In this document: positions 1 through 64,000 of the stretch, piece by piece
Layout: every line of letters begins with the position of its first letter
How positions within the stretch are numbered: position 1 is the stretch's first letter
Origin: Candidatus Aminicenantes bacterium
GTDB lineage: Bacteria > Acidobacteriota > Aminicenantia > UBA2199
Assembly: GCA_011049425.1 (NCBI GenBank)
Contig: DSBM01000053.1
Location: forward strand, 3,689 to 67,688
Reading direction: 5' to 3'
DNA: 64,000 bases
Notes under the pieces: model-generated
Database searches by the model: none
Told to the model about the DNA's origin: nothing
What the model saw: only the letters and a program-made list of their open reading frames with translations
Position numbers and translations under genes: made by a program

Positions 1-411
1 AAGCCATGGGGCCGAAAAAGACGACCATGTTGCGCTTCTCCATCAACCACCATAACAGGATGGACACGTCGGACGAACCAATCACCAACTTCGGTTCCGG
101 AATTACCAGGGCGTCCAGGTAAGGCAACAGCAGGTTGGCCCCGTATCCCCCCCGGGCCGCCCACAAAGCGCGGATATCCTTTGCGTTGAACAGGGCTTGT
201 AAATCCGCCACTACCGCCTGGGGCGGCTTGGCCACAAAATCACCGCGATCCATGATGTTTGGAACTTCAACGGGGATCCAATCCATGCGTTTCAATTCCG
301 CCAACCCTTTGCCGCGATAGGGCTCACGCACGGGTGACGAAGGCACGAACAGGCCGACCCGGTCTCCTGGACGCAATGGCGGAGGCTTAAATAAAGCTTT
401 GCGGGGATTCA
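1..411 (-). CDS. ldcA: LD-carboxypeptidase (peptidase S66, muramoyltetrapeptide carboxypeptidase); C-terminal part lies outside the window
   Basis: Reverse-strand translation from the ATG at 409-411 gives MNPRKALFKPPPLRPGDRVGLFVPSSPV...IRALWAARGGYGANLLLPYLD...GSSDVSILLW, typical LdcA N-terminal motifs. It is absent from the ORF track because it runs off the window edge. Confidence 0.7.
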
Positions 412-416
412 TGGCT

Positions 417-3400
417 TTACTCCCTTAAGCCCGCAACCAGGGGCAGGATCACCCGCACCCGGGTGCCTTCCCGGTGCCGCGATTCCACGCGTAGGTTCCC
501 TCCGTGCAGGTCGACGATGCGATGAATGATAAACATGCCCAGCCCGGTTCCGCTGTCCTTGGTTGAGTAATCCATTTCAAACATACGTTCCACTTCGGCT
601 GCATCCATCCCGGTCCCGTTGTCCTCAAAGATCAACTCCACGCTTGATTCCCGCTTTTGAAGAGCGATTTTGACTTCCCCCGGCCCTTCTCCCATGGCTT
701 CAACGGCATTGGAAAGGATGTTTTTAACCATCTGGCGGATCTTTACGGTATCCATGCGCACCATGAGACTGCGAGGCTTCAGGTTTAACTGAAACGTGAT
801 ACCCGGATAAACCTGGCGAAAGTGGTTCACTTCTTCTCTAAGCAGTTGCTCCAGTTGAAAATCCTCGGCTTCAATGGTGTCGAGGCGGGACAGGTCGAGA
901 AAACCGTAAGAGACCTTTTTCAAGTGTTCGGTTTCATCCACAATAAAGTCGACCGATTTGCGAATTGTCTCCTCATAACCCACGCGCTTGTCCTCGAGTG
1001 ATCGCCGGATCTGCTCCGCGGACAACTTGATGGGAGTCAAGGGATTCTTGACCTCATGGGCCACCCTGCGACCCAGATCAACCAGGGTTTTCATGCGTGA
1101 AATTTCAGAAATATTTCGTTTCTGTGCGGCAATGCCGCGGATCATTTTGTTGAAGCCGTTGTACAACGCCTCCAGCTCATGTTCCCTGGGCAAAGGCTTC
1201 AGTATGGGAAGCCCGCCTGTTTCCACCTTTGCCATGCCCTGGTTGAGTGTACGTATGGGATCAAGAATACGGTCACGGAAAAAAACGGCCACGGCCACCC
1301 CGATCAGGCCCATGAAAAAAATCATTACAATGATAAAGTCCGCGTAAGAATCTCCACCGCCGTACAGGCCGGGCCAAACGTCATTGAAATCTATGCGGAA
1401 CACCAGGTCGCCGTTGCGAAAATAAATCGTTTGTCCCTCTTCACGGCTGCGAAATACATATTTCTGGTTGCGCTGGTTGAGCAATTCCAGGACCCGGGAA
1501 TCCACATACCCGGGAATGCGCCCGCGCAGGATCTGCCGGATATCCGAGGTGAACTCGCGTTCTCCGCTACGGAAAACCGTTACATCCGCATTGATCATGC
1601 GCGACAGGAAAAAGACCTGATTGCGGGATAATCCCTCTCTAACACCCATCATGCTGTTGACGATGTTCTGGGCCGTGCGTCCCTGGTCAAACGTATGGCG
1701 CATGCGCTCCCGCTGCAGCGAATTGCGATGAAAGTTCAACGAGAACAGGGAGAAAATTACCCCGGTGAACAGGACGATCAGCACGAGAATGGCAAAAACC
1801 CGCACGGAAAAAGAATGGGTCAGCCGCTTCCAGGGAATCACCGGCAACGACTTTAAAGCCGGCAGCATGGACAGGGCCAGAAAAAACAGCAGCAGGCGAA
1901 TCCACACCGCCAGGCGACCCAGCAGGGATGGCAGGCGATAGTAGATCATGATGGGGTCCGCCCCTCCGGTAAACACGTATCCGGCAAACAAGGCATTCTC
2001 ATGCTTGAAACGCACCCAGCGCCCGTCATGGCGAAACAGATCACTGACGTCCTGAAGGTTGACCTGCCCGGGGTTTTCCAGCACCTCCCGGTCCCGATTC
2101 AACTTTATGTAGTTCATGGGCGTCGGTCCCAGGCGCGGATCCAGAGCGAAAATATTTCGTTCATCTTGCTGGCGCAGGATCAGTTCAGGTGAATTGAGTA
2201 CCTGGATCACGATAAAACCCAAGTGGCGCCCCCGTTGAGATACGGAAATCGAGGCCCTTGCCATGGCGATCTCACGACCGTAGAGGCGCGCCCGCGCGTC
2301 TTCAACCGCCCAGACCGGGAAAAAACGTGGGGATTCATCCGGGACGTAGGGGATCTGGTGAGAGAACTGCCTGGCTACCTGCATATCGGGAGACAGGATG
2401 GTAATGCTGGAAGGAATGCTTTCCCTGGCCGCAAGCGTGTTGCGCCAGAGGTCACGCAGCGCGGTATCCCCCTCCATAGCGAAGAACAGGGAAAGGTCGG
2501 GTCCGGCCATATTCATTTCATGTACGATCTCACGGGCGATCAACTTGGCATAGTTCCCCTGGTTCAGAAAAATATGCCGCAGGTTGTTGGTGATAAACTC
2601 CCGCTTATTGGCTTCATCCCGGGTGGTGGTCAGCGAAAAGATCGACAATGCCAGCAAACCCATCACCAATACGCGCCGCAATATTCCCGGTCGTATAAGC
2701 AGCATGGCCGGAACCATGGCGGCGGTCAGGGCGAAAGGAACCAGCAGCGGAGGCCAAAGCCAGGACACTACCGCCACGACAGCCACCTGGAAAACCAACA
2801 GTCCCGCCCGGGCGGAAAACCGTGAAGGGAAACGCACCCGGTGGAGTCGCGGCAATGGAAAAACCTGCCACAAAAACAGGGTGATTACCAAGGCCAGAAA
2901 CTCTGGTTGCAGGCTAAAGGTGCCAAGATAAAAAGAGACGCGCTGTACCAAAGCATATCCGCCCCACACCGCGGCGATCAACGCCCCGTCGGTCAGAATC
3001 ACCGCCGGCTTGAACGGAATGGGTCGCCCCACCCGCGCAAAGGCCGGGAACAGCAGCCACAAACTCAGGGCCAGAACCTGGAACACCGACACCAGCGAAA
3101 GTCCGTCGACCTGGATCAGCACGGAGCCCCGGCTCCAGAAAGAAACCAGTAAAGCCGCGCCCAGCGTCAGCAACAGCGAGATCAAAGCGCTCAGCCAAAG
3201 GGTATACGAGCTCCTGCGGCGGGAAAGTCCCAGCAGCATCAGAATCAGGGCAAAAGCAGCGGGAAAGGCGGCCTTAAACAAATAGCGTTGCCGCAAATGC
3301 TGCAGCACCTGGTTGTGAACGACTTTGATATTCAGGACCAGGCGACCCTGCGCGGCACGCAGCGGCACACTGATAATATACACACCGGATAAGTCGTCGT

Positions 3401-3938
3401 AATCGTATTGATCCCGCGCTTGAGGAGGCGGGTTGCGCAGAATCAACAATTCGTACTGGGCCAGGGGCAAGTCAAAGCGACCCGGGATAAAATCGGGCGT
3501 CTCCTGGAGCAGCGGTGCAATGTAACGCAAATTGCCGCCGGCCTCCACCATCATGAAGATGCAATCGCCACGCCGTTCCAATCCCCAATCGCTTTTACCG
3601 CCGCTGAAAACCACTGGAGAGACAAAGACACTGCCGAAATACCATTGAATTCGTCCCTCCACCAGGCGGACCAGGGCCTCCCGGGGAAGCGGGTCCGGAA
3701 AATCCTTCCCGTCACGGAAAAGCGCGGCCAATTTGCGCGACCGCTCACGGATGGCCTGCATGCGCTCCTGCAGTAAGGCGTCACTTTCCGTTATCTGCGT
3801 GCGGATGCGGGCAACGACTTTTTCCTGAGATACGGAGGGAGCGAACGCAAAAACCCATACACCCGCCAGCAACAACAGGACCGCGGCCGGTAGCAGCCAG
3901 GCTACAAGCGGACGCCTTTTAGATAGTAGAGTTTCCAT
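417..3938 (-). CDS. Large multi-domain sensor histidine kinase (periplasmic domains, two multi-TM blocks, HAMP, HisKA, HATPase_c)
   Basis: 1173-aa ORF. The C-terminus has the H-box VAHEVKNPLTPI and the ATPase motifs DNGTGMD and GTGLGMFIIHRIV. Many hydrophobic helices, and a HAMP-like segment before the H-box. Confidence 0.8.
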   Translation of the reverse strand: METLLSKRRPLVAWLLPAAVLLLLAGVWVFAFAPSVSQEKVVARIRTQITESDALLQERMQAIRERSRKLAALFRDGKDFPDPLPREALVRLVEGRIQWYFGSVFVSPVVFSGGKSDWGLERRGDCIFMMVEAGGNLRYIAPLLQETPDFIPGRFDLPLAQYELLILRNPPPQARDQYDYDDLSGVYIISVPLRAAQGRLVLNIKVVHNQVLQHLRQRYLFKAAFPAAFALILMLLGLSRRRSSYTLWLSALISLLLTLGAALLVSFWSRGSVLIQVDGLSLVSVFQVLALSLWLLFPAFARVGRPIPFKPAVILTDGALIAAVWGGYALVQRVSFYLGTFSLQPEFLALVITLFLWQVFPLPRLHRVRFPSRFSARAGLLVFQVAVVAVVSWLWPPLLVPFALTAAMVPAMLLIRPGILRRVLVMGLLALSIFSLTTTRDEANKREFITNNLRHIFLNQGNYAKLIAREIVHEMNMAGPDLSLFFAMEGDTALRDLWRNTLAARESIPSSITILSPDMQVARQFSHQIPYVPDESPRFFPVWAVEDARARLYGREIAMARASISVSQRGRHLGFIVIQVLNSPELILRQQDERNIFALDPRLGPTPMNYIKLNRDREVLENPGQVNLQDVSDLFRHDGRWVRFKHENALFAGYVFTGGADPIMIYYRLPSLLGRLAVWIRLLLFFLALSMLPALKSLPVIPWKRLTHSFSVRVFAILVLIVLFTGVIFSLFSLNFHRNSLQRERMRHTFDQGRTAQNIVNSMMGVREGLSRNQVFFLSRMINADVTVFRSGEREFTSDIRQILRGRIPGYVDSRVLELLNQRNQKYVFRSREEGQTIYFRNGDLVFRIDFNDVWPGLYGGGDSYADFIIVMIFFMGLIGVAVAVFFRDRILDPIRTLNQGMAKVETGGLPILKPLPREHELEALYNGFNKMIRGIAAQKRNISEISRMKTLVDLGRRVAHEVKNPLTPIKLSAEQIRRSLEDKRVGYEETIRKSVDFIVDETEHLKKVSYGFLDLSRLDTIEAEDFQLEQLLREEVNHFRQVYPGITFQLNLKPRSLMVRMDTVKIRQMVKNILSNAVEAMGEGPGEVKIALQKRESSVELIFEDNGTGMDAAEVERMFEMDYSTKDSGTGLGMFIIHRIVDLHGGNLRVESRHREGTRVRVILPLVAGLRE

Positions 3939-4288
3939 TCCGGATCGCGACGGATAAAAAAGATGAATTTGTACATCACCGTGCGTTGAATACGGCGGTG
4001 GGTCAAATTCACGTTAAGAGACTGGATGGCATAGTTTTCCTCAATGTAGTTGGACGACCATTCCAGTTGCTCTACTTCGTAATCGCTCAACCGTGCAGAG
4101 AACTCGCGCACGAAACGAGGTGAACGCAAAAAACCGTTCAGGGTGAAGGGTTCCTCCATCTTAACCGACACCCGGGCGGCACAGATGGAATGCAGGCGGG
4201 AAAAATCATGGGCGTCGAATGCTTCCTGGACGGGTTGGAGTAAGAGGAATTGCTGCACCGCCACCGCCAGTGCAATCCAGATGCGCAT
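3902..4288 (-). CDS. Small secreted hypothetical protein immediately upstream of the kinase gene, overlapping it
   Basis: ORF 3902..4312; probable start MRIWIALAVAV with a signal-peptide-like N-terminus. No recognisable domain. Overlaps the kinase start by 36 nt. Confidence 0.4.
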   Translation of the reverse strand: MRIWIALAVAVQQFLLLQPVQEAFDAHDFSRLHSICAARVSVKMEEPFTLNGFLRSPRFVREFSARLSDYEVEQLEWSSNYIEENYAIQSLNVNLTHRRIQRTVMYKFIFFIRRDPEWKLYYLKGVRL

Positions 4289-4308
4289 CGCTGCTTCTCC
4301 CTCCCCGG

Positions 4309-4821
4309 TCAATAATGAAGCTGGGAGTTAACGGGATACCGACTGATCCGTTCCCGCCCCTTTAGAAAATCCAGCTCGATCAGGAACTCCACCCCAACCA
4401 CCTTTCCTTTCAAGCGTTCCACCAGACGGATGGACGCCAGCGCCGTACCGCCTGTGGCCAGAAGGTCGTCAACAATTACCACGTGATCGTTCTCGATGAT
4501 GCTGTCGCTGTGGATCTCCAGGGCATTGGTTCCGTATTCGAGCGTGTACTCTTCGCGAATCGTATCCGCCGGCAGTTTATCGGCTTTGCGGGCCAGGACC
4601 AAACCGCAACCCAGGCGGCGGGCCATGGCTCCACCGAAAATGAAACCCCGGGATTCAATGGCCACTATTTTATCGACGGAACCGTTCGCATAGGGGCGGG
4701 TCATCTGTTCCAAGGTCAAGTCAAATGCCCCTGCATCCATCAGCAGGGGGGTGATGTCTTTAAAAATGATCCCCGGTTTGGGAAAATCTGGAATATCCCG
4801 GATAAATGATTCAAGTTGCAT
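4309..4821 (-). CDS. apt: Adenine phosphoribosyltransferase
   Basis: From internal Met MQLESFIRDIPDFPKPGIIFKDITPLL...VVIVDDLLATGGT (PRPP-binding motif). Classic Apt, ~170 aa. Confidence 0.9.
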   Translation of the reverse strand: MQLESFIRDIPDFPKPGIIFKDITPLLMDAGAFDLTLEQMTRPYANGSVDKIVAIESRGFIFGGAMARRLGCGLVLARKADKLPADTIREEYTLEYGTNALEIHSDSIIENDHVVIVDDLLATGGTALASIRLVERLKGKVVGVEFLIELDFLKGRERISRYPVNSQLHY

Positions 4822-4898
4822 TTGCACCTCCTGAAAGCCGGATCGATCTCGATTCACTGCATTCGTGCGCATTCATCTTACTCTAAACCGGCCGGAAA

Positions 4899-5657
4899 TC
4901 AAATATCAGTGTTTTTCGGATATGTGTGTTGATCAATGCAAAACGGCACTTCCAGGTCATTGGCTTCCAGCAGCTCCTTGCGGGCGAACAGCTCCCGGGG
5001 CGTTCCCGCGCTGATCACCATGCCGCGGTTCATCAGCACAACCCGGTTACAGATCCGCATCACCATCTCCAGGTCGTGGGTGGCGATAACCCGGGTGGCG
5101 TCAAGATCACCGATGCGTTGCAGAAGGCGCCTGCGGCTGCCCGGATCCAGACTGACCATGGGCTCATCCAGGACAACGATAGCGGGACGCATGACCAGAA
5201 CCGTCGCCAACGCCGCTTTCTTTTTCTCGCCGAGGCTCAGGTGAAGCGGTGAGCGCTCCCGCAATTCCCACAGGCCCATCTCACGCAATACGGCTTCCGC
5301 CCGCTCCCCAGCCTCTGCTTCCGCCAATCCGAAATTCAGGGGACCGAACAGCACATCATCCATCAGCGTGGGCATGAAGAGTTGATGATCGGGATTCTGA
5401 AAAACCATCCCCACTTGGCGGCGCACGGCTTCCAGTCGGCCCCGCTCCACGACCATGCCGGCTACGCAAACCTCTCCCTGTCCGCGCAACACTCCATTGA
5501 TGTGCCGCAGCAGGGTGGATTTGCCGGCACCGTTTGGCCCCACTATGCCCAGACAATCCCCTTCCTGAACCCGCAATGACACGGAATTCAGACCGGGGGT
5601 CCCGTCAGGGTAATTAAAGGAGATATCCCGGATATCAATAATCGCCTGGCTGTTCAT
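4899..5657 (-). CDS. ECF transporter ATPase (EcfA/CbiO/BioM type ABC ATP-binding protein)
   Basis: Walker A GPNGAGKST, signature LSLGEKKK, Walker B VLDEP. Start taken at the internal MNSQAIIDIRDISFNY. Confidence 0.85.
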   Translation of the reverse strand: MNSQAIIDIRDISFNYPDGTPGLNSVSLRVQEGDCLGIVGPNGAGKSTLLRHINGVLRGQGEVCVAGMVVERGRLEAVRRQVGMVFQNPDHQLFMPTLMDDVLFGPLNFGLAEAEAGERAEAVLREMGLWELRERSPLHLSLGEKKKAALATVLVMRPAIVVLDEPMVSLDPGSRRRLLQRIGDLDATRVIATHDLEMVMRICNRVVLMNRGMVISAGTPRELFARKELLEANDLEVPFCIDQHTYPKNTDI

Positions 5658-6358
5658 AACGCGGCCACCACCACTATCGCCATTGCATATACGGGAAGAA
5701 ACAGCCACGCCTGACCCGGTATACGGGAACGCGACATTCGCAGCGGTCCCCCGCTATAGCCCCGGGAGACCAGGGCGGCGTGCTGATGAAAATGGAACTC
5801 GATTACTCCCAGCAGGAAGTGCCGCGTCAAGGGCGCCACCAGCGCCACGCGGCGTCGTCGGGAAAGGCGTCTGCCACTACGGGAACGCACGGCGTCCAGT
5901 GTGTCCCGGGCTTCGCGGCCCAGGCGGATCACCGACTGCAATGCCAGGGTGACAACCGAAACCACGATCGCCGGGGCCCGCAACTGGCCCAATGCAGCCA
6001 GGAATTCCCGCATACCCGCACCGCCCCAAACCAGGGCGGCGGCGCTGATGGTGACCACCGTTCGCATCATCAAATCGGCAAACACCTTGCCGCGTGCGGC
6101 CCCGCCCAGGGTTCCGAACAACCAGATCATCAACCCGAGTGCCACCATGAACGGCAGGGCACAAAGCAACATGCGCCCTGCCCTTTTCCAGGCCCGCTTT
6201 CCATGCGGAACCAGGACGGCCGCCAGGACAAAAACAAAGAGAAAGCGCGGCCACTCATCGCGGGGGATCCACAACAGGGCCGCATACAGCATCAGGAACG
6301 AAAGCAAGCGCATGCCGGGCCCCGGATAATCACCCGTAGTTGATCCCTGCCGGCTCAT
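5654..6358 (-). CDS. ECF transporter transmembrane T component (EcfT/CbiQ/BioN type)
   Basis: Multi-TM protein positioned between the S component and the ATPase. Overlapping start and stop with its neighbours. CbiQ-like hydrophobic profile and the Arg-rich loop ARDTLDAVRSR. Confidence 0.75.
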   Translation of the reverse strand: MSRQGSTTGDYPGPGMRLLSFLMLYAALLWIPRDEWPRFLFVFVLAAVLVPHGKRAWKRAGRMLLCALPFMVALGLMIWLFGTLGGAARGKVFADLMMRTVVTISAAALVWGGAGMREFLAALGQLRAPAIVVSVVTLALQSVIRLGREARDTLDAVRSRSGRRLSRRRRVALVAPLTRHFLLGVIEFHFHQHAALVSRGYSGGPLRMSRSRIPGQAWLFLPVYAMAIVVVAAL

Positions 6359-6365
6359 CTTGAGG

Positions 6366-6923
6366 CTACTCCGGTTGGGGAATAAACTGCAGCCGGGACT
6401 CCACAATGCGGATCAGGGGCGGCAGGGTAACGATCATGATCACGATCCCCGGAGCGCCCCGCACCACGGACACCAACCCCAGCACGCCCCGGGGAAGGTC
6501 CAGCCAGGTGGCCACTGCCAGCACCGCTCCCAACAGCACCAGGCGGTCCGCCAGCAATACCAGGATCACCGTGGCCCGTATGCTGAAACGCGAAAGCAGG
6601 TAGAGTCGGCGGGCCAGCAGTACCATAACGGCCCCTTCCAGGGCCATGATCCAGGCCACGGGTGGAAAGAACGGCGGCATCCCGGTCAAAACCGCGGAAA
6701 CCAGGGGAGAAAGTATGCCCACCGTCAGGCCCACGGGCCAGGCAGTCAGGCACCCGGCCATGATGATGGGTGGAAACATGGGCAGGAACTGGCTGCCCAT
6801 ACCCACGGCATGAAACACGATGGGAAGGACAAGGGCCACGGCCATAAAGAGCCCGCCCAGCAGCATGTCACGCCCCGAATAGCGGTATGTGTTGCGAACC
6901 GGATGATTCTGTAATGAGTCCAT
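6366..6923 (-). CDS. ECF transporter substrate-capture S component (BioY-like size, 185 aa, ~6 TM)
   Basis: Small polytopic membrane protein first in an S-T-A operon with a single ATPase gene. This is the dedicated-module architecture, as in BioYNM. Substrate is not assignable from sequence. Confidence 0.6.
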   Translation of the reverse strand: MDSLQNHPVRNTYRYSGRDMLLGGLFMAVALVLPIVFHAVGMGSQFLPMFPPIIMAGCLTAWPVGLTVGILSPLVSAVLTGMPPFFPPVAWIMALEGAVMVLLARRLYLLSRFSIRATVILVLLADRLVLLGAVLAVATWLDLPRGVLGLVSVVRGAPGIVIMIVTLPPLIRIVESRLQFIPQPE

Positions 6924-6998
6924 GATGCTCCTGATTATACACTTACGGAAAAAAAGTTGGAACCCAACTTTTCAGCTTTTCAACCTTTCAACTCTTAT

Positions 6999-9083
6999 CT
7001 ACGCCCGCCAATAGGTCGCGTAATCTTTGGGACCGGGCACATCAATGGCAAAAAAGCCGTCCTGGGGCAGGATTTGCAGCACACGACCGTCACGCCGCCA
7101 CTCCAGGTTCAATTCAAACCGATCCCCCACAGCCAGGTTGAGCGCATCCAACGCCAGCTCACATTCGATAACGGAACCGACCGCACCATTTCCAAAGCCG
7201 GGCTCGGGCGGAAGCACCAATTTGCGTACGGCCCCTCCGGGCAGGCGCAATCCCAACCGCAACTGTTCTTTGCGATGCAAACGCTCCTTTGCCTGATCGC
7301 GGGTGTCCACGCGAAGAAAGAAACGCCCGTCACCAAATCCGTAATACACTGCAACCAGTACCGATTCACCGGTATTCATGACGCCTTGTCCGGCATGGAT
7401 GTTCAAACGCCCGGCATCCCGCCACTCGAAAAAGTGGGTCACTTCCCCATCCAGAACCGGGTTCAACGGACGAATGGGGGGACGCGCCTTTATCAGGGAC
7501 TCATCCATTGCCGACGAAATCGGCATAATCAACTCCGTGGGTGGTTCAGTGCCGGTCAACTCGTATACCCGGCGTAGGTTGAGGCGAAATAAGCGATCAA
7601 ACACCTCCAGATCCCCGGTATGGTGCTCCGGACCAAACCACCAGAACCAGTCGCTGCCCTGGGCCACGTCCAGACAGTACTGCGCCTCTGCCGTTTCATG
7701 CTCGGAAAGTTGGTCTTTGTTGCGGATAAAATGATCCCTTGTGCGCTGGAGTTGTTTCCAGGCACGACGATCACTCTCGTCACCGATCCAGATATCAAAG
7801 TTCCCGTTGATCCACGAACCCGGGGACAGACTCCGCAGGCGTTCCGCCTTCATGGAAACCGCTTCACTCAGGGTCACGGCTTCCACCTGTTCATCCCGCT
7901 GAAGACGCGCCAGCAGATTGCGAAGGAAGGCCCGGCCGTTGTCGGGGTAGTGTTCCCAGGGATTCTCCCCGTCCAGGAACACACCCACCACCGCATCCTT
8001 GACCTGTTGACCAATTTCCCGCAAACGCAACATGAAATCCTCAACCGCTTCCTGAGGGTTCATTTTCTGGTAATGGAATCCAATCCGGTCGGAAAGATCG
8101 TGGTCGCGAAACAGGATGCGCAGTTCCCGTTTCCCCGCGATCCAGGGACGGTAGAGATGCTTATCACGCAAACCACTCCAATCCGCGTCTTTCCCGGGAT
8201 TCAAAGACCGCGCCAGGTTGATTTCGTCACTGGCCGTCCAGGTCACGCCGAGATCCTGAAAAAGATCCAGTACTTTCTCACTGAGACTCCCCTCGGAAGG
8301 CCATATTCCACGGGGCCGAACCCCGAAATGATGCTGCATGAAATCCAGCGCGTCCTGCACATGACGGCGGGCGTCGCCCTCCCAGTTAAAATCCAGATCA
8401 TAAAGCGGCAGTGTCGGATTGGCCACCCGGCCCACACGGGGATCCAGCAGCAGCGGCAGGATGGCATGGGTCATGGGCGAAGTCGACACCTCAACCAGGC
8501 CCTTTGACTCTAAATCGCGCCAGGCGGGGATCACGCCGGCCAGATGGTCGTGCTGCGCCTCGAAAAGCATGATCTTATCGGCCTCGGAAAAGCCGCGCCC
8601 CTTTTCGCGCAGACCCTGCACACGTTCGTCCGCCCGGGCGCGATCCGCATCAAACCAGGCCAGAGTCGACCAGACCTGCAGATCCCGCCAATCAGCGCTG
8701 GTTCCATTGCCTTGAGCCAATTCGCTTCGACGCGAATACAGCTCCTGGTAACGCGGAAATGGCTGGATCATGTGGACGGGATGCAATGAAAAAAAATGGC
8801 GCGCCATTAAAGTCTTTTCAACAGCATCCAGATCCGCCGCCGGTTTCTGCGCCACTTCCTGGAAGCGATCAATCTCTCCCGCCAGGTGTTTTTTTAACTG
8901 CAGCAACAGGCTGGGTACCAGGTTGACAGTGGAACGGACTCCGGGAAATTCGCCCAGCACCCCGGCCATACCACTGTAGTCTTTGATTCCGTGCAAACGC
9001 ACCCAAGGCAGTTCCGCTCTTCCGGAGAAGGGATTTACATACACCGGCTGGTGCATGTGCCACAACAAGGCAACGCGGATCAT
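6999..9083 (-). CDS. Glycoside hydrolase family 57 protein (alpha-glucan acting)
   Basis: From the internal start MIRVALLWHMHQPVYVNP, the GH57 N-terminal signature. ~694 aa with a C-terminal extension. RBS-less ATG at 9081-9083. Confidence 0.8.
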   Translation of the reverse strand: MIRVALLWHMHQPVYVNPFSGRAELPWVRLHGIKDYSGMAGVLGEFPGVRSTVNLVPSLLLQLKKHLAGEIDRFQEVAQKPAADLDAVEKTLMARHFFSLHPVHMIQPFPRYQELYSRRSELAQGNGTSADWRDLQVWSTLAWFDADRARADERVQGLREKGRGFSEADKIMLFEAQHDHLAGVIPAWRDLESKGLVEVSTSPMTHAILPLLLDPRVGRVANPTLPLYDLDFNWEGDARRHVQDALDFMQHHFGVRPRGIWPSEGSLSEKVLDLFQDLGVTWTASDEINLARSLNPGKDADWSGLRDKHLYRPWIAGKRELRILFRDHDLSDRIGFHYQKMNPQEAVEDFMLRLREIGQQVKDAVVGVFLDGENPWEHYPDNGRAFLRNLLARLQRDEQVEAVTLSEAVSMKAERLRSLSPGSWINGNFDIWIGDESDRRAWKQLQRTRDHFIRNKDQLSEHETAEAQYCLDVAQGSDWFWWFGPEHHTGDLEVFDRLFRLNLRRVYELTGTEPPTELIMPISSAMDESLIKARPPIRPLNPVLDGEVTHFFEWRDAGRLNIHAGQGVMNTGESVLVAVYYGFGDGRFFLRVDTRDQAKERLHRKEQLRLGLRLPGGAVRKLVLPPEPGFGNGAVGSVIECELALDALNLAVGDRFELNLEWRRDGRVLQILPQDGFFAIDVPGPKDYATYWRA

Positions 9084-9093
9084 AATAAAACAG

Positions 9094-9498
9094 TCAGCCG
9101 CTCTTCTGACAAAACTCCACCAGAACGCCGCCCAGACTCTTGGGATGGGCGAACGCAATGCGGGAACCATGCGCGCCCGGACGGGGTTCACTGTTCAGCA
9201 TGCGCACGCCCTTTTGCTCCATTTCCTTAATCTGAGCGGCGGCGTCATCCACGCCAAAAGCGATGTGGTGGATGCCGCCGCCTTTTTTCTCCAGGAATTG
9301 GGAAATGGGTGATTCCGGATTGAGGGGCTCCAGCAACTCAATGTGCACACCATCGACACTGAACATGGCCACTTTTACTCTCTGGTCAGGGACTTCTTCC
9401 GTTCCCAGAAAGGTCAACCCCAGAACATCCCGGTAATGAGAAACAGCGCTTTCCAGGTCTTTAACGGCGATGGCGATATGATCGATTTTCTGAATCAT
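9094..9498 (-). CDS. mce: Methylmalonyl-CoA epimerase (VOC/glyoxalase fold)
   Basis: MIQKIDHIAIAVKDLESAV...HIELLEP...GGGIHHIAFGVDD. Conserved metal-binding His/Glu pattern of Mce. Confidence 0.75.
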   Translation of the reverse strand: MIQKIDHIAIAVKDLESAVSHYRDVLGLTFLGTEEVPDQRVKVAMFSVDGVHIELLEPLNPESPISQFLEKKGGGIHHIAFGVDDAAAQIKEMEQKGVRMLNSEPRPGAHGSRIAFAHPKSLGGVLVEFCQKSG

Positions 9499-9650
9499 CC
9501 GAACCTCCATAAAAACAGTTCCCCATCATATGCAAAACCCGTTTCGAAATCAACCTTAGCGGATCAACCAAACCTGCGCATCATTCAACCTGGATTTGTT
9601 AAATTGAACACGTATTGGACAAACATGCCCAAATTGGTTATAGTTACACC

Positions 9651-10166
9651 ATGTCTCTTCCGCTTCAATCTCATAATCGGGTTCTTAAGTGGAAAGCGGT
9701 CATACCGGCTGCCCTCATGATTGCAATCGGCGCCCATGGCTGCCGATCCGTGGATACCTCCGGTTTTTCGATATCGGGAATGGAGCAGTTGGTGTTTCAA
9801 AAAGTCAACGAGCATCGCACCTCCCAGGGTCTTTCGGATTTGGAATGGAAATCGGATGTGGCTGACCTGGCCCGCAGCCACAGCCGGGACATGGCCGAAG
9901 GCACGGTTCCGTTCGGCCACGCCGGATTCAATGACCGCGTTTCACAACTGTCCAGGTTGTTCAGAGTCAGTGCCGCCGCCGAAAATGTGGGCCTGACATC
10001 CAACCTCGACTCACCGGCCCAGGTGGTGGTGGACGCCTGGATCGCCAATCCCACCCACAAGGAAAATATCGAAGACGATTTCAATACAACCGGGGTGGGC
10101 GTTGCCCGCAACGCCTCCAGTGATACCTGGTACTTCACCCAAATCTACGTCAAACTCCGGCCTTGA
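9651..10166 (+). CDS. CAP/SCP (PR-1-like) domain secreted lipoprotein
   Basis: Lipobox AIGAHGC, then the CAP-domain motifs EHRTSQGL, HSRDM, and the C-terminal GHYTQIV-like TWYFTQIYV. Confidence 0.7.
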   Translation: MSLPLQSHNRVLKWKAVIPAALMIAIGAHGCRSVDTSGFSISGMEQLVFQKVNEHRTSQGLSDLEWKSDVADLARSHSRDMAEGTVPFGHAGFNDRVSQLSRLFRVSAAAENVGLTSNLDSPAQVVVDAWIANPTHKENIEDDFNTTGVGVARNASSDTWYFTQIYVKLRP

Positions 10167-10177
10167 GGGCCACCGAG

Positions 10178-10450
10178 TCATTCTGCTTTATCTTCCCCAT
10201 CTTCGTTTTTCGATGTTTGAGACTCAGAATCTTGAATCAACCGGGCGAATTCATTTTCCAGCTTGCGGAATTCCCCCCGCTGCCGGTTGAGGATCTCCAT
10301 GCAGCGCCGGGCGGCTTCCAGGGCCTCCCGGGTCTTTTCCAGCAGGTCATCAATACCGATTTCGTCCTTGTTCAGTGCATCGGTAATGCGCTCCAGGACG
10401 GCAAAATTATGCTCGTAATTATCCACCTGATCCTTGCGGTTTGCCACCAT
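10178..10450 (-). CDS. xseB: Exodeoxyribonuclease VII small subunit
   Basis: 90 aa, FEEALARLEEIVEKLE-like helix (FAVLERITDALNKDEIGIDDLLEKTREALEAARRC). Stop-start overlap with xseA. Confidence 0.85.
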   Translation of the reverse strand: MVANRKDQVDNYEHNFAVLERITDALNKDEIGIDDLLEKTREALEAARRCMEILNRQRGEFRKLENEFARLIQDSESQTSKNEDGEDKAE

Positions 10451-12141
10451 TATTCCTCCTTGCGTTCCACTCGTTCCGTACCATCAAAAAAACGCAGACG
10501 GGCCCATGGCAGAGCACGAAAGGCTTTAGCCGTGGCGACCAATCTTTCATCCGGGCCGAATGTCATGGTAAACCCCTTTTCCAGAATGCGGTCCGGGTGG
10601 TTGGCCTGGGCGAGGTTTGCCCTGGCCTGCACGCCGTCTGTGGCTTTGCTCATGAAACGTTCCGCCCCGGATTCCGTTTCCTTGACCAGGTCCAGAAGTT
10701 TTGCGCCGGCATTATCCTGAAGGCGCTCAAGGCGACGGAAGTCCACCCGGGCCGCCGCCCTTTGAAGGCTCTCCCTTTCCCTCACCATAAAGGTGCCGAC
10801 GCGCAATTGAAAAGAGCGCTGCAGCTCTTTCAAACGATACGCGTTTTCCCGGTTCATGCGCATGCCGCTGCGCATGAAATCATGCATTCGATTCCGCAGC
10901 GCAGAACTCTCCCATTGCAGGCGTTTGCTACCCTGACGCGGCAATAGTTGCGCCCGGGCGCCGACTCGCTCCTTTTGCAGGCGATGCGCTTCAGAAAACC
11001 GCTCCACCAGCTTGCGCACCGATTCCCCCAGTCGGTTCTGCAAATCCAGGAACCTCTCCCGCAGAAAGCGTCCCACTCCGGAGGGTGTGGAAGGAGTGGG
11101 TGTAAAATGGGAACATATCTCTGCAGCGGAAAGATCCTTTTCATGACCAATGGCGGTCAAAACCGGGATACGGCAACGACAGATCCGGGCGCACAAACGG
11201 TAATCGTTAAATACCCCCAGGGATTGTTCACTGCCCCCACCACGCGCTATCACCACCGCGTGCGCACGCCAGGTTGGGTTGGACTCCATGAAATCCAATG
11301 CCGCGATCAACCCGTCCACGGCCCCGCTTCCCTCCATGCGCGTATCCAGAAATCCGATCCGGTAGCGATTCTCCAGCGGGCTCAACCCCGCCATGATATC
11401 GCGCACCGAAGTTCCCAGGGCTGAAGTCAACAATCCCACGCGGTTGATCAGCATGGGAAGCCTCAACTCTTTCTGCAGCTCCAGCAAGCCCTCACGACGC
11501 AAACGCTCCACGGTGAGATCCCTCTGGCTGCGCAGCCTTTCCCGGGTGAACTCAGGCATGATGTCCAACGCCCGCAAGCGCACATTGATGGTGTACTTGT
11601 GCGACAAGCCCGCCTCCACCTGCAGAAAAACCGGCAGGTCCTTTTCCAGCCCGGCAGCCACACCCGTAACGGACAAACGCTGCTCAATTCGTTGCCTTTC
11701 AGCCTGGCGCATCTCACAGGAAAACACCATGTCCTGTGTATCATCCTCGTCGCGAAGATCAAAATAGGTTGCCCAACGGTAGGCCTTCGGTTCAGACGCG
11801 ACTACGCCCCTGATCCAAAGGGCGGCCGGCAGAGCGGACCGTAGTATGGAATCGATGCGCTCCCGCAACTGGGAAACAGTGACCGACTCGGGAAGTCCAT
11901 CCGCCGGGGGCTCCGCCACAGCGGGTGCGGGATCCGTGACGGCATCATCAGCCCCGAGCCGGGCCAACTCCACCTCCACGTTACCATCGTAAAAATCCCA
12001 GCTCTTCTCCAACGCATTCCAGCGGTAGCCCCTGGATTTAAGGCGATCCTTTACCGGAAAGGCGTTGAACACGTGGATGCTGTTCTCGTCAAACGCCACT
12101 GTGACGGGATGTCCGTCAATAAGCAGTTGCACCCGTTTCAT
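10450..12141 (-). CDS. xseA: Exodeoxyribonuclease VII large subunit with a ~100-aa extra N-terminal domain
   Basis: OB-fold VSQLRERIDSILRSALPAALWIRGVVAS, then the catalytic core. Start taken at MKRVQLL (ATG 12139-12141); the ORF track allows 12264. The N-terminal ~100 aa precede the canonical OB-fold. Confidence 0.8.
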   Translation of the reverse strand: MKRVQLLIDGHPVTVAFDENSIHVFNAFPVKDRLKSRGYRWNALEKSWDFYDGNVEVELARLGADDAVTDPAPAVAEPPADGLPESVTVSQLRERIDSILRSALPAALWIRGVVASEPKAYRWATYFDLRDEDDTQDMVFSCEMRQAERQRIEQRLSVTGVAAGLEKDLPVFLQVEAGLSHKYTINVRLRALDIMPEFTRERLRSQRDLTVERLRREGLLELQKELRLPMLINRVGLLTSALGTSVRDIMAGLSPLENRYRIGFLDTRMEGSGAVDGLIAALDFMESNPTWRAHAVVIARGGGSEQSLGVFNDYRLCARICRCRIPVLTAIGHEKDLSAAEICSHFTPTPSTPSGVGRFLRERFLDLQNRLGESVRKLVERFSEAHRLQKERVGARAQLLPRQGSKRLQWESSALRNRMHDFMRSGMRMNRENAYRLKELQRSFQLRVGTFMVRERESLQRAAARVDFRRLERLQDNAGAKLLDLVKETESGAERFMSKATDGVQARANLAQANHPDRILEKGFTMTFGPDERLVATAKAFRALPWARLRFFDGTERVERKEE

Positions 12142-12320
12142 GCTTTCCACTATACCGCTTCCCCAAATCAGTGGCAACCATATAACATATGTAGAAGGTA
12201 GAGGAATCGCCACAAGCGGCTCAACTCTCCACTTCAGACTTTTGACTTTCAACTTGGTGCTCATGCCACCTGATACCTGCCTGCCCGCCGTAGCCTTGGC
12301 AAAGGCGGGTCACCTTCTTT

Positions 12321-12503
12321 TGCTGTGATGGGAACTTGGGAGAATTTGTGATGAAGATCTTGAGGTCCTGGTGATGAGAACTCATGAGGGCTTGTGATGA
12401 AAACCCATCACAGTGCCTATTAGCGCTTCATCACAGTTCGGCCGGCGATTCAGGGCTGCCCGGCCGGTTTCTTCATCACTATGACTCCCTCGTGGTATCA
12501 CCG
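12321..12503. repeat. Iteron-like array: four direct ~23-bp units with TGTGATGA core, then three to four inverted CATCAC(A/T) units
   Basis: CTGTGATGGGAACTTGGGAGAAT / TTGTGATGAAGATCTTGAGGTCC / TGGTGATGAGAACTCATGAGGGC / TTGTGATGAAAACCCATCACAGT, then ...TTCATCACAG...CTTCATCACT...TATCACC. Confidence 0.6.
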
Positions 12504-12722
12504 TGCTTTAACTTTTCACTTTCAACTTTCGACTTCTTCCCCCCTCAACTCCCTCAACTGATTTTTCCGGGCTGGTATGAAATTCGCCCCATTGTCTTTC
12601 TACCTTCTACATTCTACCTTCTACGGATTTGAGCGCGGCAGAGCAGTGCCACGGGCTCATTGCGCCCTGTGCGGGATCATGATAGAATCCAGCGTGACCC
12701 ATCCGGCCTCCTTAACAAAACA

Positions 12723-14057
12723 ATGGCATCATCCATGAATCCCCCGCAGACCACCGTTTCTTTTATCAGCCTCGGATGTTTCAAGAACACTGTAGACACA
12801 GAGGTTCTGGGGGGCATGCTGACGGAAATGGGAGTCCGCATTGTTTCTTCATACGAAGCGGCGGATTGGATCGTCATCAATACCTGCGGTTTTATTCAAC
12901 CCGCCAAAGAAGAGAGTATCAGTGAAATCCTTTCCGCCCTGGAAATGAAAACGAACGGCGAAGTCCAACATGTGGCGGTTATCGGCTGTTTGGCGGAACG
13001 CTACCTGGAAGAGCTGCGACAAAACTTTCCGGATGTAGACCTGATCTGGGGCGTCAACGATCCCCATAACCTGGCGACTGCTATCGCCCACGATCAACCG
13101 GCGCCGTACGGCAAAATTCCGGTATTTCTGTACGACCACACCCATTCCCGTATCCAGACCACACCACCCAATACCGGCTTTATCAAGATATCCGAAGGTT
13201 GTGACATGAAATGCAACTTCTGCGCCATTCCCGCTATCCGCGGCCCTTACCGTTCCCGGGACATTGAATCCGTGATCCGCGAAGCGGAAACCATGCGCAA
13301 ACGCGGGGTCGCGGAACTCAACCTGATTTCACAGAATTCCACTTACTTCGGACTGGACCACGGCCCCTCCTCCCAACTGCCTGTACTGCTGAAATCACTC
13401 TCCAGCCTGGGCTTCGACTGGATACGCGTTCTATACCTGATGCCTGAAGCGGTTACGGAAGAGATCCTGGAAGGTTTTTCTTATCCCGGCATTCTGCCTT
13501 ACTTCGACCTGCCTCTGCAGCACGTTGCGCCCCCCTTGTTGCGGCGCATGCGCCGCGGCGGTAGCGCAGACACATTCCAACGCCTGATCGAAAAAATCCG
13601 CCGCGATTTTTCCGCGGCAGTGATCCGATCCACCTTTATCACCGGGTTCCCGGGTGAAACGGAAGCACTATTCCAGGAACTCTGCGACTTCGCGCGGGAA
13701 CTCCGGATCGAACGCATCGGCGCATTCGCTTTTTCTCCGGAAGAAGGCACGCCGGCCTTTGACCTGGATGGCCGGGTCCCCCCCGAAGATGCCGTGCTTC
13801 GCCGCGAAGAGTTGATGGACATATCCGATGCCAACCTCGAAGCGTACAACCAACGTATTACCGGTACGGTCCAGTCTTTTCTGCCGGGCGGACCCTCTCC
13901 CTGGGAACAGGAAACCACTCTGGGCCGCATATCCTCCCAGGCTCCGGAAGTGGACGGCCTTACAGAAATCCGCGCTGATCTTTCCATGACCTCCGCCCCG
14001 ATATCCATTCGCATCACCGCTTCCCGTCAAAACATTCTGCAAGGAGAAAGCGCATGA
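12723..14057 (+). CDS. rimO: Ribosomal protein S12 methylthiotransferase (radical SAM MTTase with TRAM domain)
   Basis: ISLGCFKN N-terminal MTTase motif, radical SAM CNFCAIP, C-terminal TRAM. Confidence 0.8.
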   Translation: MASSMNPPQTTVSFISLGCFKNTVDTEVLGGMLTEMGVRIVSSYEAADWIVINTCGFIQPAKEESISEILSALEMKTNGEVQHVAVIGCLAERYLEELRQNFPDVDLIWGVNDPHNLATAIAHDQPAPYGKIPVFLYDHTHSRIQTTPPNTGFIKISEGCDMKCNFCAIPAIRGPYRSRDIESVIREAETMRKRGVAELNLISQNSTYFGLDHGPSSQLPVLLKSLSSLGFDWIRVLYLMPEAVTEEILEGFSYPGILPYFDLPLQHVAPPLLRRMRRGGSADTFQRLIEKIRRDFSAAVIRSTFITGFPGETEALFQELCDFARELRIERIGAFAFSPEEGTPAFDLDGRVPPEDAVLRREELMDISDANLEAYNQRITGTVQSFLPGGPSPWEQETTLGRISSQAPEVDGLTEIRADLSMTSAPISIRITASRQNILQGESA

Positions 14058-14527
14058 AATCTCCCTGGCTTACCATCAGCACGTTCTTTAACATCGGATA
14101 CCTTCCCCTGGCACCCGGCTCCTGGGCTTCCCTAATTGCCGCCGCTATCCTTTTCGCGGCGGCAAAACTGTTGAATCCCGCTTCATTTCTGTGGTTGCCC
14201 CTTGCCACCCTGCCGATCATCATTGTCGGCGTATACGCTTCTTCCCGCGCGGAAAAACTGTTGGACAGCAAAGACCCGCAACCCATTGTGATCGACGAAG
14301 TCGCCGGACAAATGGTATCTTTGTGGTGGCTCCCAGTAAACATTCCCGTTTATCTGGCGGCTTTCCTTTTGTTCCGGCTCTTCGATATCCTTAAACCCTT
14401 CCCCATCAATCGCGTAGATCGCAGTGTCCGCGGCGGCTGGGGTGTCATGTTTGACGATATCCTGGCGGGATTGTTTACCGCGGGAATCATCCACCTGTTG
14501 TTATTTATTTTCCACCAACCGGCCTGA
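14054..14527 (+). CDS. pgpA: Phosphatidylglycerophosphatase A
   Basis: GSWASL, IVIDEVAGQ, FRLFDILKP, GGWGVMFDDILAG: PgpA signature motifs. Confidence 0.85.
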   Translation: MKSPWLTISTFFNIGYLPLAPGSWASLIAAAILFAAAKLLNPASFLWLPLATLPIIIVGVYASSRAEKLLDSKDPQPIVIDEVAGQMVSLWWLPVNIPVYLAAFLLFRLFDILKPFPINRVDRSVRGGWGVMFDDILAGLFTAGIIHLLLFIFHQPA

Positions 14528-14602
14528 AGCCGCGTCAACATTGTCATGTAAATCCGGAAAGGGTTATAATCAATCTTTCTACTCAACCAACAGGAGGTTT
14601 TC

Positions 14603-15886
14603 ATGAAACGCACATTGATTCCAGCATTTACGGTTATCCTTTGCATGGGTATGATCCTTACAGCCATGCCGGACGAACCCAACAAAGTCCGTTATGTGCC
14701 TTATTCAACGGATCCCGTACTGGAACAGATCCGTGACCACTTCACGGCTTTAGAGAAACAGCGGCAGGAAGAAACCTGCAAAATCCAGCAGCGACATCGA
14801 AAAGAGAAGATGGAACAGCGAAAGCAACGCCGTAACATGAAATCCGATTTTTCCGGCGTTTATCCCCCCGCCTCACCGGAAGCGTTTACACGCATTTTCC
14901 ATTTCCCCCCCCAGGCTCAATACATGACATCCACTTGCTGGAGTTTCTGTACCACCTCGTTTTACGAGAGCGAAATTTTCCGCTTGACCGGTAAAAAAAT
15001 CAAACTGTCGGAAATGTGGACTCCCTACTGGGAACTTCTGGCCAAGTGCCGCGGCTATATCCGTGAACGGGGAAACTCATACGTGGCCGGAGGCGGCCAG
15101 GCCAACGCCTTTCAGCGCATCTGGAAAGAACACGGCGTGGTCCCGGCGGCAGCCTACACCGGGATCCTGAACGAGGGTGAGAAACACAATCACGGGCCCT
15201 TGATGAAGGAGTTGGCATCCTATCTGGATTACATCAAAAACAACGATTTGTGGGATGAGCAAGAGAACCTCCGCCATATCACGTTGATTCTGAACCGCCA
15301 TATGGGCGCTCCTCCAGAGCAATTCACCTGGCAGGGCCGGAAAATAACGCCCCACCAATTCCTGAAAGTCACGGGACTCAACATGGACGATTACGTATCC
15401 ACCATGTCCACCAGCTACTACCCCTTTCATACCTTCCAGGAATTCCGTGCCCCGGACAACTGGTGGCACAGCAAAGACTACCTGAACCTGCCCCTGGAGG
15501 AGTGGCTGGAAGTGATTCGTCGCGCCATGGAAAAGGGTTACACCATCAATATCGGTGGTGATACATCGGAGCCGGGAAAATGTGGCGAGCGGGACATCGC
15601 TTTCGTACCCAGCTTCGATATCCCCACCGATTCCATTAACCAGGATTCCCGCGAATTCCGCATCTACAACCGCACCACCGGCGACGACCACGGCATTCAC
15701 ATCGTTGGCCATACGAGCCACGACGGCTGGAACTGGTACCTTATCAAGGACTCCGGCCGTTCCGCCCGCAAAGGACAATTCGCCGGCTATTACATGTTCC
15801 GGGAAGATTACATTAAACTCAAAATGCTCACCTTTACCGTGCACAAAGATATGGTCAAGCATATTCTGTCCAAAATAAAAGATTGA
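14603..15886 (+). CDS. Papain-family C1B cysteine peptidase (aminopeptidase C / bleomycin hydrolase-like) with N-terminal signal peptide
   Basis: Active-site block QAQYMTSTCWSF (Q-x-x-x-x-x-C-W) and a C-terminal His/Asn region HIVGHTSHDGWNWYLIKDS. RBS AGGAGG upstream. Confidence 0.75.
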   Translation: MKRTLIPAFTVILCMGMILTAMPDEPNKVRYVPYSTDPVLEQIRDHFTALEKQRQEETCKIQQRHRKEKMEQRKQRRNMKSDFSGVYPPASPEAFTRIFHFPPQAQYMTSTCWSFCTTSFYESEIFRLTGKKIKLSEMWTPYWELLAKCRGYIRERGNSYVAGGGQANAFQRIWKEHGVVPAAAYTGILNEGEKHNHGPLMKELASYLDYIKNNDLWDEQENLRHITLILNRHMGAPPEQFTWQGRKITPHQFLKVTGLNMDDYVSTMSTSYYPFHTFQEFRAPDNWWHSKDYLNLPLEEWLEVIRRAMEKGYTINIGGDTSEPGKCGERDIAFVPSFDIPTDSINQDSREFRIYNRTTGDDHGIHIVGHTSHDGWNWYLIKDSGRSARKGQFAGYYMFREDYIKLKMLTFTVHKDMVKHILSKIKD

Positions 15887-15903
15887 AATGGGAATCAGCC
15901 TTT

Positions 15904-15924
15904 GGGGCCGCTTTCGGCGGCCCC
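15904..15924 (+). terminator. GC-rich hairpin GGGGCCGC-tttcg-GCGGCCCC directly after the C1 peptidase stop (no clean U tract)
   Basis: Perfect 8-bp stem with a 5-nt loop, read directly from the sequence, 18 nt after the stop codon. Confidence 0.35.
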
Positions 15925-15945
15925 GAAGGCTGAAATGTGGAGTGC

Positions 15946-15974
15946 TTGTCTTCCCCTGTCCGATGTTGTATAAT
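15946..15974 (+). promoter_or_regulatory. Sigma70-like promoter for rpmB (TTGTCT-17 bp-TATAAT)
   Basis: -35 TTGTCT at 15946-15951, 17-nt spacer, -10 TATAAT at 15969-15974, ~30 nt upstream of the rpmB TTG start. Confidence 0.45.
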
Positions 15975-16003
15975 ATCGCTCTGATTTCCAGGAGGGACCC
16001 GAA

Positions 16004-16195
16004 TTGTCGAAAGTATGCGAAATCTGTGGAAAACGCCCGGTTACAGGCAACAACGTAAGCCACTCCCATAAACTCACCAAACGCCGCTGGCTGCCGAACC
16101 TTCAGGCCGTTCGCGTGGACGTGGACGGCAAAACCCGGCGCATGCGCGTGTGCACCTCTTGCATCCGTTCGGGGCGAGTGCGCAAAGCCGTCTAA
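16004..16195 (+). CDS. rpmB: 50S ribosomal protein L28 (TTG start)
   Basis: SKVCEICGKRP...GNNVSHSHKLTKRRWLPNLQ: canonical L28 with a CxxC...CxxC zinc ribbon. Confidence 0.85.
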   Translation: MSKVCEICGKRPVTGNNVSHSHKLTKRRWLPNLQAVRVDVDGKTRRMRVCTSCIRSGRVRKAV

Positions 16196-16230
16196 TCGTA
16201 TAGCGCCTTTCTCCGGGACACACCGATTTC

Positions 16231-16737
16231 ATGAGCGAAATCACCCGTCCGACCCGGATTGCTCTCAAAACATCTCTCTTTCGCAATTCTTTTCGCGTGG
16301 CTGTAATCGGTGGCGGTACCGCCGGCGAAGAAATCCTGGCGTTGGCCGAAAAAATGGGCCGTCTGATCGCAACCAGTGGTTATTTGCTGGTGTGCGGAGG
16401 TCTGGGCGGAGTCATGGAAGCCGCATCCAGGGGGGCGAAGTCCTGCGGCGGCACCGTACTGGGGATCCTGCCGGGCTCGGTTCGATCCGAAGCCAACCCC
16501 TGGGTGGATATCGCGATCACCACGGGATTGGGTCATCTGCGCAACGCCCTGGTGGTTGGCAATGCCGATGTCGTGGTGGCAATAGACGGCCGGCACGGAA
16601 CCCTGTCCGAGATCGCCCACGCCCGTATTCAGAAAATTCCAGTCTTTGGACTCCGCACCTGGAACCTTCCACAGGTTCAACTTCTGGATAACCCGGAACA
16701 GGTAATCACGCAAATTCGCAAGTACCTTGAAGCCTGA
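16231..16737 (+). CDS. TIGR00725/LOG-family (SLOG Rossmann) protein
   Basis: VAVIGGG...LVCGGLGGVMEAASRGA...VVAIDGRHGTLSEI, typical of LOG/SLOG-cluster proteins. Confidence 0.65.
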   Translation: MSEITRPTRIALKTSLFRNSFRVAVIGGGTAGEEILALAEKMGRLIATSGYLLVCGGLGGVMEAASRGAKSCGGTVLGILPGSVRSEANPWVDIAITTGLGHLRNALVVGNADVVVAIDGRHGTLSEIAHARIQKIPVFGLRTWNLPQVQLLDNPEQVITQIRKYLEA

Positions 16738-17467
16738 AAACTATCGCGTCACCCTGGAATTTGACGGCACCAGCTATTCCGGCTGGCAATACCAGAACCC
16801 GGAAACTCCTACCATTCAAAGAGAAATCATGCGCGTCCTGCAGGTGATCGCCAAGAAACGCGTGGTAGTCACCGGAAGCAGCCGCACCGACGCGGGTGTG
16901 CATTCACGGGGACTGGTGGCCAATTTTCACCTCCCGGTCCGTATCCAGCCGGACTCATTGCAATTGGCCATGAACGCCTTATTGCCCAGAGACATTCGCG
17001 TTTCCACCTGTGAACGTGCCCACCCCAAATTCAACGCCCGCTTCGGCGCGTGCAGCAAAACCTATGAATACCGCATCTTTCGCGGCCGCACGCTTTCGCC
17101 CTTTGATTGCCGCTGGGTGACCCACATTCCCCAACCCCTGGATATTCGGGCCATGAAACGAGCCCTGCGTCATTTCAAAGGTTCGAAAGACTACTCCTCT
17201 TTCACTTCGGACACAGAGAAAAAAAACCGGGTGCGAACCATCAACCGCATCAGCCTGAAAAAACGGGGTGATACCCTGATCCTCACCGTAACCGGCCCCG
17301 CATTCCTGCGATACATGGTTCGCAACATTGCCGGCACGCTGATCGACGTGGGCCGGGGAAAGATCGAAGCCGCGGACATCCCGGCAATTTTTGCCGCCAG
17401 AGACCGGCGGCGCTCCGGCCGGACTGCCCCCGCCCGGGGGCTGACCCTTCAGCGCGTAGACTACTGA
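16727..17467 (+). CDS. truA: tRNA pseudouridine(38-40) synthase (TTG start overlapping the upstream stop)
   Basis: YRVTLEFDGTSYSGWQYQ, then the catalytic Asp block SRTDAGVHS. Confidence 0.85.
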   Translation: MKPENYRVTLEFDGTSYSGWQYQNPETPTIQREIMRVLQVIAKKRVVVTGSSRTDAGVHSRGLVANFHLPVRIQPDSLQLAMNALLPRDIRVSTCERAHPKFNARFGACSKTYEYRIFRGRTLSPFDCRWVTHIPQPLDIRAMKRALRHFKGSKDYSSFTSDTEKKNRVRTINRISLKKRGDTLILTVTGPAFLRYMVRNIAGTLIDVGRGKIEAADIPAIFAARDRRRSGRTAPARGLTLQRVDY

Positions 17468-17508
17468 AGCCGCTTTACTCATCCGGGGAAATTTCATATA
17501 ATCGATCC

Positions 17509-18066
17509 ATGCGCGTGTTTATCGGGATCAAGCCCGAAGGGGAGTTTTTAAACCAACTGGAAGCGGCTGTCGCCCCCCTGCGCCGAGAATTTCCCGGCTT
17601 GAATTGGGTCCCATCCCGGAACCGCCACTTGACCCTGCGCTTTCTCGGTGAGATAACCGACAAAGTGCTGAATGCGCTATGCGGACGCCTGGATGCCTTT
17701 CCGCCGCGGGTGGATCCATTCTCCATTCAAATCGACCGGTTGGGCGGATTTTCCGGCAGATCCGGCCTGCGTGTTGTCTGGGCGGGTATCCAGTCTTCTT
17801 TCCGCCTGGAAAAGCTGAAGAACTGGCTGGAGAAACAACTGGGCGATATGGGAATTGCCGCTGAGGATCGCCCATTTCATGCCCACATCACCCTGGCCCG
17901 CATCAGCAAACCCCTTACCGACCCGACTCTGCCACAAAAACTTCACCAAGCACGCCTGCCGGACTTGACTTTCCCGGTCGCTACCGTCCACCTGTTTCAA
18001 AGTCGCCTCTCCGCCAACGGACCACTCTACTCGATTCTAAAGGAGGTACCCCTTGAGCACGCATGA
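17509..18066 (+). CDS. thpR: RNA 2',3'-cyclic phosphodiesterase (2H phosphoesterase, LigT/ThpR)
   Basis: Two H-x-T-x motifs: HLTLRFLG and HAHITLAR. Confidence 0.8.
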   Translation: MRVFIGIKPEGEFLNQLEAAVAPLRREFPGLNWVPSRNRHLTLRFLGEITDKVLNALCGRLDAFPPRVDPFSIQIDRLGGFSGRSGLRVVWAGIQSSFRLEKLKNWLEKQLGDMGIAAEDRPFHAHITLARISKPLTDPTLPQKLHQARLPDLTFPVATVHLFQSRLSANGPLYSILKEVPLEHA

Positions 18067-18658
18067 GTGGACTTTTCTTTTATCTTCTTTGCTGCTTGGA
18101 TCCGTACCTTTCGGCTACCTCCTGTGTATTCTGATCACGCGGCGTGACATCCGCAAGGAAGGCAGCGGCAACATCGGCGCCACCAATGTGTTGCGCACAC
18201 TCGGACCGCTGGGCGGCGCGGCCACATTGCTGTTGGACATTCTCAAAGGCGCCTTACCGGTTTTGTACGGCCTTCATCATTTCTACAGTCCCTACCTGGT
18301 GTTGGCAGGCGGAGCCGCCGCCATTCTCGGTCACATGTATTCTCCATTTCTGAAGTTTCGCGGTGGCAAGGGCGTATCGACATTCCTGGGTGTTTTTGCC
18401 GTGCTTCACCCGTGGTCGGCCGTACTGTTCTTGGCGGGATTCTTTGCTGTTTTTTACTTTACGCGCCTGGCATCCGCCGCCTCTCTGACCGGTGTCGGTG
18501 TCGTTTTCTTTAGCCATCTGGTTACTCGGGTACCGATGATTTCCATGATTGTACTCTCTCTGGTTGTCTTGATCTTTCTTCGCCACCGCCACAACATCAA
18601 TGCCATTATCCGGGGAACGGAACGGCGGCTCCAATTGGGGAAATCCACACATGAATAA
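18053..18658 (+). CDS. plsY: Glycerol-3-phosphate acyltransferase PlsY
   Basis: GSGNIGATNVLR motif; polytopic, ~200 aa. Confidence 0.9.
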   Translation: MSTHEWTFLLSSLLLGSVPFGYLLCILITRRDIRKEGSGNIGATNVLRTLGPLGGAATLLLDILKGALPVLYGLHHFYSPYLVLAGGAAAILGHMYSPFLKFRGGKGVSTFLGVFAVLHPWSAVLFLAGFFAVFYFTRLASAASLTGVGVVFFSHLVTRVPMISMIVLSLVVLIFLRHRHNINAIIRGTERRLQLGKSTHE

Positions 18659-19646
18659 GATCCTGGTTGTCGGGGCCGGCTCCTGGGGCACGGCCTTTGC
18701 AGATTACCTCGCGCGTACACTCGGGCCCGTGCGGATTTGGGTACGCGAAGAAGAGGTGCTCCGCTCCATACGTGAAAACAAAGAGAACACACGCTTTCTT
18801 GCCGGTTTTCCCCTGTCGCGGAACCTGGTGGCCGTGGATGATTTGGAAACAGAGGCGGCAAATGCCGACATTCTGGTTCATGCGGTTCCATCCAAGTTCT
18901 CCCGCGGCATTTTTGAACGCCTGCGCGCCGTATTTGATCACCAGGTGATCGTCAACCTGAGCAAGGGTTTTGAAGCTTCTTCATTGATGACCCTTTCTCA
19001 ATTGGCCCGGGACGTAATGGGCGACCGCATCATCAGTCAGTGGGTCACCATTTCCGGGCCCTCATTCGCGCGTGAGCTGGCCCAGCACCACCCCACCGCG
19101 GTAGTCGCCGTTTCCCACATCGACACCCTGCTGGAGGATATTCAGCAATCCTTCTCTTCTCCACACCTGCGCATCTACCGCAACACTGATCTGGCGGGCA
19201 TTGAGGTGGCCGCATCCATGAAAAACGTCATGGCCATCGCTTCCGGGATCATCCATGGATCCGGATACGGGTACAATACCACTGCATCCCTCATCACCCG
19301 CGCCACCGTGGAAATCGCTCGCCTGGGGGGACGATTGGGCGGACGCAAAGAGACATTCTGGGGCCTGGCCGGTATCGGCGACCTCATGCTTACCTGTTTT
19401 GGACCCCTGTCACGCAATTTTCAACTCGGGGTGCAAGTGGCTTCCGGGCGTAGCCTGAACGAGATCGAAGACGAGATGGTCATGATCGCCGAGGGCGTGG
19501 AAACCACGCGTGCCGCATACAACCTGGCCAAGCGGCTCGAGATTGAAATGCCCATTACCGAAAAAGTATATGAAGTCCTGTTCCAGAATAAAAACCCACG
19601 CTCCGCCCTTCAGGAACTCATGCAACGGAGACTGAAACCCGAGTGA
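18651..19646 (+). CDS. gpsA: NAD(P)H-dependent glycerol-3-phosphate dehydrogenase
   Basis: MNKILVVGAGSWGTA Rossmann start, then the GpsA core (LSKGFE, GIGDLMLTC). Confidence 0.9.
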   Translation: MNKILVVGAGSWGTAFADYLARTLGPVRIWVREEEVLRSIRENKENTRFLAGFPLSRNLVAVDDLETEAANADILVHAVPSKFSRGIFERLRAVFDHQVIVNLSKGFEASSLMTLSQLARDVMGDRIISQWVTISGPSFARELAQHHPTAVVAVSHIDTLLEDIQQSFSSPHLRIYRNTDLAGIEVAASMKNVMAIASGIIHGSGYGYNTTASLITRATVEIARLGGRLGGRKETFWGLAGIGDLMLTCFGPLSRNFQLGVQVASGRSLNEIEDEMVMIAEGVETTRAAYNLAKRLEIEMPITEKVYEVLFQNKNPRSALQELMQRRLKPE

Positions 19647-21199
19647 ACCACAAATTGCGCTACTTTGTAAACGGTGACTCGCGGATTTTTAGCCTGGAAG
19701 GCGATGAAGTCCGAGTGGGCAAACTGAAAAACATGGATATCTGTTTGGAAGACGCCACGGTATCCCGCCAACATTGCCGCCTGGTTTTTTCACGCAAGGG
19801 ATGGGAAATTTGCGACTCAGACAGCACCAATGGTACCTTTGTCAACGGCCGCAGAATCCAACGCAAACTTTTGAAACCGGGAGACGAGATATCCATCGGC
19901 CGGGCTCGCATGCGTTACCTGGTGGAATCCACTCCGCAGCAATTCCATGACAGCACGGATCAGAAAATCTCCATGGTTCTGCCTGTAAGCAAAACCTTCA
20001 AAGTTCACGAAAGAGACAACCTGAAGCGTGAATTAAGCCATCTGGCGGAACTTACGGAACTGGGTCGGCACTTGATCGCCGCCTCCAGCCTTCATGACTG
20101 TTTTGAGCATGTGGGCAGAGCCATTTTCAACATCTTAAAGCCCCAACGCCTGTTTATTTTCTTTCATGATGACAATCGGGGTGAACTGGACCTGCGCTAC
20201 AGCCGCGATGCGGACGGGAATGCAGTTAAAACAGTGACCATTTCCCGCACCATTGCCATGAAAGCCATGGAAGAAAAGGTAGCCATTCTCTCTTCCGACA
20301 CCAAGGAAGACAAACGTTTCGAAAAGGCCGAGAGCGTGATCCTTTACGGCATTGTTTCCGCGGTTTCCATTCCCATTTGGACCAAACGCTCTATCTACGG
20401 CCTGATTTACGTGGATACCACCCAGTTAACCGAGCTGTTTTCCCAACGGGACCTGGAAGTGCTATCCACAATCGCCAACTTTACGGGTCTCACCATCGAG
20501 AGCATTCAGAGTCAACAACGCCTGGACCAGGAAATGAAACTGCGCAGTCGCTTGGAGCGTTACCACTCACCTGCAGTGGTTTCCCGCATTATGCAGGACC
20601 AGGAATCGGGTACCCGCGAGATCATGGCATACCGGGAAACCGAAGCCACAGTGTTGTTCATGGACATGGTGGGATTTACCGCCCGTGCCGAAAACATGAA
20701 ACCCGTTGATGTGGGGCTATTGTTGAACCATTTCTTTGCCGCCATGACAGAGATCATTTTCAAGCACAACGGTACTCTGGACAAATACATCGGAGACGGC
20801 ATCATGGCGGTTTTCGGTGCCCCCCTGGCCGTGGAGGACCATCAGAAGCGGGCGGTGAGCGCGGCACTGGAGATGGTGAACCAGTTGCGGGAAATCAACC
20901 GCGACTTCGCGCCGGACGATCCCATCCAGGTTCGCATCGGCATCCACACCGGACGTTTGATTTCCGGCGATTTCGGATCACCCAAGCGTTACGACTACAC
21001 CGTACTGGGGACCACAGTCAACATCGCATCGCGCCTGGAATCCGCCGTGGCCGGACCAAACCAAGTAGTGGTTTCGGAGTCCCTATACCTGAAACTGCGA
21101 AAACAATTCACATTTCAGAAGCTGGGGGAATTCAAACTCCAGGGAATCTCTTCACCCGTCACATCCTATAAAGTAAAACGACTCAAGGGGGAATCATGA
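19643..21199 (+). CDS. FHA domain - GAF domain - class III adenylate/guanylate cyclase protein (GTG start overlapping the gpsA stop)
   Basis: N-terminal FHA (VSRQHCRLVF...STNGTFVNGRRI). Central GAF-like region. C-terminal CHD cyclase (FMDMVGFTA...GDGIMAVFGAP...GIHTG). Confidence 0.8.
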   Translation: MNHKLRYFVNGDSRIFSLEGDEVRVGKLKNMDICLEDATVSRQHCRLVFSRKGWEICDSDSTNGTFVNGRRIQRKLLKPGDEISIGRARMRYLVESTPQQFHDSTDQKISMVLPVSKTFKVHERDNLKRELSHLAELTELGRHLIAASSLHDCFEHVGRAIFNILKPQRLFIFFHDDNRGELDLRYSRDADGNAVKTVTISRTIAMKAMEEKVAILSSDTKEDKRFEKAESVILYGIVSAVSIPIWTKRSIYGLIYVDTTQLTELFSQRDLEVLSTIANFTGLTIESIQSQQRLDQEMKLRSRLERYHSPAVVSRIMQDQESGTREIMAYRETEATVLFMDMVGFTARAENMKPVDVGLLLNHFFAAMTEIIFKHNGTLDKYIGDGIMAVFGAPLAVEDHQKRAVSAALEMVNQLREINRDFAPDDPIQVRIGIHTGRLISGDFGSPKRYDYTVLGTTVNIASRLESAVAGPNQVVVSESLYLKLRKQFTFQKLGEFKLQGISSPVTSYKVKRLKGES

Positions 21200-21987
21200 A
21201 ACGAGCCTGTATCTTGATCGTCATTCTGCCGCTGCTTGCGGCCTGCGCCAAACGCGGGCCGACATTGCCGGGTCAACTCAAACCCGGATCGGCCGAGTAC
21301 ATCCTCAACGAGGGGGTCTTTTACCTGAACCAGGGGCAAATTGACATGGCGCGGGAAAAGATCCAGGAGGCCTTAAAAAAGAAGCCCAACTCCAAAGCCG
21401 CCCACTATTCCATGGGTGTGGTCTATACCTACCTGCGGGACTTTCCCGCCGCCATAAAACACTTCAGAATCGTAATCAGCATGGACCCGGAATACTGGGA
21501 CGCATATAACTCGCTGGGCCTTATCTACATTGAGACCGGTGAATTGGACCTCGCCCGGCAGAACCTGCTCAAAGCCGCCACCGCGGACAAGTACCGCAAT
21601 CCGGAAAACGCTTACGTCAATCTGGCAATGCTGGAAATCAAACGTGAAGCCTATGACAACGCCTTGCGATATGTGGACAAAGGCATCACGCAAAACCGCA
21701 ATTTCGCCCCGTTACACAACCTGAGGGGCATTATCCTGGAAAAGCAGGGAAACCTGGATGAAGCGCTATACCATTACAAAAAAGCCCTGAACTGCCTGAC
21801 TGAAGAAGATGCGAACATCCTGCTCAACGTGGCCCGGGTCCACCATCTATTGGGACAGAAAAACAAAGCCCTGGACCTTCTGGATCAGGCGTTGGGACTG
21901 GCCAAGGACGAATTTACCACGCAGCGCATCCGCACGTTGATGCGCGAAGTGGAAGGCAAAAAAGAAGACACGGCCAACGACAACTAA
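21196..21987 (+). CDS. TPR-repeat lipoprotein
   Basis: Lipobox LLAACA, then several TPR-like A/Y/L-patterned repeats. Confidence 0.7.
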   Translation: MKRACILIVILPLLAACAKRGPTLPGQLKPGSAEYILNEGVFYLNQGQIDMAREKIQEALKKKPNSKAAHYSMGVVYTYLRDFPAAIKHFRIVISMDPEYWDAYNSLGLIYIETGELDLARQNLLKAATADKYRNPENAYVNLAMLEIKREAYDNALRYVDKGITQNRNFAPLHNLRGIILEKQGNLDEALYHYKKALNCLTEEDANILLNVARVHHLLGQKNKALDLLDQALGLAKDEFTTQRIRTLMREVEGKKEDTANDN

Positions 21988-24230
21988 CTTTTGCGCAGTG
22001 GCCGGATTTCCAGGGTTCCACCCTGCCCCGCGGATCGGTTGGGAATCAGGTGAAGGCGATAGTAGCAGCGGCTTTGGTAGCGGCGATAAAGGGGACTTCG
22101 CAGACTCCAACCGTCATTGTTCCCGGGGGCGACGTCCGCGTCAAACAGTTTAAGTTGGAACGGCGGCGGCCCGTCTCCATCCCAGACAACCTTCATTGTC
22201 CCCACCGGCACTGATGTCGTCAAAGTAAAAGAATAGACGCTACCGGGTTCCAGGTCGAACTTGCGCTGTTCAACCCGGCGCGGGTGTTGCGACGCGCCCA
22301 TCAAACGATGCAGCATCATGCCCTCTCCGTTTACCAGCGTGGGGTTGAAATCCGGTACCCGGGGAAGGATCACACCCAGCAGCAACACCATTGCAGACGC
22401 CATGGCGACAGCGAATGTGGCGTGGCGTTTTCGCAGGCGCAACGGGAGCAAAGCCAATACGCCAAGCCCCACCAGGAGAACCACCCAGATTGGATTGGGC
22501 CACCAACTCCAATTGCCGGGCATTTTGGCGAAGGACGGCAGCCATCCATCCAGATGAATTCCCAGGGGACTCAGGATCTGGAACATCAGCCCTGATCGAA
22601 TGGGAACATTGTGGGTAGTGGGCTGGTAGAGGGTCCAGGGATGGATTACCTGGAAGACGGTGACGCCGGCCGCATAAAAAGGCAGCCAGTGCCATGCCCG
22701 GCGCATCCACTGGTTGGGTCCTTCACGTAGGTATATCCACACAAAAAGCATGAGCGCCCAGATCACCGGAATCAAAGGCCGCGCCTGGGGACATTGCCCT
22801 CCCCGATGGCTCAGGAAAGCGTAATTAAAGACAAACACCGCCGCCGGTAAGGCCAACAAAAGATGAACCCGGTAACGCTTCCAATTGCGCAATGCCAGCC
22901 ACAATCCGGGAAACGCCAGGAAAAAGACCGGTGCATACGGCAGCAGCCCGTCCCGCTGGTCCAGGAAATAGTCCAGCAAGGTATCAATGCGCATCTGGAG
23001 GGGAATGCCGCGAAATACCACGTCACTGAAATGCATTTTCTGGGTATAGTTCAAATACACCGACATGGGCGAGAAATTGTGATAGGCGTAAAAGAGATAA
23101 CCCAGGAACAGGGCTTGAAACAAGAGCGGGAACACCCATAGTCGCCACAAAGCGCCGAAATTCCGCTGCCTGAGAAAAAACACAGTGAAGCCGGCCCCGA
23201 ATGCCCAGACAAAAATTGCGTACTTGACGCCCCAGAAAAACAATATCCCCAGCAAAAGCCCGGAGACCAGGATCGCCCGGGGGCGGTCGCGGTTATACAA
23301 AAGAAGATAGAGGGCCAACAAGAGAAAAAACAACACCTGGACTTCAGGGTAAGCGTGGATGGCGTGGAAAAACAACGGCGGGGTAAACAGGGCCACCAGG
23401 CACAATTGCAGGGCGAAGGTTCGCCGGAGTGACAGGCGCAGGCCGAACAGGTAAACCATCACCACCACGCCCGCACCGAACAGCCCCAACCAGGCCCGCA
23501 TGAAAAAGGCCCACCAAACCGGCGGCAGCGGCAACAGTACTATGGGGACCATGGCCACGGCCACGCCCGGCAGATGAATGGAATAGATAAAAGCGCCCTC
23601 AGGCGGCGGCAGATCATCGCGGAAAAGACGCGCCTGGAAACGGGCATCTTTCCAGCCGAAATATCCGTGAATGCCCATGGTCACTTTGGGAAGAAAGCGC
23701 CGATATTGATGTTGGGCGTATTGATTGGCTACGTTCAGATCACCGTCCCGGACCAACGACTGAGCGATCACCAGGTAATGCGGCTCATCACCCATCAAGG
23801 GGATTCCTTTCAGCGTGATGACCGCCGCCCCCGCCGCCAGCAGCAGCCAGGCCATAACAAACAGGGCGACCAGGCGCCGCCGCATGGAAAGGCGGTCGAA
23901 AAGGATGCGGATGCGCCGCACAGCCTGATGTCGGCCCAGCACATTAAGCGCCAGGACAAGGGCCACGACCCACGTCAAAATACTGATGCGCAGGGAAAAT
24001 TCCACCGCGTCCCAATACGTCAGCCGCGCCGGCCAGGCCAACAGCCCCAAGCACAGCCAACGATAAGCCGCAACCATTTTGCGCCTGGGGTGCCACAATA
24101 CCGTAGCGGCCAGTGCCAGGATCAGCGCCAGGAGCGCCGGCAAAGAAACGACAGTCACCTCGAGGGCCAGGCCGGTCAGGCCCGCCGCGGTGATGAGCCA
24201 CTGCAGGATAATGCGCTGCCGGGAATGCAT
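21984..24230 (-). CDS. GT-C fold membrane glycosyltransferase (ArnT/PMT-like) with C-terminal extracytoplasmic domain
   Basis: More than 10 TM helices. A DE-containing first-loop motif GDEPHYL. A ~150-aa soluble C-terminal region. Start chosen at MHSRQRI; the ORF track allows 24350. Confidence 0.55.
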   Translation of the reverse strand: MHSRQRIILQWLITAAGLTGLALEVTVVSLPALLALILALAATVLWHPRRKMVAAYRWLCLGLLAWPARLTYWDAVEFSLRISILTWVVALVLALNVLGRHQAVRRIRILFDRLSMRRRLVALFVMAWLLLAAGAAVITLKGIPLMGDEPHYLVIAQSLVRDGDLNVANQYAQHQYRRFLPKVTMGIHGYFGWKDARFQARLFRDDLPPPEGAFIYSIHLPGVAVAMVPIVLLPLPPVWWAFFMRAWLGLFGAGVVVMVYLFGLRLSLRRTFALQLCLVALFTPPLFFHAIHAYPEVQVLFFLLLALYLLLYNRDRPRAILVSGLLLGILFFWGVKYAIFVWAFGAGFTVFFLRQRNFGALWRLWVFPLLFQALFLGYLFYAYHNFSPMSVYLNYTQKMHFSDVVFRGIPLQMRIDTLLDYFLDQRDGLLPYAPVFFLAFPGLWLALRNWKRYRVHLLLALPAAVFVFNYAFLSHRGGQCPQARPLIPVIWALMLFVWIYLREGPNQWMRRAWHWLPFYAAGVTVFQVIHPWTLYQPTTHNVPIRSGLMFQILSPLGIHLDGWLPSFAKMPGNWSWWPNPIWVVLLVGLGVLALLPLRLRKRHATFAVAMASAMVLLLGVILPRVPDFNPTLVNGEGMMLHRLMGASQHPRRVEQRKFDLEPGSVYSFTLTTSVPVGTMKVVWDGDGPPPFQLKLFDADVAPGNNDGWSLRSPLYRRYQSRCYYRLHLIPNRSAGQGGTLEIRPLRKS

Positions 24231-24368
24231 GGGAAAGCCATTATCGCATAGCTCCCTTGGGGGCGCAATGAAAAAACCAGGGCATTCCGCGACGTCTAAC
24301 CGTCCGCGTTGGGAACGCTCTCCAGCGAACGGGAGCCCGCTTCCCGGCAAGCGGCCACGAAAAAGCGG

Positions 24369-26333
24369 TTAGGTCATGTTTTTGTGGATAAAGTGGATCA
24401 GGTCACGGGTTTGAATATCATTGGACCCGGTTTCCTCAATGGCATCCTTGAACATGACGGAACAATAGGGACACGCAGTGACTAAAGTGTCCGCGCCGCG
24501 GGCGCAGGCATCCTGTATGCGAGCGTGACTCATGCGACCTTCGCCCTCTTCCTCTTTCCACATGCCGCCGCCACCGGCGCCGCAGCAAAACGACTTGTCG
24601 CGGTTATGGGTCATTTCCACCAGGCAACCGTCTTTAACAGCGGCCCGAAGCAAGCGACGCGGCGCATCGTACTCACCCTGGTAGCGGCCCAGGTAGCAGG
24701 GGTCATGAAAAGTGACACGATGCGACTTTGTTCCGGCATGCAACCGCAATGAACCGTTGTTGACCAGTTCTTCCAGCAGTTGGGTGTAATGCATCACCGC
24801 ATATTCACCACCCATGCGCTGGTATTCATGCCGCAGCACATGCAATCCATGGGGACACATGGTAACAATGCGGCGGAATTTATAACTGTTCAGATTTTCA
24901 ATGTTCTCCATGGCCAAAATCTGAAACAGGTATTCGTGCCCCGCCCTGCGTGCCGGGTCACCGCAGCATTTCTCACTGTCTCCCAGGATGGCAAAATCCA
25001 CCCCGGCCTTTTTCAGTACTTCCACCAGCATGCGGGTGTGCTTCTGGGCATGGCTGTCATAAGCGCCTTCACAGCCCACCCACAACAACACATCGGTTTC
25101 ACCCTTATCCGCGATCAAGGGTACATCCAGGCCTTCCATCCACTTGGAACGTTCCTGGGCGTTGATCCCCCAGGGATTGCCCTGGTTCTCCAGGCCGCGA
25201 AAAAGGGTCTGCAGCTCTTCGGGAAAACGGGATTCCATCATCACCCCGTACTGGCGCATTCCCGTGATTTTGGGGATGTGCTCGTTGAACATGGGGCAGA
25301 CTTCCATGCAGGCGCCACAAGTGGTACATGCCCAGATTTCCTCTTCGCTCACCACTTCGCCCAACAGGGTTTTTAAATCATCCCGCGGTGTCTCACCGAT
25401 TTCCAGCAAATGGAGTTGCATTTTGTGCAGCAACGCTTTGGGGGAAAGCGCCTTGCCTGTGCGCAAAGCCGGGCACACATCATCACAACGGCCGCACTCG
25501 GCACAGGAAAACAGGTCCAGCAGGTCTTTGCGGGTCAGGTCCACGATCTTGGGTGTTCCGAAATACTCCTGTTCTTCCAAATCAACCACGGGGATCTCGG
25601 CACGCACACCATGATTCTTGAAAAACAGGTTGACCGGACCGGCCACCAGGTGGAGATGCTTGGAAAAGGGGATCAGGACACCGAATGCCATTACCACCAG
25701 AATATGCAGCCACCACAAGACCCGCAACCACACTTCCTGGGTTGCTTTCGACATTATCGCAGGCAGCCAGTGGGCTTTGACCCATACCGCCAGAAAATTG
25801 CCGGAAACCATCGTTTCGGGACCGTAGAGTTTCAGGGCTTCATAAAAAACGAAACTCAGCATAAGCGTGGAGATAAAACCCAGAATCACTGCGGATTCCA
25901 TTGAAGGGATATCCAGGGTTGACGGCCGGAACACATAGCGCCGCACCAGGAAGAAAACCGCCGCCAGCAGGATCATGCCCGCAAAGATATTGGCGCCGAA
26001 CAGCACCACCGTACGAATCCCGCCTTGTCCCAGCAGGTTGAAGCCGGAAAAGAAACCTTCAACCACATGGTTGATGGTGACCAACAGGTAAACCAGGAAT
26101 CCCCAGAATATCATTGAGTGGAAAAAACCCACCACGGGCCGGTTCTCATAAGCGCAAAGCTGCAGCACCACGCGACGCAGGGCGTACCAGAAGCGCACCA
26201 GCGGCCGGTCACTCCTTTGGAACGGCCGTCCCCGTTGAATCAACAGCGCCTTGCGCCGAAACTCCCGCATGGCCAGAAAGACCGCTGCCAACGCCAACAA
26301 AACGAAAACGGTTTTTTCAATCAGTGTCAACAT
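24369..26333 (-). CDS. Fused membrane-anchored heterodisulfide-reductase-like Fe-S oxidoreductase (HdrE/NarI-like TM domain + HdrD-like 2x[4Fe-4S] + two CCG domains)
   Basis: ~6 N-terminal TM helices. Ferredoxin motifs CAECGRCDDVCP and CTTCGACMEVCP. CCG-type motifs CCG (CCGDPARRAG) and CCGAGGG...CPYC. Confidence 0.75.
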   Translation of the reverse strand: MLTLIEKTVFVLLALAAVFLAMREFRRKALLIQRGRPFQRSDRPLVRFWYALRRVVLQLCAYENRPVVGFFHSMIFWGFLVYLLVTINHVVEGFFSGFNLLGQGGIRTVVLFGANIFAGMILLAAVFFLVRRYVFRPSTLDIPSMESAVILGFISTLMLSFVFYEALKLYGPETMVSGNFLAVWVKAHWLPAIMSKATQEVWLRVLWWLHILVVMAFGVLIPFSKHLHLVAGPVNLFFKNHGVRAEIPVVDLEEQEYFGTPKIVDLTRKDLLDLFSCAECGRCDDVCPALRTGKALSPKALLHKMQLHLLEIGETPRDDLKTLLGEVVSEEEIWACTTCGACMEVCPMFNEHIPKITGMRQYGVMMESRFPEELQTLFRGLENQGNPWGINAQERSKWMEGLDVPLIADKGETDVLLWVGCEGAYDSHAQKHTRMLVEVLKKAGVDFAILGDSEKCCGDPARRAGHEYLFQILAMENIENLNSYKFRRIVTMCPHGLHVLRHEYQRMGGEYAVMHYTQLLEELVNNGSLRLHAGTKSHRVTFHDPCYLGRYQGEYDAPRRLLRAAVKDGCLVEMTHNRDKSFCCGAGGGGMWKEEEGEGRMSHARIQDACARGADTLVTACPYCSVMFKDAIEETGSNDIQTRDLIHFIHKNMT

Positions 26334-26367
26334 TTGGCTTTTGCCTCCTTGGTGTTCCCCGGCCGAT

Positions 26368-27162
26368 TCATGTGCCAGCCACTGATACCCTGGCTATTTT
26401 GCGGTTCAAAAAAACTTCCCCCACACGGCGGAACCGTTCCGGAAAATCGGTGACAAAAAAATCGTCCTCTTGATCGGGGGGTTCGTGGTTGAGCCAGCCC
26501 CGGTTACCCAGAATCAATTCCACCTGCCTGGCGGTCGTCAAACCCGAGTCGATGAGGCGGATCGCTTCGCCCATTACGGCCCCGACAACTTTACTGAGTA
26601 CCGGATAATGCGTACAACCCAGCACCAGGCTGTCGATACCCGCCTTTTTCAAAGGCAGTAAGTACTCTTCCGCCACCATTCGCGTCACTGTGTGATCCAC
26701 CCATCCCTCTTCCACCAGCGGAACAAACAGGGGACAATCCCGGGAGATAATTTCCAGATCGGGGTTACGCCTGCGAATGGCCTTTTCATAAGCTCCGGAC
26801 ATAATGGTGGCGGTGGTTCCAATCACACCTGCTTTTTTGCGGCTGAAGTCTACCGCGGCCTCGGCGCCGGGTTCAATCACGCCGATCACAGGCACCTCCA
26901 GGTTTGCCTGAAGGTGGGGAACCGCGTAAGAAGAAGAGGAGTTGCAAGCCACCACGATCAGTTTGACCTCGTGATTCACCAAAAAATGCGCGTTCTCCTC
27001 TGAAAAGCGAATGATGGTTGATTCCGACTTCGAGCCATACGGCAGGCGTGCCGTATCTCCCAGGTAGATCACTCGCTCCCGGGGCATTCGTTGCTTAATG
27101 GCGCGATATACAGTCAGGCCGCCGATACCGGAATCGAATACGCCGATGGGTTTTTTATTCAT
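26368..27162 (-). CDS. murI: Glutamate racemase
   Basis: IGVFDSGIGGLTV, VVACNSSS, LVLGCTHYP: both catalytic Cys blocks present. Confidence 0.9.
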   Translation of the reverse strand: MNKKPIGVFDSGIGGLTVYRAIKQRMPRERVIYLGDTARLPYGSKSESTIIRFSEENAHFLVNHEVKLIVVACNSSSSYAVPHLQANLEVPVIGVIEPGAEAAVDFSRKKAGVIGTTATIMSGAYEKAIRRRNPDLEIISRDCPLFVPLVEEGWVDHTVTRMVAEEYLLPLKKAGIDSLVLGCTHYPVLSKVVGAVMGEAIRLIDSGLTTARQVELILGNRGWLNHEPPDQEDDFFVTDFPERFRRVGEVFLNRKIARVSVAGT

Positions 27163-27733
27163 CCTGTTTCAGAAAGGCGAAGTTGGGGCGGAAAGGGCGA
27201 GACAGGTCGATATGTCCACTGAGCGTTTTGACTTCATTGCCCGCCACCATTATGCGTACGGAACGGATCTCTCTGAAATTAAAACATATGTTGTTTACGA
27301 TAAACTGAATAAACTCCAACTCTGACCGGCTTCCCCCGGGGAACCCGGTCATCAGAGCCTGATTGAAATCCAATACCAGGACCCGATCCGCTTCAACGTA
27401 GTACAATGCGCGAATTTGTGTGCCTTCCGGCACCGGGGCCCGGTCCTCTTCCCGCGGTTGCAGCAACAGGCGCAGGAATTCCCGATAAAGCTCAGTGCGC
27501 GTGGCTGGACGTGGGATACGCTTGGATATGGGTATCATGCGCCAATCCGTCCGGTCCATGTAAAACAGTTTCAGATCTACGGTGTCGGCCGGCGAAACTT
27601 CCGCTGTTCCGTCCGCGGCATCCGCGGGGGTGGGCGCGACCTGATCTTTTCCAGAGGAAAGAAAGATCATCAGGGCGACGGCAAAAAAAACCACAGCCAG
27701 TAAGACCAGCGGAACAATCAGTTTCTTGTTCAT
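27155..27733 (-). CDS. GerMN-domain (sporulation/germination-like) secreted protein
   Basis: Signal anchor, then a GerMN-like domain. Stop-start overlap with both neighbours. Confidence 0.6.
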   Translation of the reverse strand: MNKKLIVPLVLLAVVFFAVALMIFLSSGKDQVAPTPADAADGTAEVSPADTVDLKLFYMDRTDWRMIPISKRIPRPATRTELYREFLRLLLQPREEDRAPVPEGTQIRALYYVEADRVLVLDFNQALMTGFPGGSRSELEFIQFIVNNICFNFREIRSVRIMVAGNEVKTLSGHIDLSRPFRPNFAFLKQDE

Positions 27734-28857
27734 TTATAACGCTGGTTATGATAAGTGACAAACTGGGCGATCCCCGTGTAGATACCCCCGGCCACACGGC
27801 TGAGGAATCCATCCCGGGCCAACAGTTTTTCTTCGTCAGAATTGGAAAGAAAAGCGATCTCCACCAGCACCGCGGGCATGGCCGCGCGCATGAGCACACG
27901 AAAGGGAGCCTGTTTCACACCGCGGTTACGGGTATTCATCACCTCGTTGAGCTGGTTCTGAATGTAGGTGGCCAACTTGGAAGATTCCTTGATGTACTCC
28001 GTCTGGGCCATGTTCCACAAAATGAGCCTCAAGTCATCGGCCGCAGCGGGATCAAAAGCGTCTCCTCCCATGGAAGTGTTTTCTTTCCGCGCCAGTTCGG
28101 AGGCCTCCTTGTCCGTGGCCTCCAGGCTGACATAGTATGTTTCCGTACCGCGAGCACCGCGCCGGTAAGAAGAATTGACGTGAATCGAAACAAATACCTG
28201 GGCTTTCTGGTTATTGGCCATGGCCGCCCGCGAATCCAGGGAAATCTCTGAGTCGCTGTCCCGCGTCATGACCACCCGCAAACCCAAACGTGACTCGATC
28301 AACTGCTTTACTTTCAGGCCCACTTTGAGCGTAATGTCCTTTTCCACCAGGTCGGTTGTTCCAGCCCTGGCGCCCAGGTCGGTACCGCCATGACCCGGAT
28401 CGATGCAGATCGTATTGATGCTTGTTCCCTCGGGACGATCCGGCGCAGACACGGCTTCAACCTGGGGAGGTTGCGAGACCGCAGTTGGATTACCGGAGTC
28501 GGCCTCGAGATCAAATACCACGCGGAAAGGATTTTCCAGGACAAACTGCCGCTGGAAGCGAACCGGTATGTGGGTAACCACCCGGTAAACCGTGCCGTCA
28601 TGGCGCGGCAAAACATCCACCCGCTGAACGCAACGGCTTTCCTTTAACTGGATATTTTCAGGATCCGTACGTGCCGCCTGCTGCAGCCGCAAGTCAAAAC
28701 CGTTGTCTCGTGAAGAGACACTATAGGCAAAACTGCGGTCTGCTTCGAAAACGAGGCGGGTGTAATCCGAATAATCAAAAGAGCGTACGCTGACGTTTAA
28801 GCAGAAGGCCGTGACCGGCAGCAGCAGCAAGCCGATAATCATGGTAGTATGTTTCAT
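27730..28857 (-). CDS. N-acetylmuramoyl-L-alanine amidase (AMIN domain + Amidase_3)
   Basis: N-terminal AMIN-like domain (TRLVFEADRSFAY...NGFDLRL). C-terminal Amidase_3 (IDPGHGGTD, TRDSD). Confidence 0.85.
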   Translation of the reverse strand: MKHTTMIIGLLLLPVTAFCLNVSVRSFDYSDYTRLVFEADRSFAYSVSSRDNGFDLRLQQAARTDPENIQLKESRCVQRVDVLPRHDGTVYRVVTHIPVRFQRQFVLENPFRVVFDLEADSGNPTAVSQPPQVEAVSAPDRPEGTSINTICIDPGHGGTDLGARAGTTDLVEKDITLKVGLKVKQLIESRLGLRVVMTRDSDSEISLDSRAAMANNQKAQVFVSIHVNSSYRRGARGTETYYVSLEATDKEASELARKENTSMGGDAFDPAAADDLRLILWNMAQTEYIKESSKLATYIQNQLNEVMNTRNRGVKQAPFRVLMRAAMPAVLVEIAFLSNSDEEKLLARDGFLSRVAGGIYTGIAQFVTYHNQRYK

Positions 28858-29139
28858 TGAACCGTCTGTACTTTTACCCGCATTCCGCTTTGGATCCCAA
28901 GTCGGACAAATACGGGAAGATGGGGATTATAGCATACCCGGCAGCGCAAAGGAAACGGGGGCCAGTTGACATTCCGAGGCCTTTGAACCATCCTGTAATC
29001 AGAAACCCGCATTTTGCGCGGATTCCGCTGCAGGGAGTAGAGGGATCGCAAAAGCAAAAAATCTTTCTCCCCGGGTGTTGCAATTCCGCGACTGCACTGA
29101 ATCAACGCAGTTGGAAAATGCGGGACTAAGGGGGATATC

Positions 29140-29349
29140 ATGTCTACAGTCAAAGTTATTGAATTGATCGGTGCATCCGATAAGAGTTGGGAAGACGCGG
29201 CGGCCAACGCAGTCCGCGAAGCATCGGAAACCGTGTCCAACATCGTCGGCGTGGAAGTGACCGCCCAGACCGCCAAGGTGTCCAACAGCCGGATCACCGA
29301 GTATCGCTCTACCGTAAAAGTAGCCTTCCGGGTTAAAGCAGATCGATAG
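29140..29349 (+). CDS. Dodecin-family flavin-binding protein
   Basis: 69 aa, VIELIGASDKSWEDAAANAV...VEVTAQ...VKVAFRV: dodecin fold pattern. RBS GGGGGA. Confidence 0.7.
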   Translation: MSTVKVIELIGASDKSWEDAAANAVREASETVSNIVGVEVTAQTAKVSNSRITEYRSTVKVAFRVKADR

Positions 29350-29424
29350 GTAAAGAAGGTGACAGGAGACATTAACCCCTTGCCTTCGCCATTCACCCGC
29401 CTCCTGCCACCTGTCCCCTGCTTT

Positions 29425-30333
29425 TTATTTGAATTCTCGGGCCCATGCGGGCGGCGGGCATTCCACCTCTGTCCGTGCCCCCGTATCCGGGTGGGGAAAC
29501 CTCAATTTCCAGGCGTGCAGGCTGTAGCCCGGGTCTCCGGGCAACGCCCCGCCTTTTTTGGGAAGACCACCCGGACCGTACAGGGGATCGCCCGCCAGGG
29601 GATGACCGCAGGCCGCCAGGTGGATGCGGATCTGGTGGGGCCGCCCGGTTAAGATCGTGACTTTCGCCAGGCTTTCGTCTCTCTGCTCACTCCTGTATAT
29701 GACTTCCACATGACTTTCGGCCGCGCGACCGGTCTCGGAAGCGGCGTGTAAGGTACCCAGTGGCGCATAGGCAACGGAGCCGATGGGAACACGGACAACG
29801 AAAGCCTCCGCCAGATTAGTGCCGGCCACCCGGGCCAGATAAATCTTAACGAAGCGTCCAGCCTGCAGCGCCGCTCCCAGGGTTTTCGCCGCATGGTGAG
29901 TCCGCGCAAACATTACGGATCCGGAAGTCCAGCGTCCCAGACGATGCATGGGCGAACAGGCATTGCCATAGAACTCCCTCACCCTGAACAGAAGCGTGTT
30001 TTCCAGGAAATTGGCTCCGGGCAATACGGGCAGGCCGGCCGGCTTGTTTGCCACAAGAAAGGAGTCCTCTGTGCGAATAACCTGAAAATCGTTCGGCGCT
30101 TCCGGTTCCCTCCAGGGCGGCCGGTGCCACTCCAGTTTATCTCCATTCTGCATTCGGGTCTCGGGGTCCACGGCGACACCATTGCGCAAAACCTGGCCGG
30201 CACGGATCCGCTCCCACCACTCTGCGGCTGTGGAATGGGGATAATGCCGGGTATAGAAATCCAGCAGGCGGGCGCCCGCATCCGCCGCCGATATCCGGTC
30301 TTGGTAGATATGGCCATGATTCAGTTTGTTCAT
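29425..30333 (-). CDS. RluA-family 23S rRNA/tRNA pseudouridine synthase
   Basis: HRLGRWTSG catalytic Asp/Arg-containing block (HRLD-type), then the RluA family core. Start at MNKLNHGHI. Confidence 0.8.
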   Translation of the reverse strand: MNKLNHGHIYQDRISAADAGARLLDFYTRHYPHSTAAEWWERIRAGQVLRNGVAVDPETRMQNGDKLEWHRPPWREPEAPNDFQVIRTEDSFLVANKPAGLPVLPGANFLENTLLFRVREFYGNACSPMHRLGRWTSGSVMFARTHHAAKTLGAALQAGRFVKIYLARVAGTNLAEAFVVRVPIGSVAYAPLGTLHAASETGRAAESHVEVIYRSEQRDESLAKVTILTGRPHQIRIHLAACGHPLAGDPLYGPGGLPKKGGALPGDPGYSLHAWKLRFPHPDTGARTEVECPPPAWAREFK

Positions 30334-30367
30334 TCCGATCCCTGCAACCTGCCTCCCAGTCCACATA

Positions 30368-30391
30368 AGGGCGACCGGCCGGTCGCCCCTA
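30368..30391. repeat. REP-like palindromic element GGGCGACCGGCCGGTCGCCCCTAC (copy 1 of 3)
   Basis: Perfect 20-nt palindrome plus a CCCCTAC tail. Identical at 45242-45266; near-identical at 43457-43480. Confidence 0.7.
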
Positions 30392-30454
30392 CATTTTCAA
30401 CTTCTTCCCTTTTATGCCCGAAAGGGTACTCCAACTTTTCAACTTTTTTATCTT

Positions 30455-31429
30455 CTACTTCGCCACGATCCCGCTGCCCAGCCAAGCGATATAGCAGATA
30501 TAGACGGCCAGCAGAAAAGCGCCCTCCCAGCGGTTGATCATTCCGGGACGGCCGCGGAAACCGCGCCCGATCACGAACAGCGAAACCGTGAGCCCGAGCA
30601 TGACCACGCCATCCCGCCATACCACTTCAGGAGCGGTACGAAAAGGGTGGATCACTCCGGCCAGGCCCACCACGGCTAAGGTGTTGAAAAGGTTCGAGCC
30701 CAGGACGTTGCCCAGGGCGATATCGTTCTCGCCTCGACGCACCGCGGCTACGGCGGATGCCAGCTCCGGCAGAGAAGTGCCCAATGCCACGATGGAAAGA
30801 CCGATCACCAGCTCAGACACACCCAGCCCCCGGGCCAGGCGCACGGATCCCCATACCAGCATACGCGAACTGACCGCCAGGAGAACAAGTCCGGCCAGGG
30901 TCCAGGCAACGGCCCGCTGCTTGGGCATGGGGTGGGTTGATAGGTCCACCTCAATTTCCGAGCCAAAGGCATCCGCTCCGGATTGCCGGCCGCTGCGAAT
31001 GGTCCAGGCCATCAGAGATGCAAAAAGCAATAGCAGCACAACCGATTCCCACCTTGCCAGGTTACCGTCCAGTACGAGGCCAATGGCCATAAGCGTGACG
31101 ATCGTCAGGAGGGGAAGTTCGGCGGTTAACACTTTGGAGCGAACCATAACCGGCCGGGCCAGTGCGGCCAATCCCAGGATCAGGGCGATATTGGCGATGT
31201 TCGAACCCCAGCCGTTGCCCAATCCCAGGTCCGGGTTGCCGTCCAGGGCCGCCAGGGTGGACACAATCATTTCCGGCAGCGAAGTTCCGAATCCGACCAC
31301 CACCATGCCGATCAAAAGCGGCGGAAGGCCGGCGTGCTGCGCAGTGGATGAAGCGCCCAGCACAAAACGATCCGCACTCCACGCCAGCAATGCCAATCCG
31401 GCCGCCACGGCCAAACCCGCGGTCCACAT
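30455..31429 (-). CDS. CaCA-family Na+/Ca2+ (cation/Ca2+) antiporter, YrbG-like
   Basis: Two alpha-repeat motifs GTSLPEM...GSNIANI and GTSLPELASA...GSNLFN. Confidence 0.85.
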   Translation of the reverse strand: MWTAGLAVAAGLALLAWSADRFVLGASSTAQHAGLPPLLIGMVVVGFGTSLPEMIVSTLAALDGNPDLGLGNGWGSNIANIALILGLAALARPVMVRSKVLTAELPLLTIVTLMAIGLVLDGNLARWESVVLLLLFASLMAWTIRSGRQSGADAFGSEIEVDLSTHPMPKQRAVAWTLAGLVLLAVSSRMLVWGSVRLARGLGVSELVIGLSIVALGTSLPELASAVAAVRRGENDIALGNVLGSNLFNTLAVVGLAGVIHPFRTAPEVVWRDGVVMLGLTVSLFVIGRGFRGRPGMINRWEGAFLLAVYICYIAWLGSGIVAK

Positions 31430-31720
31430 GCACCACCTCCAGCGCCCATTATCGCATGGATTTCAGGCAGGGGAAAGTCCCGGGAACAGCGCTTTGATGG
31501 CTGGAATTGCATATTTTCGCTTTCTCCGACCGCCGCTTGCTTTTTATCCGTATCCAGGATACAATATGGATCCATTCAAGAGAATCATCCGCAAATCTCT
31601 ATAAACGGGCTTTCCTGATCAGTCTTTTGAAAAATCCAGTTGATCCCGATCGCTGCTGAACCGGACTTCTGCATGAAATGTGATTCGGTTTGCCCACGAA
31701 CTCGGGACGGGAACGCAGAC

Positions 31721-33442
31721 ATGCAGACACAACTTTTTGAAAACCTGGGATTGAATGACAGCCTGACGGCGGGGATCAATGATTTGGGATTCACCACTCC
31801 AACCCCCATCCAGACGCAGGTGATCCCTCACATTCTGGAGGGAAAACGCGACCTGGTGGGCCTGGCCCAGACGGGAACAGGCAAGACCGCCGCTTTCGGA
31901 CTGCCCCTGGTACAACAAGTCAACCTTCAGACGCCCCATATCCAGGCCCTGGTGTTGAGCCCCACCCGGGAGCTCTGTCTGCAGATCGCCCGGGACATCA
32001 AATCCTTTGCCCGCCACATCAAGGGCTTCAAGGCCCTTGCCATCTACGGAGGTGCCAGCATGGAGACCCAGGTCGCCGGCCTGAAGCGTTCTCCCCAGAT
32101 CGTGGTGGCCACACCCGGCCGCCTGCTGGACCTGATGCGCCGCGGCAAAGTCGATCTTTCTTCTCTGGACTCTCTGGTGCTGGATGAAGCAGACGAGATG
32201 TTGAACATGGGTTTTGCGGAAGATCTTACCGCCATATTGGCGGGCACTCCCTCAGATAAGCGTACTTATCTCTTTTCCGCCACCATGCCCCGCGAAGTAG
32301 CCGCCATCGCCGCCGGCTACCTGACCGACCCGAACGAGATCACTTCGGGCCCGCGCAACTCCGGTGCCGAGAATGTCCATCACGTGTACTACACCGTTGC
32401 GGCCAGCAACCGCTACCAGGCCTTGAAACGCATCGTTGACATGTCCCCGGAAATCTACGGCATCGTATTCTGCCGTACCCGCCAGGAAACCCGGGAGGTG
32501 GCGGATAAACTGGCCCTGGACGGCTACAACGCAGACGCCCTCCACGGCGACCTGTCGCAGGCCCAGCGAGACCATGTGATGGACCGGTTCCGCAAAAAGA
32601 ACCTGGCCCTGGTTGTGGCCACAGACATCGCCGCCCGTGGCCTGGATGTCACCGATCTGACCCACATTATCAACTACAACCTCCCCGACGAGCTGCAGAG
32701 CTATACCCACCGCAGCGGCCGTACCGGGCGTGCGGGGAAAAGCGGAACTTCCATCGTCATCATCAACCGCAAGGAAACCCACAAGATCCGCATGATTGAA
32801 AAACTGACCGGCAAGCAGTTCGAAGCGCGTCCCGTTCCGGACGGAAAGGCCGTATGCGCGCAGAAATTAGCCCACTTCATCCACCGGATCCAGAACGCCG
32901 AAGCCATTGACCCCGGCATGGAGCCCTTCATGGAGCCGATAGTACGCGAATTGACCGCCATGGATAAAGAAGACCTCATCCGCCGTTTAATTTCGCTTGA
33001 ATTCAAGCGCGTATTGGAAGACTATCGCCGGGCTCCGGACCTGAACGCGCGCGAAAAACCGGACCCCCGGAACAAGACGAACAAACCCTCTTTCTCAGCC
33101 ATGCCCATGACCCGTTTCCGTATCAACGTGGGCCGTCGTCACGAAATCTCGCCCCCGGCAGTGATCGGCATGGTCAATGACCTCTCGGGAAAACGCGACA
33201 TCCAGATCGGGCGCATCGAAATCAAGCAGTCATTTTCCATTTTTGAAATCGACCGCTCCTTCGAGCACCTGATCCTGAAGTCTTTTCACAATGCCCGCTT
33301 CTCTGGAACCCCATTGATGATCGAGGTGGCGCCGGCAGCACCCCCCGCTTCGCGGACCATCCGCAACATCCGCAGCAACGGCTCCCGGCAGCACCGCAAG
33401 GGCCCGGCTTTGGGCGCAGGAATCGGAAGCCGAACCTGTTAA
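31721..33442 (+). CDS. deaD: DEAD-box ATP-dependent RNA helicase (DeaD/CsdA type with C-terminal DbpA-like RNA-binding domain)
   Basis: Q motif FTTPTPIQ, AQTGTGKT, DEAD, SAT, HRSGRTGR. Start taken at MQTQLFENLGL. Confidence 0.85.
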   Translation: MQTQLFENLGLNDSLTAGINDLGFTTPTPIQTQVIPHILEGKRDLVGLAQTGTGKTAAFGLPLVQQVNLQTPHIQALVLSPTRELCLQIARDIKSFARHIKGFKALAIYGGASMETQVAGLKRSPQIVVATPGRLLDLMRRGKVDLSSLDSLVLDEADEMLNMGFAEDLTAILAGTPSDKRTYLFSATMPREVAAIAAGYLTDPNEITSGPRNSGAENVHHVYYTVAASNRYQALKRIVDMSPEIYGIVFCRTRQETREVADKLALDGYNADALHGDLSQAQRDHVMDRFRKKNLALVVATDIAARGLDVTDLTHIINYNLPDELQSYTHRSGRTGRAGKSGTSIVIINRKETHKIRMIEKLTGKQFEARPVPDGKAVCAQKLAHFIHRIQNAEAIDPGMEPFMEPIVRELTAMDKEDLIRRLISLEFKRVLEDYRRAPDLNAREKPDPRNKTNKPSFSAMPMTRFRINVGRRHEISPPAVIGMVNDLSGKRDIQIGRIEIKQSFSIFEIDRSFEHLILKSFHNARFSGTPLMIEVAPAAPPASRTIRNIRSNGSRQHRKGPALGAGIGSRTC

Positions 33443-33511
33443 ATTGCGATTCAACAATAATTGTCTGTGAAACGGGGGTTCGTAGCAGAAGCACGTTCTC
33501 TTTTTCAGCGG

Positions 33512-34174
33512 TTATCTGGATGGAGCCAACAGATTCATAAGAATGGAAAAGGAACGATCCACCACGGCGGCTTCCAGGATAATGGTGAACTCACTGTAGG
33601 TTGAGACCACTTCAACCACGTTGATTCCCGACCATGCCAGGGGCTTGAGCAGGCCGTAGTGGATCCCCGGAGTAAAGATGACGGATTCGTCCAGGCGCAC
33701 GGAAACGGCGGCCAGGTTTTCAAGAGATTGGATCAATGTTTCCCTTACAAAAAAACGTACCGCCTTGTCCATAACGTCTTCACCGAGTACCAGCGTTATC
33801 TCGTTTACTCCCTGCGTAAGAGTAATAAACGCGTCGCCGTCCTCCTCAACTGATTCCAGCAAACGTTTCAGGCAATAATAAACTGATGGAGAGTGTCGAT
33901 ACGTCAATTCGCCCAGGCCGGACCGGACCGCAATTTTCCCCACGCCACGCAACGCTTTTTCAAGGTATGAACGCTTCCCGGATACCGACTCCTTCATGCG
34001 ATTCAAGGCCATCATCACGGCAGAGTCCGAAAGGTCGCGCATCAACTGTTTTTCCAGACCCGGCCTCAGTTCACGGGCCAGGGCCGAGAGATTGAGAATA
34101 TCCCTGGACATGGCTTCTTCGATAAAAGGGCTCTTGATCAACCACTCTGTTAACGCGTCGCTGATTGTTCGCAT
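33512..34174 (-). CDS. ACT-domain protein (aspartokinase regulatory-domain-like), divergent from the lys operon
   Basis: The C-terminal half resembles ACT repeats (FITLTQGVNEITLVL..., GINVVEVVSTYSEFTIIL). N-terminal ~90 aa unassigned. Confidence 0.4.
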   Translation of the reverse strand: MRTISDALTEWLIKSPFIEEAMSRDILNLSALARELRPGLEKQLMRDLSDSAVMMALNRMKESVSGKRSYLEKALRGVGKIAVRSGLGELTYRHSPSVYYCLKRLLESVEEDGDAFITLTQGVNEITLVLGEDVMDKAVRFFVRETLIQSLENLAAVSVRLDESVIFTPGIHYGLLKPLAWSGINVVEVVSTYSEFTIILEAAVVDRSFSILMNLLAPSR

Positions 34175-34283
34175 GTTAAATTTATAACATTGTGTTGTAT
34201 TTTTGTCAATATTAACTAATTTTTTGACTCACTCCCTCGCAGCAGCGTAGACTTCGGGCGTATTGAAATCAAAGGAGGCTAAC

Positions 34284-34457
34284 ATGAACAATCCGGTTGA
34301 ATGCCCTGTCTGCGGGGGGGGGCTGGATCTGCCTGAAGATGCCGTTCAGGGAGAACTGATCACCTGCCCGGAGTGCAACAGTGAGTTGGAGTTGGTAACA
34401 GTATCTCCTCTCAAGTTAGAGGAAGCTCCCGGCGAAGCAGAGGACTGGGGCGAGTGA
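34284..34457 (+). CDS. lysW: Amino-group carrier protein LysW
   Basis: [57 protein letters not shown]: zinc ribbon plus the acidic tail ending EDWGE, the LysW hallmark. RBS AGGAGG. Confidence 0.85.
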   Translation: MNNPVECPVCGGGLDLPEDAVQGELITCPECNSELELVTVSPLKLEEAPGEAEDWGE

Positions 34458-35668
34458 ATCCGAAAACCGTCCGTGTCCTGGACACCACGTTGCGTGAAGG
34501 GGAACAGACTCCCGGAATCTGCTTCCCTCCACACGCCAAAGCGGCGATTGCCGACATTCTGGAAACCATGGGCATCGATATCATTGAAGCCGGCCATCCG
34601 CTCGTCAGTTCAAGGACCTGGGCGGGGGTGCTGGCCGTGCGCCGCCGGATCCGCCGGGCCCTGGTTGCCGCCCACGCGCGCACAAAGCCCGGAGACCTGG
34701 TTGCAGCCCTGGACTGCGGGGTGGATCTTGTGGGAATCTTTTTCTGCGTTTCCGACCAGCGCTTGGCCCACCACGACATCACCCTGAACGCCGCCATTGA
34801 TCGCATCTGCTCTATCATCCGTCAGAGCAAGGAACAGGCACCTGAAGTCCTGGTTCGATACACCCCAGAGGACACGGTGCGCTCCGCCTGGAAGAACGTC
34901 CGACAGGCGGCGTGTGCCGCGGTTGATGCCGGAGCGGACATTATCAGTGTAGCGGACACCACCGGCGCCATGATTCCCGGGGGGGAACACTCCCTGAAGC
35001 CCTATGTGGCCCGCATGCAAGACGAATTTTCCCGCCGTGGATTGAATGCGGAAATCGCCGTCCATTGTCATAATGACCGTGGTCTGGCATTGGCGAACGC
35101 CCTTGACGGCATCCGCGGGGGGGCGACAATCGTGGACGCATCGGTATTGGGACTGGGGGAACGTGCCGGCATCGTTGATCTGGCCACCTTGCTGTCTGCT
35201 CTGTGCAACGATATGGGACTTGACCACCATTGGGATCTTACCCGGCTTCCGCATCTCTACAACACAGTCAGTCGCTTTTCCGGTATCCAGCCCGGCGTAA
35301 ACGCTCCAATCATCGGCCGCCACGCGTTTACCCACTGCGCCGGGGTTCACACCCAGGCCGCGCTCAACAATCCGGTACATTACGAAAGCCTGCACCCGGA
35401 AATGTTCGGGCGCTCCCGCAAAGTCGCGCTGGACCACATGTCAGGCATGTCTTCCCTGCGCTACTCCCTGGAGCAAATCGGATGCGACGAATTGGACCCG
35501 GAATTGACGACACGGCTGTTGGATGAGGTTAAACATATCGGTCACTCAGGTAGATGCATTGATCTGGTTGAACTGCGCTGGCTGGTGGATTCAATTAGAT
35601 CCGAATTTTCCTCTGGAGAAAATCATGATTCATATCACCCTTGTTCATTCGCTGATCCGGCGGGATGA
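34454..35668 (+). CDS. Homocitrate synthase (HMGL-like DRE-TIM fold)
   Basis: [11 protein letters not shown], then the catalytic core HCHND (HCHNDRGLA). Assigned to homocitrate rather than isopropylmalate synthase from the lysW/lysX context. Confidence 0.7.
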
Positions 35669-36470
35669 AAAACTCATTATGCAGGCTTTTGATCGCCACC
35701 CGCGCGTTCGCTGGACCGCCCTGGATGACCGTAGACATTGCCTGTCACCCAACCTCTCTTTGCCACACACGGATCTGTATTTTTGCCGCAGCCTTTCCCA
35801 GGGCAATACCCTGGCCTGGCTGGAGTACCTGGGGAATCAAGACCAGCGCTGTGTGAACTCTTTCGAGGTGGTACGGACCTGTGGAGACAAATTCTCCACT
35901 TCACTTGCCCTGCAGCGTGCGGGTGTACCCCAACCTTTGTTCTGCCTGGCATTGACGGCTGAGCAGGCCTTGTGTGCAATGGAAGAAATGGGATTCCCCG
36001 TGGTCGTCAAGCCCCTGGTCGGTTCCTGGGGACGCCTCATTGCGCTGATCAAAGACAGGGACGCGGCCGAAGCCGTACTCGAGCATAAAACCCGCTTGGG
36101 CGGTGTCGCGCATCAGCACATCTACATCCAGGAACATATATCGAAACCCGGCCGGGACATCCGTGCGTTTGTGGTCAATGATGAATGCATCGCCGCCATT
36201 TACCGCGAGTCTTCGCACTGGATCACCAACACCGCCCGGGGAGGAAAGGCTTTTAATTGCCCGATCACGGATGAAATCCACGAAATCGCGCTGAAAGCAT
36301 CCTTGGCCGTTGGTGGAGGCATTCTTGCCGTTGATTTGCTGGAAAGTGATCACGGCCTGCTGGTCAACGAAATCAATCATAACATGGAGTTCAAAAACTC
36401 CATTGACGTTACCGGTGTAAACATCCCGGAGCGAACCTTGGAAGGGCTTTTGAGCCTTGTGGAGAATTGA
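35625..36470 (+). CDS. lysX: Alpha-aminoadipate--LysW ligase (RimK-type ATP-grasp)
   Basis: ATP-grasp core ([14 protein letters not shown], ...NEIN). RBS GGAGAA-ATG at 35625. Confidence 0.8.
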
Positions 36471-37505
36471 ATGTCGAAAATCACCGTTACTGTTGCCGGC
36501 GCTTCCGGATTCACCGGTGGAGAATTGCTGCGTTTACTCTTATTCCATCCACGCGTAGAGGTTATCGCCGCCACTTCAGAACGCAATCGCGGCAAACCTG
36601 TTGCGTTGATTCACCCCAACCTGTATAGACACACCCGCCTGCGTTTCTCTTCGATGGAAGAGTTGCCGAGCAGTGACTTTCTCTTTCTGGCCCTTCCCCA
36701 TGGAGAAAGCAGCCGGCGTATCCACCTTTTGAGTGACAAGGCGTCAAAAATCATCGACTTGAGCGCGGATTTCCGCATTGCGGATCCAACCGTTTATCGT
36801 CAATGCTACGGCAAAGAGCACCCCGCTCCAGAATGGCTCAGTCAATTTATTTACGGCATCGTGGAAGTAAACCGCGAGCGTATCCGTACCGCAACCCGCG
36901 TCAGCGGGGCCGGGTGCAATGCCACTGCCGCCATTCTGGCATTATGGCCCCTGGCCCACGCCGGACTGCTCGACGACAGCTGGATCATCTGTGATATCAA
37001 GACCGGCACCAGCCAGGCGGGAGCCGCCCATTCCGCGGCCGGCCATCATCCCGTCCGCAGCGGGTCAGTGCGCAGTTACAAGCCTACCGGACATCGGCAC
37101 GGCACCGAGATTCGAAATTGCTTGAACCATGAACAGATCAGAATCAGCACCACCGGCCTCGACATTGTTCGCGGCATTCTGGCTACCTGTCACCTTTCTC
37201 TTCCCGCGGGTCTGGATGACCGCAAACTGCGGGGGGTTTTCAGAGCCGCCTATGCGGAAGAGCCGTTTATCCGTATCGTCAAAAAGTCATCTGGAGTTTT
37301 TCGCTATCCGGACCCTCGCCTGCTGGCGGGAAGCAACATCTGTGATATCGGTTTTGAAATCAATCGCGATGAGAACAGTCTGGTCGTTCTTTCCGCCCTG
37401 GACAATCTGATGAAGGGAGCGGCCGGGCAAGCAATCCACTGCATGAACCTGATGGCCGGGTTTCCCGAGACCTGCGGCCTTCAATTTCAAGGGCTATATC
37501 CCTGA
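36471..37505 (+). CDS. lysY: [LysW]-aminoadipate-6-phosphate reductase (ArgC family)
   Basis: GASGFTGGELLRLL NAD site; active Cys block SGAGCNAT. Confidence 0.85.
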   Translation: MSKITVTVAGASGFTGGELLRLLLFHPRVEVIAATSERNRGKPVALIHPNLYRHTRLRFSSMEELPSSDFLFLALPHGESSRRIHLLSDKASKIIDLSADFRIADPTVYRQCYGKEHPAPEWLSQFIYGIVEVNRERIRTATRVSGAGCNATAAILALWPLAHAGLLDDSWIICDIKTGTSQAGAAHSAAGHHPVRSGSVRSYKPTGHRHGTEIRNCLNHEQIRISTTGLDIVRGILATCHLSLPAGLDDRKLRGVFRAAYAEEPFIRIVKKSSGVFRYPDPRLLAGSNICDIGFEINRDENSLVVLSALDNLMKGAAGQAIHCMNLMAGFPETCGLQFQGLYP

Positions 37506-37515
37506 GGAGGAAGAG

Positions 37516-38157
37516 ATGTGTCGCATGTTGTTGATTCAGGACGACACCCCGTTTAACCCGGAACCGGACCTGATTGCCTTTCAGGATCTTTGCCGCGCCA
37601 GCCACGTTTACCAGGGGCACGGCTGGGGCATCGCCTACATGGATAACCGGGGCGAATGGCGCCATTATCGCAGTATCATTCCGATCTGGAAAGCAGACAT
37701 GGGCCGGATCCCCCCCACCCGCTGGCTTCTGGCTCATGCCCGCAGCGCTTTCAACAACGAAGGAATCCGTGTGGAAAACAACATGCCGTTTTTTCAGAAC
37801 GAGCGCAACTTCATTTTCAACGGTGAAATCCGCGGTGTACGCTTTCGGGCCCCGGGACGGATCGGCGCGGAAAAACTGTTCAATGTGATCAACCATTTCT
37901 GCGGCGACGATCTGCACACTAACCTTGAGAGAGCGGTCCATGCCGTCACGAGCCGCAGCCGCCATGTCCGGGCCATGAACATGATGCTGACGGAAAACGA
38001 CCGCACCATCGTGTTTTCCTACTTCACCCAGGAAGCAGATTATTTCACCCTTTACAAGCGCAAAACCGGCAATCGCACCACAATTTGTTCAGGCCGTTTC
38101 GGCCTCATCGAGGATTGGAGCTCCCTGGACAACCCCTGCCTGGAGATGGTCTCGTGA
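37516..38157 (+). CDS. Stand-alone class-II (Ntn, YafJ/EgtC-type) glutamine amidotransferase domain protein embedded in the lys cluster
   Basis: N-terminal MCRML (Cys2 nucleophile). LLAHARSAFNNEG...NNMPFF aligns with GlmS-type HTRWATHG...NAHPH. FNGEIRG aligns with the HNGxIxN oxyanion-hole block. Confidence 0.75.
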   Translation: MCRMLLIQDDTPFNPEPDLIAFQDLCRASHVYQGHGWGIAYMDNRGEWRHYRSIIPIWKADMGRIPPTRWLLAHARSAFNNEGIRVENNMPFFQNERNFIFNGEIRGVRFRAPGRIGAEKLFNVINHFCGDDLHTNLERAVHAVTSRSRHVRAMNMMLTENDRTIVFSYFTQEADYFTLYKRKTGNRTTICSGRFGLIEDWSSLDNPCLEMVS

Positions 38158-38948
38158 ACATCATAAAAATCGGCGGTGGTTCATCCGTAAATGTCGGCGG
38201 CATTCTCGATGACCTAAAGAAACTGGAAAGACCGGCCGTCATCGTTCATGGCGCCAATGCCTGGCGCGACGAGCTGGCCGGACACCTGAACCGGCCGATT
38301 CGCCGGTTGGTCTCTGAAAGCGGCCGTTCCAGTGTCTATTCCGACGACTCACTCCTGGACCTGCAGCTCATGGCCTACGCGGGCCTGCGCAATAAGCGTA
38401 TCGTAGAGATGTGCCAGCAGCGGGGATTTAATGCCGTGGGACTCACCGGCCTGGACGGCGGCCTGGTACGGGCTCGGCGCAACCCGGGGATCCGAATCGT
38501 GGAGAATAACCGGAAACGGCTTGTTCGCGATCTATCGGGCAAACCTGAAGCGCTGAACTTTCCCCTGCTGGACTACCTGTTGAAGTCAAATTATCTTCCA
38601 GTAATCACCGTACCCTTTCTCGACGAGAGAGGAAACGCGGTCAACAGCGAAAACGACGACCTGGTCAGCCTCCTTCACCGGGAATTGCAGGCGCAGCGCA
38701 TCTTTTTTTTCATTGAAGCCCCTGGACTGCTGCGGGATCCCCTGAACAACTCATCCATAATCCACCGCCTGACACCACCCGAGCTTGAAACGGAAATCAC
38801 GCGCTCCGATGGCAGAATGGGGCGTAAATTGCATGCGTTGAAAGCGATTCTGGCCATACCTCCTGTTACGGTTTTTATCTGTGACGGTCGGTTGGAGCAC
38901 CCCGTTCAGCATGCCCTAAACGGAAGCGGAACATGCATCAGCGCGTAA
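38154..38948 (+). CDS. lysZ: [LysW]-aminoadipate kinase (acetylglutamate kinase family; GTG start)
   Basis: VNIIKIGGGS...VIVHGAN: amino-acid kinase fold. Overlaps the upstream stop. Confidence 0.8.
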   Translation: MNIIKIGGGSSVNVGGILDDLKKLERPAVIVHGANAWRDELAGHLNRPIRRLVSESGRSSVYSDDSLLDLQLMAYAGLRNKRIVEMCQQRGFNAVGLTGLDGGLVRARRNPGIRIVENNRKRLVRDLSGKPEALNFPLLDYLLKSNYLPVITVPFLDERGNAVNSENDDLVSLLHRELQAQRIFFFIEAPGLLRDPLNNSSIIHRLTPPELETEITRSDGRMGRKLHALKAILAIPPVTVFICDGRLEHPVQHALNGSGTCISA

Positions 38949-38971
38949 TGTCGCGGTCGGAGCCGCGGCAA

Positions 38972-40117
38972 ATGAACTTTTCCGCCAATCGCGGCATACG
39001 CCTGATCAAGGGCGAAAACGCCACTATTTATGATGACTGCGGTCGCACCTACATCGATCTGGCCTCCGCACACGGAGTCGCCGCGGTCGGGCATGCCCAC
39101 CCGGCCGTTGCCCGGGCCGTGGCTTTTCAAAGCCAACATCTGCTCAGTTGCCCGGGCAGTTTTTCCAATGATGCCCGCGACAGATTGATCTCAGCCCTTT
39201 CCCGGGTAACGCCTCCCGCCCTTAACCGCTTCTTTTTCTGCAACTCCGGCACGGAAGCGGTTGAAGCCGCCCTGAAACTGGCCGCTATCAGTAACGGCAG
39301 ATCACGATTTGTCGCGTTTAAAAGGAGCTTTCACGGACGCACCATCGGCGCCCTGGGCGTAACCTGGCCTCCCGGGTACCGCGAACCATTTCATTCCCTA
39401 TTGCCGCAAGTGACGTTCCTGCCTTTCAACCAGGTGGAAGGCTTGATCAAAGCGATTGATCATACCGTGGCGGCCGTAATCGTGGAAGGAGTTCAGGGCG
39501 AAGGGGGTGTGTACCCGGCCCGGGCGGATTTTCTTTGCGAAATCCAGTCAGCCTGCAACGAGAGCGATGCATGCCTGATTCTGGATGAAATCCAGACTGG
39601 AGGCGGTCGGACCGGAAAATTCTGGGCGCACAGCCACTTCGGGGTTACGCCGGACATCATCTGTTTCGCCAAGGCCCTGGGGGGAGGCTTCCCTTTCGGT
39701 GGCATCGCCTGCGGACCGCGGATAATGGAAAAACCCGGAATTCATGGCTCTACGTTCGGCGGCAACCCCGTGGCCTGCGCCGCAGCCGCCGCAGCCCTGT
39801 CTATTATTGAGTCCCAGGACCTGTGCGTTATGGCCGCTGAGAAAGGCGAGATCATCATCGAGCAATTGCAGCGGGAGCCCTTGCCCGGGGTTCGAGATAT
39901 CCGCGGCCTCGGATGCATGGTGGGAATCGAACTGGAATACGCCGTTACGCCATTGCTCAAACGGCTGCAGGCACGGGGCGTCATCGCCCTGGCGGCCGGG
40001 CCTCACGTCATGCGTCTGCTACCGCCGCTGACAATCCCGGAAGAACAATTGCTCCGTGCCCTGGATACATTGATCACACTATTGAAAAACCCCCATCCCA
40101 AAAAACCATGTTCATGA
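38972..40117 (+). CDS. lysJ: [LysW]-aminoadipate semialdehyde / acetylornithine aminotransferase (class III PLP)
   Basis: GTEAVEAALKLA, LILDEIQTGGGRTG, PLP-Lys block FAKALGGG. Start may be as early as 38933. Confidence 0.8.
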   Translation: MNFSANRGIRLIKGENATIYDDCGRTYIDLASAHGVAAVGHAHPAVARAVAFQSQHLLSCPGSFSNDARDRLISALSRVTPPALNRFFFCNSGTEAVEAALKLAAISNGRSRFVAFKRSFHGRTIGALGVTWPPGYREPFHSLLPQVTFLPFNQVEGLIKAIDHTVAAVIVEGVQGEGGVYPARADFLCEIQSACNESDACLILDEIQTGGGRTGKFWAHSHFGVTPDIICFAKALGGGFPFGGIACGPRIMEKPGIHGSTFGGNPVACAAAAAALSIIESQDLCVMAAEKGEIIIEQLQREPLPGVRDIRGLGCMVGIELEYAVTPLLKRLQARGVIALAAGPHVMRLLPPLTIPEEQLLRALDTLITLLKNPHPKKPCS

Positions 40118-42498
40118 AAAATGTTTCGTATTGGCAGGCTCTCCCATATGTCTATCGTGCGTTTCTCTGGTGTGTTCACAATACCCTGGAACATTGTGAA
40201 CTAACCATCGACTGGCCGAAACGAGCGGAAAAGCTGGTGGGCATGGAGGTTCCGTTTTGTCCGACCCGACTCCTGCTCCAGGACGCCTCGGGTTTGAATT
40301 TAGTCCAGGACCTGATCTCCAGTACAGTGAACGGGTCGCGACTCCCGCCCATGGACCTGGTGGTGGATCACGGCATCATTACCGAGGACTTCGGCAATAA
40401 ACAGTCTGCCGCGCGCAATCGCCGCACGGAAATGAATGCCAATCACCACCGTTACCGTTTTTTTAAAGATGCCTCCAGGATAATCCCTTCATTGACCATT
40501 CATCCCCCGGGATCGGGGGTGATTCATCAACTCAACCTGGAACGCCTGGCACCGCAAAAAGCGTCATTCAGCCTCGATACCCCCCAGGATTGCGTTCTGG
40601 GCACCGACTCTCATACCCCGATCATCAATGCCCTCGGCGTTCCGGGTTGGGGAGTCGGCGCCCTGGAAGCGCTCTACGCCGCCTGTTTCGGCCCCGTATC
40701 TCTGGCCATCCCTCCGGTCACCCAGGTTGTATTGCGTGGGAAACTTCGCGCAAATTGCACACCCACCGACCTGGCCCTCCACCTGGCCCACCGACTCAGG
40801 AGGATCGGCATCAATGGGACCTGGGCGGAATTCAGCGGTCCCGCCCTGGATTATCTGCCTATCGCGGATCGGGCCGTTCTTGCCGGCATGGCCCCTGAAT
40901 ACGGCTGCCAGATGGCGTTTTTTCCCGTGGATCATTGCGGGATCGCTTTCATGGAACGAATCGTGGGATCCGTGCGGACGCAACGCTGGCGGAAGGTCGC
41001 CCAAATAAGGGGGCTATGGCGCGAAAACCGTCCAACGCGACCGGTCGCGTGTGAAATCATTGTTGACCTGGATCAACTGAAGCCCTGCGCTTCAGGGCCT
41101 GAATACCCCTGGCAGCGGGTAACCGCAATATCTACAAAACCCGTGCGCCTGGCGGCCATCACTTCATGCACAAACGGCGCCCACCCGAGAATGTTGATCC
41201 GCGCGGCACTGCTCGCCCGCAACGCCTTGCGAGCCGGGATAAGTCCGGCTCCACGAATCAAAACGGTTCTCGCTTTATCCTCAACCCGGGTTATGGCTTT
41301 TTTGCGCGAAAGCGGCCTGGCTTCGTACCTTGAACAAACCGGCTTCTTTGATTGCGGCATCGGCTGCGGACCGTGCTTAGGCCATTGCGGTTCACTCCCG
41401 CCAGAGACCACGCAAGGCAACGATCAAGGCTGCGCCGTCATTTCCGGCAACCGTAATTTCCCCGGACGCATCCACCCGGAACTCGACGCGGTTTTTTTGG
41501 CATCGCCGGAACAAGTGGTAGCCGCGACCTTGATGGGTCGGTGGGGTGGAGTCATCGACCCATGCTCGTCCCATCCATTCGCCCGCCTGTGGGCCGAACA
41601 AGCGGAGGTTGAACACTACCAGGCCCAGTGGAACAATGCCCACATTCCCCTGCAAACTGAAAAGTTGTTGCGCCGGGAAGCCCAAGAGCATTGGCATCAT
41701 TTCAGGGCCGAACCTTCTGGTGAAATACAGGGGCTCCGGAAAATCACCGCATCTCCCCTTGCCGATATTGGAACACCTTCCTGGATAAAAAGCGGCAGCC
41801 TGAACAACGCCGGGGTATTGGTTAAACTCGGTGACGGGATAACCACCGACCATATTTCACCCGTCGGCCCGATCCCCCGGGAAAGCGAGTCGGGGCGATT
41901 CATTCTCATGAAATCCGGCCTGTCAACAACTCCGCAAAGTTATGCTGCCTGGCGCGCCAATGCCGAAGTCATGATCAGGGGAGGATTCACGTCACCACGC
42001 CTGCACAACCTGCTGCTGACGGAGCAACCTTCAGGGGGATATACGGCAATCCGGGGAAACAATCACACCTTGCCGATCTGGAAGGCGGCGCGAATCTATC
42101 GCTTCCGGCGCGTACCGCTGATTGTTCTGGCGGGCAAAGAATACGGAGCCGGTTCGGCGCGCGACTGGGCAGCTAGGGTGACCCGCCTGCTGGGCGTTGA
42201 AGCAGTAATTGCGCTTTCTTTTGAGGAAATCCATCGCCGCAACCTGATCACCATGGGCGTTATTCCCTTGCTTTATAATCAAGACAACCGCCACGACATC
42301 TACGCCATCGGGGCCGAGCACCGCTTGACCATCCGCCAACTCAAAGATCTGGCACCGGAAAGCCGGCAGGATTGCATTGTTCGCGATCCCATGGGGCGGA
42401 CTGCAACGATTCCACTTACTTCCGCCATCAGGACGGAATGGGAAGCCAACCTGCTTATGCGAGGTGGTATTCCAAGCCGCATGGAAAAACACGTGTAG
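40114..42498 (+). CDS. Aconitase-family hydro-lyase, single-chain (~795 aa), translationally coupled to lysJ; candidate homoaconitase
   Basis: LGTDSHTP, ITSCTNGAHP, CGPCLGHCG, NRNFPGR and the swivel-domain GSARDWA: the full set of aconitase cluster-ligand and substrate motifs in AcnA domain order. Confidence 0.75.
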   Translation: MKNVSYWQALPYVYRAFLWCVHNTLEHCELTIDWPKRAEKLVGMEVPFCPTRLLLQDASGLNLVQDLISSTVNGSRLPPMDLVVDHGIITEDFGNKQSAARNRRTEMNANHHRYRFFKDASRIIPSLTIHPPGSGVIHQLNLERLAPQKASFSLDTPQDCVLGTDSHTPIINALGVPGWGVGALEALYAACFGPVSLAIPPVTQVVLRGKLRANCTPTDLALHLAHRLRRIGINGTWAEFSGPALDYLPIADRAVLAGMAPEYGCQMAFFPVDHCGIAFMERIVGSVRTQRWRKVAQIRGLWRENRPTRPVACEIIVDLDQLKPCASGPEYPWQRVTAISTKPVRLAAITSCTNGAHPRMLIRAALLARNALRAGISPAPRIKTVLALSSTRVMAFLRESGLASYLEQTGFFDCGIGCGPCLGHCGSLPPETTQGNDQGCAVISGNRNFPGRIHPELDAVFLASPEQVVAATLMGRWGGVIDPCSSHPFARLWAEQAEVEHYQAQWNNAHIPLQTEKLLRREAQEHWHHFRAEPSGEIQGLRKITASPLADIGTPSWIKSGSLNNAGVLVKLGDGITTDHISPVGPIPRESESGRFILMKSGLSTTPQSYAAWRANAEVMIRGGFTSPRLHNLLLTEQPSGGYTAIRGNNHTLPIWKAARIYRFRRVPLIVLAGKEYGAGSARDWAARVTRLLGVEAVIALSFEEIHRRNLITMGVIPLLYNQDNRHDIYAIGAEHRLTIRQLKDLAPESRQDCIVRDPMGRTATIPLTSAIRTEWEANLLMRGGIPSRMEKHV

Positions 42499-42816
42499 CA
42501 TCGGCCGCACCCCCCACTTCGCGGACCACACGCAGCAACGGCTCCCGGCAGCACCGCAAAGGCCCGGCTCCCGTCCGCGCCACCGCATCGTCATAATCTT
42601 TAACGGCGGGCATCGCAATCGTGTCTGTTTTCCACCCTTCAGGTTGTCCACGATCACTCCCTAATTTCCCGAAGTGATTGGATGGGCACACGGGCGAAGG
42701 AGCCTTCATTGGGGAAAGAAAAACATTTGCTTTAAAAACACTTGATTGGCGTGCGCATTCAGCGTATGCTGCGGTTGCGGCTGAACCCAACCCGCAAAAA
42801 TTTCGTGAGGCGAAAA

Positions 42817-43419
42817 ATGAAACTTCACTTTTTTCTCTGCATTCCCCTGTTGGTAGTGGCCATTCCGGACTTGGCGGGCGCGGATATTCCCCGAAAAATC
42901 AGTGACATCCCCACCTACGCGGATGCAAAGAGAGACACCGCGGCCGAGGCCGAATACAAGGCTCAGATGGAAGGAGAAGAAGACAGCGAAAGCGGTCGCA
43001 GCGAGATCATCCGCATCTATTCCGTTGCCTCCGCGCCGGAACCGGTGGCCCGCTTCTACATCAAACAGCTCAAAGCAAGCGCGGGCATGCCGGAAATCAC
43101 GGAAGAGCCCGCTCCCGGAACCGTGATTGCCCCATGGTATGAATTGGAATTCTATAGGCCGCAGGATTTTGAAAACCAGTACGAATACGACACCCTGATC
43201 TACGACGGCAAATGGGTGAAATCCTGCCTGGAAAACCGCGAACCCTGGTCGCCGGGTCAATGGCTGGGCCAGGCCAACCTCATGTGGGAAGTCTACACCG
43301 CGGACAGTGAGCGGAAGGAATACCTGGTCGGAATTGAAGATATGAGCGTGGATAACCAGAACCACACGTTTATCCCGCGAACCCGCATCTTTATCCAGGT
43401 GGTAAGGGAAGAAGAATAA
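42817..43419 (+). CDS. Secreted hypothetical protein
   Basis: Start MKLHFFLCIPLLVVAIP (signal peptide). Acidic mature protein with no recognised domain. Confidence 0.5.
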   Translation: MKLHFFLCIPLLVVAIPDLAGADIPRKISDIPTYADAKRDTAAEAEYKAQMEGEEDSESGRSEIIRIYSVASAPEPVARFYIKQLKASAGMPEITEEPAPGTVIAPWYELEFYRPQDFENQYEYDTLIYDGKWVKSCLENREPWSPGQWLGQANLMWEVYTADSERKEYLVGIEDMSVDNQNHTFIPRTRIFIQVVREEE

Positions 43420-43456
43420 AAAGTTGTTGAGATAGTTGAAGGCGGAGAAACAGAAC

Positions 43457-43480
43457 AGGCGACCAGCCGGTCGCCCCTAC
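43457..43480. repeat. REP-like palindromic element (copy 2, AGGCGACCAGCCGGTCGCCCCTAC)
   Basis: One mismatch relative to copies 1 and 3. Lies in a convergent intergenic region. Confidence 0.65.
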
Positions 43481-43616
43481 ACCTTCCCTCAATAACTTTT
43501 GTCTTTCCTTTGCGCCGGTTTTATGCCTTCTACTTTCGCGACCACCAGCCCCCTGCCACCTGATACCTGTCACCTGCCACATTCTTTCCAACTTCCCCAA
43601 CTCTCCAACTTTTTTT

Positions 43617-44468
43617 CTATAACTCCCCGGCCGCAAATGTATCACCGCGGCTGACATCACCCGTCTTGAACCCCAGCGTAAACCAGCGCACCCGTTGCGC
43701 GGATGTGCCGTGGGTAAAGGCATCGGGCACCACGAAGCCCCGGGTACGCTTCATCACGTTGTCATCCCCCACGGATGAAGCTGCGTTCATGCCTTCTTCG
43801 ATATCGCCCTCTTCGAGGATGTTTTTCATGCGCTGGGCATGGTGGGCCCAGATGCCGGCCAGGAAATCGGCCTGGAGTTCCAGGCGGACATCCAGGCGAT
43901 TGGCCTCGCGTCGACTCAGCCGTTGTTTTTCAGCATGCACTTTTTCGAGGATGCCCAACTGGTTCTGCACGTGGTGCCCGATCTCGTGGGAAACCACGTA
44001 CGCCCAGGCGAAATCACCGCGGGCTCCCAACTTCTCTGTCATGGCCTGCAGAAAGGCCAGGTCGATGTAGACCGTTTCATCACCCGGGCAGTAGAAAGGT
44101 CCCACCGCGGCCTGGGCGAATCCGCATGCCGACTCCGTGGCGCCGCTGAAGATCACCAGCCTGGCTTCCCGGTATTGCTGCCCCTGGCCGCGAAAAATTT
44201 CATGCCAGACATCCTCGGTATCGGCCAGGACAACGGCCACGAACTCCGCCAGTTCTTTTTCCGCCTCGCTCATAGGGCGGGCACTTTCCTGTTGGGCGGC
44301 CTGGGGAATCTGCAGGTTCTGCACCACCTCGCCGGGATCTCCGCCCAACAACAGGATAACCACCGCGGCCACAATCCCCAGTAATCCGCCGGCGGCGGCC
44401 ACGCGCCGGCCGGTCGAACCACCGCGAATCTCTACATTGTCACTTTGTCTTCTGCCTTTCCAGCGCAT
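43617..44468 (-). CDS. Membrane-anchored neutral zinc metallopeptidase (YpfJ family)
   Basis: HEIGHHVQNQLG zincin motif plus a downstream Glu-containing helix. N-terminal TM anchor. Confidence 0.8.
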   Translation of the reverse strand: MRWKGRRQSDNVEIRGGSTGRRVAAAGGLLGIVAAVVILLLGGDPGEVVQNLQIPQAAQQESARPMSEAEKELAEFVAVVLADTEDVWHEIFRGQGQQYREARLVIFSGATESACGFAQAAVGPFYCPGDETVYIDLAFLQAMTEKLGARGDFAWAYVVSHEIGHHVQNQLGILEKVHAEKQRLSRREANRLDVRLELQADFLAGIWAHHAQRMKNILEEGDIEEGMNAASSVGDDNVMKRTRGFVVPDAFTHGTSAQRVRWFTLGFKTGDVSRGDTFAAGEL

Positions 44469-44605
44469 GTTACCTCGCCTTGAATCCCCGGTTCAGCACC
44501 GGTCCTGTTTTCTGTAATCTACTGCCAATTAAAAAATTATTCAACAAAGCGTCACGGCCTCAAATGCATCAGCCCGCAAAACAGCGCCAGCGGCTGGATT
44601 GCCCG

Positions 44606-45223
44606 CTACTCGCGGACACAACGAATCGACAATCCTTCACCCTTATGCCCGCTGCGGGAACGACGAACCACCGTATTGTGGGAGTACACATAGCGGCTCC
44701 AGCCATACCGGGCGCTGACCTCGGACGCCGACCAGAAGCAGCCCATAAAGCCCAGGGCGTGAAAACCGCCTTTGTGACCGCGATAGCCGCCTGGGAGTAC
44801 AGATAAGCCGCTCTCATTGGTGGCACCGGCATTGGGAACCTGCCAGAGATCATGGGCCTTCATCTTACCGCCGGCGTCCGCATCGCCCCCCAGGCCGGTG
44901 ATCAACATATCCCACTCCTCATCACTGGGAATATGCCACCCTTGCGGCGCCAGCCCGCGCGGATCGTTCAAGGCATACCAGTTATACAGTTTGCCGAAAA
45001 CGGCATCGTTTTCAGAATTGTTGTCCACATGACACCAGGCCGGTTGCTCTTCTTTGGCCGCGTTATTCCATTCCTCAGGCGATCCGGCTTCAGGAATGGG
45101 GTCACCATTACGAAATGTGCATGCATCCAGGTTCCGTACCATCCACTCCTGGTCACCGATCTTTACACTATTCATGCCGACCTCCTGCTGAATCATTATC
45201 GAAAGTATTGCAGCCAAAATCAA
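44606..45223 (-). CDS. Fibrobacter succinogenes major paralogous (FISUMP, TIGR02145-like) domain protein
   Basis: KIGDQEWMVRNLDA...GKLYNWYA...GWHIPSDEEW: the FISUMP domain signature. Start uncertain (45223 or 45175). Confidence 0.65.
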   Translation of the reverse strand: MILAAILSIMIQQEVGMNSVKIGDQEWMVRNLDACTFRNGDPIPEAGSPEEWNNAAKEEQPAWCHVDNNSENDAVFGKLYNWYALNDPRGLAPQGWHIPSDEEWDMLITGLGGDADAGGKMKAHDLWQVPNAGATNESGLSVLPGGYRGHKGGFHALGFMGCFWSASEVSARYGWSRYVYSHNTVVRRSRSGHKGEGLSIRCVRE

Positions 45224-45241
45224 TGCATTCTCCCCAACTTT

Positions 45242-45266
45242 CGGGCGACCGGCCGGTCGCCCCTAC
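45242..45266. repeat. REP-like palindromic element (copy 3)
   Basis: CGGGCGACCGGCCGGTCGCCCCTAC between the M28 stop and the FISUMP start. Confidence 0.7.
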
Positions 45267-45288
45267 TTTTCTCTTTTATCTTTTCACT

Positions 45289-46875
45289 TCATTTTTCCAT
45301 CGGAAAAGTAAGGTTGTTTTTCCACGTCGGCGGGGTGCGGGAATCGTTGATGCGGCGCACCAGCCACAATGCCGCCTGGATGGTCTGGCGCAGGCCGCCC
45401 AGGTCCCAGTTCGGGTTGTATTCATCCCGCACAGTGTGATAATCCCCAAGCCAGAAGCGGGTATAATGCCGCTCGCCATCCACCTCTTCTTCCCCGGCTG
45501 AGATCCACACCGCCGGGATTCCCCGGCGCGCGAAGGCGAACTGGTCGGAACGGTAAAACAGCCCCTGGTTGGCCAGGGAAAATTGGGAATACCCCAGGCC
45601 GGCGGCGGCGGCCGTTTCACGTATCAAATCCTCGAAAGTGGAAAAGCGCGCGCCGATCCCCATCAGGGTGGTGGACGGCTTCCATACCGGGGTGGATTCA
45701 AAATTGATGTTGGCCACGATTGTAGAACGGTCTGTGTTATCCACGAAGTATTTTGACCCCAACAAACCCGCCTCCTCGCTGTTGCAGGCCAGCAAGGTGA
45801 CAGAGTAGTGAAGCGTGGATTGAAATTTCTTGAGGATTTTTGCCGCCACCACCATGGCGGCAACCGCCGTGCCGTTGTCAATCGCCCCGTTATAGACGTT
45901 GTCCCCACCGGCATCCGTTTTCCCCAGGTGGTCGATGTGGGCGCTGAGAACGATCCGTTGGCTAACCTTTCCGGGGATCGTGGCCACCACGTTGCGGTTC
46001 ATGATCGTTTCACATTTGTTGTTGCCGCTGATCGTGACCGGCAGGCCCAGATCTGCAGGCCGGAAATCCCGGGAAAGGGAATCCATGTACAGTGCCTCCA
46101 GCTCAATCCCCTTTCTCGCCAGTAACGTGCGCAAACTCTCTTCCCGGATCCAGCCCCGGAACACGAGGTCATTCTCGATCTGGGAGGGGATAAAAAGCTC
46201 ACCGTTGGTCCAGGAGTTTTTCACCACGTTCCAATCGTAGCCCGCGGATTCAGCCGTATGGATCAACAGGATGCCCATGGCCCCGCGGCGCACGGCCTCC
46301 TCGATGTGGTAGGTCCAGCGGCCGAAATAGGTCAACGTTTTGCCCTCGAAAATTTCCGGATGGTACAGACCGGGGTCGTTGACACGACTGACCAGGATCT
46401 TGCCCGAGATATCCACATCCTTGAAATCGTCCCAGTTCCATTGCTCCGCCTGGATGCCGAACCCCGTAAATACCAGTGGCGCGGTCAGGTTAAACCGCTT
46501 TTTCTCTTGTGTGCAGGTGCCCACCAGGTCGCGGATGTATTCCAGTCTTGCCTCGCCCGCTGAAAGCTGAATGGCTGAAGTGGTGAACTTCTTCAATGTA
46601 AACGGCTGCATGTACCCCTGCGCTCCCGCGGGCTCCAGATCCATGAATTTGAACAGGCTGCGCAGGTAGATCTCCGCCAGGTCGCCCCCGCGAGTGCCCG
46701 GGGCGCGGCCTTCCAGCAGGTCGTGTCCCAGGAATTCCACCACGGCCTGCATCTCCGCCCGTGAAATGCCCTGTAACCGCTTTTCAAAAGCGTCGTCCGC
46801 GGCTACGCCCCACACCGTCGTTCCCGCCAGAGCCAGCAAAAATACCATGATTCCCAACCGTTTTATCATGACCAT
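45289..46875 (-). CDS. Secreted M28-family aminopeptidase with PA domain
   Basis: Signal peptide, then NVVATIPG...LSAHIDHLG, NGAIDNGTAVAAM, CNSEEAGLLGSKYF: M28 zinc-ligand blocks. Confidence 0.85.
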   Translation of the reverse strand: MVMIKRLGIMVFLLALAGTTVWGVAADDAFEKRLQGISRAEMQAVVEFLGHDLLEGRAPGTRGGDLAEIYLRSLFKFMDLEPAGAQGYMQPFTLKKFTTSAIQLSAGEARLEYIRDLVGTCTQEKKRFNLTAPLVFTGFGIQAEQWNWDDFKDVDISGKILVSRVNDPGLYHPEIFEGKTLTYFGRWTYHIEEAVRRGAMGILLIHTAESAGYDWNVVKNSWTNGELFIPSQIENDLVFRGWIREESLRTLLARKGIELEALYMDSLSRDFRPADLGLPVTISGNNKCETIMNRNVVATIPGKVSQRIVLSAHIDHLGKTDAGGDNVYNGAIDNGTAVAAMVVAAKILKKFQSTLHYSVTLLACNSEEAGLLGSKYFVDNTDRSTIVANINFESTPVWKPSTTLMGIGARFSTFEDLIRETAAAAGLGYSQFSLANQGLFYRSDQFAFARRGIPAVWISAGEEEVDGERHYTRFWLGDYHTVRDEYNPNWDLGGLRQTIQAALWLVRRINDSRTPPTWKNNLTFPMEK

Positions 46876-46920
46876 CTCCTCTCTCCTATTCTAGGCCAAA
46901 GAAAGAAAATGTGGAATAAA

Positions 46921-46980
46921 AAGTTGAAGAGTTGGAGCGTGAAAAACCGGCAAGGGGCCAGGGGAAATTGGCGAGGGGGA
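46921..46980 (-). promoter_or_regulatory. Conserved ~60-nt upstream element (copy A) ~50 nt before the M28 peptidase start
   Basis: Coding-strand sequence TCCCCCTCGCCAATTTCCCCTGGCCCCTTGCCGGTTTTTCACGCTCCAACTCTTCAACTT. ~88% identical to copy B. Confidence 0.5.
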
Positions 46981-47045
46981 CAGGAGGAAGGCACTGCCCC
47001 CTCATTCTTTCTCGTTATTCGATATTCAGAACATGCCTTGGCTTT

Positions 47046-47127
47046 TTCATCACAAAGCCCGAAATTTTGCTCATCCACAAGGGGGCCCTTGCGTTCACAT
47101 CACTAGTACGACGAGTTCCCATCACAA
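47046..47127. repeat. Second iteron-like array: four CATC(A/C)ACA units at ~22-25 bp spacing in the divergent M28 / lipoprotein intergenic region
   Basis: TTCATCACAAAG (47046), TCATCCACAAG (47071), TCACATCACTAG (47096), CCCATCACAATA (47118). Confidence 0.55.
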
Positions 47128-47198
47128 TAATGAATTAAACGGCGGTGTTATATTTCTTGCCGATTTGCTAGAATTTGGCCACGACAGGAGGAAACACG

Positions 47199-47807
47199 AT
47201 GAAGAAATTCAAAAGTACACTGGTATTTTGCATCTCATTGCTCTTTTTCACCATGCTGTTCTTTGCCTGCAATGATAACGCCCCCACAGAAGACCCGATG
47301 AATGCAGCGCAGAAAGCGGAAACCGATGTGGATTCGCCGCCGGCCGCTGATGCCGCGCAAACAGCGCCGGCAAGTGAGGGAAAAGCCGTCAGTGGTTGGA
47401 AACAGGTTAATTATGAAGACTTTACTTTCATGATTCCCGCCGATTGGAAGCGGGAAAGCAACACCGACATCTGGTTCCCAAAAACAGAGAGCTTCGACAT
47501 GGGATTACCCTTGATTTCCCTGCAATGCGGGCTGATGCCGATTATGGCCGGCCAGACCGTTGACGAACAGATCAAGGAAATGATTCACGGGTCCGCGCCC
47601 AAAAGCAAAACCGCAGTGGACAAATGCAACATGAGCGGTCATACCTGGGAGGCTCACGACGACTTGAGCCACATGACCCTTACCCTGGAAGATCCACGGG
47701 GTGAAATGATAGCGGTCTATTTCTTTAACTGCCGGGTTCCGCGCAACCAGTTCACCAACTACAAAGAGATCTACCGCAAAATCCTGGATTCCGTGCAGTG
47801 CAACTGA
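47199..47807 (+). CDS. Lipoprotein of unknown function
   Basis: MKKFKSTLVFCISLLFFTMLFFAC lipobox. RBS AGGAGG. Slightly lower GC than the surroundings. Confidence 0.55.
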   Translation: MKKFKSTLVFCISLLFFTMLFFACNDNAPTEDPMNAAQKAETDVDSPPAADAAQTAPASEGKAVSGWKQVNYEDFTFMIPADWKRESNTDIWFPKTESFDMGLPLISLQCGLMPIMAGQTVDEQIKEMIHGSAPKSKTAVDKCNMSGHTWEAHDDLSHMTLTLEDPRGEMIAVYFFNCRVPRNQFTNYKEIYRKILDSVQCN

Positions 47808-47822
47808 AACCCGGCTGCTGAA

Positions 47823-50234
47823 TCAGTTCCGGCCCCCGCCGGCAAGATCGATACGGATTTCATTGCGATAGCGATTGCGGGCGCTTCCCTGGGTACCGAT
47901 CACACCCTGGGGCATGGTGTCGCTGCGCTCCCGCTTCCTGACAAAGGGAAATTCATCCACGTTCGCGCCTTTGCGCACGGTAAAACTCAGCGGATCAAGT
48001 ATTTGATCAGCGGGCGCCGGCACCCCGGAAAAATCCGTGCTCATAATCGGACTCATACTGGATCCCGTGTCGACGACCACATTGATCTCTTTTGTGTCAT
48101 GATGAATGGCCTCGCCCGAAAACACGTATCCCGCAACGCCATTACTTTTTTCATGCTTTTCCACCCGCCAACGGATCCGGGTATCGAGGGTGTAGTTGGA
48201 AGGAGAGATCGAAACAATTCGATTCGGCGTATCGGCTCCGGTGGACTCCAGCACACACTTCACCGCATAGGTCACCTCAACTTCGGCCTCACTTTCCCCC
48301 TTGGGCAGAAACAGGGTGAATTCAGCGTTTGTTGCTGCCGTATAGTTGTACGTGTACCCCTGCGAATCCAGGTTGCCGCTGTTGCGAATGCGAAAAGTCA
48401 TGCCGCTTTCACAATCCAGCACGAAATCGGTATCAGGGGCCGTGCTGTCCGGCGCCTTGCAGTTAATCTCTATTTTTTTGCTCTCCCGGCCATTGCCGTC
48501 AGGGCAGCTGGCGGTGACCACGGCTTCACCCACGGGAATGTTTTTGATGTGGTAGGTACCGGACACTTCGCGAGTGATGGTTTCGCCGCGGGAGGGCTTG
48601 ACCCGGATGGTGGCTCCCTTTAGATCGACTCCGTCTTTGTCGCGCACGTGGCCACGGACCTCACCGCAACAATCCAGTTCGAAATCGATGTCACCGTCCT
48701 TGCTCCCGGGGGCATCACAGCTGATGTCAACCGTTTGCGTCTGTTGATGCACGCCCGTTGCACAGGCCGCCGTAATCGTGGCTTCCCCCACCGGGATGTC
48801 GCTGATTTCAAAGGGGCTGTCGACTCGACGGGTAATGGTTTCATTCTGGGACGGCCTGACCTTGATGTTGACCTGCTTTAGTTCATTGCCGAACCTGTCG
48901 CGCACGTGGCCGCGGATCGTCCCGGCGCAATCCAGCTCAAAATTAGTAAAATCCTCCGAGATTCCGGGGATCTGGCAGGCGATGTCAACCGTTTTTGCTT
49001 GCTGGTGCACTCCCGCGGCGCAGGTAACGGTGACCGTGGCTTCACCGACCGGAATGTATTCGATGCGGTAGGGGCTGGAGACTTCACGGGTAATGGTTTG
49101 TCCCCCGGAAGGCTTGACCTCGATGGTCGCCCCCTCCAGTTCATTCCGCCACTTGTCACGGATGTAGCCGCGGATTTCCCCCTGGGGATGGTAGACGAGG
49201 TCCTCCCGGTACGTTTTTCCGGCGGTCAGCTTCAATGTCATTTTCACCGGTTGGCACTCCTTGTCCTCGGGATTGGTCAGGGTGCAAGGCATGCTCTCGG
49301 TCATGGAGATGCGCGGATCGGTCATACCGATATAGTCTTTGAAATAGCGACCGCCCTCGCGGGAGCGTGTCCGGTATGTGACGTTGTAGGGACCGGAGAG
49401 TTCGATCCGCACACCCTCCAGGGGATTGCCGTCGCGGTCCACCACCCGGCCTTCCATGCGCGTGGTGACGGGAATGACATTCAGAGAGACACCGACGGAT
49501 GATTTACTACCGTCAATGATCACTGGGGGGCTGACCAGCGGGTCACCCGCGAAGATAAAATTATAGCTGAAACCGACGATGCGGTGAAACACGTAGGAGC
49601 CGAAAAGGGTGGACGGAAACAGCTGCTTGAAGTAGAACTTTTCCAGGCCGTCGGTTTCATACACGAAATTGGCGGATTCGCCCGAGCTGGTTTCCCTGCT
49701 GGTCATGTCGAAGTATATGCCGGCGGGCTCTTCTTCCGCCTCTTCGGTCATAATGACAACGCCCTCTATGACGATCTGCTGGTATCTGCTTTCCATGGTA
49801 CCGACAACAATCGTGGAAAAGGAGCGCAAAAGCAGCGTGGCGCGCGCGTTTTCCTTATCAATTGCAGAAGGAAACAGCAGTTCTTCTTTGCCGCCGGACA
49901 ACTTAATAAAAACGATGCGGTCAACATCCGCCAGCGCGGCCGCGGGCAACGGGAAAGAGATCAACAGGGGATACCGCGGCGCCTTCTCTTCCATGGTGAT
50001 TTCGTAAGCGATTCCGAAGGTCTTTACCCCTTTGGCGCGGATGGGGGGCACGGTGGTCTTTTTGACCAGGGGTGGCTTCAAATCGGGACTGTTCCGGCCC
50101 GGGCTCCACTGCAAGCCATGAACCAGTTTTTTCAACTCAGGCACATCCCCGGCATTGGTTGGGGAAACGAAAAACAATGCGCATAAAATAAGAAAAAGAC
50201 CAGAGAGCACAATTCTGTCGCGGCGAAGTGTCAT
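47823..50234 (-). CDS. Large secreted/surface protein with three tandem ~86-aa CarboxypepD_reg-like (Ig-like beta-sandwich) repeats
   Basis: Signal peptide. Repeats GEIRGYIRD.../GTIRGHVRD.../GEVRGHVRD..., each ending ...DFxLDC. The nucleotide-level tandem repeat lies at ~48410-49185. Confidence 0.7.
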   Translation of the reverse strand: MTLRRDRIVLSGLFLILCALFFVSPTNAGDVPELKKLVHGLQWSPGRNSPDLKPPLVKKTTVPPIRAKGVKTFGIAYEITMEEKAPRYPLLISFPLPAAALADVDRIVFIKLSGGKEELLFPSAIDKENARATLLLRSFSTIVVGTMESRYQQIVIEGVVIMTEEAEEEPAGIYFDMTSRETSSGESANFVYETDGLEKFYFKQLFPSTLFGSYVFHRIVGFSYNFIFAGDPLVSPPVIIDGSKSSVGVSLNVIPVTTRMEGRVVDRDGNPLEGVRIELSGPYNVTYRTRSREGGRYFKDYIGMTDPRISMTESMPCTLTNPEDKECQPVKMTLKLTAGKTYREDLVYHPQGEIRGYIRDKWRNELEGATIEVKPSGGQTITREVSSPYRIEYIPVGEATVTVTCAAGVHQQAKTVDIACQIPGISEDFTNFELDCAGTIRGHVRDRFGNELKQVNIKVRPSQNETITRRVDSPFEISDIPVGEATITAACATGVHQQTQTVDISCDAPGSKDGDIDFELDCCGEVRGHVRDKDGVDLKGATIRVKPSRGETITREVSGTYHIKNIPVGEAVVTASCPDGNGRESKKIEINCKAPDSTAPDTDFVLDCESGMTFRIRNSGNLDSQGYTYNYTAATNAEFTLFLPKGESEAEVEVTYAVKCVLESTGADTPNRIVSISPSNYTLDTRIRWRVEKHEKSNGVAGYVFSGEAIHHDTKEINVVVDTGSSMSPIMSTDFSGVPAPADQILDPLSFTVRKGANVDEFPFVRKRERSDTMPQGVIGTQGSARNRYRNEIRIDLAGGGRN
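48410..49185. repeat. Three ~258-bp imperfect tandem repeats internal to the large surface-protein gene
   Basis: The repeated protein units map to this interval. Recurring nucleotide strings (e.g. cgcacgtggccgcgga..., gggatgtcgctgat...) are visible. Confidence 0.6.
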
Positions 50235-50424
50235 CTGATTATACCTCTGCCCGGAATAATCTCAAAAAAAAACAAAACTATCAACCCCCGCAAACGAAAC
50301 CCAAGCGTTCCATCACTTTCCGATCAGGATGTTCTGCCTTCTGCCACCTGTCTGTCCTTGTAGAAGGTAGAAAGTAGAAAAACGCATTGGGGCTGCTTTC
50401 GGCTTTATGCTTTCGACTGAATTG

Positions 50425-50484
50425 TCCCCCTCGCCACTTGCCTATGGCCCCTTGCCGGTTTTTCACTCTCCAACTTTCCAACTT
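50425..50484 (+). promoter_or_regulatory. Conserved ~60-nt upstream element (copy B) ~45 nt before the membrane-protein gene start
   Basis: TCCCCCTCGCCACTTGCCTATGGCCCCTTGCCGGTTTTTCACTCTCCAACTTTCCAACTT, followed by TATAAT at 50497-50502. Confidence 0.5.
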
Positions 50485-50526
50485 TATTTTTATTGCGCTA
50501 TAATATCCCTATTCGGAGGTCATCAC

Positions 50527-51306
50527 ATGCCGGACAAAGGAACCAAGAAAAAAGTCGTTCGTGTGGAAAGCCCGGAATCATCCGGGAAAGAAGTCAGTAA
50601 AGGCCGGGCGTTTACTCCCGCCCCGGAAGCCAAAAAGCGCGCGGGCAAAAAACGCCTGCTAGCGATCCTCTCCTGGATCGTGGCCATCGCCTGCGAAGCC
50701 GGAGCCATTTACCTGCTCCTGAAACCGCCCATCAACACCACCTGGCTGATCGTGCTGATCGCCGTGGACCTGGTATTTGTCGTGATCGGCTCGTTGCTGT
50801 GGAAAAAAGCCAACCGCCTGGATCCCGCCTCGGAGAAAGAGAAAGTCAGGTTCTTTGTGCAGAACCAGTTGGGCGTCATCATCGCCGTCATCGCTTTCCT
50901 GCCCCTGGTCATCCTCATTTTTACCAACAAGGACTTGACCGGTAAACAAAAGGGCCTGGTGGGAACCATCGCGATCATCGCCCTGGTCATTGCCGGCGTC
51001 ATGGGCGTGGACCTCAACCCGCCCTCCCAGGAACAGTACGCCGCGCAAACGGCCGAAGTTGAGTCTCTGACGGGGGGCCGCGACTTTGTTTACTGGACCA
51101 AGTCCGGCACCAAGTACCACATCTATTCCGATTGCCACGCCATCAACCGCAAGGTGACGGACCAGATCTTTGAGGGCACGGTGGCGCAGGCGCGGGAACT
51201 CAAGAACATCACCGAGTTGTGCAGCTTCTGCAGGAGCCGGGCGGAAAAAGAAAAGCAACTGCAACCCGCCCAGACCCCGGACAGCACCGAGGTGCAACAG
51301 GAATAG
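50527..51306 (+). CDS. Membrane protein (4 TM) with C-terminal Cys/His-containing domain, unknown function
   Basis: Start MPDKGTKKK with RBS GGAGG. Lys-rich N-terminus, four TM helices, C-terminal YHIYSDCH...CSFC. Confidence 0.55.
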   Translation: MPDKGTKKKVVRVESPESSGKEVSKGRAFTPAPEAKKRAGKKRLLAILSWIVAIACEAGAIYLLLKPPINTTWLIVLIAVDLVFVVIGSLLWKKANRLDPASEKEKVRFFVQNQLGVIIAVIAFLPLVILIFTNKDLTGKQKGLVGTIAIIALVIAGVMGVDLNPPSQEQYAAQTAEVESLTGGRDFVYWTKSGTKYHIYSDCHAINRKVTDQIFEGTVAQARELKNITELCSFCRSRAEKEKQLQPAQTPDSTEVQQE

Positions 51307-51376
51307 CGGACCGGTTCTCAAAAAAGCCTATTTTACGACCGGCACTGAACCGGGAACCTGATTCTTTGCCCTTTGC

Positions 51377-53536
51377 TTACTGGTGATCCTTGACTACCGC
51401 GATCAGTTCCGGCAGGTCCATGCCGATCGCCTTCAGGTGTTCGATGCGGGGTACGCCGTCCGCGGTCCAGCCACGGCGCTTGTACACCGCGTCCAATAGT
51501 TGTTCATAGCGATCTTCGCGCCAGCGCCGGTGGAGGGCCAGTTTCTCTTCCACGCTCTTGCCCTCGGGATCCACTTGGATCAGTTCACGCAACTGCTTGT
51601 CGTACCGTTCGCTGCGGGATTCGTATTCCTCCGCCGTCAGCGGCCCCATGGCCCGGTAAGGCGGGTAATCGTCGACCCGCCGGCCGTGCCCCATGCGCAG
51701 GTTGAACACGCGCTGGAAATTGTAGACCCGTTCGGACTGGCGGATCATCTCTGTTTTATCAATCGATTTCCCGGTTACGGCGTTGTACAGGTCCACGTAG
51801 TTCTGGACATGCTCGGGCACCTTGGCCGGCTCATCGGTCTCGGCGTTGTTTGCCGGTTCCACGTCGTTCCAGGGCAGCTTGCACAACCCCTGCAACCCGA
51901 ACCAGGTCCGGAACATGGGGAAATAGTGCAGGGCTTCGGCTTTGTCCTCAAAGGTAGGAATCTGGTTGTTGACCATGTCCATGAAGATCAGCCAGGCCTC
52001 GTCATGTTGAGGGCCCTTGTTGGTCATGTAGTAGCCGCCCTGCTGGGCCAGGGATTCCTTGGATTGATACTGGGACTGCTCCAAACCCTTGCCTTCGAAT
52101 CCGATATCGTTGAGGAACTCAGGATCCGCGCCGTAGGTGTCGACAAAGTGCTTTTTCATGTAACGGATGCCCTTGCCCGCGAGAACACCGAAACCCTCGC
52201 CCCGGGCCATCTGGTGAAGCATCTCCAGGGTGGCCTCCCAGTTGCCCCACTCCAGTTCCAGGCCGCCGGTGCGCTCTTTGTTCAGCACGCCGATCTCGTA
52301 GCACTCCATGACAAAAGCCGTGAGGGTGCCGAAAGAGATGGTGTCGATGCCGTAGGTATCACAGTAGAAATTGATCTCCAGGATGGCGTGGGGATCGAAA
52401 ATGGCCGGGTTGGCGCCGCAGCCGGCGGCGGTCTCGTACTCAGGACCGTCCACGATCACCTTCTCTCCCTTGTAGGGGCCGGTGCGGGGCACAAAGTCAT
52501 CCACGGCGTGGGCGCAGGACATGGTGCAACCGTACCAGCAGCCGTCGGGGACATTCTGGGTCATCAACTTCGTCCATACGGAGGAGTCGATCTTGTACGC
52601 ATCTTCGTGGTTGCCGAACTTGAAGTTCTTGACGGGCAGCAGGTCGTACTCGTCCATAATCTCCATCAAGTGTGCCGTGCCCACCTTGCGCATGCGGCAC
52701 TGCTCGTCATCCAGGGTCATGATCTCGCGGTGGAATTTCATGCCGGTTTTCTGAATCGTCTTCTGGTCCACCGGGTGGTTGGAATCACCGCGCAAATTGG
52801 AATACTTGACCACGATGGCTTTTATTTTCTTGTTGCGAAAAACCGTGCCGATGCCGCCGCGACCCGCCTGTTTCAGGCGCAGCCCCTTGCGGCGCTTGTC
52901 GTAGTAGGAAAAGTTCAGGCAGCCGATCCAGGCGTGTTCCGCCCCCCGGCCCGCGGACACGGTGGAGATGTGCTGGCGTTCGGTTTCGTTGTCCGCGAAC
53001 ATGTCGGTCATCTGCTCCGCCAGGATGTGGGAGTTGACCTCCTCGTCCGGGGCTTCAAAAATCTGGATGCGGCCCTCGTTGCCGTTGATAAAGATGATCA
53101 CGTCCCGTTCCGCTTTGCCCTGGATCTCCAGGGCGTCAAAGCCGGAAAACTTGAAATAGGGGCCGAAGTGGCCGCCCACATTGCTGTCGATCGGGATACC
53201 CGTAGTGGGCGAAATGGAAGTTACCAGTGATTTTCCCGCACCGGCATAGCTGGTGATGCCACCGATGGGACCCACGGCGATGTTGATTTCATTTTCCTCG
53301 GAGTCCCACTTGGTCTCCGGGTTCACGGCATCCCACAGCAGGCGCAAGCCGTAGCCTTTGCCCCCGATGAACTTCTCTTTCATTTCCGCGGGCACGGGTT
53401 TTTCGCGCACCTCGTTGAGAGACAGGTTGATGTACAGGGAGCGGTCCGAATAACCCTTTTCCAGGGGCCGCAACTCGTAGGTGAACTCTTTGAGCATCTT
53501 GTGCCGCGATTTCAGTTTTTCTATATTTTCTTTCAT
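51377..53536 (-). CDS. Tungsten-containing aldehyde:ferredoxin oxidoreductase (AOR family)
   Basis: AFOR N-terminal and C-terminal domains (FIGGKGYGLRLLWD, ...). Start MKENIEKLK with RBS GGAGG. Confidence 0.85.
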   Translation of the reverse strand: MKENIEKLKSRHKMLKEFTYELRPLEKGYSDRSLYINLSLNEVREKPVPAEMKEKFIGGKGYGLRLLWDAVNPETKWDSEENEINIAVGPIGGITSYAGAGKSLVTSISPTTGIPIDSNVGGHFGPYFKFSGFDALEIQGKAERDVIIFINGNEGRIQIFEAPDEEVNSHILAEQMTDMFADNETERQHISTVSAGRGAEHAWIGCLNFSYYDKRRKGLRLKQAGRGGIGTVFRNKKIKAIVVKYSNLRGDSNHPVDQKTIQKTGMKFHREIMTLDDEQCRMRKVGTAHLMEIMDEYDLLPVKNFKFGNHEDAYKIDSSVWTKLMTQNVPDGCWYGCTMSCAHAVDDFVPRTGPYKGEKVIVDGPEYETAAGCGANPAIFDPHAILEINFYCDTYGIDTISFGTLTAFVMECYEIGVLNKERTGGLELEWGNWEATLEMLHQMARGEGFGVLAGKGIRYMKKHFVDTYGADPEFLNDIGFEGKGLEQSQYQSKESLAQQGGYYMTNKGPQHDEAWLIFMDMVNNQIPTFEDKAEALHYFPMFRTWFGLQGLCKLPWNDVEPANNAETDEPAKVPEHVQNYVDLYNAVTGKSIDKTEMIRQSERVYNFQRVFNLRMGHGRRVDDYPPYRAMGPLTAEEYESRSERYDKQLRELIQVDPEGKSVEEKLALHRRWREDRYEQLLDAVYKRRGWTADGVPRIEHLKAIGMDLPELIAVVKDHQ

Positions 53537-53537
53537 A

Positions 53538-53927
53538 TCAGTCCTCCGTAACGATTTCGATGGCGGCGGTGGGGCACTCCTTGGCGCAGGCGCCGCAGGC
53601 AATGCACTTGAAAGGCACGATGCCTTCGTGGTAGGTTTGCATTGTCCCGGTCGGGCAGATGGCCACGCAAGCATAGCAACCGATGCACAAATTCTTGTTG
53701 AGCATGACAACACCCGCTTTGTTTACCGTCAACGCCATGGTGGGACATTCAGCCACACAGGTGCGGCACTGATTGCAAACGCTGAGGTCAAATTCGCCTC
53801 CAGCCTGATCCAGCACTTGAATACACGATTTTTCCGCCGACACCTCCTTAAAGTAAAGCTGGGAGCATACATCTTCGCAGGTGCGGCACCCGATACACTT
53901 TTCGGGATGGGTTTGCAAATACTTCAT
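53538..53927 (-). CDS. Poly-[4Fe-4S] ferredoxin, AOR electron-transfer partner
   Basis: Four CxxCxxCxxxCP-type motifs (CIGCRTCEDVC, CNQCRTCVAECP, CIGCYACVAICP, CIACGACAKECP). Adjacent to the AOR start. Confidence 0.8.
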   Translation of the reverse strand: MKYLQTHPEKCIGCRTCEDVCSQLYFKEVSAEKSCIQVLDQAGGEFDLSVCNQCRTCVAECPTMALTVNKAGVVMLNKNLCIGCYACVAICPTGTMQTYHEGIVPFKCIACGACAKECPTAAIEIVTED

Positions 53928-53999
53928 CGGCCTTCTTCTCCTTTCAATGACTCGATTTTTCGCTACCCATATACGGGCACACATGAATTCTAGGATTGA

Positions 54000-56900
54000 T
54001 TGCCTTTCGAGTCAACCGGATTTAATCCAAATTCGTAAAACAAACTGAAACTGGGGACGGTGCTTGTAAGTATGTAAATACGGATTTTTGGATAACAAAA
54101 GAGAAAGCCCGCCTGCGGCGAAATACCAGAACGGAACTTTGATTATCCTGTCAGTAAAAAGGGGCCAGGTCAACGACTGACCTTTCTTTGTCATTTTTTT
54201 GAATTGTATCATGAGTCGGCCGATCCTTATTGAATTCCCAGGCTCCTGAAAACCAGGTCCAACGGATATCTAAAAAAGAAATCTGAATGGTCAAAAATGC
54301 ACCCATTCCCGATTCACAGAAAAAGGCAGAAAATAATGAAAATGGAATTCTCGAGAAAAGTCAAACGTGGACTTGACCCATTTATCGGGTCTTTTATTCT
54401 TTTTCCGTAAGCGTTATATTTTTTTAATAGTGCTTGACCGGAGGATGCCATGCATAAGAGACCTTTGATCCTGATCGCATTTTTAATTATCGGTTCGTTC
54501 ATTTATTCACAGACGGGTCCCGATGAATTCTTTAACAGGAAGATCGGTGAGGACCGGGTCCTGATAGCCTACCCGGATATCGTGAAATATATGCAATATC
54601 TGGGAAAGAATTCTCTGCGGGTGGTCACCCGGAACGAGGGGCTCTCCACGCGGGGGAACCCGATGATACTTTCTTTCATTTCATCGGAGAAGAACATTGA
54701 AAACCTTGAAGAACTGATCAGAATGAACAGCCGAATGGCCAATCCCGACCGGATGAAAAGGCTGGAATCCCGGATGCTGATCGAAGACGGGAAGGCCTTC
54801 ATCCTGATCACCGGGACGATCCACTCCACTGAAATAGCCTCTTCCCAGATGATGCTGCTGCTTGCCCACCGCTTTGCAACGGGTTCCGGCGGGGAAATCG
54901 AGAACATTCTTGACAATACCGTTCTGATGCTGATGCCCTCCATCAATCCGGATGGGAACATTATGGTGACGGAATGGTATGAAAAGCATATCGGAACCGA
55001 ATATGAAGGCGGGCCGCTTCCTTTTCTCTACCATCATTATGCCGGACATGACACAAACAGGGATTTTTTCATGCTGAATCTCAAAGAGACAAAAGTGGTC
55101 AATGCCATTTTGCATAAGAGATATTTTCCCCAGGTCTTCCTGGATATGCACCAGATGGGAATAACAGGTCCGAGAATGTTCGTCCCGCCCTTCAAGGACC
55201 CGATGAACGATAACCTCGACCCGGTGCTTCTGAGAGAAACGGATCTGATCGGTTCATATATGGCATTCAAGCTCCAGGAAAAAGGAAAGAAGGGCGTGGC
55301 CTCGGGGTATGGTTTTGACGCATACTGGCCCGGCGGATCAAAAAATACAGCGTGGTATAAAAATGTTGTCGGTATCCTGACGGAACTGGCCAGCGTCGCG
55401 ATCGCCTCTCCCGTTTTTATAGACAAAAACGAATTGATGTCTTCGTCGAAGGGACTGCCGGAGTACAAAAAGCAGACGAATTTCCCCGACCCATGGGAGG
55501 GAGGATGGTGGCGGCTGAAGGATATCATCGATTATGAGTGTATTGCCGCGGAGGCTTTGTGCGAAGTTGTTTCCGCAAACAGGAAGAGTTTCCTTCAAAA
55601 TTATGTGAACTGCGGCATTGAAAGTATCCGGAAAGGCCGGGCGGGGGATCCGAAAGGTTATATTATCCCCGGCAGCCAGATCGATCAGACGGCAATGATG
55701 GCCTTTATCCGGAAAATGGCGGAAGGCGGCGTCAGGGTGTTCAGGATCGGCCGGGATAAGGTTTCCGGCGGACGGCTGATCAGCGACGGGTCCTATTACA
55801 TACCGCTCGCTCAGCCCTATGGCAATTTTGTCCGTTTGATGATGGAGAAACAGGTTTACCCCGAAATAAAATACATGAAAGAAGGACCTGTCATTGAACC
55901 TTACGATGCGGCCGGCTGGACCCTCCCGATACAGATGGGCGTTCAGTATCTGGAAGTGAACACAGAGCCTGCCGGACCGGGAGAGATGGAGGAAGTCAGC
56001 GGATTCACTACTTCGGCTGAGGCCCCGGAGGGACAGGGGGATCTGATGGTCATTCCGACCGGGGATACAGGAAGCGCGCTGGTGGTGAACCGGCTGTTGA
56101 GGAAGAAGGTTCCTGTATTCAGGAGCACTACCAACGGAACTCTTTGTAGGGGTGATTTTGCGATCAATGTAAAAAACATCGACAGGTCATTGATTGAGAA
56201 AGTACTGAAAGACACCGATGTGAAGGTCCGGATGGAGGAGGGAACGGATCCTGCCGGCCTGAAAGAGCTGAGAAAGCCGGAGATTGCGATATACCAGTCT
56301 TTCCTCCCCAGTATGGACGAAGGGTGGACCCGCTGGGTGCTGGATGAATTCGGGTTCGATTATTCGGTCATTCATAACGCTGACATGAAAAAAAGGAATT
56401 TACCGGGCAGGTTTGATGTCATTATCATCCCGGACATGGACCGGGAGGCTGTGGTGAACGGGAAGTATCGCGGGTATCGTGGGAAGTATTATGAGCGGAT
56501 GCCTTCGGAGTACAAGGGTGGGATCGGCAAAGAAGGGATCGAAAATCTGGTCCGTTTCGTGCGGGATGGAGGATCTGTTATTTTCCTGGATTCTTCATAT
56601 GAGATCGCAGCCACTGATTTCGAACTTCCCTTCGAGAATATACTTAAAGACAAACAAAATAGACGTTTCTATTGCCCCGGGTCGATATTGAAAGTAAAGA
56701 TCGATACAGAAGATCCGATCGGATGGGGAATGAATGAGGAAAATGTTCTGTTCTTTTCAAACGGCCCGGTCTTCCGGACAATGATGCCGGTGAATCATCA
56801 CATCCGCAGGCGTATTGTTTCCCGGTTTAAAGACAAAGGGCCCCACCTGGTCAGCGGCTTTTTGAAGGGGGGTGAGTTCCTCGACCGGGCTGTTTCATCA

Positions 56901-57057
56901 GCAGTGTTCGACTACTACAAAGGCAGCGTCATCCTGTTCGCCGGCAGAATCCAGCACCGGGGGCAAACGTTTGCCACCTTTAAAATGCTCTTCAATGCCC
57001 TTTATTATTCCGTGCTGAACTGATCTTACGGCCGGGTTACCTCAATACTGATAGGAA
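54000..57057. mobile_element. ~3 kb low-GC island (putative horizontally acquired segment) carrying only the M14 carboxypeptidase gene; no integrase or transposase seen
   Basis: Sharp fall in GC from ~60% to roughly 45-50% starting near 54000 and ending within 35 nt after the M14 stop. AT-rich codon usage. Borders a truncated ridA. Confidence 0.5.
54450..57023 (+). CDS. M14-family zinc carboxypeptidase (~857 aa, secreted) on a low-GC island
   Basis: HSTE (HxxE), HDTNRD, DMHQMG zinc and substrate motifs. Signal peptide LILIAFLIIGSFIYSQ. GC visibly lower than the flanks. Confidence 0.85.
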   Translation: MHKRPLILIAFLIIGSFIYSQTGPDEFFNRKIGEDRVLIAYPDIVKYMQYLGKNSLRVVTRNEGLSTRGNPMILSFISSEKNIENLEELIRMNSRMANPDRMKRLESRMLIEDGKAFILITGTIHSTEIASSQMMLLLAHRFATGSGGEIENILDNTVLMLMPSINPDGNIMVTEWYEKHIGTEYEGGPLPFLYHHYAGHDTNRDFFMLNLKETKVVNAILHKRYFPQVFLDMHQMGITGPRMFVPPFKDPMNDNLDPVLLRETDLIGSYMAFKLQEKGKKGVASGYGFDAYWPGGSKNTAWYKNVVGILTELASVAIASPVFIDKNELMSSSKGLPEYKKQTNFPDPWEGGWWRLKDIIDYECIAAEALCEVVSANRKSFLQNYVNCGIESIRKGRAGDPKGYIIPGSQIDQTAMMAFIRKMAEGGVRVFRIGRDKVSGGRLISDGSYYIPLAQPYGNFVRLMMEKQVYPEIKYMKEGPVIEPYDAAGWTLPIQMGVQYLEVNTEPAGPGEMEEVSGFTTSAEAPEGQGDLMVIPTGDTGSALVVNRLLRKKVPVFRSTTNGTLCRGDFAINVKNIDRSLIEKVLKDTDVKVRMEEGTDPAGLKELRKPEIAIYQSFLPSMDEGWTRWVLDEFGFDYSVIHNADMKKRNLPGRFDVIIIPDMDREAVVNGKYRGYRGKYYERMPSEYKGGIGKEGIENLVRFVRDGGSVIFLDSSYEIAATDFELPFENILKDKQNRRFYCPGSILKVKIDTEDPIGWGMNEENVLFFSNGPVFRTMMPVNHHIRRRIVSRFKDKGPHLVSGFLKGGEFLDRAVSSAVFDYYKGSVILFAGRIQHRGQTFATFKMLFNALYYSVLN

Positions 57058-57267
57058 CCCCTATTCCAAGGAACTGCCCTCACCCATGAGCACGGCCGCC
57101 AAGCTGGACAGGACCTGCAACGTCTGGGCCTCGATCCCTTTCGCATGGGGTCCTTTCCCGGGAACCACGGGCAATTGCCCGGATACGTAGACCAGGCCGT
57201 TGTGGATCACCGTCTGGCTGTAATATCCCGCCGGTGCCGACGCGTTTTCCGTAAACACGAATTCCAT
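57058..57267 (-). pseudogene. ridA: RidA (YjgF/TdcF) family gene truncated after ~70 codons at the island border
   Basis: MEFVFTENASAPAGYYSQTVIHNGLVYVSGQLP...LAAVLMGEGSSLE, then stop. Full-length RidA continues ~55 aa further, including the substrate-binding Arg. Confidence 0.55.
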
Positions 57268-57584
57268 TTCTTGCTCCAGGTACGTGATCTCTTTGGCGAA
57301 AACGATGCACCACGTCCCCCCCTTCATACCATGGAAAACCCGCGCGCGGACCTGGCCCTTGCGAAGTAAAGCAGACGGGCCGCAACCGCGTTTGTGGATA
57401 AAAACAGTTGAAGAGTTGAAGAGGAGGGAAGTTGAACAAGTTGAGGAGACTGGAAAGTAACTTTATACGTTTATACGCACCGGCCCCAAGTTTTTTTTCG
57501 TGCCTTATTCCTTCTTCGTTATTCCTTATTCAGAGCTTTGTCCTGTCACCTGTCTTCTGGTCTCCTGCCACCTTCTTTTTACTT

Positions 57585-58808
57585 CTATTCTCCCCGCAAC
57601 GCCACGATCGGATCCAGCATAGAGGCTTTACGCGCCGGGGAAACTCCGAAAATCAGGCCGACCAGCAGCGAGAACCCGAACGCGGCCAGGATGGAAGCCA
57701 GAGAAACGCTCGTGTTCCAATCGGTGGCAACCGCGATAACCAAGGCAACCGCGATACCGAGAGCGATGCCGATCAAACCGCCGCCCACGCTCAAAATGGC
57801 CGATTCAACCACGAATTGCCATGTAATGTCCTTGCGACTGGCCCCGACCGCCATGCGCAAGCCGATCTCTTTGCGCCGCTCACGAATGGCGATCAGCATA
57901 ATCGCCAATATGCCGATGCCGCCGATCAAAAGTGAAACCCCGCCGATACTGGCAATCAGGGCGGTAAAGGTGTCGGTTGTCTCGCGCTGGGCATCCATTA
58001 ATTCGGTCTGGCTCTGGATAGTGAAATCATCCGGTTTGTCGGACCGGTTCAGGCGATGGCGCTCGCGCAACAATTCTCGCACCTGGCGCTTCGCCGCCGC
58101 CATCTCGTCCGGGCCGTTCGTCTGCAGGTAAATCGAACTGATGTAATCCTGGTTAAAGACCCGGCGCAATGCCGTTTGAATGGGGATAAAGATCTGGTCG
58201 TCCTGGTCCACACCGTTCAGATCAACGCCCTTAGACTCCATGACGCCGATCACCTCGAACTGAATCTGTCCGACACGTATGGTCTTGCCGATGGGTTCAG
58301 TGCCCTCAAAGAGATTGTTGTCTACAGATCGACCCAACACCGCCACCCGCCTGGATGCACGATTTTCACTTTCGGAAAAAAAAATCCCCCTTTGTGTACA
58401 AAAACTGCGCACCTCGGGAAATTCGTGACTGGTTCCCACCACCGTGGTGTTGCTGCTCAGGTTGGCGAACTTGACCTGGACTTTTTTGCTTTGAATCGGC
58501 GCCGCGTTGCGAATCAGGTCGAGATTGTTCTTTATCGCCTCGACATCTTCGAGACGCAACGTGGTCACTGCACCACGCATCTGTGCACGCCCGGCGGATT
58601 TCTCTGCCTGGCCGGCATTGACAATCACCAGGTTGGTGCCCATGTCCCTGATCTTGCTCAGCACTTCTTCCTGGGCGCCGTTGCCGATGGCGACCATCAC
58701 GATAACGGCGGAAACCCCGATGATAATGCCCACCAACGCCAGGATCGAGCGCAACTTGTGCGCCATCAACTGCTTGCGGGAAATCTTAACGCTCCGTGCC
58801 AATCTCAT
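57585..58808 (-). CDS. ABC transporter permease (MacB/FtsX-type)
   Basis: N-terminal TM, large periplasmic domain, C-terminal FtsX 3-TM bundle. Start MRLARSVKI. Confidence 0.85.
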   Translation of the reverse strand: MRLARSVKISRKQLMAHKLRSILALVGIIIGVSAVIVMVAIGNGAQEEVLSKIRDMGTNLVIVNAGQAEKSAGRAQMRGAVTTLRLEDVEAIKNNLDLIRNAAPIQSKKVQVKFANLSSNTTVVGTSHEFPEVRSFCTQRGIFFSESENRASRRVAVLGRSVDNNLFEGTEPIGKTIRVGQIQFEVIGVMESKGVDLNGVDQDDQIFIPIQTALRRVFNQDYISSIYLQTNGPDEMAAAKRQVRELLRERHRLNRSDKPDDFTIQSQTELMDAQRETTDTFTALIASIGGVSLLIGGIGILAIMLIAIRERRKEIGLRMAVGASRKDITWQFVVESAILSVGGGLIGIALGIAVALVIAVATDWNTSVSLASILAAFGFSLLVGLIFGVSPARKASMLDPIVALRGE

Positions 58809-60022
58809 GACCGCATCGCCTCCACAGGTTGCAATTTGGCCGCCTGTCCGGCCGGCTGCATGCCCGCGGCGATGCCCACCAGGCTGGAAAGGACAACACC
58901 CAGCAAGATGGCCTGCCATGAAGTTGCGACCGGAATCCCGCTGAACAACTGCAGGGCGCGCGCGCTGATGCCGCCGAACACGATGCCGATGGCTCCGCCC
59001 GCAATTGTAACCGCCACCGCTTCCAGCAGAAACTGCATCTTGATGTCCTTGCTGCGCGCGCCCAGGGCCTTGCGCAGGCCGATCTCTTTTTTGCGTTCAC
59101 TCACCGAGATCAACATGATGTTGGCCACCACCACCCCTCCGGCGATCAACGAGATCCCCGCCACCAGGACCAGGAAAATACTGAAGGTGCCGGCGATTTT
59201 CGCCGCCATCTCCGCCACCTCTTCCGGCGCCACAACCCGGAAATCGTCGGGGATACCACGGCCGATACGGTGGCGTTCCCGCAGAATGGCGCGGATGTCG
59301 GCGGCAGCCCGGGTTACATCTGAATCGGGGTTGAGCAGGATCTTGATGCCGAAAAGGTAATCCACGTTGGCCACGCGTCGCAGGTATGTGGCCAGGGGGA
59401 CGTTGACGCGGTTGTCCATATCACCGCCGGACGCACTGGTTCCCTTGGTCTCCATTACCCCCTTTACCTGGAAATAGACATTGCCGACGCGGATCTGCTT
59501 CCCCACGGGATTCTCGCTGCCGAACAATTCGTTTTTTACCGTGGGTCCCAACAGGCACACCCGGTTGCGACTCGCCATATCGCTCTCAGAAATAAAATCA
59601 CCGGTTTGCACATCCCAGTCCCACACGTACGCCCAGGCCGGCGTGATGCCGAACATCGGGGCCGTGGCTGATCGTTCCCTATACTTGATCTCCGCATTGG
59701 GCAGGCGATTGAAAGGCGCCAGATCCTCAACCGCGCGTACTTGCCGTTGAATCGCCTCGGCGTCTTGCAGCGTCAACGTGGTTACCGGACCACCACTGAC
59801 GGGCCGGCCCATTTCCCTGCCGCCGCCGGCAAACACCATCAGGCTTTCAAAGCCGAATTTCTTTACGCGGTCCATTACCCGCTTCTGCGCTCCCAGGCCG
59901 GCGGAAACAATGATCGTCAGCGCGGTGATACCGATCACAATCCCGGTCATCATCAGGAAAGTGCGCTGCCGGTTACGCCCCAAACCACGGCAAGCGGTCT
60001 TGATCAGCCTAGTGGTTTTCAC
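58805..60022 (-). CDS. ABC transporter permease (MacB/FtsX-type), second copy
   Basis: Same architecture (LIKTACRGL...FLMMTGIVIGI). GTG start overlaps the end of the ATPase gene. Confidence 0.8.
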   Translation of the reverse strand: MKTTRLIKTACRGLGRNRQRTFLMMTGIVIGITALTIIVSAGLGAQKRVMDRVKKFGFESLMVFAGGGREMGRPVSGGPVTTLTLQDAEAIQRQVRAVEDLAPFNRLPNAEIKYRERSATAPMFGITPAWAYVWDWDVQTGDFISESDMASRNRVCLLGPTVKNELFGSENPVGKQIRVGNVYFQVKGVMETKGTSASGGDMDNRVNVPLATYLRRVANVDYLFGIKILLNPDSDVTRAAADIRAILRERHRIGRGIPDDFRVVAPEEVAEMAAKIAGTFSIFLVLVAGISLIAGGVVVANIMLISVSERKKEIGLRKALGARSKDIKMQFLLEAVAVTIAGGAIGIVFGGISARALQLFSGIPVATSWQAILLGVVLSSLVGIAAGMQPAGQAAKLQPVEAMRS

Positions 60023-60761
60023 GGACCGCCTCCTCGGCGGGCAGGGCTTCCAGCTCTTTTGCGGCATCCAGCGGCTCGGAGTTTACACGATCCTCGGCGA
60101 CCCCGCCGTCCGCGATGCGGATCACCCGGCGTGTATGGGCGGCGATATCGGGCTCATGCGTGACCAGCACGACAGTACGGCCCCTGCGGTTAAGTTCGGC
60201 AAACAGGGACATGATCTCCAGGCCGGAACGTGTGTCCAGGTTGCCCGTGGGCTCGTCAGCGAATATGATCTCGGGATCGTTAACCAGTGCCCGGGCAATG
60301 GCCACGCGCTGCTGCTGACCGCCGGACAGTTCACTGGGAAGATGGTGCGTGCGCTCGCCCAGTCCCACGGATTGGAGTGCTTCCCTGGCCAGTCTGGTCA
60401 AATCCTTGCGCTCGGAATAGATCAACGGCAATTCCACGTTCTCCAGCGCGCTGGTCCTGTCCAGCAGGTTAAAAGACTGGAACACGAACCCGATCACACG
60501 GTTGCGGATCTTGGCCATTTGTTCATCATCCATGCGATTGACTTCATGGCCGTCAAGCGTCAACGTTCCGCTGGTGGGTTTGTCCAGGCAACCCAGGATA
60601 TTCATCAAACTCGACTTTCCCGAACCAGACGTTCCCATGATGGAGACGAACTCGCCGCGGCGAATGTCCAGTGAGACGTCGTTGACCGCTACCACCCTGG
60701 CGCCGCCTTCTTTGCCGTAGATCTTAAACAGGTTTCTGGCCTGGATCAGCATATCACTCAT
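60009..60761 (-). CDS. ABC transporter ATP-binding protein (MacB/LolD family)
   Basis: GTSGSGKSS, LSGGQQQRVAIARAL, IIFADEPTGNLD. Confidence 0.9.
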   Translation of the reverse strand: MSDMLIQARNLFKIYGKEGGARVVAVNDVSLDIRRGEFVSIMGTSGSGKSSLMNILGCLDKPTSGTLTLDGHEVNRMDDEQMAKIRNRVIGFVFQSFNLLDRTSALENVELPLIYSERKDLTRLAREALQSVGLGERTHHLPSELSGGQQQRVAIARALVNDPEIIFADEPTGNLDTRSGLEIMSLFAELNRRGRTVVLVTHEPDIAAHTRRVIRIADGGVAEDRVNSEPLDAAKELEALPAEEAVRENH

Positions 60762-60772
60762 ACCGTTGTCCT

Positions 60773-61828
60773 TTACTCAAACGAAACCAGCACGGTCTCG
60801 CCTTCATCCAATCCGCTGGTGACTTCGATCATGCCGCCGCTGGTCCAGCCGGTTTCCACTTTTCGGGCTACAGGCTTTCCTTTCTCCATCACGGTGACGA
60901 AGCTCTGGCCCTTTTGCCGGTGGATGGCGCTCAAGGGAATGGTCAACACCCCCTTGCGGGTTTCGAGGAAGATAGAGACCTTGGCGCTCATCTCCGGGCG
61001 CAGGGTTTTGCCCTGATGGTCGGTGATCTTCAAGGTGACCACGTAGTTAACCACGTTGTCCTGGATCACCGCCTTGGGATAAACAGCTGTTACCACACCC
61101 TTGAAATCAATGTTTGAGTAAGTGTCTACTGAAAAAGTGGCGACTTGTCCATCTTTGATACGCCCGATGTCAGTTTCATCCACATAAGCCCAGACTTCCA
61201 GCCGATCAAGATCGATAATGGTCACAAAGGTGGGCGCGGCGAAGCTGGCGGCCACGGTTTCCCCCTCCTGGGTGGACACGGAAGCCACGATCCCGGTGAT
61301 GGGCGCCGTGATCTTGGTGTAATCCAATTGCACCCGGGCGTATTCAAGGTTGGCCCGGGCCTGCTCCAATTGCGCCTTGGCCACTTCAAAGGCTTTTTCC
61401 GCCAGGTCCACCTGGTTCTGGGAAATGTATTTTTTCTCTATCAGGGATTTCTGTCTGGCCAGGTCCAGTTTGGCGTAATCGAAATTCGCGGCCGTGTTGC
61501 GTTGATTGGCGAGGGCCTGGCTGTACTTCGCCTGCAATTCCGCGGGATCCAGCTCGGCAATGATCTGTCCCTTTTCGACAAAGTCACCCACATTGGCGTA
61601 AATGCGCTTGACCAGGCCGGAAACCCGTGAGCCCACCCGTACTTCAGCGCCCACCATGGGTTTGATAACCCCCGTTGCCAACACATTGGACCCGACATCC
61701 TTCCGGGTAACGGTTACCGTCTGCTGTTGACCTTTTTGCGCGTCTTTATCCGGACGCAACACGAAGAAGGCGGCCACAACCAGAACCGATGCCACCGCCG
61801 CCATCCACAAGTATTTTTTTTTATTCAC
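60773..61828 (-). CDS. Periplasmic adaptor (membrane fusion protein, HlyD/MacA family)
   Basis: Signal anchor, coiled-coil hairpin, beta-barrel and MP domains. Adjacent to TolC and the ABC genes. Confidence 0.85.
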   Translation of the reverse strand: MNKKKYLWMAAVASVLVVAAFFVLRPDKDAQKGQQQTVTVTRKDVGSNVLATGVIKPMVGAEVRVGSRVSGLVKRIYANVGDFVEKGQIIAELDPAELQAKYSQALANQRNTAANFDYAKLDLARQKSLIEKKYISQNQVDLAEKAFEVAKAQLEQARANLEYARVQLDYTKITAPITGIVASVSTQEGETVAASFAAPTFVTIIDLDRLEVWAYVDETDIGRIKDGQVATFSVDTYSNIDFKGVVTAVYPKAVIQDNVVNYVVTLKITDHQGKTLRPEMSAKVSIFLETRKGVLTIPLSAIHRQKGQSFVTVMEKGKPVARKVETGWTSGGMIEVTSGLDEGETVLVSFE

Positions 61829-63186
61829 TGCGCTTTCTCCTCAAAATTACGGATCCCCACCGCACGGTTGAGCACCGCCCGGGCAATATTGCCGTCCGCC
61901 AACGCTTCGATTTGGGTTTGCTCAGCGGTCACAAACGCGGTTTGCGCGTCGATCACATCCAGCATGGAACCCACGCCTTCCCGATACTCTCCCTCGGCAA
62001 TGTTGCGGCTCTCCAGCGCGCTGGCGTAATAAACACGCGCACTTTCCACCCGTTCCATCGCCTCTTTCACCTGCAGATAGGCGTTCCACACTTCCAGGCT
62101 GATCTGCCGGCGCAGGCCTTCCTGCTGAGCCTCAAGGCCGCCCAGGGCCAATTGCTCCTGCTTGACCCGCGCCGGACGCAGGAACCCGTCAAACACGGAA
62201 TAGCTCAAACTCAGGCCGATATGACCCGAGGCGTTCATGTCCGACAGGGCCAGCCCGTCAAAACCATATCCACCGAAGAGCGAAAGGGTCGGATAATAGT
62301 CGCTTCGGGCCAGGCGGATGTTGGCCCGCTGCGCGTTCATACGCTCGTTGATCTGGACCAGCTCCGGGCGATTCTGAAACGCCATCTCAACATGGATCTC
62401 AAATTGCCCTTCACTGAAATCCACTTCCCGGCCATCAGGACTTCCCTCCGCTTCCAAATCATCCACGATCGCAAGCGGCTCGTTTACGGATCTCCCCATC
62501 TCCAGGTTGAGCCGGCCCCGGGCCGCCAGGTGTGCATTGCGCGCCCGGATCAGAGACAATGTCATGTCCGCCTGTGCGACCTGGGCTTTTAAAATATCGG
62601 AACGGGTCGCCAGCCCGGTTTCAAACAGTGTCTGGGCGAAATCAAGGTGCATCTCCGCACGCCGCATCGACTGCCGCGCGGAATCCATCAGTCGTTCCGC
62701 CTGCAGCAGGCGGTAATAGGCTGAAATCACGTTGATCACAAGTTCTTCTTCATTCATCCGATGCCGGGCCTGCTCCGCGACCAGACCGGCCTTGGCTGCC
62801 CGGACCGTGGATATGGTTTTCCCGCCTTGAAAGACCGGGTATTGAAACGAGAGTCCGCCGCTGTAATGATCCTGGTTCAAAGTCCCGCCCGTATTTGAAC
62901 TGGATTCCAGGGATGAACTTCGACCACCGGCGTTGAACACAATCGACGGCCAATACCCGGAACGCGCGGCATCGACTCCCGTCCGGCTCTCTTCCACACT
63001 GAAGCGGGAAGCGCGAATCAGGGGATTGTTTTTCAGCGCGGCATCCACACAGTCGGCAAGCGAAAGCAGGGTTTTCCCTGCTTCCCCGGCCGGCAATGAA
63101 AACACGAAAAAGAAAAATAAAACCAGAAAAAAGGCAAAAAGTCCGTTGTTGAAATGAACCTGAAAATCAGGATGCTTTTTGTTCAT
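61825..63186 (-). CDS. TolC-family outer membrane efflux protein
   Basis: Two OEP repeats with heptad coiled-coil pattern. N-terminal signal peptide. Confidence 0.85.
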   Translation of the reverse strand: MNKKHPDFQVHFNNGLFAFFLVLFFFFVFSLPAGEAGKTLLSLADCVDAALKNNPLIRASRFSVEESRTGVDAARSGYWPSIVFNAGGRSSSLESSSNTGGTLNQDHYSGGLSFQYPVFQGGKTISTVRAAKAGLVAEQARHRMNEEELVINVISAYYRLLQAERLMDSARQSMRRAEMHLDFAQTLFETGLATRSDILKAQVAQADMTLSLIRARNAHLAARGRLNLEMGRSVNEPLAIVDDLEAEGSPDGREVDFSEGQFEIHVEMAFQNRPELVQINERMNAQRANIRLARSDYYPTLSLFGGYGFDGLALSDMNASGHIGLSLSYSVFDGFLRPARVKQEQLALGGLEAQQEGLRRQISLEVWNAYLQVKEAMERVESARVYYASALESRNIAEGEYREGVGSMLDVIDAQTAFVTAEQTQIEALADGNIARAVLNRAVGIRNFEEKAQ

Positions 63187-63418
63187 ATTTATTCCTCTGA
63201 ATCCTCAACTAAAAAAATCTCAATCATCACTTTCACGAATTCATTAACTTCCCGTAAGGGTGATATCAACAATCATACACTTTCCTCTCCAGCTCCTCAA
63301 CTTCCACCCTAACAAATAGCCACCAGCCCCTTCCCTGGTTTCCCCATGCCACTCGCCTCTTGCCATTTGCCCGTTTGTGTCCTGCCGCCTTTCTTTCCAT
63401 GATATAATTGAGCACGAA

Positions 63419-64000
63419 ATGCTGAGAATACATTATTTTACGGGGACCGGCAATTCCTGATTGGCGGCGCAGCAACTGTCCGCCCTGGCACAACACGACG
63501 GCATGGAAACGGAGTTGTCCGCCGTTACCAGGCGGAAAGCGCGCCCCGCGAAAGCCCCTGAACGCAACGACCTGGTGGTGTTTTCCTATCCCACCCATGG
63601 TTTTTCGCTTCCCTGGCGCATGCTGAAGTTCATCCTGGCCTATCCCCGCGGCCGGGCCCGGATATTTTTGATCAACAACCGCGCGGGCATGAAGTTCAGC
63701 CGTGTTTTTACCCCTGGAGTCAGCGGCATCGCCGTACTCCTGCCCCTGTTGATCCTCTGCATCAAAGGCTACCGCCCGGCCGGCGCACTGCCCCTGGATA
63801 CACCTTCCAACTGGGTAGTGGTCCACCCCGGCCTGTCTCCGCGTACCGTCCACGCGATCATGGAACGGCGAAAGCGCGACCTGCATAAGTTGTGGCAAAA
63901 AGTGACGGCGGGGAAACGCCGCTTCCCCACAAAATTCTGGATCATGATCCCACTGGACATCTTGGTTGCCCCTATAAGCGTAGCCTATCTGGCTTTCGGG
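63419..64000 (+). pseudogene. Flavodoxin-like (EFR1-type) protein gene interrupted by an in-frame TGA at codon 14; runs off the window
   Basis: MLRIHYFTGTGNS-TGA-LAAQQLSALAQ...LVVFSYPTHGFSLP. The flavodoxin phosphate loop and second FMN loop lie in one frame, separated by the TGA at 63458-63460. Confidence 0.45.

Follow-up and report, generated by a model that had tools for sequence, protein, structure and literature searches.

CATCACA repeat arms in two divergent intergenic regions of a Candidatus Aminicenantes bacterium: a species-restricted interspersed repeat with candidate protein-docking cores

Here we describe an array of short phased repeats with the core CATCACA, which lies between the divergent genes xseA and rimO in a 64-kb stretch of DNA that we refer to in full as the window. 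The array is genuine, and its clustering is far greater than chance would give. It was inserted between two housekeeping genes that can do without it, a second copy of the repeat is found elsewhere in the window, only the core is conserved among the units, and there is neither a fold common to the copies nor a replicon context. Judging from the sequence, we hold with a probability of about 0.45 that this is a lineage-restricted dispersed intergenic repeat whose phased cores may dock a DNA-binding protein. The main rival, and a serious one, is that the array is decaying selfish or duplicated DNA, which we consider possible without expecting it.

The four direct units described in the earlier note are present, with GTGATG on the + strand at 12325, 12348, 12371 and 12394 and a period of exactly 23 bp. 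The inverted copies are also real, namely CATCAC at 12406, 12429 and 12474 and a degenerate TATCAC at 12494 on the + strand, but the intervals between them measure 23, 45 and 20 bp and not the 27-35 bp that had been given. As a whole the array forms a large, imperfect palindrome whose centre is at 12402/12403 (TGTGATGaaaaccCATCACA), with the following parts.

12324..12401, + strand: left arm, four direct units with the core TGTGATG(R), from the sequence and repeat family D1
12393..12412, no strand: centre of symmetry, a perfect 7-6-7 palindrome TGTGATG-aaaacc-CATCACA, from the sequence
12404..12501, + strand: right arm, with the three CATCAC cores and TATCAC listed above, from the sequence
12440..12467, no strand: GC-rich hairpin GGCCGG...CCGGCC, from the sequence and folding

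The left arm has a super-period of 46 bp (31 nt, 77% identity, family D1), and in the right arm the hairpin at 12440-12467 fills the slot of the missing unit, the fifth one expected. Seven of the 47 GTGATG/CATCAC hexamers of the 64-kb window fall within 155 bp, where 0.11 would be expected (Poisson P ~4e-11). Across the window the octamer TGTGATGA occurs 7 times, against 1.98 +/- 1.46 in shuffled sequences, and 3 of the 7 occurrences are inside the array; CTCATGAG is located at 12381. Two further assemblies of this organism (L023 and L025) have exactly the same sequence over the whole gap between xseA and rimO, so the array is not an assembly artefact. None of the open reading frames of the array region is preserved in L026, a relative that carries part of the array. 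An 82-codon frame at 12384-12632 is disrupted there by indels, and a series of tandem mini-ORFs (ATG, six codons and TGA per 23-bp unit, overlapping as UGAUG) was rejected as the automatic outcome of a GTGATGA word at a 23-bp period; its peptides are not conserved.

The array sits between xseA on the - strand (PF02601, PF13742) and rimO on the + strand (PF00919, PF04055), a divergent pair whose synteny is conserved across six lineages. Among public genomes the nearest are MAGs of Candidatus Aminicenantes, whose RimO proteins are 86% and 77% identical. With the start of xseA at ATG 12141 and that of rimO at ATG 12735, the latter agreeing with the 440-aa protein on record, the intergenic gap measures about 593 bp (12142-12734) and not 450 bp as reported at first. 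Each gene has a predicted core promoter close to its start.

12149..12177, - strand: xseA core promoter TTGCCA-17-TATAGT, from a consensus scan, conserved in L001 and L002
12660..12688, + strand: rimO core promoter TTGCGC-17-TAGAAT, conserved in L001, L002, L026, L148 and L152

The predicted -10 element of xseA, TATAGT, ends 7 nt before ATG 12141, so that its mRNA would be nearly leaderless. The consensus scan found no further promoter inside the insert or in the flanking segments. Two features of the genes themselves may be recorded here. XseA carries an extra N-terminal part of about 85 aa (residues 1-87) before the OB fold, which has no Pfam match and whose beginning is kept in L001 and L002. 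The region upstream of rimO (12700-12737) is without an AGGAG Shine-Dalgarno sequence, and L001 and L026 carry AGGAG 8-13 nt upstream of the same ATG.

Comparison with relatives showed that the array belongs to a lineage-specific insertion, which the earlier note had missed. In L001, the closest full-length relative, the junction between the promoters reads ...GTAGAAGGTAGAG|CAGCGCC..., and the window splits the same junction by about 437 bp.

12205..12641, no strand: mosaic segment of about 437 bp, absent from L001, from comparison with short gaps

At its edges this insert has GGTAGAG (left) and GGCAGAG (right), which make up an imperfect direct repeat of 7 bp, and no target-site duplication flanks the edges of the array itself at 12324 and 12501. 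As to conservation of the region, which had been put forward as a point to check, the right arm is kept in L026, and the array is absent at the orthologous site in L001, L002, L148, L152 and L154. The gaps compare as follows.

Window: RimO 100%, gap 593 bp, CATCACA array present
L026: RimO 89%, contig begins within the gap, right arm present
L001: RimO 86%, gap ~150 bp, CATCACA array absent
L002: RimO 77%, gap ~700 bp filled by other modules, CATCACA array absent
L148-151: RimO 75%, gap 188 bp, CATCACA array absent
L152: RimO 73%, gap 316 bp with other modules, CATCACA array absent
L154: RimO 70%, gap 124 bp, CATCACA array absent

L026 is a 1.7-kb contig of 1.6x coverage, recombinant or possibly chimeric, which begins exactly at the centre of the palindrome. 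Its right arm and the adjacent ACTTTCA module match the window at 133 of 139 positions (95.7%), with one of the six substitutions hitting a core, and after the ACTTTCA module (~12541), before the rimO promoter, it diverges by module replacement. Could the high identity be a sign of selection? We rejected this, as the third codon positions of the rimO sequence alongside are 92-94% identical to the window in the first 300 nt (52-82% further downstream). The identity of the array in L026 is no better than the local synonymous rate and one core is hit, so purifying selection is unsupported either way. The contig with an XseA homologue that we checked for the left arm of the L026 lineage contains only the C-terminal part of xseA.

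The second observation absent from the earlier note is a paralogous arm at 47 kb. Using a PWM built from the units (yTyyCATCACAr), with a score of 14 or more counted as strong, we found strong matches within the 64 kb only in the two arrays and at one isolated coding site. No array was detected by the PWM in about 9.7 kb of additional contig sequence of this genome or in about 120 kb from relatives, so that within the ~74 kb of this genome that was covered there are two loci and three arms.

47040..47127, + strand: paralogous four-unit arm with cores at 47048, 47074 (CATCCAC), 47098 and 47120, from the PWM and alignment

The four units of this arm are on the same strand at spacings of 26, 24 and 22 bp, and its outer and inner units (AGTTCCCATCACA and TTTTCATCACAA(A)GCCC) match the reverse-complemented left arm. 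Between the left arm and the 47-kb arm the similarity extends beyond the cores, since only 1 of 1000 shuffles of the spacers with the cores fixed reached the observed score, whereas the right arm has only the cores in common with these two. Over ten units the 10-nt core (yyCATCACAr) is 79% identical in pairwise comparisons, against 28-33%, which is about random, for the 13-nt spacers.

The 47-kb arm is located in another divergent intergenic region (46876-47199). It ends about 45 bp before the extended -10 element TGcTAGAAT (47166-47174) of a gene starting at 47199, whose predicted promoter has this extended -10 and no good -35, and relative to that promoter the cores lie near -58, -80, -105 and -130. 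The arm is also upstream of the conserved promoter of an M28-peptidase gene and is therefore outside the transcript of that gene. Folding of the arm gave nothing significant on either strand (z = -0.08 and -1.28). As for relatives, the contig nearest to the window stops 194 nt before the M28 gene is reached, short of the position of the array, and more distant relatives have different neighbour genes at this locus.

Around the array the insert is a mosaic of other short repeats. The CTCAACT and TTCTAC modules, presented before as features of this locus, are indeed tandem repeats, but they are dispersed genome-wide and not specific to it.

12189..12202, + strand: GTAGAAG heptamer module, forming a perfect 14-bp inverted repeat with 12599-12612
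12221..12257, + strand: CTCAACT / ACTTTCA module left of the array, a direct repeat of 12506-12559 (families D2 and D4)
12506..12559, + strand: ACTTTCA tandem module with two copies of CCCTCAACT, right of the array, present in L026 to ~12541
12598..12624, + strand: TTCTACC heptamer tandem module of 3.9 copies, partner of 12189-12202, from a repeat search

The TTCTACC/GTAGAAG heptamer recurs at 50359-50379 as well as in L002 and L160, and further copies of the CACCTGATACCTG module are found at 43554 and in L002, L152 and L160. Most true intergenic regions contain CAACTTT(T) repeats, which in three promoters judged by eye abut or form the -35 element (TTCCAA/TTCCAC). More generally, tandem modules of the types CAACTTT(T), CTTCTAC, CCACCTG and TTATTCC, G-poor on one strand, occupy most of the true intergenic regions; they were seen at 6924-6998, 30367-30533, 43420-43616, 45224-45288, 46876-47199, 50235-50527 and 57440-57584. 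The contigs of several assemblies, including those of relatives, end within these module-rich regions.

A REP-like element, GGGCGACCGGCCGGTCGCCCCTAC, occurs in the window at 30369-30392, 43458-43481 and 45243-45266 and in L157 at 1798-1821, and in L158, upstream of the M28 gene, GGGCAATTCGTGAATTGCCCCTAC and GGGCGTATGCCATACGCCCCTAC have an altered yet self-complementary stem and keep the CCCCTAC tail. A 63-bp inverted duplicate, 89% identical, is found at 46920-46982 and 50423-50485, where it abuts the -35 elements (TTCCAC / TTCCAA) of the M28-peptidase gene and of a gene starting at 50528, and it may be an upstream regulatory module common to both. A composite module, CTTATTCCTTCTTCGTTATTCCTTATTCAGAGCTTTGTCCTGTCACCTG..., is present in the window at 57503-57575, in L160 (4 copies) and in L002 at 4806-4835; its copies are 86-100% identical at non-orthologous intergenic sites, in species whose proteins are only ~74-77% identical.

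How might these observations fit together? We propose as the repeat unit an arm some 85-100 bp long that carries four cores of 10-12 nt (yTyyCATCACAr), 20-26 bp apart and separated by unconstrained spacers. At 12.3 kb two such arms face each other across a 6-bp centre, within a module mosaic of about 437 bp that was inserted between the xseA and rimO core promoters after the split from the nearest fully sampled relative, and the third arm, at 47.0 kb, lies directly upstream of another promoter. The cores could then serve as a DNA-level platform with several sites for one sequence-specific protein, either a regulator or a nucleoid-associated protein, and the bound protein would sit upstream of promoters, in the 47-kb copy between about -58 and -130, while the module itself would spread and turn over like other interspersed bacterial repeats. 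We infer such a docking platform from ten or more intact cores against randomised spacers, from the spacing of about two helical turns, from the position of the sites outside the inferred transcripts and from the one copy at typical upstream-activator positions. Of the functions suggested in the earlier note, phased sites for cooperative protein binding seem to be the best reading, and here too the core-versus-spacer conservation and the non-palindromic second copy upstream of a promoter point in this direction. Several facts count against it. A Pfam search of ~40 window proteins found no regulator gene next to either array, more than 140 bp separates the arms at 12.3 kb from each of the core promoters, the spacing varies over 20-26 bp with 23 bp being a non-integral number of helical turns, and the exact 23-bp period of the left arm is explicable by a recent 46-bp tandem duplication. 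A broader proposal is that the CATCACA arms, perhaps together with all the heptamer and octamer modules, are recognition arrays of a lineage-specific DNA-binding system, such as a nucleoid-associated or RHH/ParB-like protein or a domesticated transposase, which would organise or insulate promoter-upstream regions. We regard this as unlikely; if true, it would amount to a BIME-like regulatory mosaic, undescribed so far in an uncultivated phylum.

The arms might instead be decaying copies of a formerly mobile or duplicated element (MITE-like, REPIN-like or a transposon-end relic) or the outcome of plain tandem and inverted duplication within an intergenic stretch that is hypervariable, in which case the conserved core would reflect an ancestral internal repeat or gene conversion and not present-day binding. 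This is the serious rival mentioned above, a doubtful but substantial possibility, and much of what we found suits it: the presence or absence of the array among close relatives and the fast module turnover beside it, the 46-bp tandem duplication in the left arm, the insert edges with their imperfect 7-bp direct repeat, the divergence of L026, which is close to the local neutral rate and includes a hit in one core, contig breaks in several assemblies as would be expected of multi-copy repeats, and two loci per ~74 kb, which would extrapolate to many genomic copies. What it explains poorly is that the spacers are at random identity while ten cores are nearly intact, which would be hard to obtain from the neutral decay of one ancestral unit. 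Transposon ends of the Tn7/Mu type begin with TGT, and so does the outer unit TGTGATGGGAACT, which contains GGGAACT; we rejected this candidate nevertheless, because the unit order of the right arm is wrong, its GGG-type unit being innermost and not terminal, the array edges lack a target-site duplication and no transposase was found. Neither a transposase nor an integrase or RAYT is encoded among the ~40 window proteins scanned. With regard to MITE criteria, the arms are inverted yet alike only in their cores, and the 437-bp insert is bordered by the imperfect GGTAGAG/GGCAGAG pair.

Structure, replication and inversion offer further readings. The palindrome at 12.3 kb could act as a hairpin RNA (a small RNA or a processing or stability element) or as a DNA cruciform that absorbs negative supercoiling arising between the two divergent promoters. 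Its fold does beat shuffled sequences, with z = -4.35 for the - strand and -2.58 for the + strand as RNA and z = -3.16 as DNA. T-rich tails follow two + strand hairpins (12284-12322 and 12440-12475), and one L026 substitution in the 12440-12467 stem retains a G-U pair on the + strand. A low folding energy is, however, automatic with repeated complementary cores, the arms pair only at the cores, no promoter is predicted inside the insert, and the homologue at 47 kb, a single arm, is unstructured, so a fold is not what the copies have in common; in this comparison of folds the sole orthologue of the array, in L026, covers one arm. Rfam gave no match at the gathering score in the window, and its E-value mode returned only sR14 (12.6 bits, E = 0.97), a chance C/D-box. 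The structured non-coding RNA proposed in the earlier note is thus improbable, given the empty Rfam search, the consensus scan without an internal promoter and the second copy without a significant fold, and we rate action by structure in general as quite improbable. We give even less credit to Rep iterons of the plasmid type, to an origin or terminus of the chromosome, or to a centromere-like partition site. In iteron plasmids direct iterons are followed by inverted operator copies, and four direct repeats phased at 23 bp and then inverted copies do recall this layout. The core CATCACA also matches 6 of the 7 positions of the WATCACW heptad bound by omega of pSM19035 (PMC9499535), but omega sites need four or more contiguous heptads and the cores here are ~23 bp apart. 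The context argues against replication or partition throughout: the neighbours are xseA and rimO, in a chromosomal synteny conserved in six lineages; the Pfam search of the ~40 window proteins gave no Rep, Par or initiator; sister species lack the segment entirely; and only a 10-nt core is conserved, whereas an iteron origin has three or more direct repeats of 17-22 bp that are alike along the entire unit. There is no DnaA box (TTATCCACA with one mismatch or fewer) in 12142-12734, no AT-rich element beside the repeats (GC is 0.50-0.52 throughout) and no GC-skew switch, the skew being negative on both sides at the 4-kb scale, and blastn against the PLSDB plasmids and INPHARED phages found no similarity. 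The iteron or origin reading, offered at first on the strength of the phasing, is therefore very unlikely for want of a rep gene, DnaA box, AT-rich element, skew switch and plasmid or phage context. Over the whole window, DnaA-box-like 9-mers of the same definition number 28, against 9.8 +/- 2.6 in shuffled sequences; they are scattered, mostly in coding sequence, with none in the 12.3-kb gap. Just as improbable is an invertible, phase-variable segment in which the perfect 14-bp inverted repeats at 12189-12202 and 12599-12612 (pair I3), 396 bp apart in a promoter region, would be recombinase sites bounding a 396-bp cassette. These repeats are two copies of the dispersed GTAGAAG module, which other loci and other species have as well, the search for a recombinase gene nearby was negative, and the orientation is the same in three assemblies, with contig breaks at 12403 and 12465, away from the inverted repeats.

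To place the docking-repeat reading among described systems, it is useful to compare architectures. In theta plasmids (mini-F, pPS10, R6K, RK2) the iterons repeat directly every ~22-23 bp and partial copies in inverted orientation come after them, and the array resembles these iterons in its four direct repeats and inverted partial copies, but differs in being chromosomal with conserved synteny, in having no rep gene, DnaA box or AT-rich region, and in the restriction of conservation to a 10-nt core. Arrays for LytTR- or AraC/XylS-type activators consist of direct repeats with a period of ~21-22 bp that abut the -35 region. The array shares with them a direct repeat of 9-12 nt about every two turns, and the 47-kb arm, whose end is about 45-60 bp upstream of a promoter, fits in position; unlike them, it has four sites per arm where they have two, a spacing of 20-26 bp and no adjacent cognate regulator gene, and the 12.3-kb arms are away from any recognisable promoter. 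The operators and parS sites of omega (RHH ParB) of pSM19035 are built of 7-10 contiguous WATCACW heptads, and contiguity is required (PMC9499535). They have in common with the array the core ATCAC(A) and the mixing of direct and inverted orientations, in contrast to which the cores here are 20-26 bp apart and neither an omega-like gene nor one for ParA was seen. STAR elements of Staphylococcus aureus have a 14-bp GC-rich core at a spacing of 40 bp or more; related species differ in where the elements lie, and neither a function nor a way of spreading is known for them (PMC3532100). In architecture only, the array is similar, with a short conserved core, variable spacers, several intergenic loci and locations that differ between species, but the core CATCACA is unrelated, the spacing is ~23 bp, there are four-unit arms and one inverted pair, and the phylum is different. 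REP/BIME elements of proteobacteria form intergenic, species-specific mosaics of fast turnover and are known protein-binding sites (PMC2817692). The 437-bp segment likewise combines short dispersed modules whose order and orientation vary, although the CATCACA units are not GC-rich palindromes. On this comparison, STAR elements and REP/BIME mosaics appear to be the closest described architecture, without any sequence relationship.

Some other candidates were discarded. A CRP-type TGTGA-N6-TCACA site has the wrong spacing (N10) and a sigma-54 promoter fails in its GG/GC elements and their spacing, both judged by eye; a C/D-box or K-turn would rest on the Rfam match with E = 0.97 in a bacterium; and the lambda-operator half-site TATCACCG is a single degenerate unit. 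The 80 matches listed for the metagenome pattern CATCACA N35-48 CATCAC N10-18 CCCATCACA were all unrelated by blastn and mostly coding sequence or simple repeats. Scans of viral contigs found only perfect 23-bp tandem repeats with GTGATG and one chance-like match, none of them homologous. Several of the IMG/VR phage contigs (L163-L172) carry such perfect tandem 23-bp GTGATG units, unrelated to the array of the window, with up to ~19 tandem copies in IMGVR_UViG_3300049221_000011.

The array is a species-restricted interspersed repeat and as such a modest finding, with its value mainly as a marker. The analysis also removes a false lead: the array is neither an origin nor the remnant of a plasmid, nor is it a known RNA. 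More broadly, the intergenic DNA of this Aminicenantes lineage is made up of a small vocabulary of short dispersed modules. Their turnover far outpaces that of the genes on either side, they appear in several species at sites that are not orthologous, and metagenome assemblies break at them. Should a protein indeed bind the phased CATCACA cores, these would be a defined cis element in a phylum without a cultured representative or known regulatory motifs.

Follow-up and report, generated by a model that had tools for sequence, protein, structure and literature searches.

Described carrier-protein systems

In the alpha-aminoadipate (AAA) pathway of Thermus thermophilus, the closest described counterpart of the locus reported here, homocitrate synthase (HCS), the heterodimeric HacAB, homoisocitrate dehydrogenase (HICDH) and LysN act together with the carrier protein LysW and the enzymes LysX, LysZ, LysY, LysJ and LysK. 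In characterised systems of this type the last step, the release of lysine, is performed by LysK, an M20 metallopeptidase. The LysW proteins characterised to date all end in glutamate, and that residue is the attachment site (PMC10433800); the corresponding ligases are distinguished by specificity motifs that read F-I-T-NS in LysX, I-Y-V-GF in ArgX and Y-I-T-NA in bifunctional enzymes (PMC12998189).

A second described locus, Cabys_3146-3153 of Caldithrix abyssi, encodes LysWXZYJ together with Hcs (PMC5317091). It holds the same lysW, hcs, lysX, lysY, lysZ and lysJ set as the locus described below, and this type of cluster is already known from that organism. The Caldithrix investigators left an extra gene without an assignment, and regarded the pathway as possibly incomplete or as subject to non-orthologous displacement (PMC5317091). 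In loci from Calditrichota MAGs (L021, L024 and L029), the genes are arranged as lysW-hcs-lysX-lysY-hydrolase-lysZ-lysJ; no aconitase gene adjoins the cluster in the Calditrichota loci examined, unlike in the window analysed here, a stretch of 64,000 nucleotides from a Candidatus Aminicenantes MAG.

The Aminicenantes locus shares with the Thermus system the EDWGE tail of LysW and the F-I-T-NS and GSWGR motifs of LysX; its LysZ, LysY, LysJ and LysW all find their best solved-structure matches among the Thermus proteins, and the residues by which HCS binds 2-oxoglutarate are common to both. It departs from Thermus in that all of its genes lie in one operon, which contains an EgtC-like Cys-Ntn hydrolase instead of an M20 LysK and an AcnA-type monomeric aconitase rather than a heterodimeric HacAB, and in that its sister clusters include Gln-ended LysW proteins. 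We consider it highly probable that the operon provides both the entry step of AAA lysine biosynthesis and its entire carrier-protein half, the roles of the hydrolase and the aconitase within that scheme being proposals.

Organization of the locus

Eight close-packed genes on the plus strand (34284-42498) form a single operon, in the order lysW, homocitrate synthase, lysX, lysY, a gene for a 213-residue protein, lysZ, lysJ and an AcnA-like aconitase gene. The genes are contiguous, with 4-nt overlaps at lysW/hcs, at the 213-aa gene/lysZ and at lysJ/acn. A ribosome-binding site, AAAGGAGG, precedes lysW at 34271-34278 (+), and the AT-rich intergenic region farther upstream contains a promoter-like site, TTGACT-18-TAGACT (34224-34253, +), identified purely by its resemblance to the consensus, which is no evidence of function.

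Divergent from lysW lies a gene for a 220-aa protein (33512-34174, minus strand) with a weak C-terminal ACT-like domain. No Pfam family is matched above cutoff (ACT_7, E=0.022); a homologue at another locus, L157, shares 38% identity along the entire length and matches ACT_7 with E=3.8e-5. A family member is found upstream of lysW at 10 of the 82 loci compared, and probably at L089 too. The protein may be an amino-acid-sensing regulator, for which it is a candidate.

A sequence-only reading of this DNA had correctly named and placed seven of the operon's genes on the plus strand, and had overlooked the eighth, at 37516-38157. Its remark that the genome still encodes murI and peptidoglycan amidases agrees with an Asp_Glu_race gene (26368-27162, minus) and an Amidase_3 gene (27730-28857, minus) within the window, and its G+C estimate of about 60% gives way to a measured 56-58%. 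The absence of HICDH, LysN and LysK that it reported for the cluster extends, for homologues, to the whole 64 kb, and genes for HICDH, LysN or the DAP pathway were not seen within the window by Pfam matches and gene context.

The carrier protein and its lysine-type enzymes

The first gene (34284-34457, +) encodes LysW, a Zn-ribbon amino-group carrier protein of 57 aa that contains two CxxC pairs, has a pI of 4.05 and ends, as had been noticed before, in EDWGE (AEDWGE-stop). It exceeds the TIGR01206 cutoff (57.1 bits against 53.2), also matches PF21344, and aligns end to end with solved LysW proteins, the best of which is T. thermophilus LysW (3wwl). LysX (35625-36470, +), the RimK-type ATP-grasp enzyme responsible for loading alpha-aminoadipate onto LysW, likewise passes its model (TIGR02144, 297.5 against 275.6) and aligns without gaps to Thermus LysX over residues 53-277. 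Its specificity residues, F182-I192-T203-N258-S259, correspond to the lysine-type motif, and the LysW-recognition motif GSWGR is present (VGSWGRL). In pairwise comparison T. thermophilus LysX gives 278 bits, ahead of the bifunctional TK0278 (189) and S. tokodaii ArgX (157).

The three enzymes that follow were assigned largely by comparison with solved structures. LysY (36471-37505, +), the [LysW]-aminoadipyl-phosphate reductase of the ArgC family, scores 357.9 against TIGR01850 (argC), above the cutoff of a model that does not separate lysine from arginine enzymes; its best PDB match is T. thermophilus LysY (5eio/2ozp, 349 bits), with ArgC at 196 or less. LysZ (38154-38948, +), the [LysW]-aminoadipate kinase, falls below the NF010659 cutoff (204.4 against 223), and its assignment rests on lysW synteny and on its best PDB match, T. 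thermophilus LysZ (3u6u, 151 bits; ArgB 49 or less). LysJ (38972-40117, +; Aminotran_3), the [LysW]-aminoadipate-semialdehyde aminotransferase, also lies below curated cutoffs (LysJ_Th_th, 378 against 700; an argD subfamily, 391.6 against 410), with T. thermophilus LysJ (1vef, 343 bits) its best PDB match and ArgD at 275 or less.

Homocitrate synthase, 404 aa (34454-35668, +), consists of HMGL-like and HCS_D2 domains and has no LeuA-type regulatory domain. Enzymes of this kind are diagnosed by a glutamate metal ligand (LREGEQ) and by the equivalents of Thermus His72 and Arg133, which serve the distal carboxylate of 2-oxoglutarate. At Thermus E13, H72 and R133 the protein carries Glu, His and Arg in place of the Asp, Leu and Glu of E. 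coli LeuA, and HCS-type residues are kept at R12, E13, H72, R133, T166, H195 and H197 (Thermus numbering). PDB scores are highest for homocitrate synthases (6ktq 217 bits, 2ztj 157, 3ivs 150), followed by isopropylmalate synthase (IPMS, 136) and citramalate synthase (CimA, 76). Every curated NCBIfam cutoff lies above the protein's score (300.5 against 413.55 for TIGR02146; 305.6 for an IPMS subfamily model). The earlier assignment as homocitrate synthase is supported by these residues and by the greater closeness to solved HCS than to isopropylmalate or citramalate synthases.

These comparisons bear on whether the cluster could be an arginine/ornithine (ArgW/ArgX-type) or a bifunctional lysine/ornithine carrier system. 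Thermus LysZ, LysY and LysJ accept glutamate-derived intermediates (PMC12998189), a tolerance that would suit such a system, as would the top NCBIfam names of two of the genes (TIGR01850 argC and the argD subfamily). Against these points stand a LysX motif that is strictly F-I-T-NS rather than I-Y-V-GF or Y-I-T-NA, a homocitrate synthase with HCS-type residues that is translationally coupled to lysW, and the fact that all four carrier-dependent enzymes are nearest to Thermus lysine proteins; an arginine-type or bifunctional role is accordingly improbable. The lysine-type (AAA) identity of the cluster, which the sequence-only reading had proposed, is thus supported at the sequence level by the LysX motif and by LysX, LysZ and LysY scores that favour the lysine proteins.

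Amino-group carrier proteins (AmCP) have also been reused in secondary metabolism, as in the DADH clusters of Streptomyces, and the operon might by that precedent supply a secondary-metabolite pathway with a non-proteinogenic amino acid. We regard this as very improbable, since tailoring, transketolase, NRPS and export genes are absent from the window, the core is kept in hundreds of species of many phyla beside housekeeping genes, and both a lysine-type LysX motif and a homocitrate synthase are present.

An EgtC-like hydrolase between lysY and lysZ

The overlooked gene (37516-38157, +), between lysY and lysZ, encodes a protein of 213 aa whose AlphaFold2 model (pLDDT 91) adopts the class-II GATase fold, and for which the best Foldseek match is EgtC (4zfl/4zfj, E 1e-11, TM 0.78-0.82). 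Class-II GATases of the Ntn type are defined by an N-terminal cysteine exposed upon removal of methionine, an arginine for the glutamyl alpha-carboxylate, an Asn-Gly oxyanion hole and a four-layer alpha-beta-beta-alpha fold. All 104 homologues compared have Cys-Arg directly after the start-codon residue, and the invariant residues of the family include M1-C2-R3, H74-A75-R76 and N102-G103; the last two groups align with H71-T72-R73 and N98-G99 of GlmS, in a weak alignment (hhalign against the glutaminase domain: probability 0.56%, E 0.1, 33 columns). The protein is a class-II GATase/Ntn amidohydrolase by these features, although its Pfam GATase_4 score is below cutoff (12 against 23 bits), and it has the Ntn fold, N-terminal Cys, GlmS-R73-like Arg and Asn-Gly pair in common with EgtC and stand-alone amidohydrolases of this fold (4zfj, 3mdn, 1te5).

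EgtC, the gamma-glutamyl-hercynylcysteine sulfoxide hydrolase, likewise cuts a gamma-glutamyl amide and frees an amine; the 213-aa protein is only 18% identical to it, and its proposed substrate is instead a protein C-terminus. Orthology to EgtC in ergothioneine synthesis was rejected, with a TIGR03442 score of 39.8 against a cutoff of 218.65; an EgtC gene would be expected in linkage with egtA, egtB, egtD and egtE, and the neighbourhood contains no genes for ergothioneine synthesis. Members of the hydrolase family have a median pI of 8.5 and are thus basic, whereas LysW is very acidic. GlmS and PurF hold glutamine by its free alpha-amino group through an aspartate. No aspartate is invariant in the hydrolase family, so that this residue may be missing, a loss that would fit a substrate glutamate whose alpha-amine is held in a peptide bond.

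Among at least 525 hydrolase matches in GTDB species genomes, 80 loci were examined, and in all 80 the gene is either flanked by lysY and lysZ or, where the cluster is split, adjoins lysY. The family forms approximately 140 clusters at 50% identity, and the 80 loci span Acidobacteriota, Gemmatimonadota, Gammaproteobacteria, Ignavibacteria, Calditrichota, Bacteroidota, Desulfobacterota, Planctomycetota and one DPANN archaeon; independent metagenome contigs have the same placement in lysW clusters. With its cluster type found in this many species genomes and phyla, the pathway is less rare than had been supposed. The accompanying LysX carries FITNS in 67 of 69 cases and the conservative variant FVTNS in two, and no other recurrent gene families were found around the hydrolase clusters. 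Nor did we find a published description of a role for the hydrolase in LysW clusters.

The LysW proteins of these clusters end in EDWGQ in 26 of 62 cases and in glutamate in 36, including that of this window, and the two tails alternate within families. When loci were picked solely by a DNA pattern for EEDWGQ-stop, the hydrolase was present in 19 of the 19 with enough flank to evaluate. At one Gln-tailed locus (L157) the usual place of the hydrolase is taken by an HMGL-like gene, and the 7.2 kb examined contain no hydrolase.

Searches with E. coli ArgE and DapE probes found no M20 peptidase in the 64-kb window or in approximately 200 related loci (a comparison of ArgE with DapE, serving as positive control, reached E 2e-21), and no M20 Pfam families occur among the called genes of the window. 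We think it likely that the 213-aa enzyme releases lysine from LysW in place of LysK. Its chemistry, as we infer it, would be cleavage of the gamma-amide on the last residue of LysW, which would both free lysine and deamidate Gln-tailed carriers.

The hydrolase might instead be an accessory, maturing Gln tails or stripping mis-loaded residues such as glutamate, while an M20 LysK or ArgE encoded elsewhere releases lysine. Thermus lysK is itself unlinked to lysWXYZ, and Gln tails call for a deamidase in approximately 40% of clusters. Homologues of other pathway genes are also scattered in the Caldithrix genome (PMC5317091). The gene is nevertheless kept in all of the Glu-tailed clusters (36/62), and an enzyme retained where LysW already ends in glutamate must act beyond deamidation. 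Its constant operon position across phyla and the lack of a linked M20 gene in approximately 200 loci also argue against a purely accessory function, as does the fact that a LysW-Gln deamidase and a LysW-gamma-Lys hydrolase break the same bond. We judge the accessory role unlikely, and retain lysine release as the preferred function.

A divergent AcnA-like aconitase

The last gene (40114-42498, +) encodes a divergent aconitase-family protein of the AcnA/IRP1 type, 794 aa, with Aconitase and Aconitase_C domains. It shares with AcnA/IRP1 aconitases and fungal homoaconitase the four-domain monomer with a C-terminal swivel, the trio of Cys ligands and most of the catalytic residues; in contrast to AcnA/IRP1, it is approximately 90 residues shorter, with deletions, and sits in a lysine operon. 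It was rejected as a standard AcnA (NF006757, 584 against a cutoff of 686; TIGR01341, 542 against 945), and a comparison with 5.8 billion proteins yields no non-self match above 40% identity. The Fe-S ligands are retained together with the catalytic Asp-His, Asp-Ser-His, Asn-Arg, Arg and Ser..Arg. Four substitutions (N258G, T355G, N424H and R705E) affect sites at which few or none of 17 AcnA sequences vary, the asparagine lost through N258G being identical in all those compared, and the first three lie near the Fe-S ligands in sequence.

The conversion of homocitrate to cis-homoaconitate requires an aconitase-type enzyme in Thermus and yeast, and isomerisation of homocitrate to homoisocitrate by the AcnA-like protein is a tentative assignment, to which we give a little under an even chance. 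The protein could be an ordinary cellular aconitase or an impaired enzyme, and it is quite possible that the gene is a housekeeping or decaying aconitase and that homoaconitase derives from LeuCD/HacAB-type genes elsewhere. Across approximately 200 loci an aconitase adjoins a lysW-type cluster solely in this lineage, catalytic residues of the citrate type are kept (including an arginine that we take to be the equivalent of mitochondrial-aconitase Arg580), and at a locus of another lineage (L140) a LeuC/HacA-like gene adjoins lysW-HCS, all of which would suit a housekeeping origin. Conversely, the 4-nt overlap of the aconitase start with the lysJ stop implies co-translation, an identity of 40% or less together with changes at conserved sites is unusual for a housekeeping AcnA and fits a change of function, and the homocitrate half-reaction needs an enzyme of this type.

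A proposed pathway

In the homoaconitase reading, the operon's homocitrate synthase would condense acetyl-CoA with 2-oxoglutarate and the co-translated AcnA-like protein would convert homocitrate to homoisocitrate, with HICDH and the AAA aminotransferase encoded outside the locus. LysX would then use ATP to link AAA, through its alpha-amino group, to the gamma-carboxyl of Glu57 at the LysW C-terminus, and the tethered side chain would be phosphorylated by LysZ, reduced by LysY and transaminated by LysJ to give LysW-gamma-lysine. The N-terminal cysteine of the EgtC-like enzyme would attack the gamma-glutamyl amide, so that lysine leaves, and hydrolysis of the resulting thioester would regenerate LysW-Glu; the EDWGQ forms of sister clusters would be converted to the active Glu form by the same hydrolase chemistry.

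Taken jointly, the proposals are that the EgtC-like family is the missing [LysW]-lysine hydrolase, a non-orthologous replacement of LysK; that approximately 40% of the carriers are Gln pro-forms requiring deamidation by it before LysX can act; and that the operon described here adds an orphan AcnA-derived homoaconitase. We give this combination somewhat better than even chances. If it is true, a non-orthologous enzyme would have taken the place of LysK in a form of the AAA pathway that is widespread among bacteria.

Organization of the lysine gene cluster

A reading made from the sequence alone had placed a complete-looking LysW-type lysine cluster at 34284-42498 of the window, and this was borne out: the genes that it named all lie there on the forward strand, within a run of eight contiguous open reading frames encoding LysW (34284-34457), an HMGL-like synthase (34454-35668), LysX (35625-36470), LysY (36471-37505), a protein of 213 residues (37516-38157), LysZ (38154-38948), LysJ (38972-40117) and an aconitase-family protein (40114-42498). 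The 213-residue gene had been overlooked in that inventory, which otherwise stood. Identical gene calls were obtained on public contigs carrying the same sequence (ENA ERZ1742330 NODE_62 and JGI 3300022547). Three of the junctions are 4-nucleotide start/stop overlaps, lysX and lysY abut directly, and the largest gap is 23 nucleotides; upstream of lysW lie AAAGGAGG and a promoter-like site within an AT-rich spacer. The eight genes form one operon.

Elsewhere the window carries genes of housekeeping, envelope and anaerobe type. Among them are those for a tungsten-type aldehyde:ferredoxin oxidoreductase and a polyferredoxin (51377-53930, reverse strand) and for a CCG/Fer4 protein (24369-26333, reverse strand), and this gene content looks anaerobic, in keeping with Aminicenantes. 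The murI gene and a peptidoglycan amidase gene (Amidase_3) were found as had been claimed; the G+C content, put earlier at about 60%, was measured at 56-58%. The earlier remark that homoisocitrate dehydrogenase (HICDH), LysN and LysK are missing from the locus also held, in that neither HICDH, LysN, an M20 peptidase (the family of LysK) nor genes of the diaminopimelate (DAP) pathway were found within the 64-kb window. Searched against Rfam at gathering thresholds, the whole window gave no hit to a lysine riboswitch or to any further known RNA, and a tRNA scan of the window returned no tRNA. Divergent from lysW, at 33512-34174 on the reverse strand, is a gene for a 220-residue protein with a weak C-terminal ACT-like domain; its family occurs upstream of lysW in 10 of 82 loci, probably also in locus L089, and in locus L157 (38% identical; ACT_7 E=3.8e-5), and it may regulate the operon by sensing amino acids.

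Assignment to the lysine type

The lysine (alpha-aminoadipate, AAA) type proposed for the cluster was upheld by comparison with arginine-type enzymes. LysW and LysX pass curated equivalog cutoffs, and over residues 53-277 the alignment of LysX with its Thermus thermophilus counterpart is free of gaps. At the five specificity-setting positions established by the Nishiyama group it reads F-I-T-NS, the AAA-specific pattern, whereas the ArgX motif is I-Y-V-GF and bifunctional enzymes carry Y-I-T-NA (PMC12998189); it also contains GSWGR, the motif by which LysW's EDWGE tail is recognized (PMC10433800). For LysZ, LysY, LysJ and LysW, the Thermus lysine protein is the best solved relative of each, with 151 bits for LysZ as against 49 for the best arginine enzyme, 349 against 196 for LysY, and 343 against 275 for LysJ.

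As for the possibility, raised earlier, that the HMGL-like gene groups with citramalate or isopropylmalate synthases, its product scores highest against solved homocitrate synthases (217, 157 and 150 bits), followed by isopropylmalate synthase (136) and citramalate synthase (76). In an alignment with the solved homocitrate synthases TtHCS and SaHCS, both transcribed from a printed alignment, and with Escherichia coli LeuA, its residues at TtHCS positions E13, H72 and R133 are Glu, His and Arg, as against Asp, Leu and Glu in LeuA; the Glu, His and Arg recur in 22-25 of 25 synthases from sister clusters. The homocitrate synthase, LysZ, LysJ and aconitase fall below NCBIfam curated cutoffs, and are taken on their sequences to be divergent members of their families.

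A stand-alone Cys-Ntn hydrolase

The product of the 213-residue gene (HDP94505.1 in the Aminicenantes genome, labelled ‘hypothetical protein’ at NCBI) begins Met-Cys-Arg and has only weak library matches (EgtC, 39.8 bits; GATase_4, 12 bits). A search of 5.8 billion proteins returned over 1100 homologues, each some 212 residues long, and an exhaustive profile search at E ≤ 1e-30 gave 138 clusters at 50% identity; 104 of 104 homologues open with the start-codon residue followed by Cys-Arg. An alignment of 25 sequences shows invariant M1-C2-R3, H74-A75-R76, E87-N88-N89-M90-P91-F92, N102-G103-E104, G114-R115-I116-G117-A118-E119-K120 and R152-A153-M154-N155, and contains no invariant Asp. Two longer proteins, P0295 (477 residues) and P0380 (356 residues), carry part of the hydrolase domain; the length of P0295 equals that of the hydrolase plus LysZ, and it may be either a fusion of the two or a frameshift artefact.

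The AlphaFold model is confident (pLDDT 91), and its nearest solved structure is EgtC, an Ntn hydrolase of the ergothioneine pathway (E 1e-11, TM 0.78-0.82), followed by two uncharacterized proteins of the class-II GATase fold and by the GlmS and PurF glutaminase domains. A weak profile alignment, in which only the central 33 columns match the E. coli GlmS glutaminase domain and the equivalent of the Asp that binds the alpha-amine lies outside the sequence placement, sets R76 at GlmS R73 and N102-G103 at the oxyanion pair N98-G99. Because of the Met-Cys-Arg start, the EgtC-like model and the placement of R76 and N102-G103, the protein is assigned, as modelled, to the stand-alone Cys-Ntn amidohydrolases, of the type that cleaves gamma-glutamyl amides.

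Genomic distribution of the hydrolase

All contexts of the hydrolase gene that were examined are lysW clusters. Three metagenome contigs picked for diversity have the order lysW-lysX-lysY-hydrolase(-lysZ-lysJ), and a closer relative of the window has lysW-hcs-lysX-lysY-hydrolase-lysZ-lysJ. A scan of GTDB with one genome per species yielded at least 525 confirmed relatives, and in the best 80 of these loci lys genes border it in constant order in 80 of 80, with departures only at contig ends and in split clusters, which have lysZ and lysJ at a distance of some kb. These 80 are distributed over Acidobacteriota, Gemmatimonadota, Gammaproteobacteria, Ignavibacteria/Melioribacter, Calditrichota, Bacteroidota, Rhodothermaceae, Desulfobacterota, Planctomycetota, KSB1, Binatia and a DPANN archaeon, and in 25 of the 80 lysW is followed by homocitrate synthase. 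With or without an adjacent synthase, the LysX motif in these clusters is FITNS (67/69) or FVTNS (2/69). Two loci carry additional genes of related type: L041 has two tandem LysX paralogues (7260-8920; 53% and 42% identical to the LysX of the window) that could be a LysX/ArgX pair, and L047, from a Melioribacteraceae genome, has a canonical ArgC/ArgB/ArgD-like set directly 3' of the lys cluster (13180-17205), placing two paralogous pathways side by side.

All-against-all clustering of flanking reading frames identified no M20 peptidase, HICDH, LysN or LeuCD as a recurrent partner; the sole recurrent extra family was the ACT-like upstream protein. Probes of E. coli ArgE and DapE, which detect each other at E 2e-21, gave a single marginal match across about 200 loci and the window. 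These searches of cluster surroundings bear in part on the main rival explanation of the hydrolase, a plausible though less likely one, namely that it is an accessory enzyme of maturation or proofreading and that LysK is encoded elsewhere in the genome; to our knowledge, an ArgE/DapE-like metallopeptidase closes the LysW cycle in all characterized cases.

Glutamine-terminated LysW

The lysW gene of the window ends in EDWGE (terminal codon 34452-34454), and a C-terminal Glu is found in all three solved LysW proteins; the side-chain carboxyl of that residue is the attachment point (PMC10433800). Among LysW tails from hydrolase-containing clusters, 36 are EDWGE and 26 are EDWGQ followed by a stop codon, so that Gln accounts for about 40%, and the two states interchange within Gammaproteobacteria, Melioribacteraceae, Bacteroidota and Acidobacteriota, and within families. 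As far as we know, a terminal Gln could not be activated by the ATP-grasp ligase before its side-chain amide had been hydrolysed, and hydrolysis of that amide is the signature reaction of the class-II glutaminase fold.

In a separate test, metagenome contigs were scanned for a DNA pattern encoding EEDWGQ-stop; 72 of 120 matches were genuine lysW genes, and the hydrolase was present in all 19 Gln-tailed loci with at least 3.6 kb of downstream sequence. The shorter Gln-tailed locus L157 (contig Ga0208825_1000359) is a possible exception to the pairing: the 7.2 kb of it that was covered contains no hydrolase, and a 340-residue HMGL-like/HCS_D2 gene (5787-6809, forward strand) lies between lysY and lysZ, the site that the hydrolase gene usually occupies. 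Locus L140 (1661-4443) has an architecture unlike the others, in which genes for a more distant homocitrate synthase (36% identity) and for a large subunit of LeuC/HacA-like type come after a Gln-tailed lysW.

Proposed role of the hydrolase

It is probable, though well short of assured, that the hydrolase is the enzyme that releases lysine from LysW. Its N-terminal Cys would attack the gamma-carbonyl of the last LysW residue, with R76 holding the free alpha-carboxylate of that residue; L-lysine would leave, and hydrolysis of the thioester on Cys would regenerate LysW-Glu and close the cycle. On newly translated Gln-tailed LysW, ammonia would be the leaving group. In glutamine-using relatives an Asp grips the free alpha-amine of the substrate, and a family without an invariant Asp would fit a substrate residue whose alpha-amine sits in a peptide bond. 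The hydrolases are basic as a family, with a median pI of 8.5, and LysW is strongly acidic (pI 4.05), in weak agreement with docking on the carrier.

With respect to a purely accessory function, deamidation cannot be the whole role of the enzyme, because Glu-tailed clusters keep the gene. Two further roles were rejected: that of a true amidotransferase subunit, since no synthase partner recurs and LysJ takes an amino-acid donor, and, as a general role, that of an ATP-independent loader acting by transamidation from LysW-Gln, since LysX is always present and Glu tails are the majority.

Relation to known systems

The operon belongs among the LysW/AmCP lysine systems, and the cluster itself is ordinary. 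The locus Cabys_3146-3153 of Caldithrix abyssi resembles it in having the same lys gene set, as was noted earlier in a paper that left the extra gene unassigned and suggested non-orthologous displacement as a possibility in the pathway (PMC5317091). In the literature outside subscription journals, no account was found that places a GATase/EgtC-like enzyme, or a LysW ending in Gln, in the LysW pathway; a GapMind preprint of 2026 mentions LysW for TK0276 only, and a riboswitch paper uses ‘lysW’ for an unrelated transporter (PMC5584792). The pattern of hydrolase and Gln tail thus appears new, and is well supported at the level of sequence comparison.

The aconitase-family gene

The last gene of the cluster, whose start codon overlaps the lysJ stop, encodes an AcnA/IRP1-like protein (432 bits to human IRP1; HDP94508.1, labelled ‘hypothetical protein’ at NCBI) that is about 90 residues shorter than AcnA/IRP1 and falls under the AcnA cutoffs. 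It is an orphan, its top non-self match among 5.8 billion proteins being 40% identical, and an aconitase stood beside the lys cluster in no other locus examined. A gammaproteobacterial genome has AcnX and AcnX-swivel genes between lysZ and lysJ, in the opposite orientation (L006/L030, 11464-13166, reverse strand); as a second link to aconitase this was dropped, being confined to that locus.

According to work on Thermus and yeast, homocitrate dehydration requires an aconitase-type enzyme distinct from HacAB/Lys4, and a recruited AcnA paralogue is reasonable for that reason. The protein retains the three Cys ligands and the catalytic Asp-His, Asp-Ser-His, Asn-Arg, Arg and Ser..Arg residues; it also carries N258G, T355G, N424H and R705E, among other substitutions, at sites where all or nearly all of 17 diverse AcnA proteins agree. 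Recruitment for homocitrate dehydration is tentatively put forward, at slightly less than even chances, and a housekeeping or impaired enzyme is nearly as likely.

Implications

The LysW route is a textbook case of carrier-protein amino-acid biosynthesis that shows the common ancestry of the lysine and arginine pathways, and automated reconstructions score genomes with clusters of this kind as lysine-incomplete. If a Cys-Ntn gamma-glutamyl hydrolase does release lysine in these hundreds of species, a gap in the pathway would be filled, its final step would have been invented twice, and genetically encoded Gln-terminated carriers would be accounted for. The AAA pathway would then be of common occurrence among Acidobacteriota, the FCB group, Desulfobacterota and some Gammaproteobacteria, and would no longer be a curiosity of Deinococcus-Thermus and archaea.

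What the first reader, a model, noticed from the sequence alone, without database searches (positions are those of the whole stretch)
37516..38157. Stand-alone class-II (Ntn) glutamine-amidotransferase-domain gene inside a LysW lysine-biosynthesis operon that lacks lysK
The operon lysW-hcs-lysX-lysY-[GATase II]-lysZ-lysJ-aconitase is tightly packed with overlapping stops and starts. There is no M20-type LysK gene, the enzyme that normally releases lysine from LysW-gamma-lysine. Class-II GATase domains are Cys1 Ntn hydrolases whose chemistry is hydrolysis of a gamma-glutamyl amide. EgtC, a YafJ-type member, removes a gamma-glutamyl group from a biosynthetic intermediate. The LysW-product link is a gamma-glutamyl isopeptide on the C-terminal Glu of LysW. 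So this protein is a plausible non-orthologous replacement for LysK. Alternatively it could be an amidase that recycles LysW adducts. Either role would be a new component of amino-carrier-protein pathways.
Basis: partly seen in the sequence, partly recalled or inferred. Interest (0 to 1): 0.8.

Follow-up and report, generated by a model that had tools for sequence, protein, structure and literature searches.

The report
Ntn amidase replacing LysK in LysW operons
A small cysteine-nucleophile amidase encoded inside this lysine-biosynthesis operon most likely cuts the finished lysine off its carrier protein LysW, a job so far known only for an unrelated metal enzyme (LysK), and the same family is found in the same gene clusters in hundreds of bacterial species.

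Summary
ORF 37516-38157 (+) is a real 213-aa stand-alone class-II (Cys1 Ntn) glutamine-amidotransferase-fold protein. It is translationally coupled inside lysW-hcs-lysX-lysY-[GAT]-lysZ-lysJ-acn. There is no M20 LysK in the operon or in the 64-kb window.

The family occurs in at least 547 species-representative genomes from more than 10 phyla. In almost all of the 85 relatives' loci inspected it sits between lysY and lysZ; a second subfamily sits after lysJ, the slot lysK occupies elsewhere.

In an unbiased sample of 54 LysW clusters, 0 of 14 GAT clusters carried a true lysK, against 20 of 40 clusters without GAT (p = 8e-4).

The carrier ends in glutamine (EDWGQ) instead of the obligatory glutamate in 30 of 78 GAT clusters and in 0 of 40 others, with at least 14 independent switches. 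That is tolerable only if an amidase acts on the gamma-amide of LysW's last residue.

The canonical Asp that binds the free alpha-amino group of glutamine is Gly in 102 of 104 family representatives. This fits a glutamyl residue held in a peptide chain.

Best reading: a LysW-gamma-amide hydrolase that non-orthologously replaces LysK. I found no literature on it. It is untested biochemically, and genome-wide absence of LysK could not be checked.

The parts
34284..34457 (+). lysW, the amino-group carrier protein. 57 aa, ends ...AEDWGE.
   Evidence: Pfam Zn_ribbon_LysW at E = 3e-14. TIGR01206 scores 56.5, above its cutoff of 53.2. RBS AAAGGAGG and ATG at 34284. C-terminus read. A promoter-like site TTGACT-18-TAGACT lies at 34224-34253 (a consensus match only).
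34454..35668 (+). Homocitrate-synthase-like gene (hcs).
   Evidence: HMGL-like plus HCS_D2 domains. TIGR02146 gives 300 bits, below its cutoff. The GTG start overlaps the lysW stop as GTGA.
35625..36470 (+). lysX, the ATP-grasp LysW:alpha-aminoadipate ligase.
   Evidence: TIGR02144 scores 297.5, above its cutoff of 275.6. The start at 35625 was chosen from the model match and an upstream GGAG.
36471..37505 (+). lysY, the argC-type reductase.
   Evidence: TIGR01850 gives 358 bits. Semialdehyde-dehydrogenase domains are present.
37516..38157 (+). The finding itself: a stand-alone class-II GATase-fold Cys1 Ntn hydrolase. Proposed LysW-gamma-amide (LysW-gamma-Lys, LysW-Gln) hydrolase.
   Evidence: Invariant residues in alignment A1: R76, N102-G103 and G114-R115-I116-G117-A118-E119-K120; M1, C2 and R3 are nearly invariant (at least 90% of sequences). 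G117 replaces the canonical Asp.
38154..38948 (+). lysZ, the [LysW]-aminoadipate kinase.
   Evidence: NF010659 gives 204 bits (cutoff 223). AA_kinase domain present. The GTG start overlaps the GAT stop as GTGA. The same 4-nt overlap occurs in L001.
38933..40117 (+). lysJ, the class-III aminotransferase.
   Evidence: Aminotran_3 at E = 6e-110. LysJ models give 363-378 bits.
40114..42498 (+). AcnA-like aconitase family gene, 794 aa. Possibly the (homo)citrate dehydratase of the pathway.
   Evidence: Aconitase plus Aconitase_C domains. The AcnA subfamily model gives 584 bits, below its cutoff of 686. ATGA overlap with the lysJ stop.

Best explanation
**Proposed function.** The protein is a Cys1 N-terminal-nucleophile amidohydrolase of the class-II glutamine-amidotransferase fold. 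Its substrate is the gamma-amide on the C-terminal glutamyl residue of the carrier protein LysW.

**Proposed mechanism (inferred, not shown).**
- After removal of Met1, the Cys thiol attacks the gamma-carbonyl of LysW-gamma-lysine. The oxyanion hole is N102/G103.
- R76 holds the free alpha-carboxylate of LysW's last residue.
- G117 stands where other family members have the Asp that grips the free alpha-amino group. This leaves room for the LysW peptide chain.
- Free L-lysine leaves. The LysW-gamma-glutamyl thioester is then hydrolysed, which regenerates LysW-Glu for LysX.

**Consequences.**
- The enzyme performs the LysK step by unrelated chemistry, a non-orthologous displacement.
- The same reaction on a LysW that ends in glutamine (gamma-CONH2, leaving group NH3) would produce active LysW-Glu.
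- That would explain why Gln-terminated LysW is frequent, but only where this gene is present.
For: **Shown.**
- Fold and catalytic residues: AF2 pLDDT 91.4. Top structural match is EgtC, a gamma-glutamyl-amide hydrolase, at TM 0.8. The YafJ profile match has 98.3% probability. M1, C2 and R3 are nearly invariant (at least 90%) and R76 and N102-G103 are invariant.
- The Asp123(GlmS)/Asp127(PurF)/TDSE(YafJ) position is Gly in 102 of 104 family representatives.
- Operon membership with translational coupling.
- Gene order lysW-(hcs)-lysX-lysY-GAT-lysZ-lysJ in almost all of 80 GTDB species loci and 5 other loci, spanning Ignavibacteria, Calditrichota, Acidobacteriota, Gemmatimonadota, Gamma- and Deltaproteobacteria, KSB1, Planctomycetota and one DPANN archaeon.
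- A second subfamily sits directly after lysJ. That is the slot M20 lysK occupies in lysW-X-Y-Z-J-K clusters.
- Unbiased LysW sample: 14 GAT clusters, 20 M20 clusters, 20 with neither. The single cluster with both (L180) carries an M20 that is not LysK, and neither is the L036 M20. All 6 M20 genes tested from M20-only clusters pass the NCBIfam [LysW]-lysine hydrolase cutoff. True lysK: 0/14 against 20/40, p = 7.6e-4.
- LysW ends in Gln in 30/78 GAT clusters and 0/40 non-GAT clusters (p = 7e-7). There are at least 14 independent E/Q switches on the GAT tree.

**Established knowledge (from my own knowledge where no paper is cited).**
- LysX ligates the substrate to the gamma-carboxylate of the C-terminal Glu of LysW/ArgW (PMC10433800).
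- LysK is the hydrolase of the last step (PMC12998189).
- Class-II GATases bind the Gln alpha-carboxylate with Arg73 and the alpha-amino group with Asp123/127. The numbering agrees with the E. coli sequences fetched.
Against: - No biochemical data exist.
- Genome-wide absence of LysK in GAT-bearing organisms could not be tested, because only +/-10 kb per genome was available.
- 20 of 54 LysW clusters have neither gene. A lysK elsewhere in the genome is therefore common, as in Thermus.
- The Caldithrix abyssi genome paper says homologues of other pathway enzymes are scattered in that genome.
- The statistics are not phylogenetically corrected, except for the count of at least 14 E/Q switches.
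- Class-II GATase pockets normally enclose a small free amino acid. Whether a protein C-terminus fits has not been modelled.
Confidence: 0.7

Rival explanations
1. A dedicated LysW maturation deamidase. The enzyme only converts the C-terminal Gln of newly made LysW to Glu. Lysine release is done by an M20 LysK encoded elsewhere in the genome.
For: Gln-terminated LysW is confined to GAT clusters. Glutaminase chemistry is the native reaction of this fold. lysK is often unlinked to lysW (20 of 54 clusters have neither gene).
Against: 48 of 78 GAT clusters, including this window, encode a LysW that already ends in Glu. They still keep the gene with invariant catalytic residues. With at least 14 E/Q switches, Gln looks like a tolerated state, not the reason the enzyme exists. 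This rival also does not explain why true lysK is never in a GAT cluster, or why a subfamily sits in the lysK slot.
Confidence: 0.12
2. An editing or recycling amidase. It clears mis-charged or stalled LysW adducts (for example LysW-gamma-Glu or LysW-gamma-AAA) to keep the carrier pool free, like type-II thioesterases in carrier-protein pathways.
For: It uses the same substrate class and chemistry as the best explanation. It is compatible with the operon linkage and with the Gly-for-Asp change.
Against: An accessory proofreader would not be expected to be mutually exclusive with lysK or to take its operon position. It would also create a futile ATP-consuming cycle with LysX unless it were highly specific.
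Confidence: 0.1
3. An ordinary free-glutamine glutaminase or amidotransferase subunit, or an EgtC or YafJ orthologue, that merely happens to lie in the operon. For example, it could supply glutamate or ammonia.
For: Public annotations call relatives 'glutamine amidotransferase', and one is called EgtC. 21 of 38 relatives hit Pfam GATase_4.
Against: - The EgtC model scores 39.8 against a cutoff of 218.65.
- The Asp that binds the alpha-amino group is missing family-wide.
- There is no synthase partner.
- Linkage to lysW-lysX-lysY holds across more than 10 phyla.
- The state of the LysW C-terminus correlates with the gene's presence.
Confidence: 0.05

Closest known systems
EgtC (ergothioneine-pathway gamma-glutamyl-hercynylcysteine sulfoxide hydrolase; PDB 4zfj/4zfk/4zfl)
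   Same: Stand-alone class-II GATase-fold Cys1 Ntn hydrolase of about 230 aa. It removes a gamma-glutamyl group from a biosynthetic intermediate, so the leaving group is an amine larger than NH3. It is the best structural match (TM 0.77-0.81, E = 2e-12).
   Different: - Only 17-19% sequence identity.
- Fails the NCBIfam EgtC model (39.8 bits against 218.65).
- No ergothioneine (egt) genes were seen among the window ORFs scanned; the scan was not exhaustive.
- The proposed acyl donor is the C-terminal residue of a protein. Its alpha-amino group is in a peptide bond, which is consistent with Gly replacing the canonical Asp.
LysK ([LysW]-lysine hydrolase, M20 metallopeptidase, ArgE/DapE family; PDB 5xoy)
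   Same: The proposed reaction and pathway position are the same: release of Lys (or Orn) from LysW-gamma-Lys and regeneration of LysW. The second GAT subfamily occupies the same operon slot after lysJ.
   Different: The fold and mechanism are unrelated: a Zn/Co metallohydrolase against a covalent Cys thioester mechanism. GAT and lysK never share a cluster in the sample. LysK-type clusters never have Gln-terminated LysW.
YafJ-type / Pfam GATase_4 stand-alone class-II glutamine amidotransferase-like proteins (E. coli YafJ; PDB 1te5, 3mdn)
   Same: Single-domain architecture. Full-length profile match (98.3%). The MC N-terminus, the Arg and the Asn-Gly are conserved.
   Different: The YafJ motif GETDSEK becomes GRIGAEK, so the Asp is lost and an invariant Arg115 is gained. 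The window protein scores below the Pfam cutoff (12.1 against 23 bits). The family has a dedicated genomic context.

Membership tests
Class-II (Ntn, PurF-type) glutamine amidotransferase fold | Cys as the first residue after Met removal (the N-terminal nucleophile). | tested here: met
   The ORF starts MCR. The MC start is nearly invariant in 38 aligned relatives and in about 90 of 104 cluster representatives; the exceptions are truncated or mis-started calls.
Class-II (Ntn, PurF-type) glutamine amidotransferase fold | Four-layer alpha-beta-beta-alpha Ntn fold. | tested here: met
   AF2 model at pLDDT 91.4. The Foldseek top 50 are all EgtC, YafJ-like, GlmS, PurF or GFAT glutaminase domains, at probability 1.00.
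Class-II (Ntn, PurF-type) glutamine amidotransferase fold | Arg that binds the substrate alpha-carboxylate (Arg73) and an Asn-Gly oxyanion hole. | tested here: met
   R76 and N102-G103 are invariant. They align to YafJ, EgtC and GlmS HxR / HNG.
Class-II (Ntn, PurF-type) glutamine amidotransferase fold | Asp that binds the free alpha-amino group of glutamine (GlmS D123, PurF D127, YafJ TDSE). | tested here: not met
   It aligns to invariant G117 in the motif GRIGAEK. The position is Gly in 102 of 104 representatives. The role of the Asp comes from my own knowledge of the GlmS and PurF structures.
Class-II (Ntn, PurF-type) glutamine amidotransferase fold | A fused or partnered synthase (acceptor) domain that uses the ammonia. 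| tested here: not met
   The protein has 213 residues and a single domain. No candidate synthase is found in the operon.
EgtC (TIGR03442) | Score at or above the curated NCBIfam equivalog cutoff. | tested here: not met
   39.8 bits against a cutoff of 218.65.
EgtC (TIGR03442) | Genomic association with egtA/B/D/E. | tested here: not met
   The neighbours are lysW/X/Y/Z/J in the window and in 85 loci. No Egt-type domains appear among the window ORFs that were scanned. The scan was not exhaustive.
Pfam GATase_4 (PF13230, YafJ-like) | Score at or above the Pfam gathering threshold. | tested here: inconclusive
   The window protein scores 12.1 bits against 23. However, 21 of 38 relatives match at E < 1e-3, and hhalign to YafJ gives 98.3%. 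It is a remote, divergent branch.
LysK / [LysW]-lysine hydrolase (NF003367, M20) | M20 metallopeptidase homology. | tested here: not met
   No M20 signal in this protein. It is a functional analogue at most, not a member.
LysK / [LysW]-lysine hydrolase (NF003367, M20) | Hydrolysis of LysW-gamma-Lys. | not testable with these tools
   This needs an enzyme assay.

The most novel reading that the evidence does not exclude
In these lineages the carrier protein is often made as an inactive Gln-terminated pro-LysW. One Ntn hydrolase then does two jobs. It activates the carrier by deamidating a protein's C-terminal glutamine, and it releases the finished amino acid in every cycle. This would be a LysK-independent version of the amino-group-carrier-protein pathway, spread over more than 10 phyla. 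A more speculative extension is that the LysW-gamma-glutamyl-enzyme thioester can be resolved by the amino group of the next alpha-aminoadipate (transamidation), recharging LysW without ATP.
Probability: 0.5. Interest if true: 0.85.

Novelty: new variant of a known kind. Interest (0 to 1): 0.78.

Why it matters
- The LysW/AmCP route is the textbook example of carrier-protein-mediated amino-acid biosynthesis. Its release step has a single known enzyme family, M20 LysK.
- A second, mechanistically unrelated release enzyme would close a pathway hole. That hole currently makes lysine (and possibly ornithine) biosynthesis look incomplete in automated reconstructions of Ignavibacteria, Calditrichota, Acidobacteriota, Gemmatimonadota, many Gamma- and Deltaproteobacteria and others. 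The Caldithrix genome paper explicitly flagged possible non-orthologous displacement.
- It would correct the current 'glutamine amidotransferase' and 'EgtC' annotations.
- Gln-terminated LysW would be a new kind of carrier pro-form.
- The hypothesis is directly testable with two recombinant proteins and mass spectrometry.

Tried and rejected
- **Direct Pfam, NCBIfam and PDB sequence searches with the single protein.** These were almost silent. Profile and fold methods were needed.
- **hhalign in global mode against GlmS and PurF.** It failed. Local mode gave a statistically weak alignment (E = 0.11) that is nevertheless register-consistent.
- **Weak M20-HMM hit in the window (45289-46875, minus strand).** Rejected as LysK. 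It is a 528-aa M28 peptidase.
- **M20 genes near two GAT clusters (L180, L036).** Rejected as LysK by NCBIfam.
- **Placing the four short Gln-ending loci by LysX similarity.** Uninformative.
- **Isoelectric point of the family against YafJ/GlmS.** No useful signal.
- **Telling lysine from ornithine specificity of LysX with NCBIfam.** All sequences simply pass the LysX model.
- **Supplement of the Caldithrix paper.** No locus-tag table.
- **Literature searches.** The queries were LysW + amidotransferase; AmCP + Ntn, amidohydrolase or GATase; and EDWGQ. None found a description. Subscription-only papers are not covered.
- **Rfam and tRNA scans of the window.** Empty.
- **Look-up of P0001, the window's own JGI call.** Not on record.

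Full report
**1. Observation**

ORF 37516-38157 (+) encodes 213 aa beginning Met-Cys-Arg. It lies in a co-directional, translationally coupled block:
- lysW, 34284-34457
- a homocitrate-synthase-like gene, 34454-35668
- lysX, 35625-36470
- lysY, 36471-37505
- the ORF itself, 37516-38157
- lysZ, 38154-38948
- lysJ, 38933-40117
- an AcnA-like aconitase, 40114-42498

The stop/start overlaps are GTGA, GTGA and ATGA. The ORF has its own strong RBS (GAGGAGG). A sigma-70-like site lies upstream of lysW (a consensus match only).

No M20 peptidase exists in the operon or elsewhere in the 64-kb window. A maximally permissive phmmer search with E. coli ArgE finds nothing. That seed detects T. thermophilus LysK 5xoy at E = 1.8e-8, so sensitivity is adequate. 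The one weak M20-HMM hit is a 528-aa M28 peptidase.

**2. What the protein is**

Single-sequence searches barely see it:
- Pfam GATase_4: E = 0.09.
- NCBIfam EgtC: 39.8 bits against a cutoff of 218.65.
- PDB: 3mdn at 0.0045 and EgtC at 0.012.

It nevertheless has more than 1,100 close homologues of 210-215 aa. A profile of 38 of them matches E. coli YafJ over the full length (98.3%, E = 1.7e-13).

The AF2 model is confident (pLDDT 91.4, pTM 0.90). Its best structural neighbours are the gamma-glutamyl-amide hydrolase EgtC (TM about 0.8), then YafJ-like proteins and the GlmS, PurF and GFAT glutaminase domains.

Conserved residues:
- Nearly invariant (at least 90% of the aligned sequences): M1, C2 and R3. 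C2 is the nucleophile.
- Invariant: R76, which corresponds to Arg73, the alpha-carboxylate binder; N102-G103, the oxyanion hole; and the motif G114-R-I-G-A-E-K120.

That motif aligns to YafJ GETDSEK and to GlmS SETDTEV. The canonical Asp therefore corresponds to invariant Gly117. This Asp is GlmS D123 and PurF D127, and the numbering was verified on the E. coli sequences. Its role in binding the alpha-amino group of glutamine comes from my own knowledge of those structures.

In an all-against-profile search of 1.84 billion representatives, the family forms 140 clusters at E <= 1e-30 and 350 at E <= 1e-10. The position is Gly in 102 of 104 near-full-length representatives.

The protein is therefore a genuine but atypical class-II GATase-fold Ntn hydrolase. 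It is not an EgtC orthologue.

**3. Genomic linkage**

The 80 best come from Ignavibacteria/Melioribacteraceae, Calditrichota, Acidobacteriota (Thermoanaerobaculia), Gemmatimonadota, Gamma- and Deltaproteobacteria/Desulfobacterota, KSB1, Planctomycetota, Binatia, Dehalococcoidia and a DPANN archaeon.
- In essentially every locus with enough sequence, the order is lysW-(hcs)-lysX-lysY-GAT-lysZ-lysJ.
- A subset lacks hcs. Some proteobacterial loci keep only lysW-lysX-lysY-GAT together.
- A more divergent subfamily (MCRF...NQP[YF]...G[AS]QK) sits directly after lysJ (L170, L205, L216). That is the position of M20 lysK in lysW-X-Y-Z-J-K clusters.

**4. Control sample**

I scanned metagenome contigs for the LysW C-terminus alone, using the pattern A-P-x3-E-D-W-G-[E/Q]-stop. 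This gave 120 loci chosen without regard to GAT or LysK.

Among the 54 loci that carry lysW, lysX, lysY and lysZ or lysJ:
- 13 have GAT only
- 20 have M20 only
- 20 have neither
- 1 has both

All six M20 genes tested from M20-only clusters pass the NCBIfam equivalog '[LysW]-lysine hydrolase' (372-521 bits against a cutoff of 363). The M20 in the 'both' locus (L180) and the only M20 near a GTDB GAT locus (L036) are other M20 subfamilies.

True lysK is therefore present in 0 of 14 GAT clusters and in 20 of 40 others. This gives p = 7.6e-4, or p = 2e-11 if the GTDB GAT loci are added. These tests are not phylogenetically corrected.

**5. An unexpected correlate**

LysW encoded in GAT clusters ends in ...EDWGQ in 27 of 64 loci of the GAT-selected set and in 3 of 14 GAT clusters of the unbiased sample. 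It ends in Q in 0 of 40 informative non-GAT clusters. The p-values are 0.015 for the unbiased sample alone and 7e-7 combined. Four further Q-ending contigs are too short to judge.

On an NJ tree of the GAT proteins, the E/Q state needs at least 14 changes among 78 taxa. The window's own LysW ends in E; its nearest relative with context (L001) ends in Q.

The C-terminal Glu gamma-carboxylate is the attachment point used by LysX/ArgX (PMC10433800). A gamma-carboxamide cannot be activated by an ATP-grasp ligase (my own knowledge). A Gln-terminated LysW must therefore be deamidated before use.

An enzyme that hydrolyses amides on the gamma-carbonyl of LysW's last residue would do this as a trivial case, with NH3 as the leaving group. 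This ties the GAT protein specifically to the LysW C-terminus.

**6. Mechanism proposed (inferred)**

- Cys1 attacks the gamma-carbonyl of LysW-gamma-Lys.
- R76 binds the free alpha-carboxylate of the terminal residue.
- G117 makes room for the Gly-Glu peptide bond where other enzymes of this fold bind a free amine.
- Lysine leaves.
- The thioester is hydrolysed, regenerating LysW-Glu.

The invariant basic residues R115 and K120 and the nearly invariant R3 are candidates for binding the acidic EEDWGE tail. That point is speculative.

**7. Rivals**

- A maturation-only deamidase is disfavoured. 48 of 78 clusters, including this one, already encode Glu yet keep the gene under strong constraint. 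This rival also does not explain the exclusion of lysK or the occupation of its slot.
- An editing or recycling hydrolase remains possible. It predicts co-occurrence with lysK, not exclusion.
- A generic free-glutamine glutaminase or an EgtC is contradicted by the missing Asp, the failed EgtC model, the absence of a synthase partner and the conserved context.

**8. Limits**

- Whole genomes could not be searched, so a distant lysK in GAT-bearing organisms is not excluded. Twenty of 54 LysW clusters have neither gene nearby, as in Thermus.
- Whether the hcs-less clusters make lysine or ornithine is open. LysX models do not discriminate.
- All mechanistic steps are inference.

**9. Literature**

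Searches of 8 million open full texts found no paper that links LysW or AmCP with an amidotransferase or Ntn hydrolase, and no mention of EDWGQ.

The Caldithrix abyssi genome paper lists LysWXZYJ plus Hcs in an eight-gene locus, Cabys_3146-3153. [quoted passage not shown]

NCBIfam release 20 has no model for the family. Public names for relatives are generic or wrong. P0091 is labelled EgtC by NCBI; its longest contig has the same length (300,813 bp) and organism name as the Ignavibacteria contig that holds the lysW-X-Y-GAT-Z-J cluster L035, so it is most likely that cluster's GAT.

**10. Verdict**

- The finding is a new variant of the LysW pathway: a non-orthologous release enzyme, and probably a Gln-terminated pro-carrier.
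- It is widespread and apparently undescribed.

Noticed in passing
Related loci, e.g. L001 6765-6935, L005 7908-8072, L010, L040, L109, L167, L168: LysW carrier proteins end in glutamine (…EDWGQ) instead of the canonical glutamate in about 38% of GAT-containing clusters. None of 40 clusters without GAT shows this. At least 14 independent E/Q switches are needed.
   Followed up: yes
window 40114-42498 (+): A 794-aa AcnA-like aconitase is translationally coupled to lysJ (ATGA overlap). It scores below the AcnA cutoffs (584 against 686 bits). It may act as the homocitrate dehydratase or homoaconitase of this pathway in place of LysT/LysU. No homoisocitrate dehydrogenase is in the operon.
   Followed up: no
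window 37516-37527; protein P0001: The public (JGI) gene call for this very protein is 210 aa and matches profile positions 4-211. It therefore starts at Met4 and omits the catalytic Cys2. Several cluster representatives are similarly mis-started.
   Followed up: partly
L035 10001-10621 (Ignavibacteria bacterium Bin_45, JABAQZ010000011.1); protein P0091: NCBI annotates this family member as 'Gamma-glutamyl-hercynylcysteine sulfoxide hydrolase' (EgtC). P0091's longest contig has the same length (300,813 bp) and organism name as L035's contig, where the gene sits in a lysW-lysX-lysY-GAT-lysZ-lysJ cluster. The annotation is probably wrong.
   Followed up: partly
L004, L005, L008, L017, L020, L029, L037, L058, L070 (mostly Gammaproteobacteria MAGs): Clusters without homocitrate synthase, in which only lysW-lysX-lysY-GAT stay together. 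lysZ/lysJ lie about 9 kb away or are not in range. These could be ornithine/arginine (ArgW-type) pathways and not lysine pathways.
   Followed up: no
L170 2466-3131 (-), L205 ~7200-7853 (+), L216 3862-4494 (+): A second, more divergent GAT subfamily (MCRF…NQP[YF]…G[AS]QK, about 220 aa) is placed after lysJ at the end of the cluster, the slot used by M20 lysK elsewhere.
   Followed up: partly
L091-L094 (IMG/VR viral contigs); also L141, L192 (12-13 kb metagenome contigs): LysW-like zinc-ribbon ORFs ending in EDWGE occur with no lysX/Y/Z/J within the available sequence, including on four contigs classed as viral. These are orphan carrier-like proteins of unknown role.
   Followed up: no
L045 13009-17247 (+): A Melioribacteraceae chromosome carries a second argC/argB/argD-like set about 3 kb downstream of the LysW/GAT cluster. 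This suggests separate carrier-dependent and acetyl-dependent routes side by side.
   Followed up: no
window 54450-57023 (+) and 45289-46875 (-): An 857-aa protein with a weak M14 zinc-carboxypeptidase domain lies in the only low-GC patch of the window (GC 0.48 at 54-56 kb). A 528-aa M28 peptidase lies 3 kb from the operon. Neither resembles LysK.
   Followed up: partly
window 33512-34174 (-), 42742-43419 (+), 21984-24350 (-): ORFs of 220, 225 and 788 aa, the first two flanking the operon, have no Pfam or NCBIfam match.
   Followed up: no
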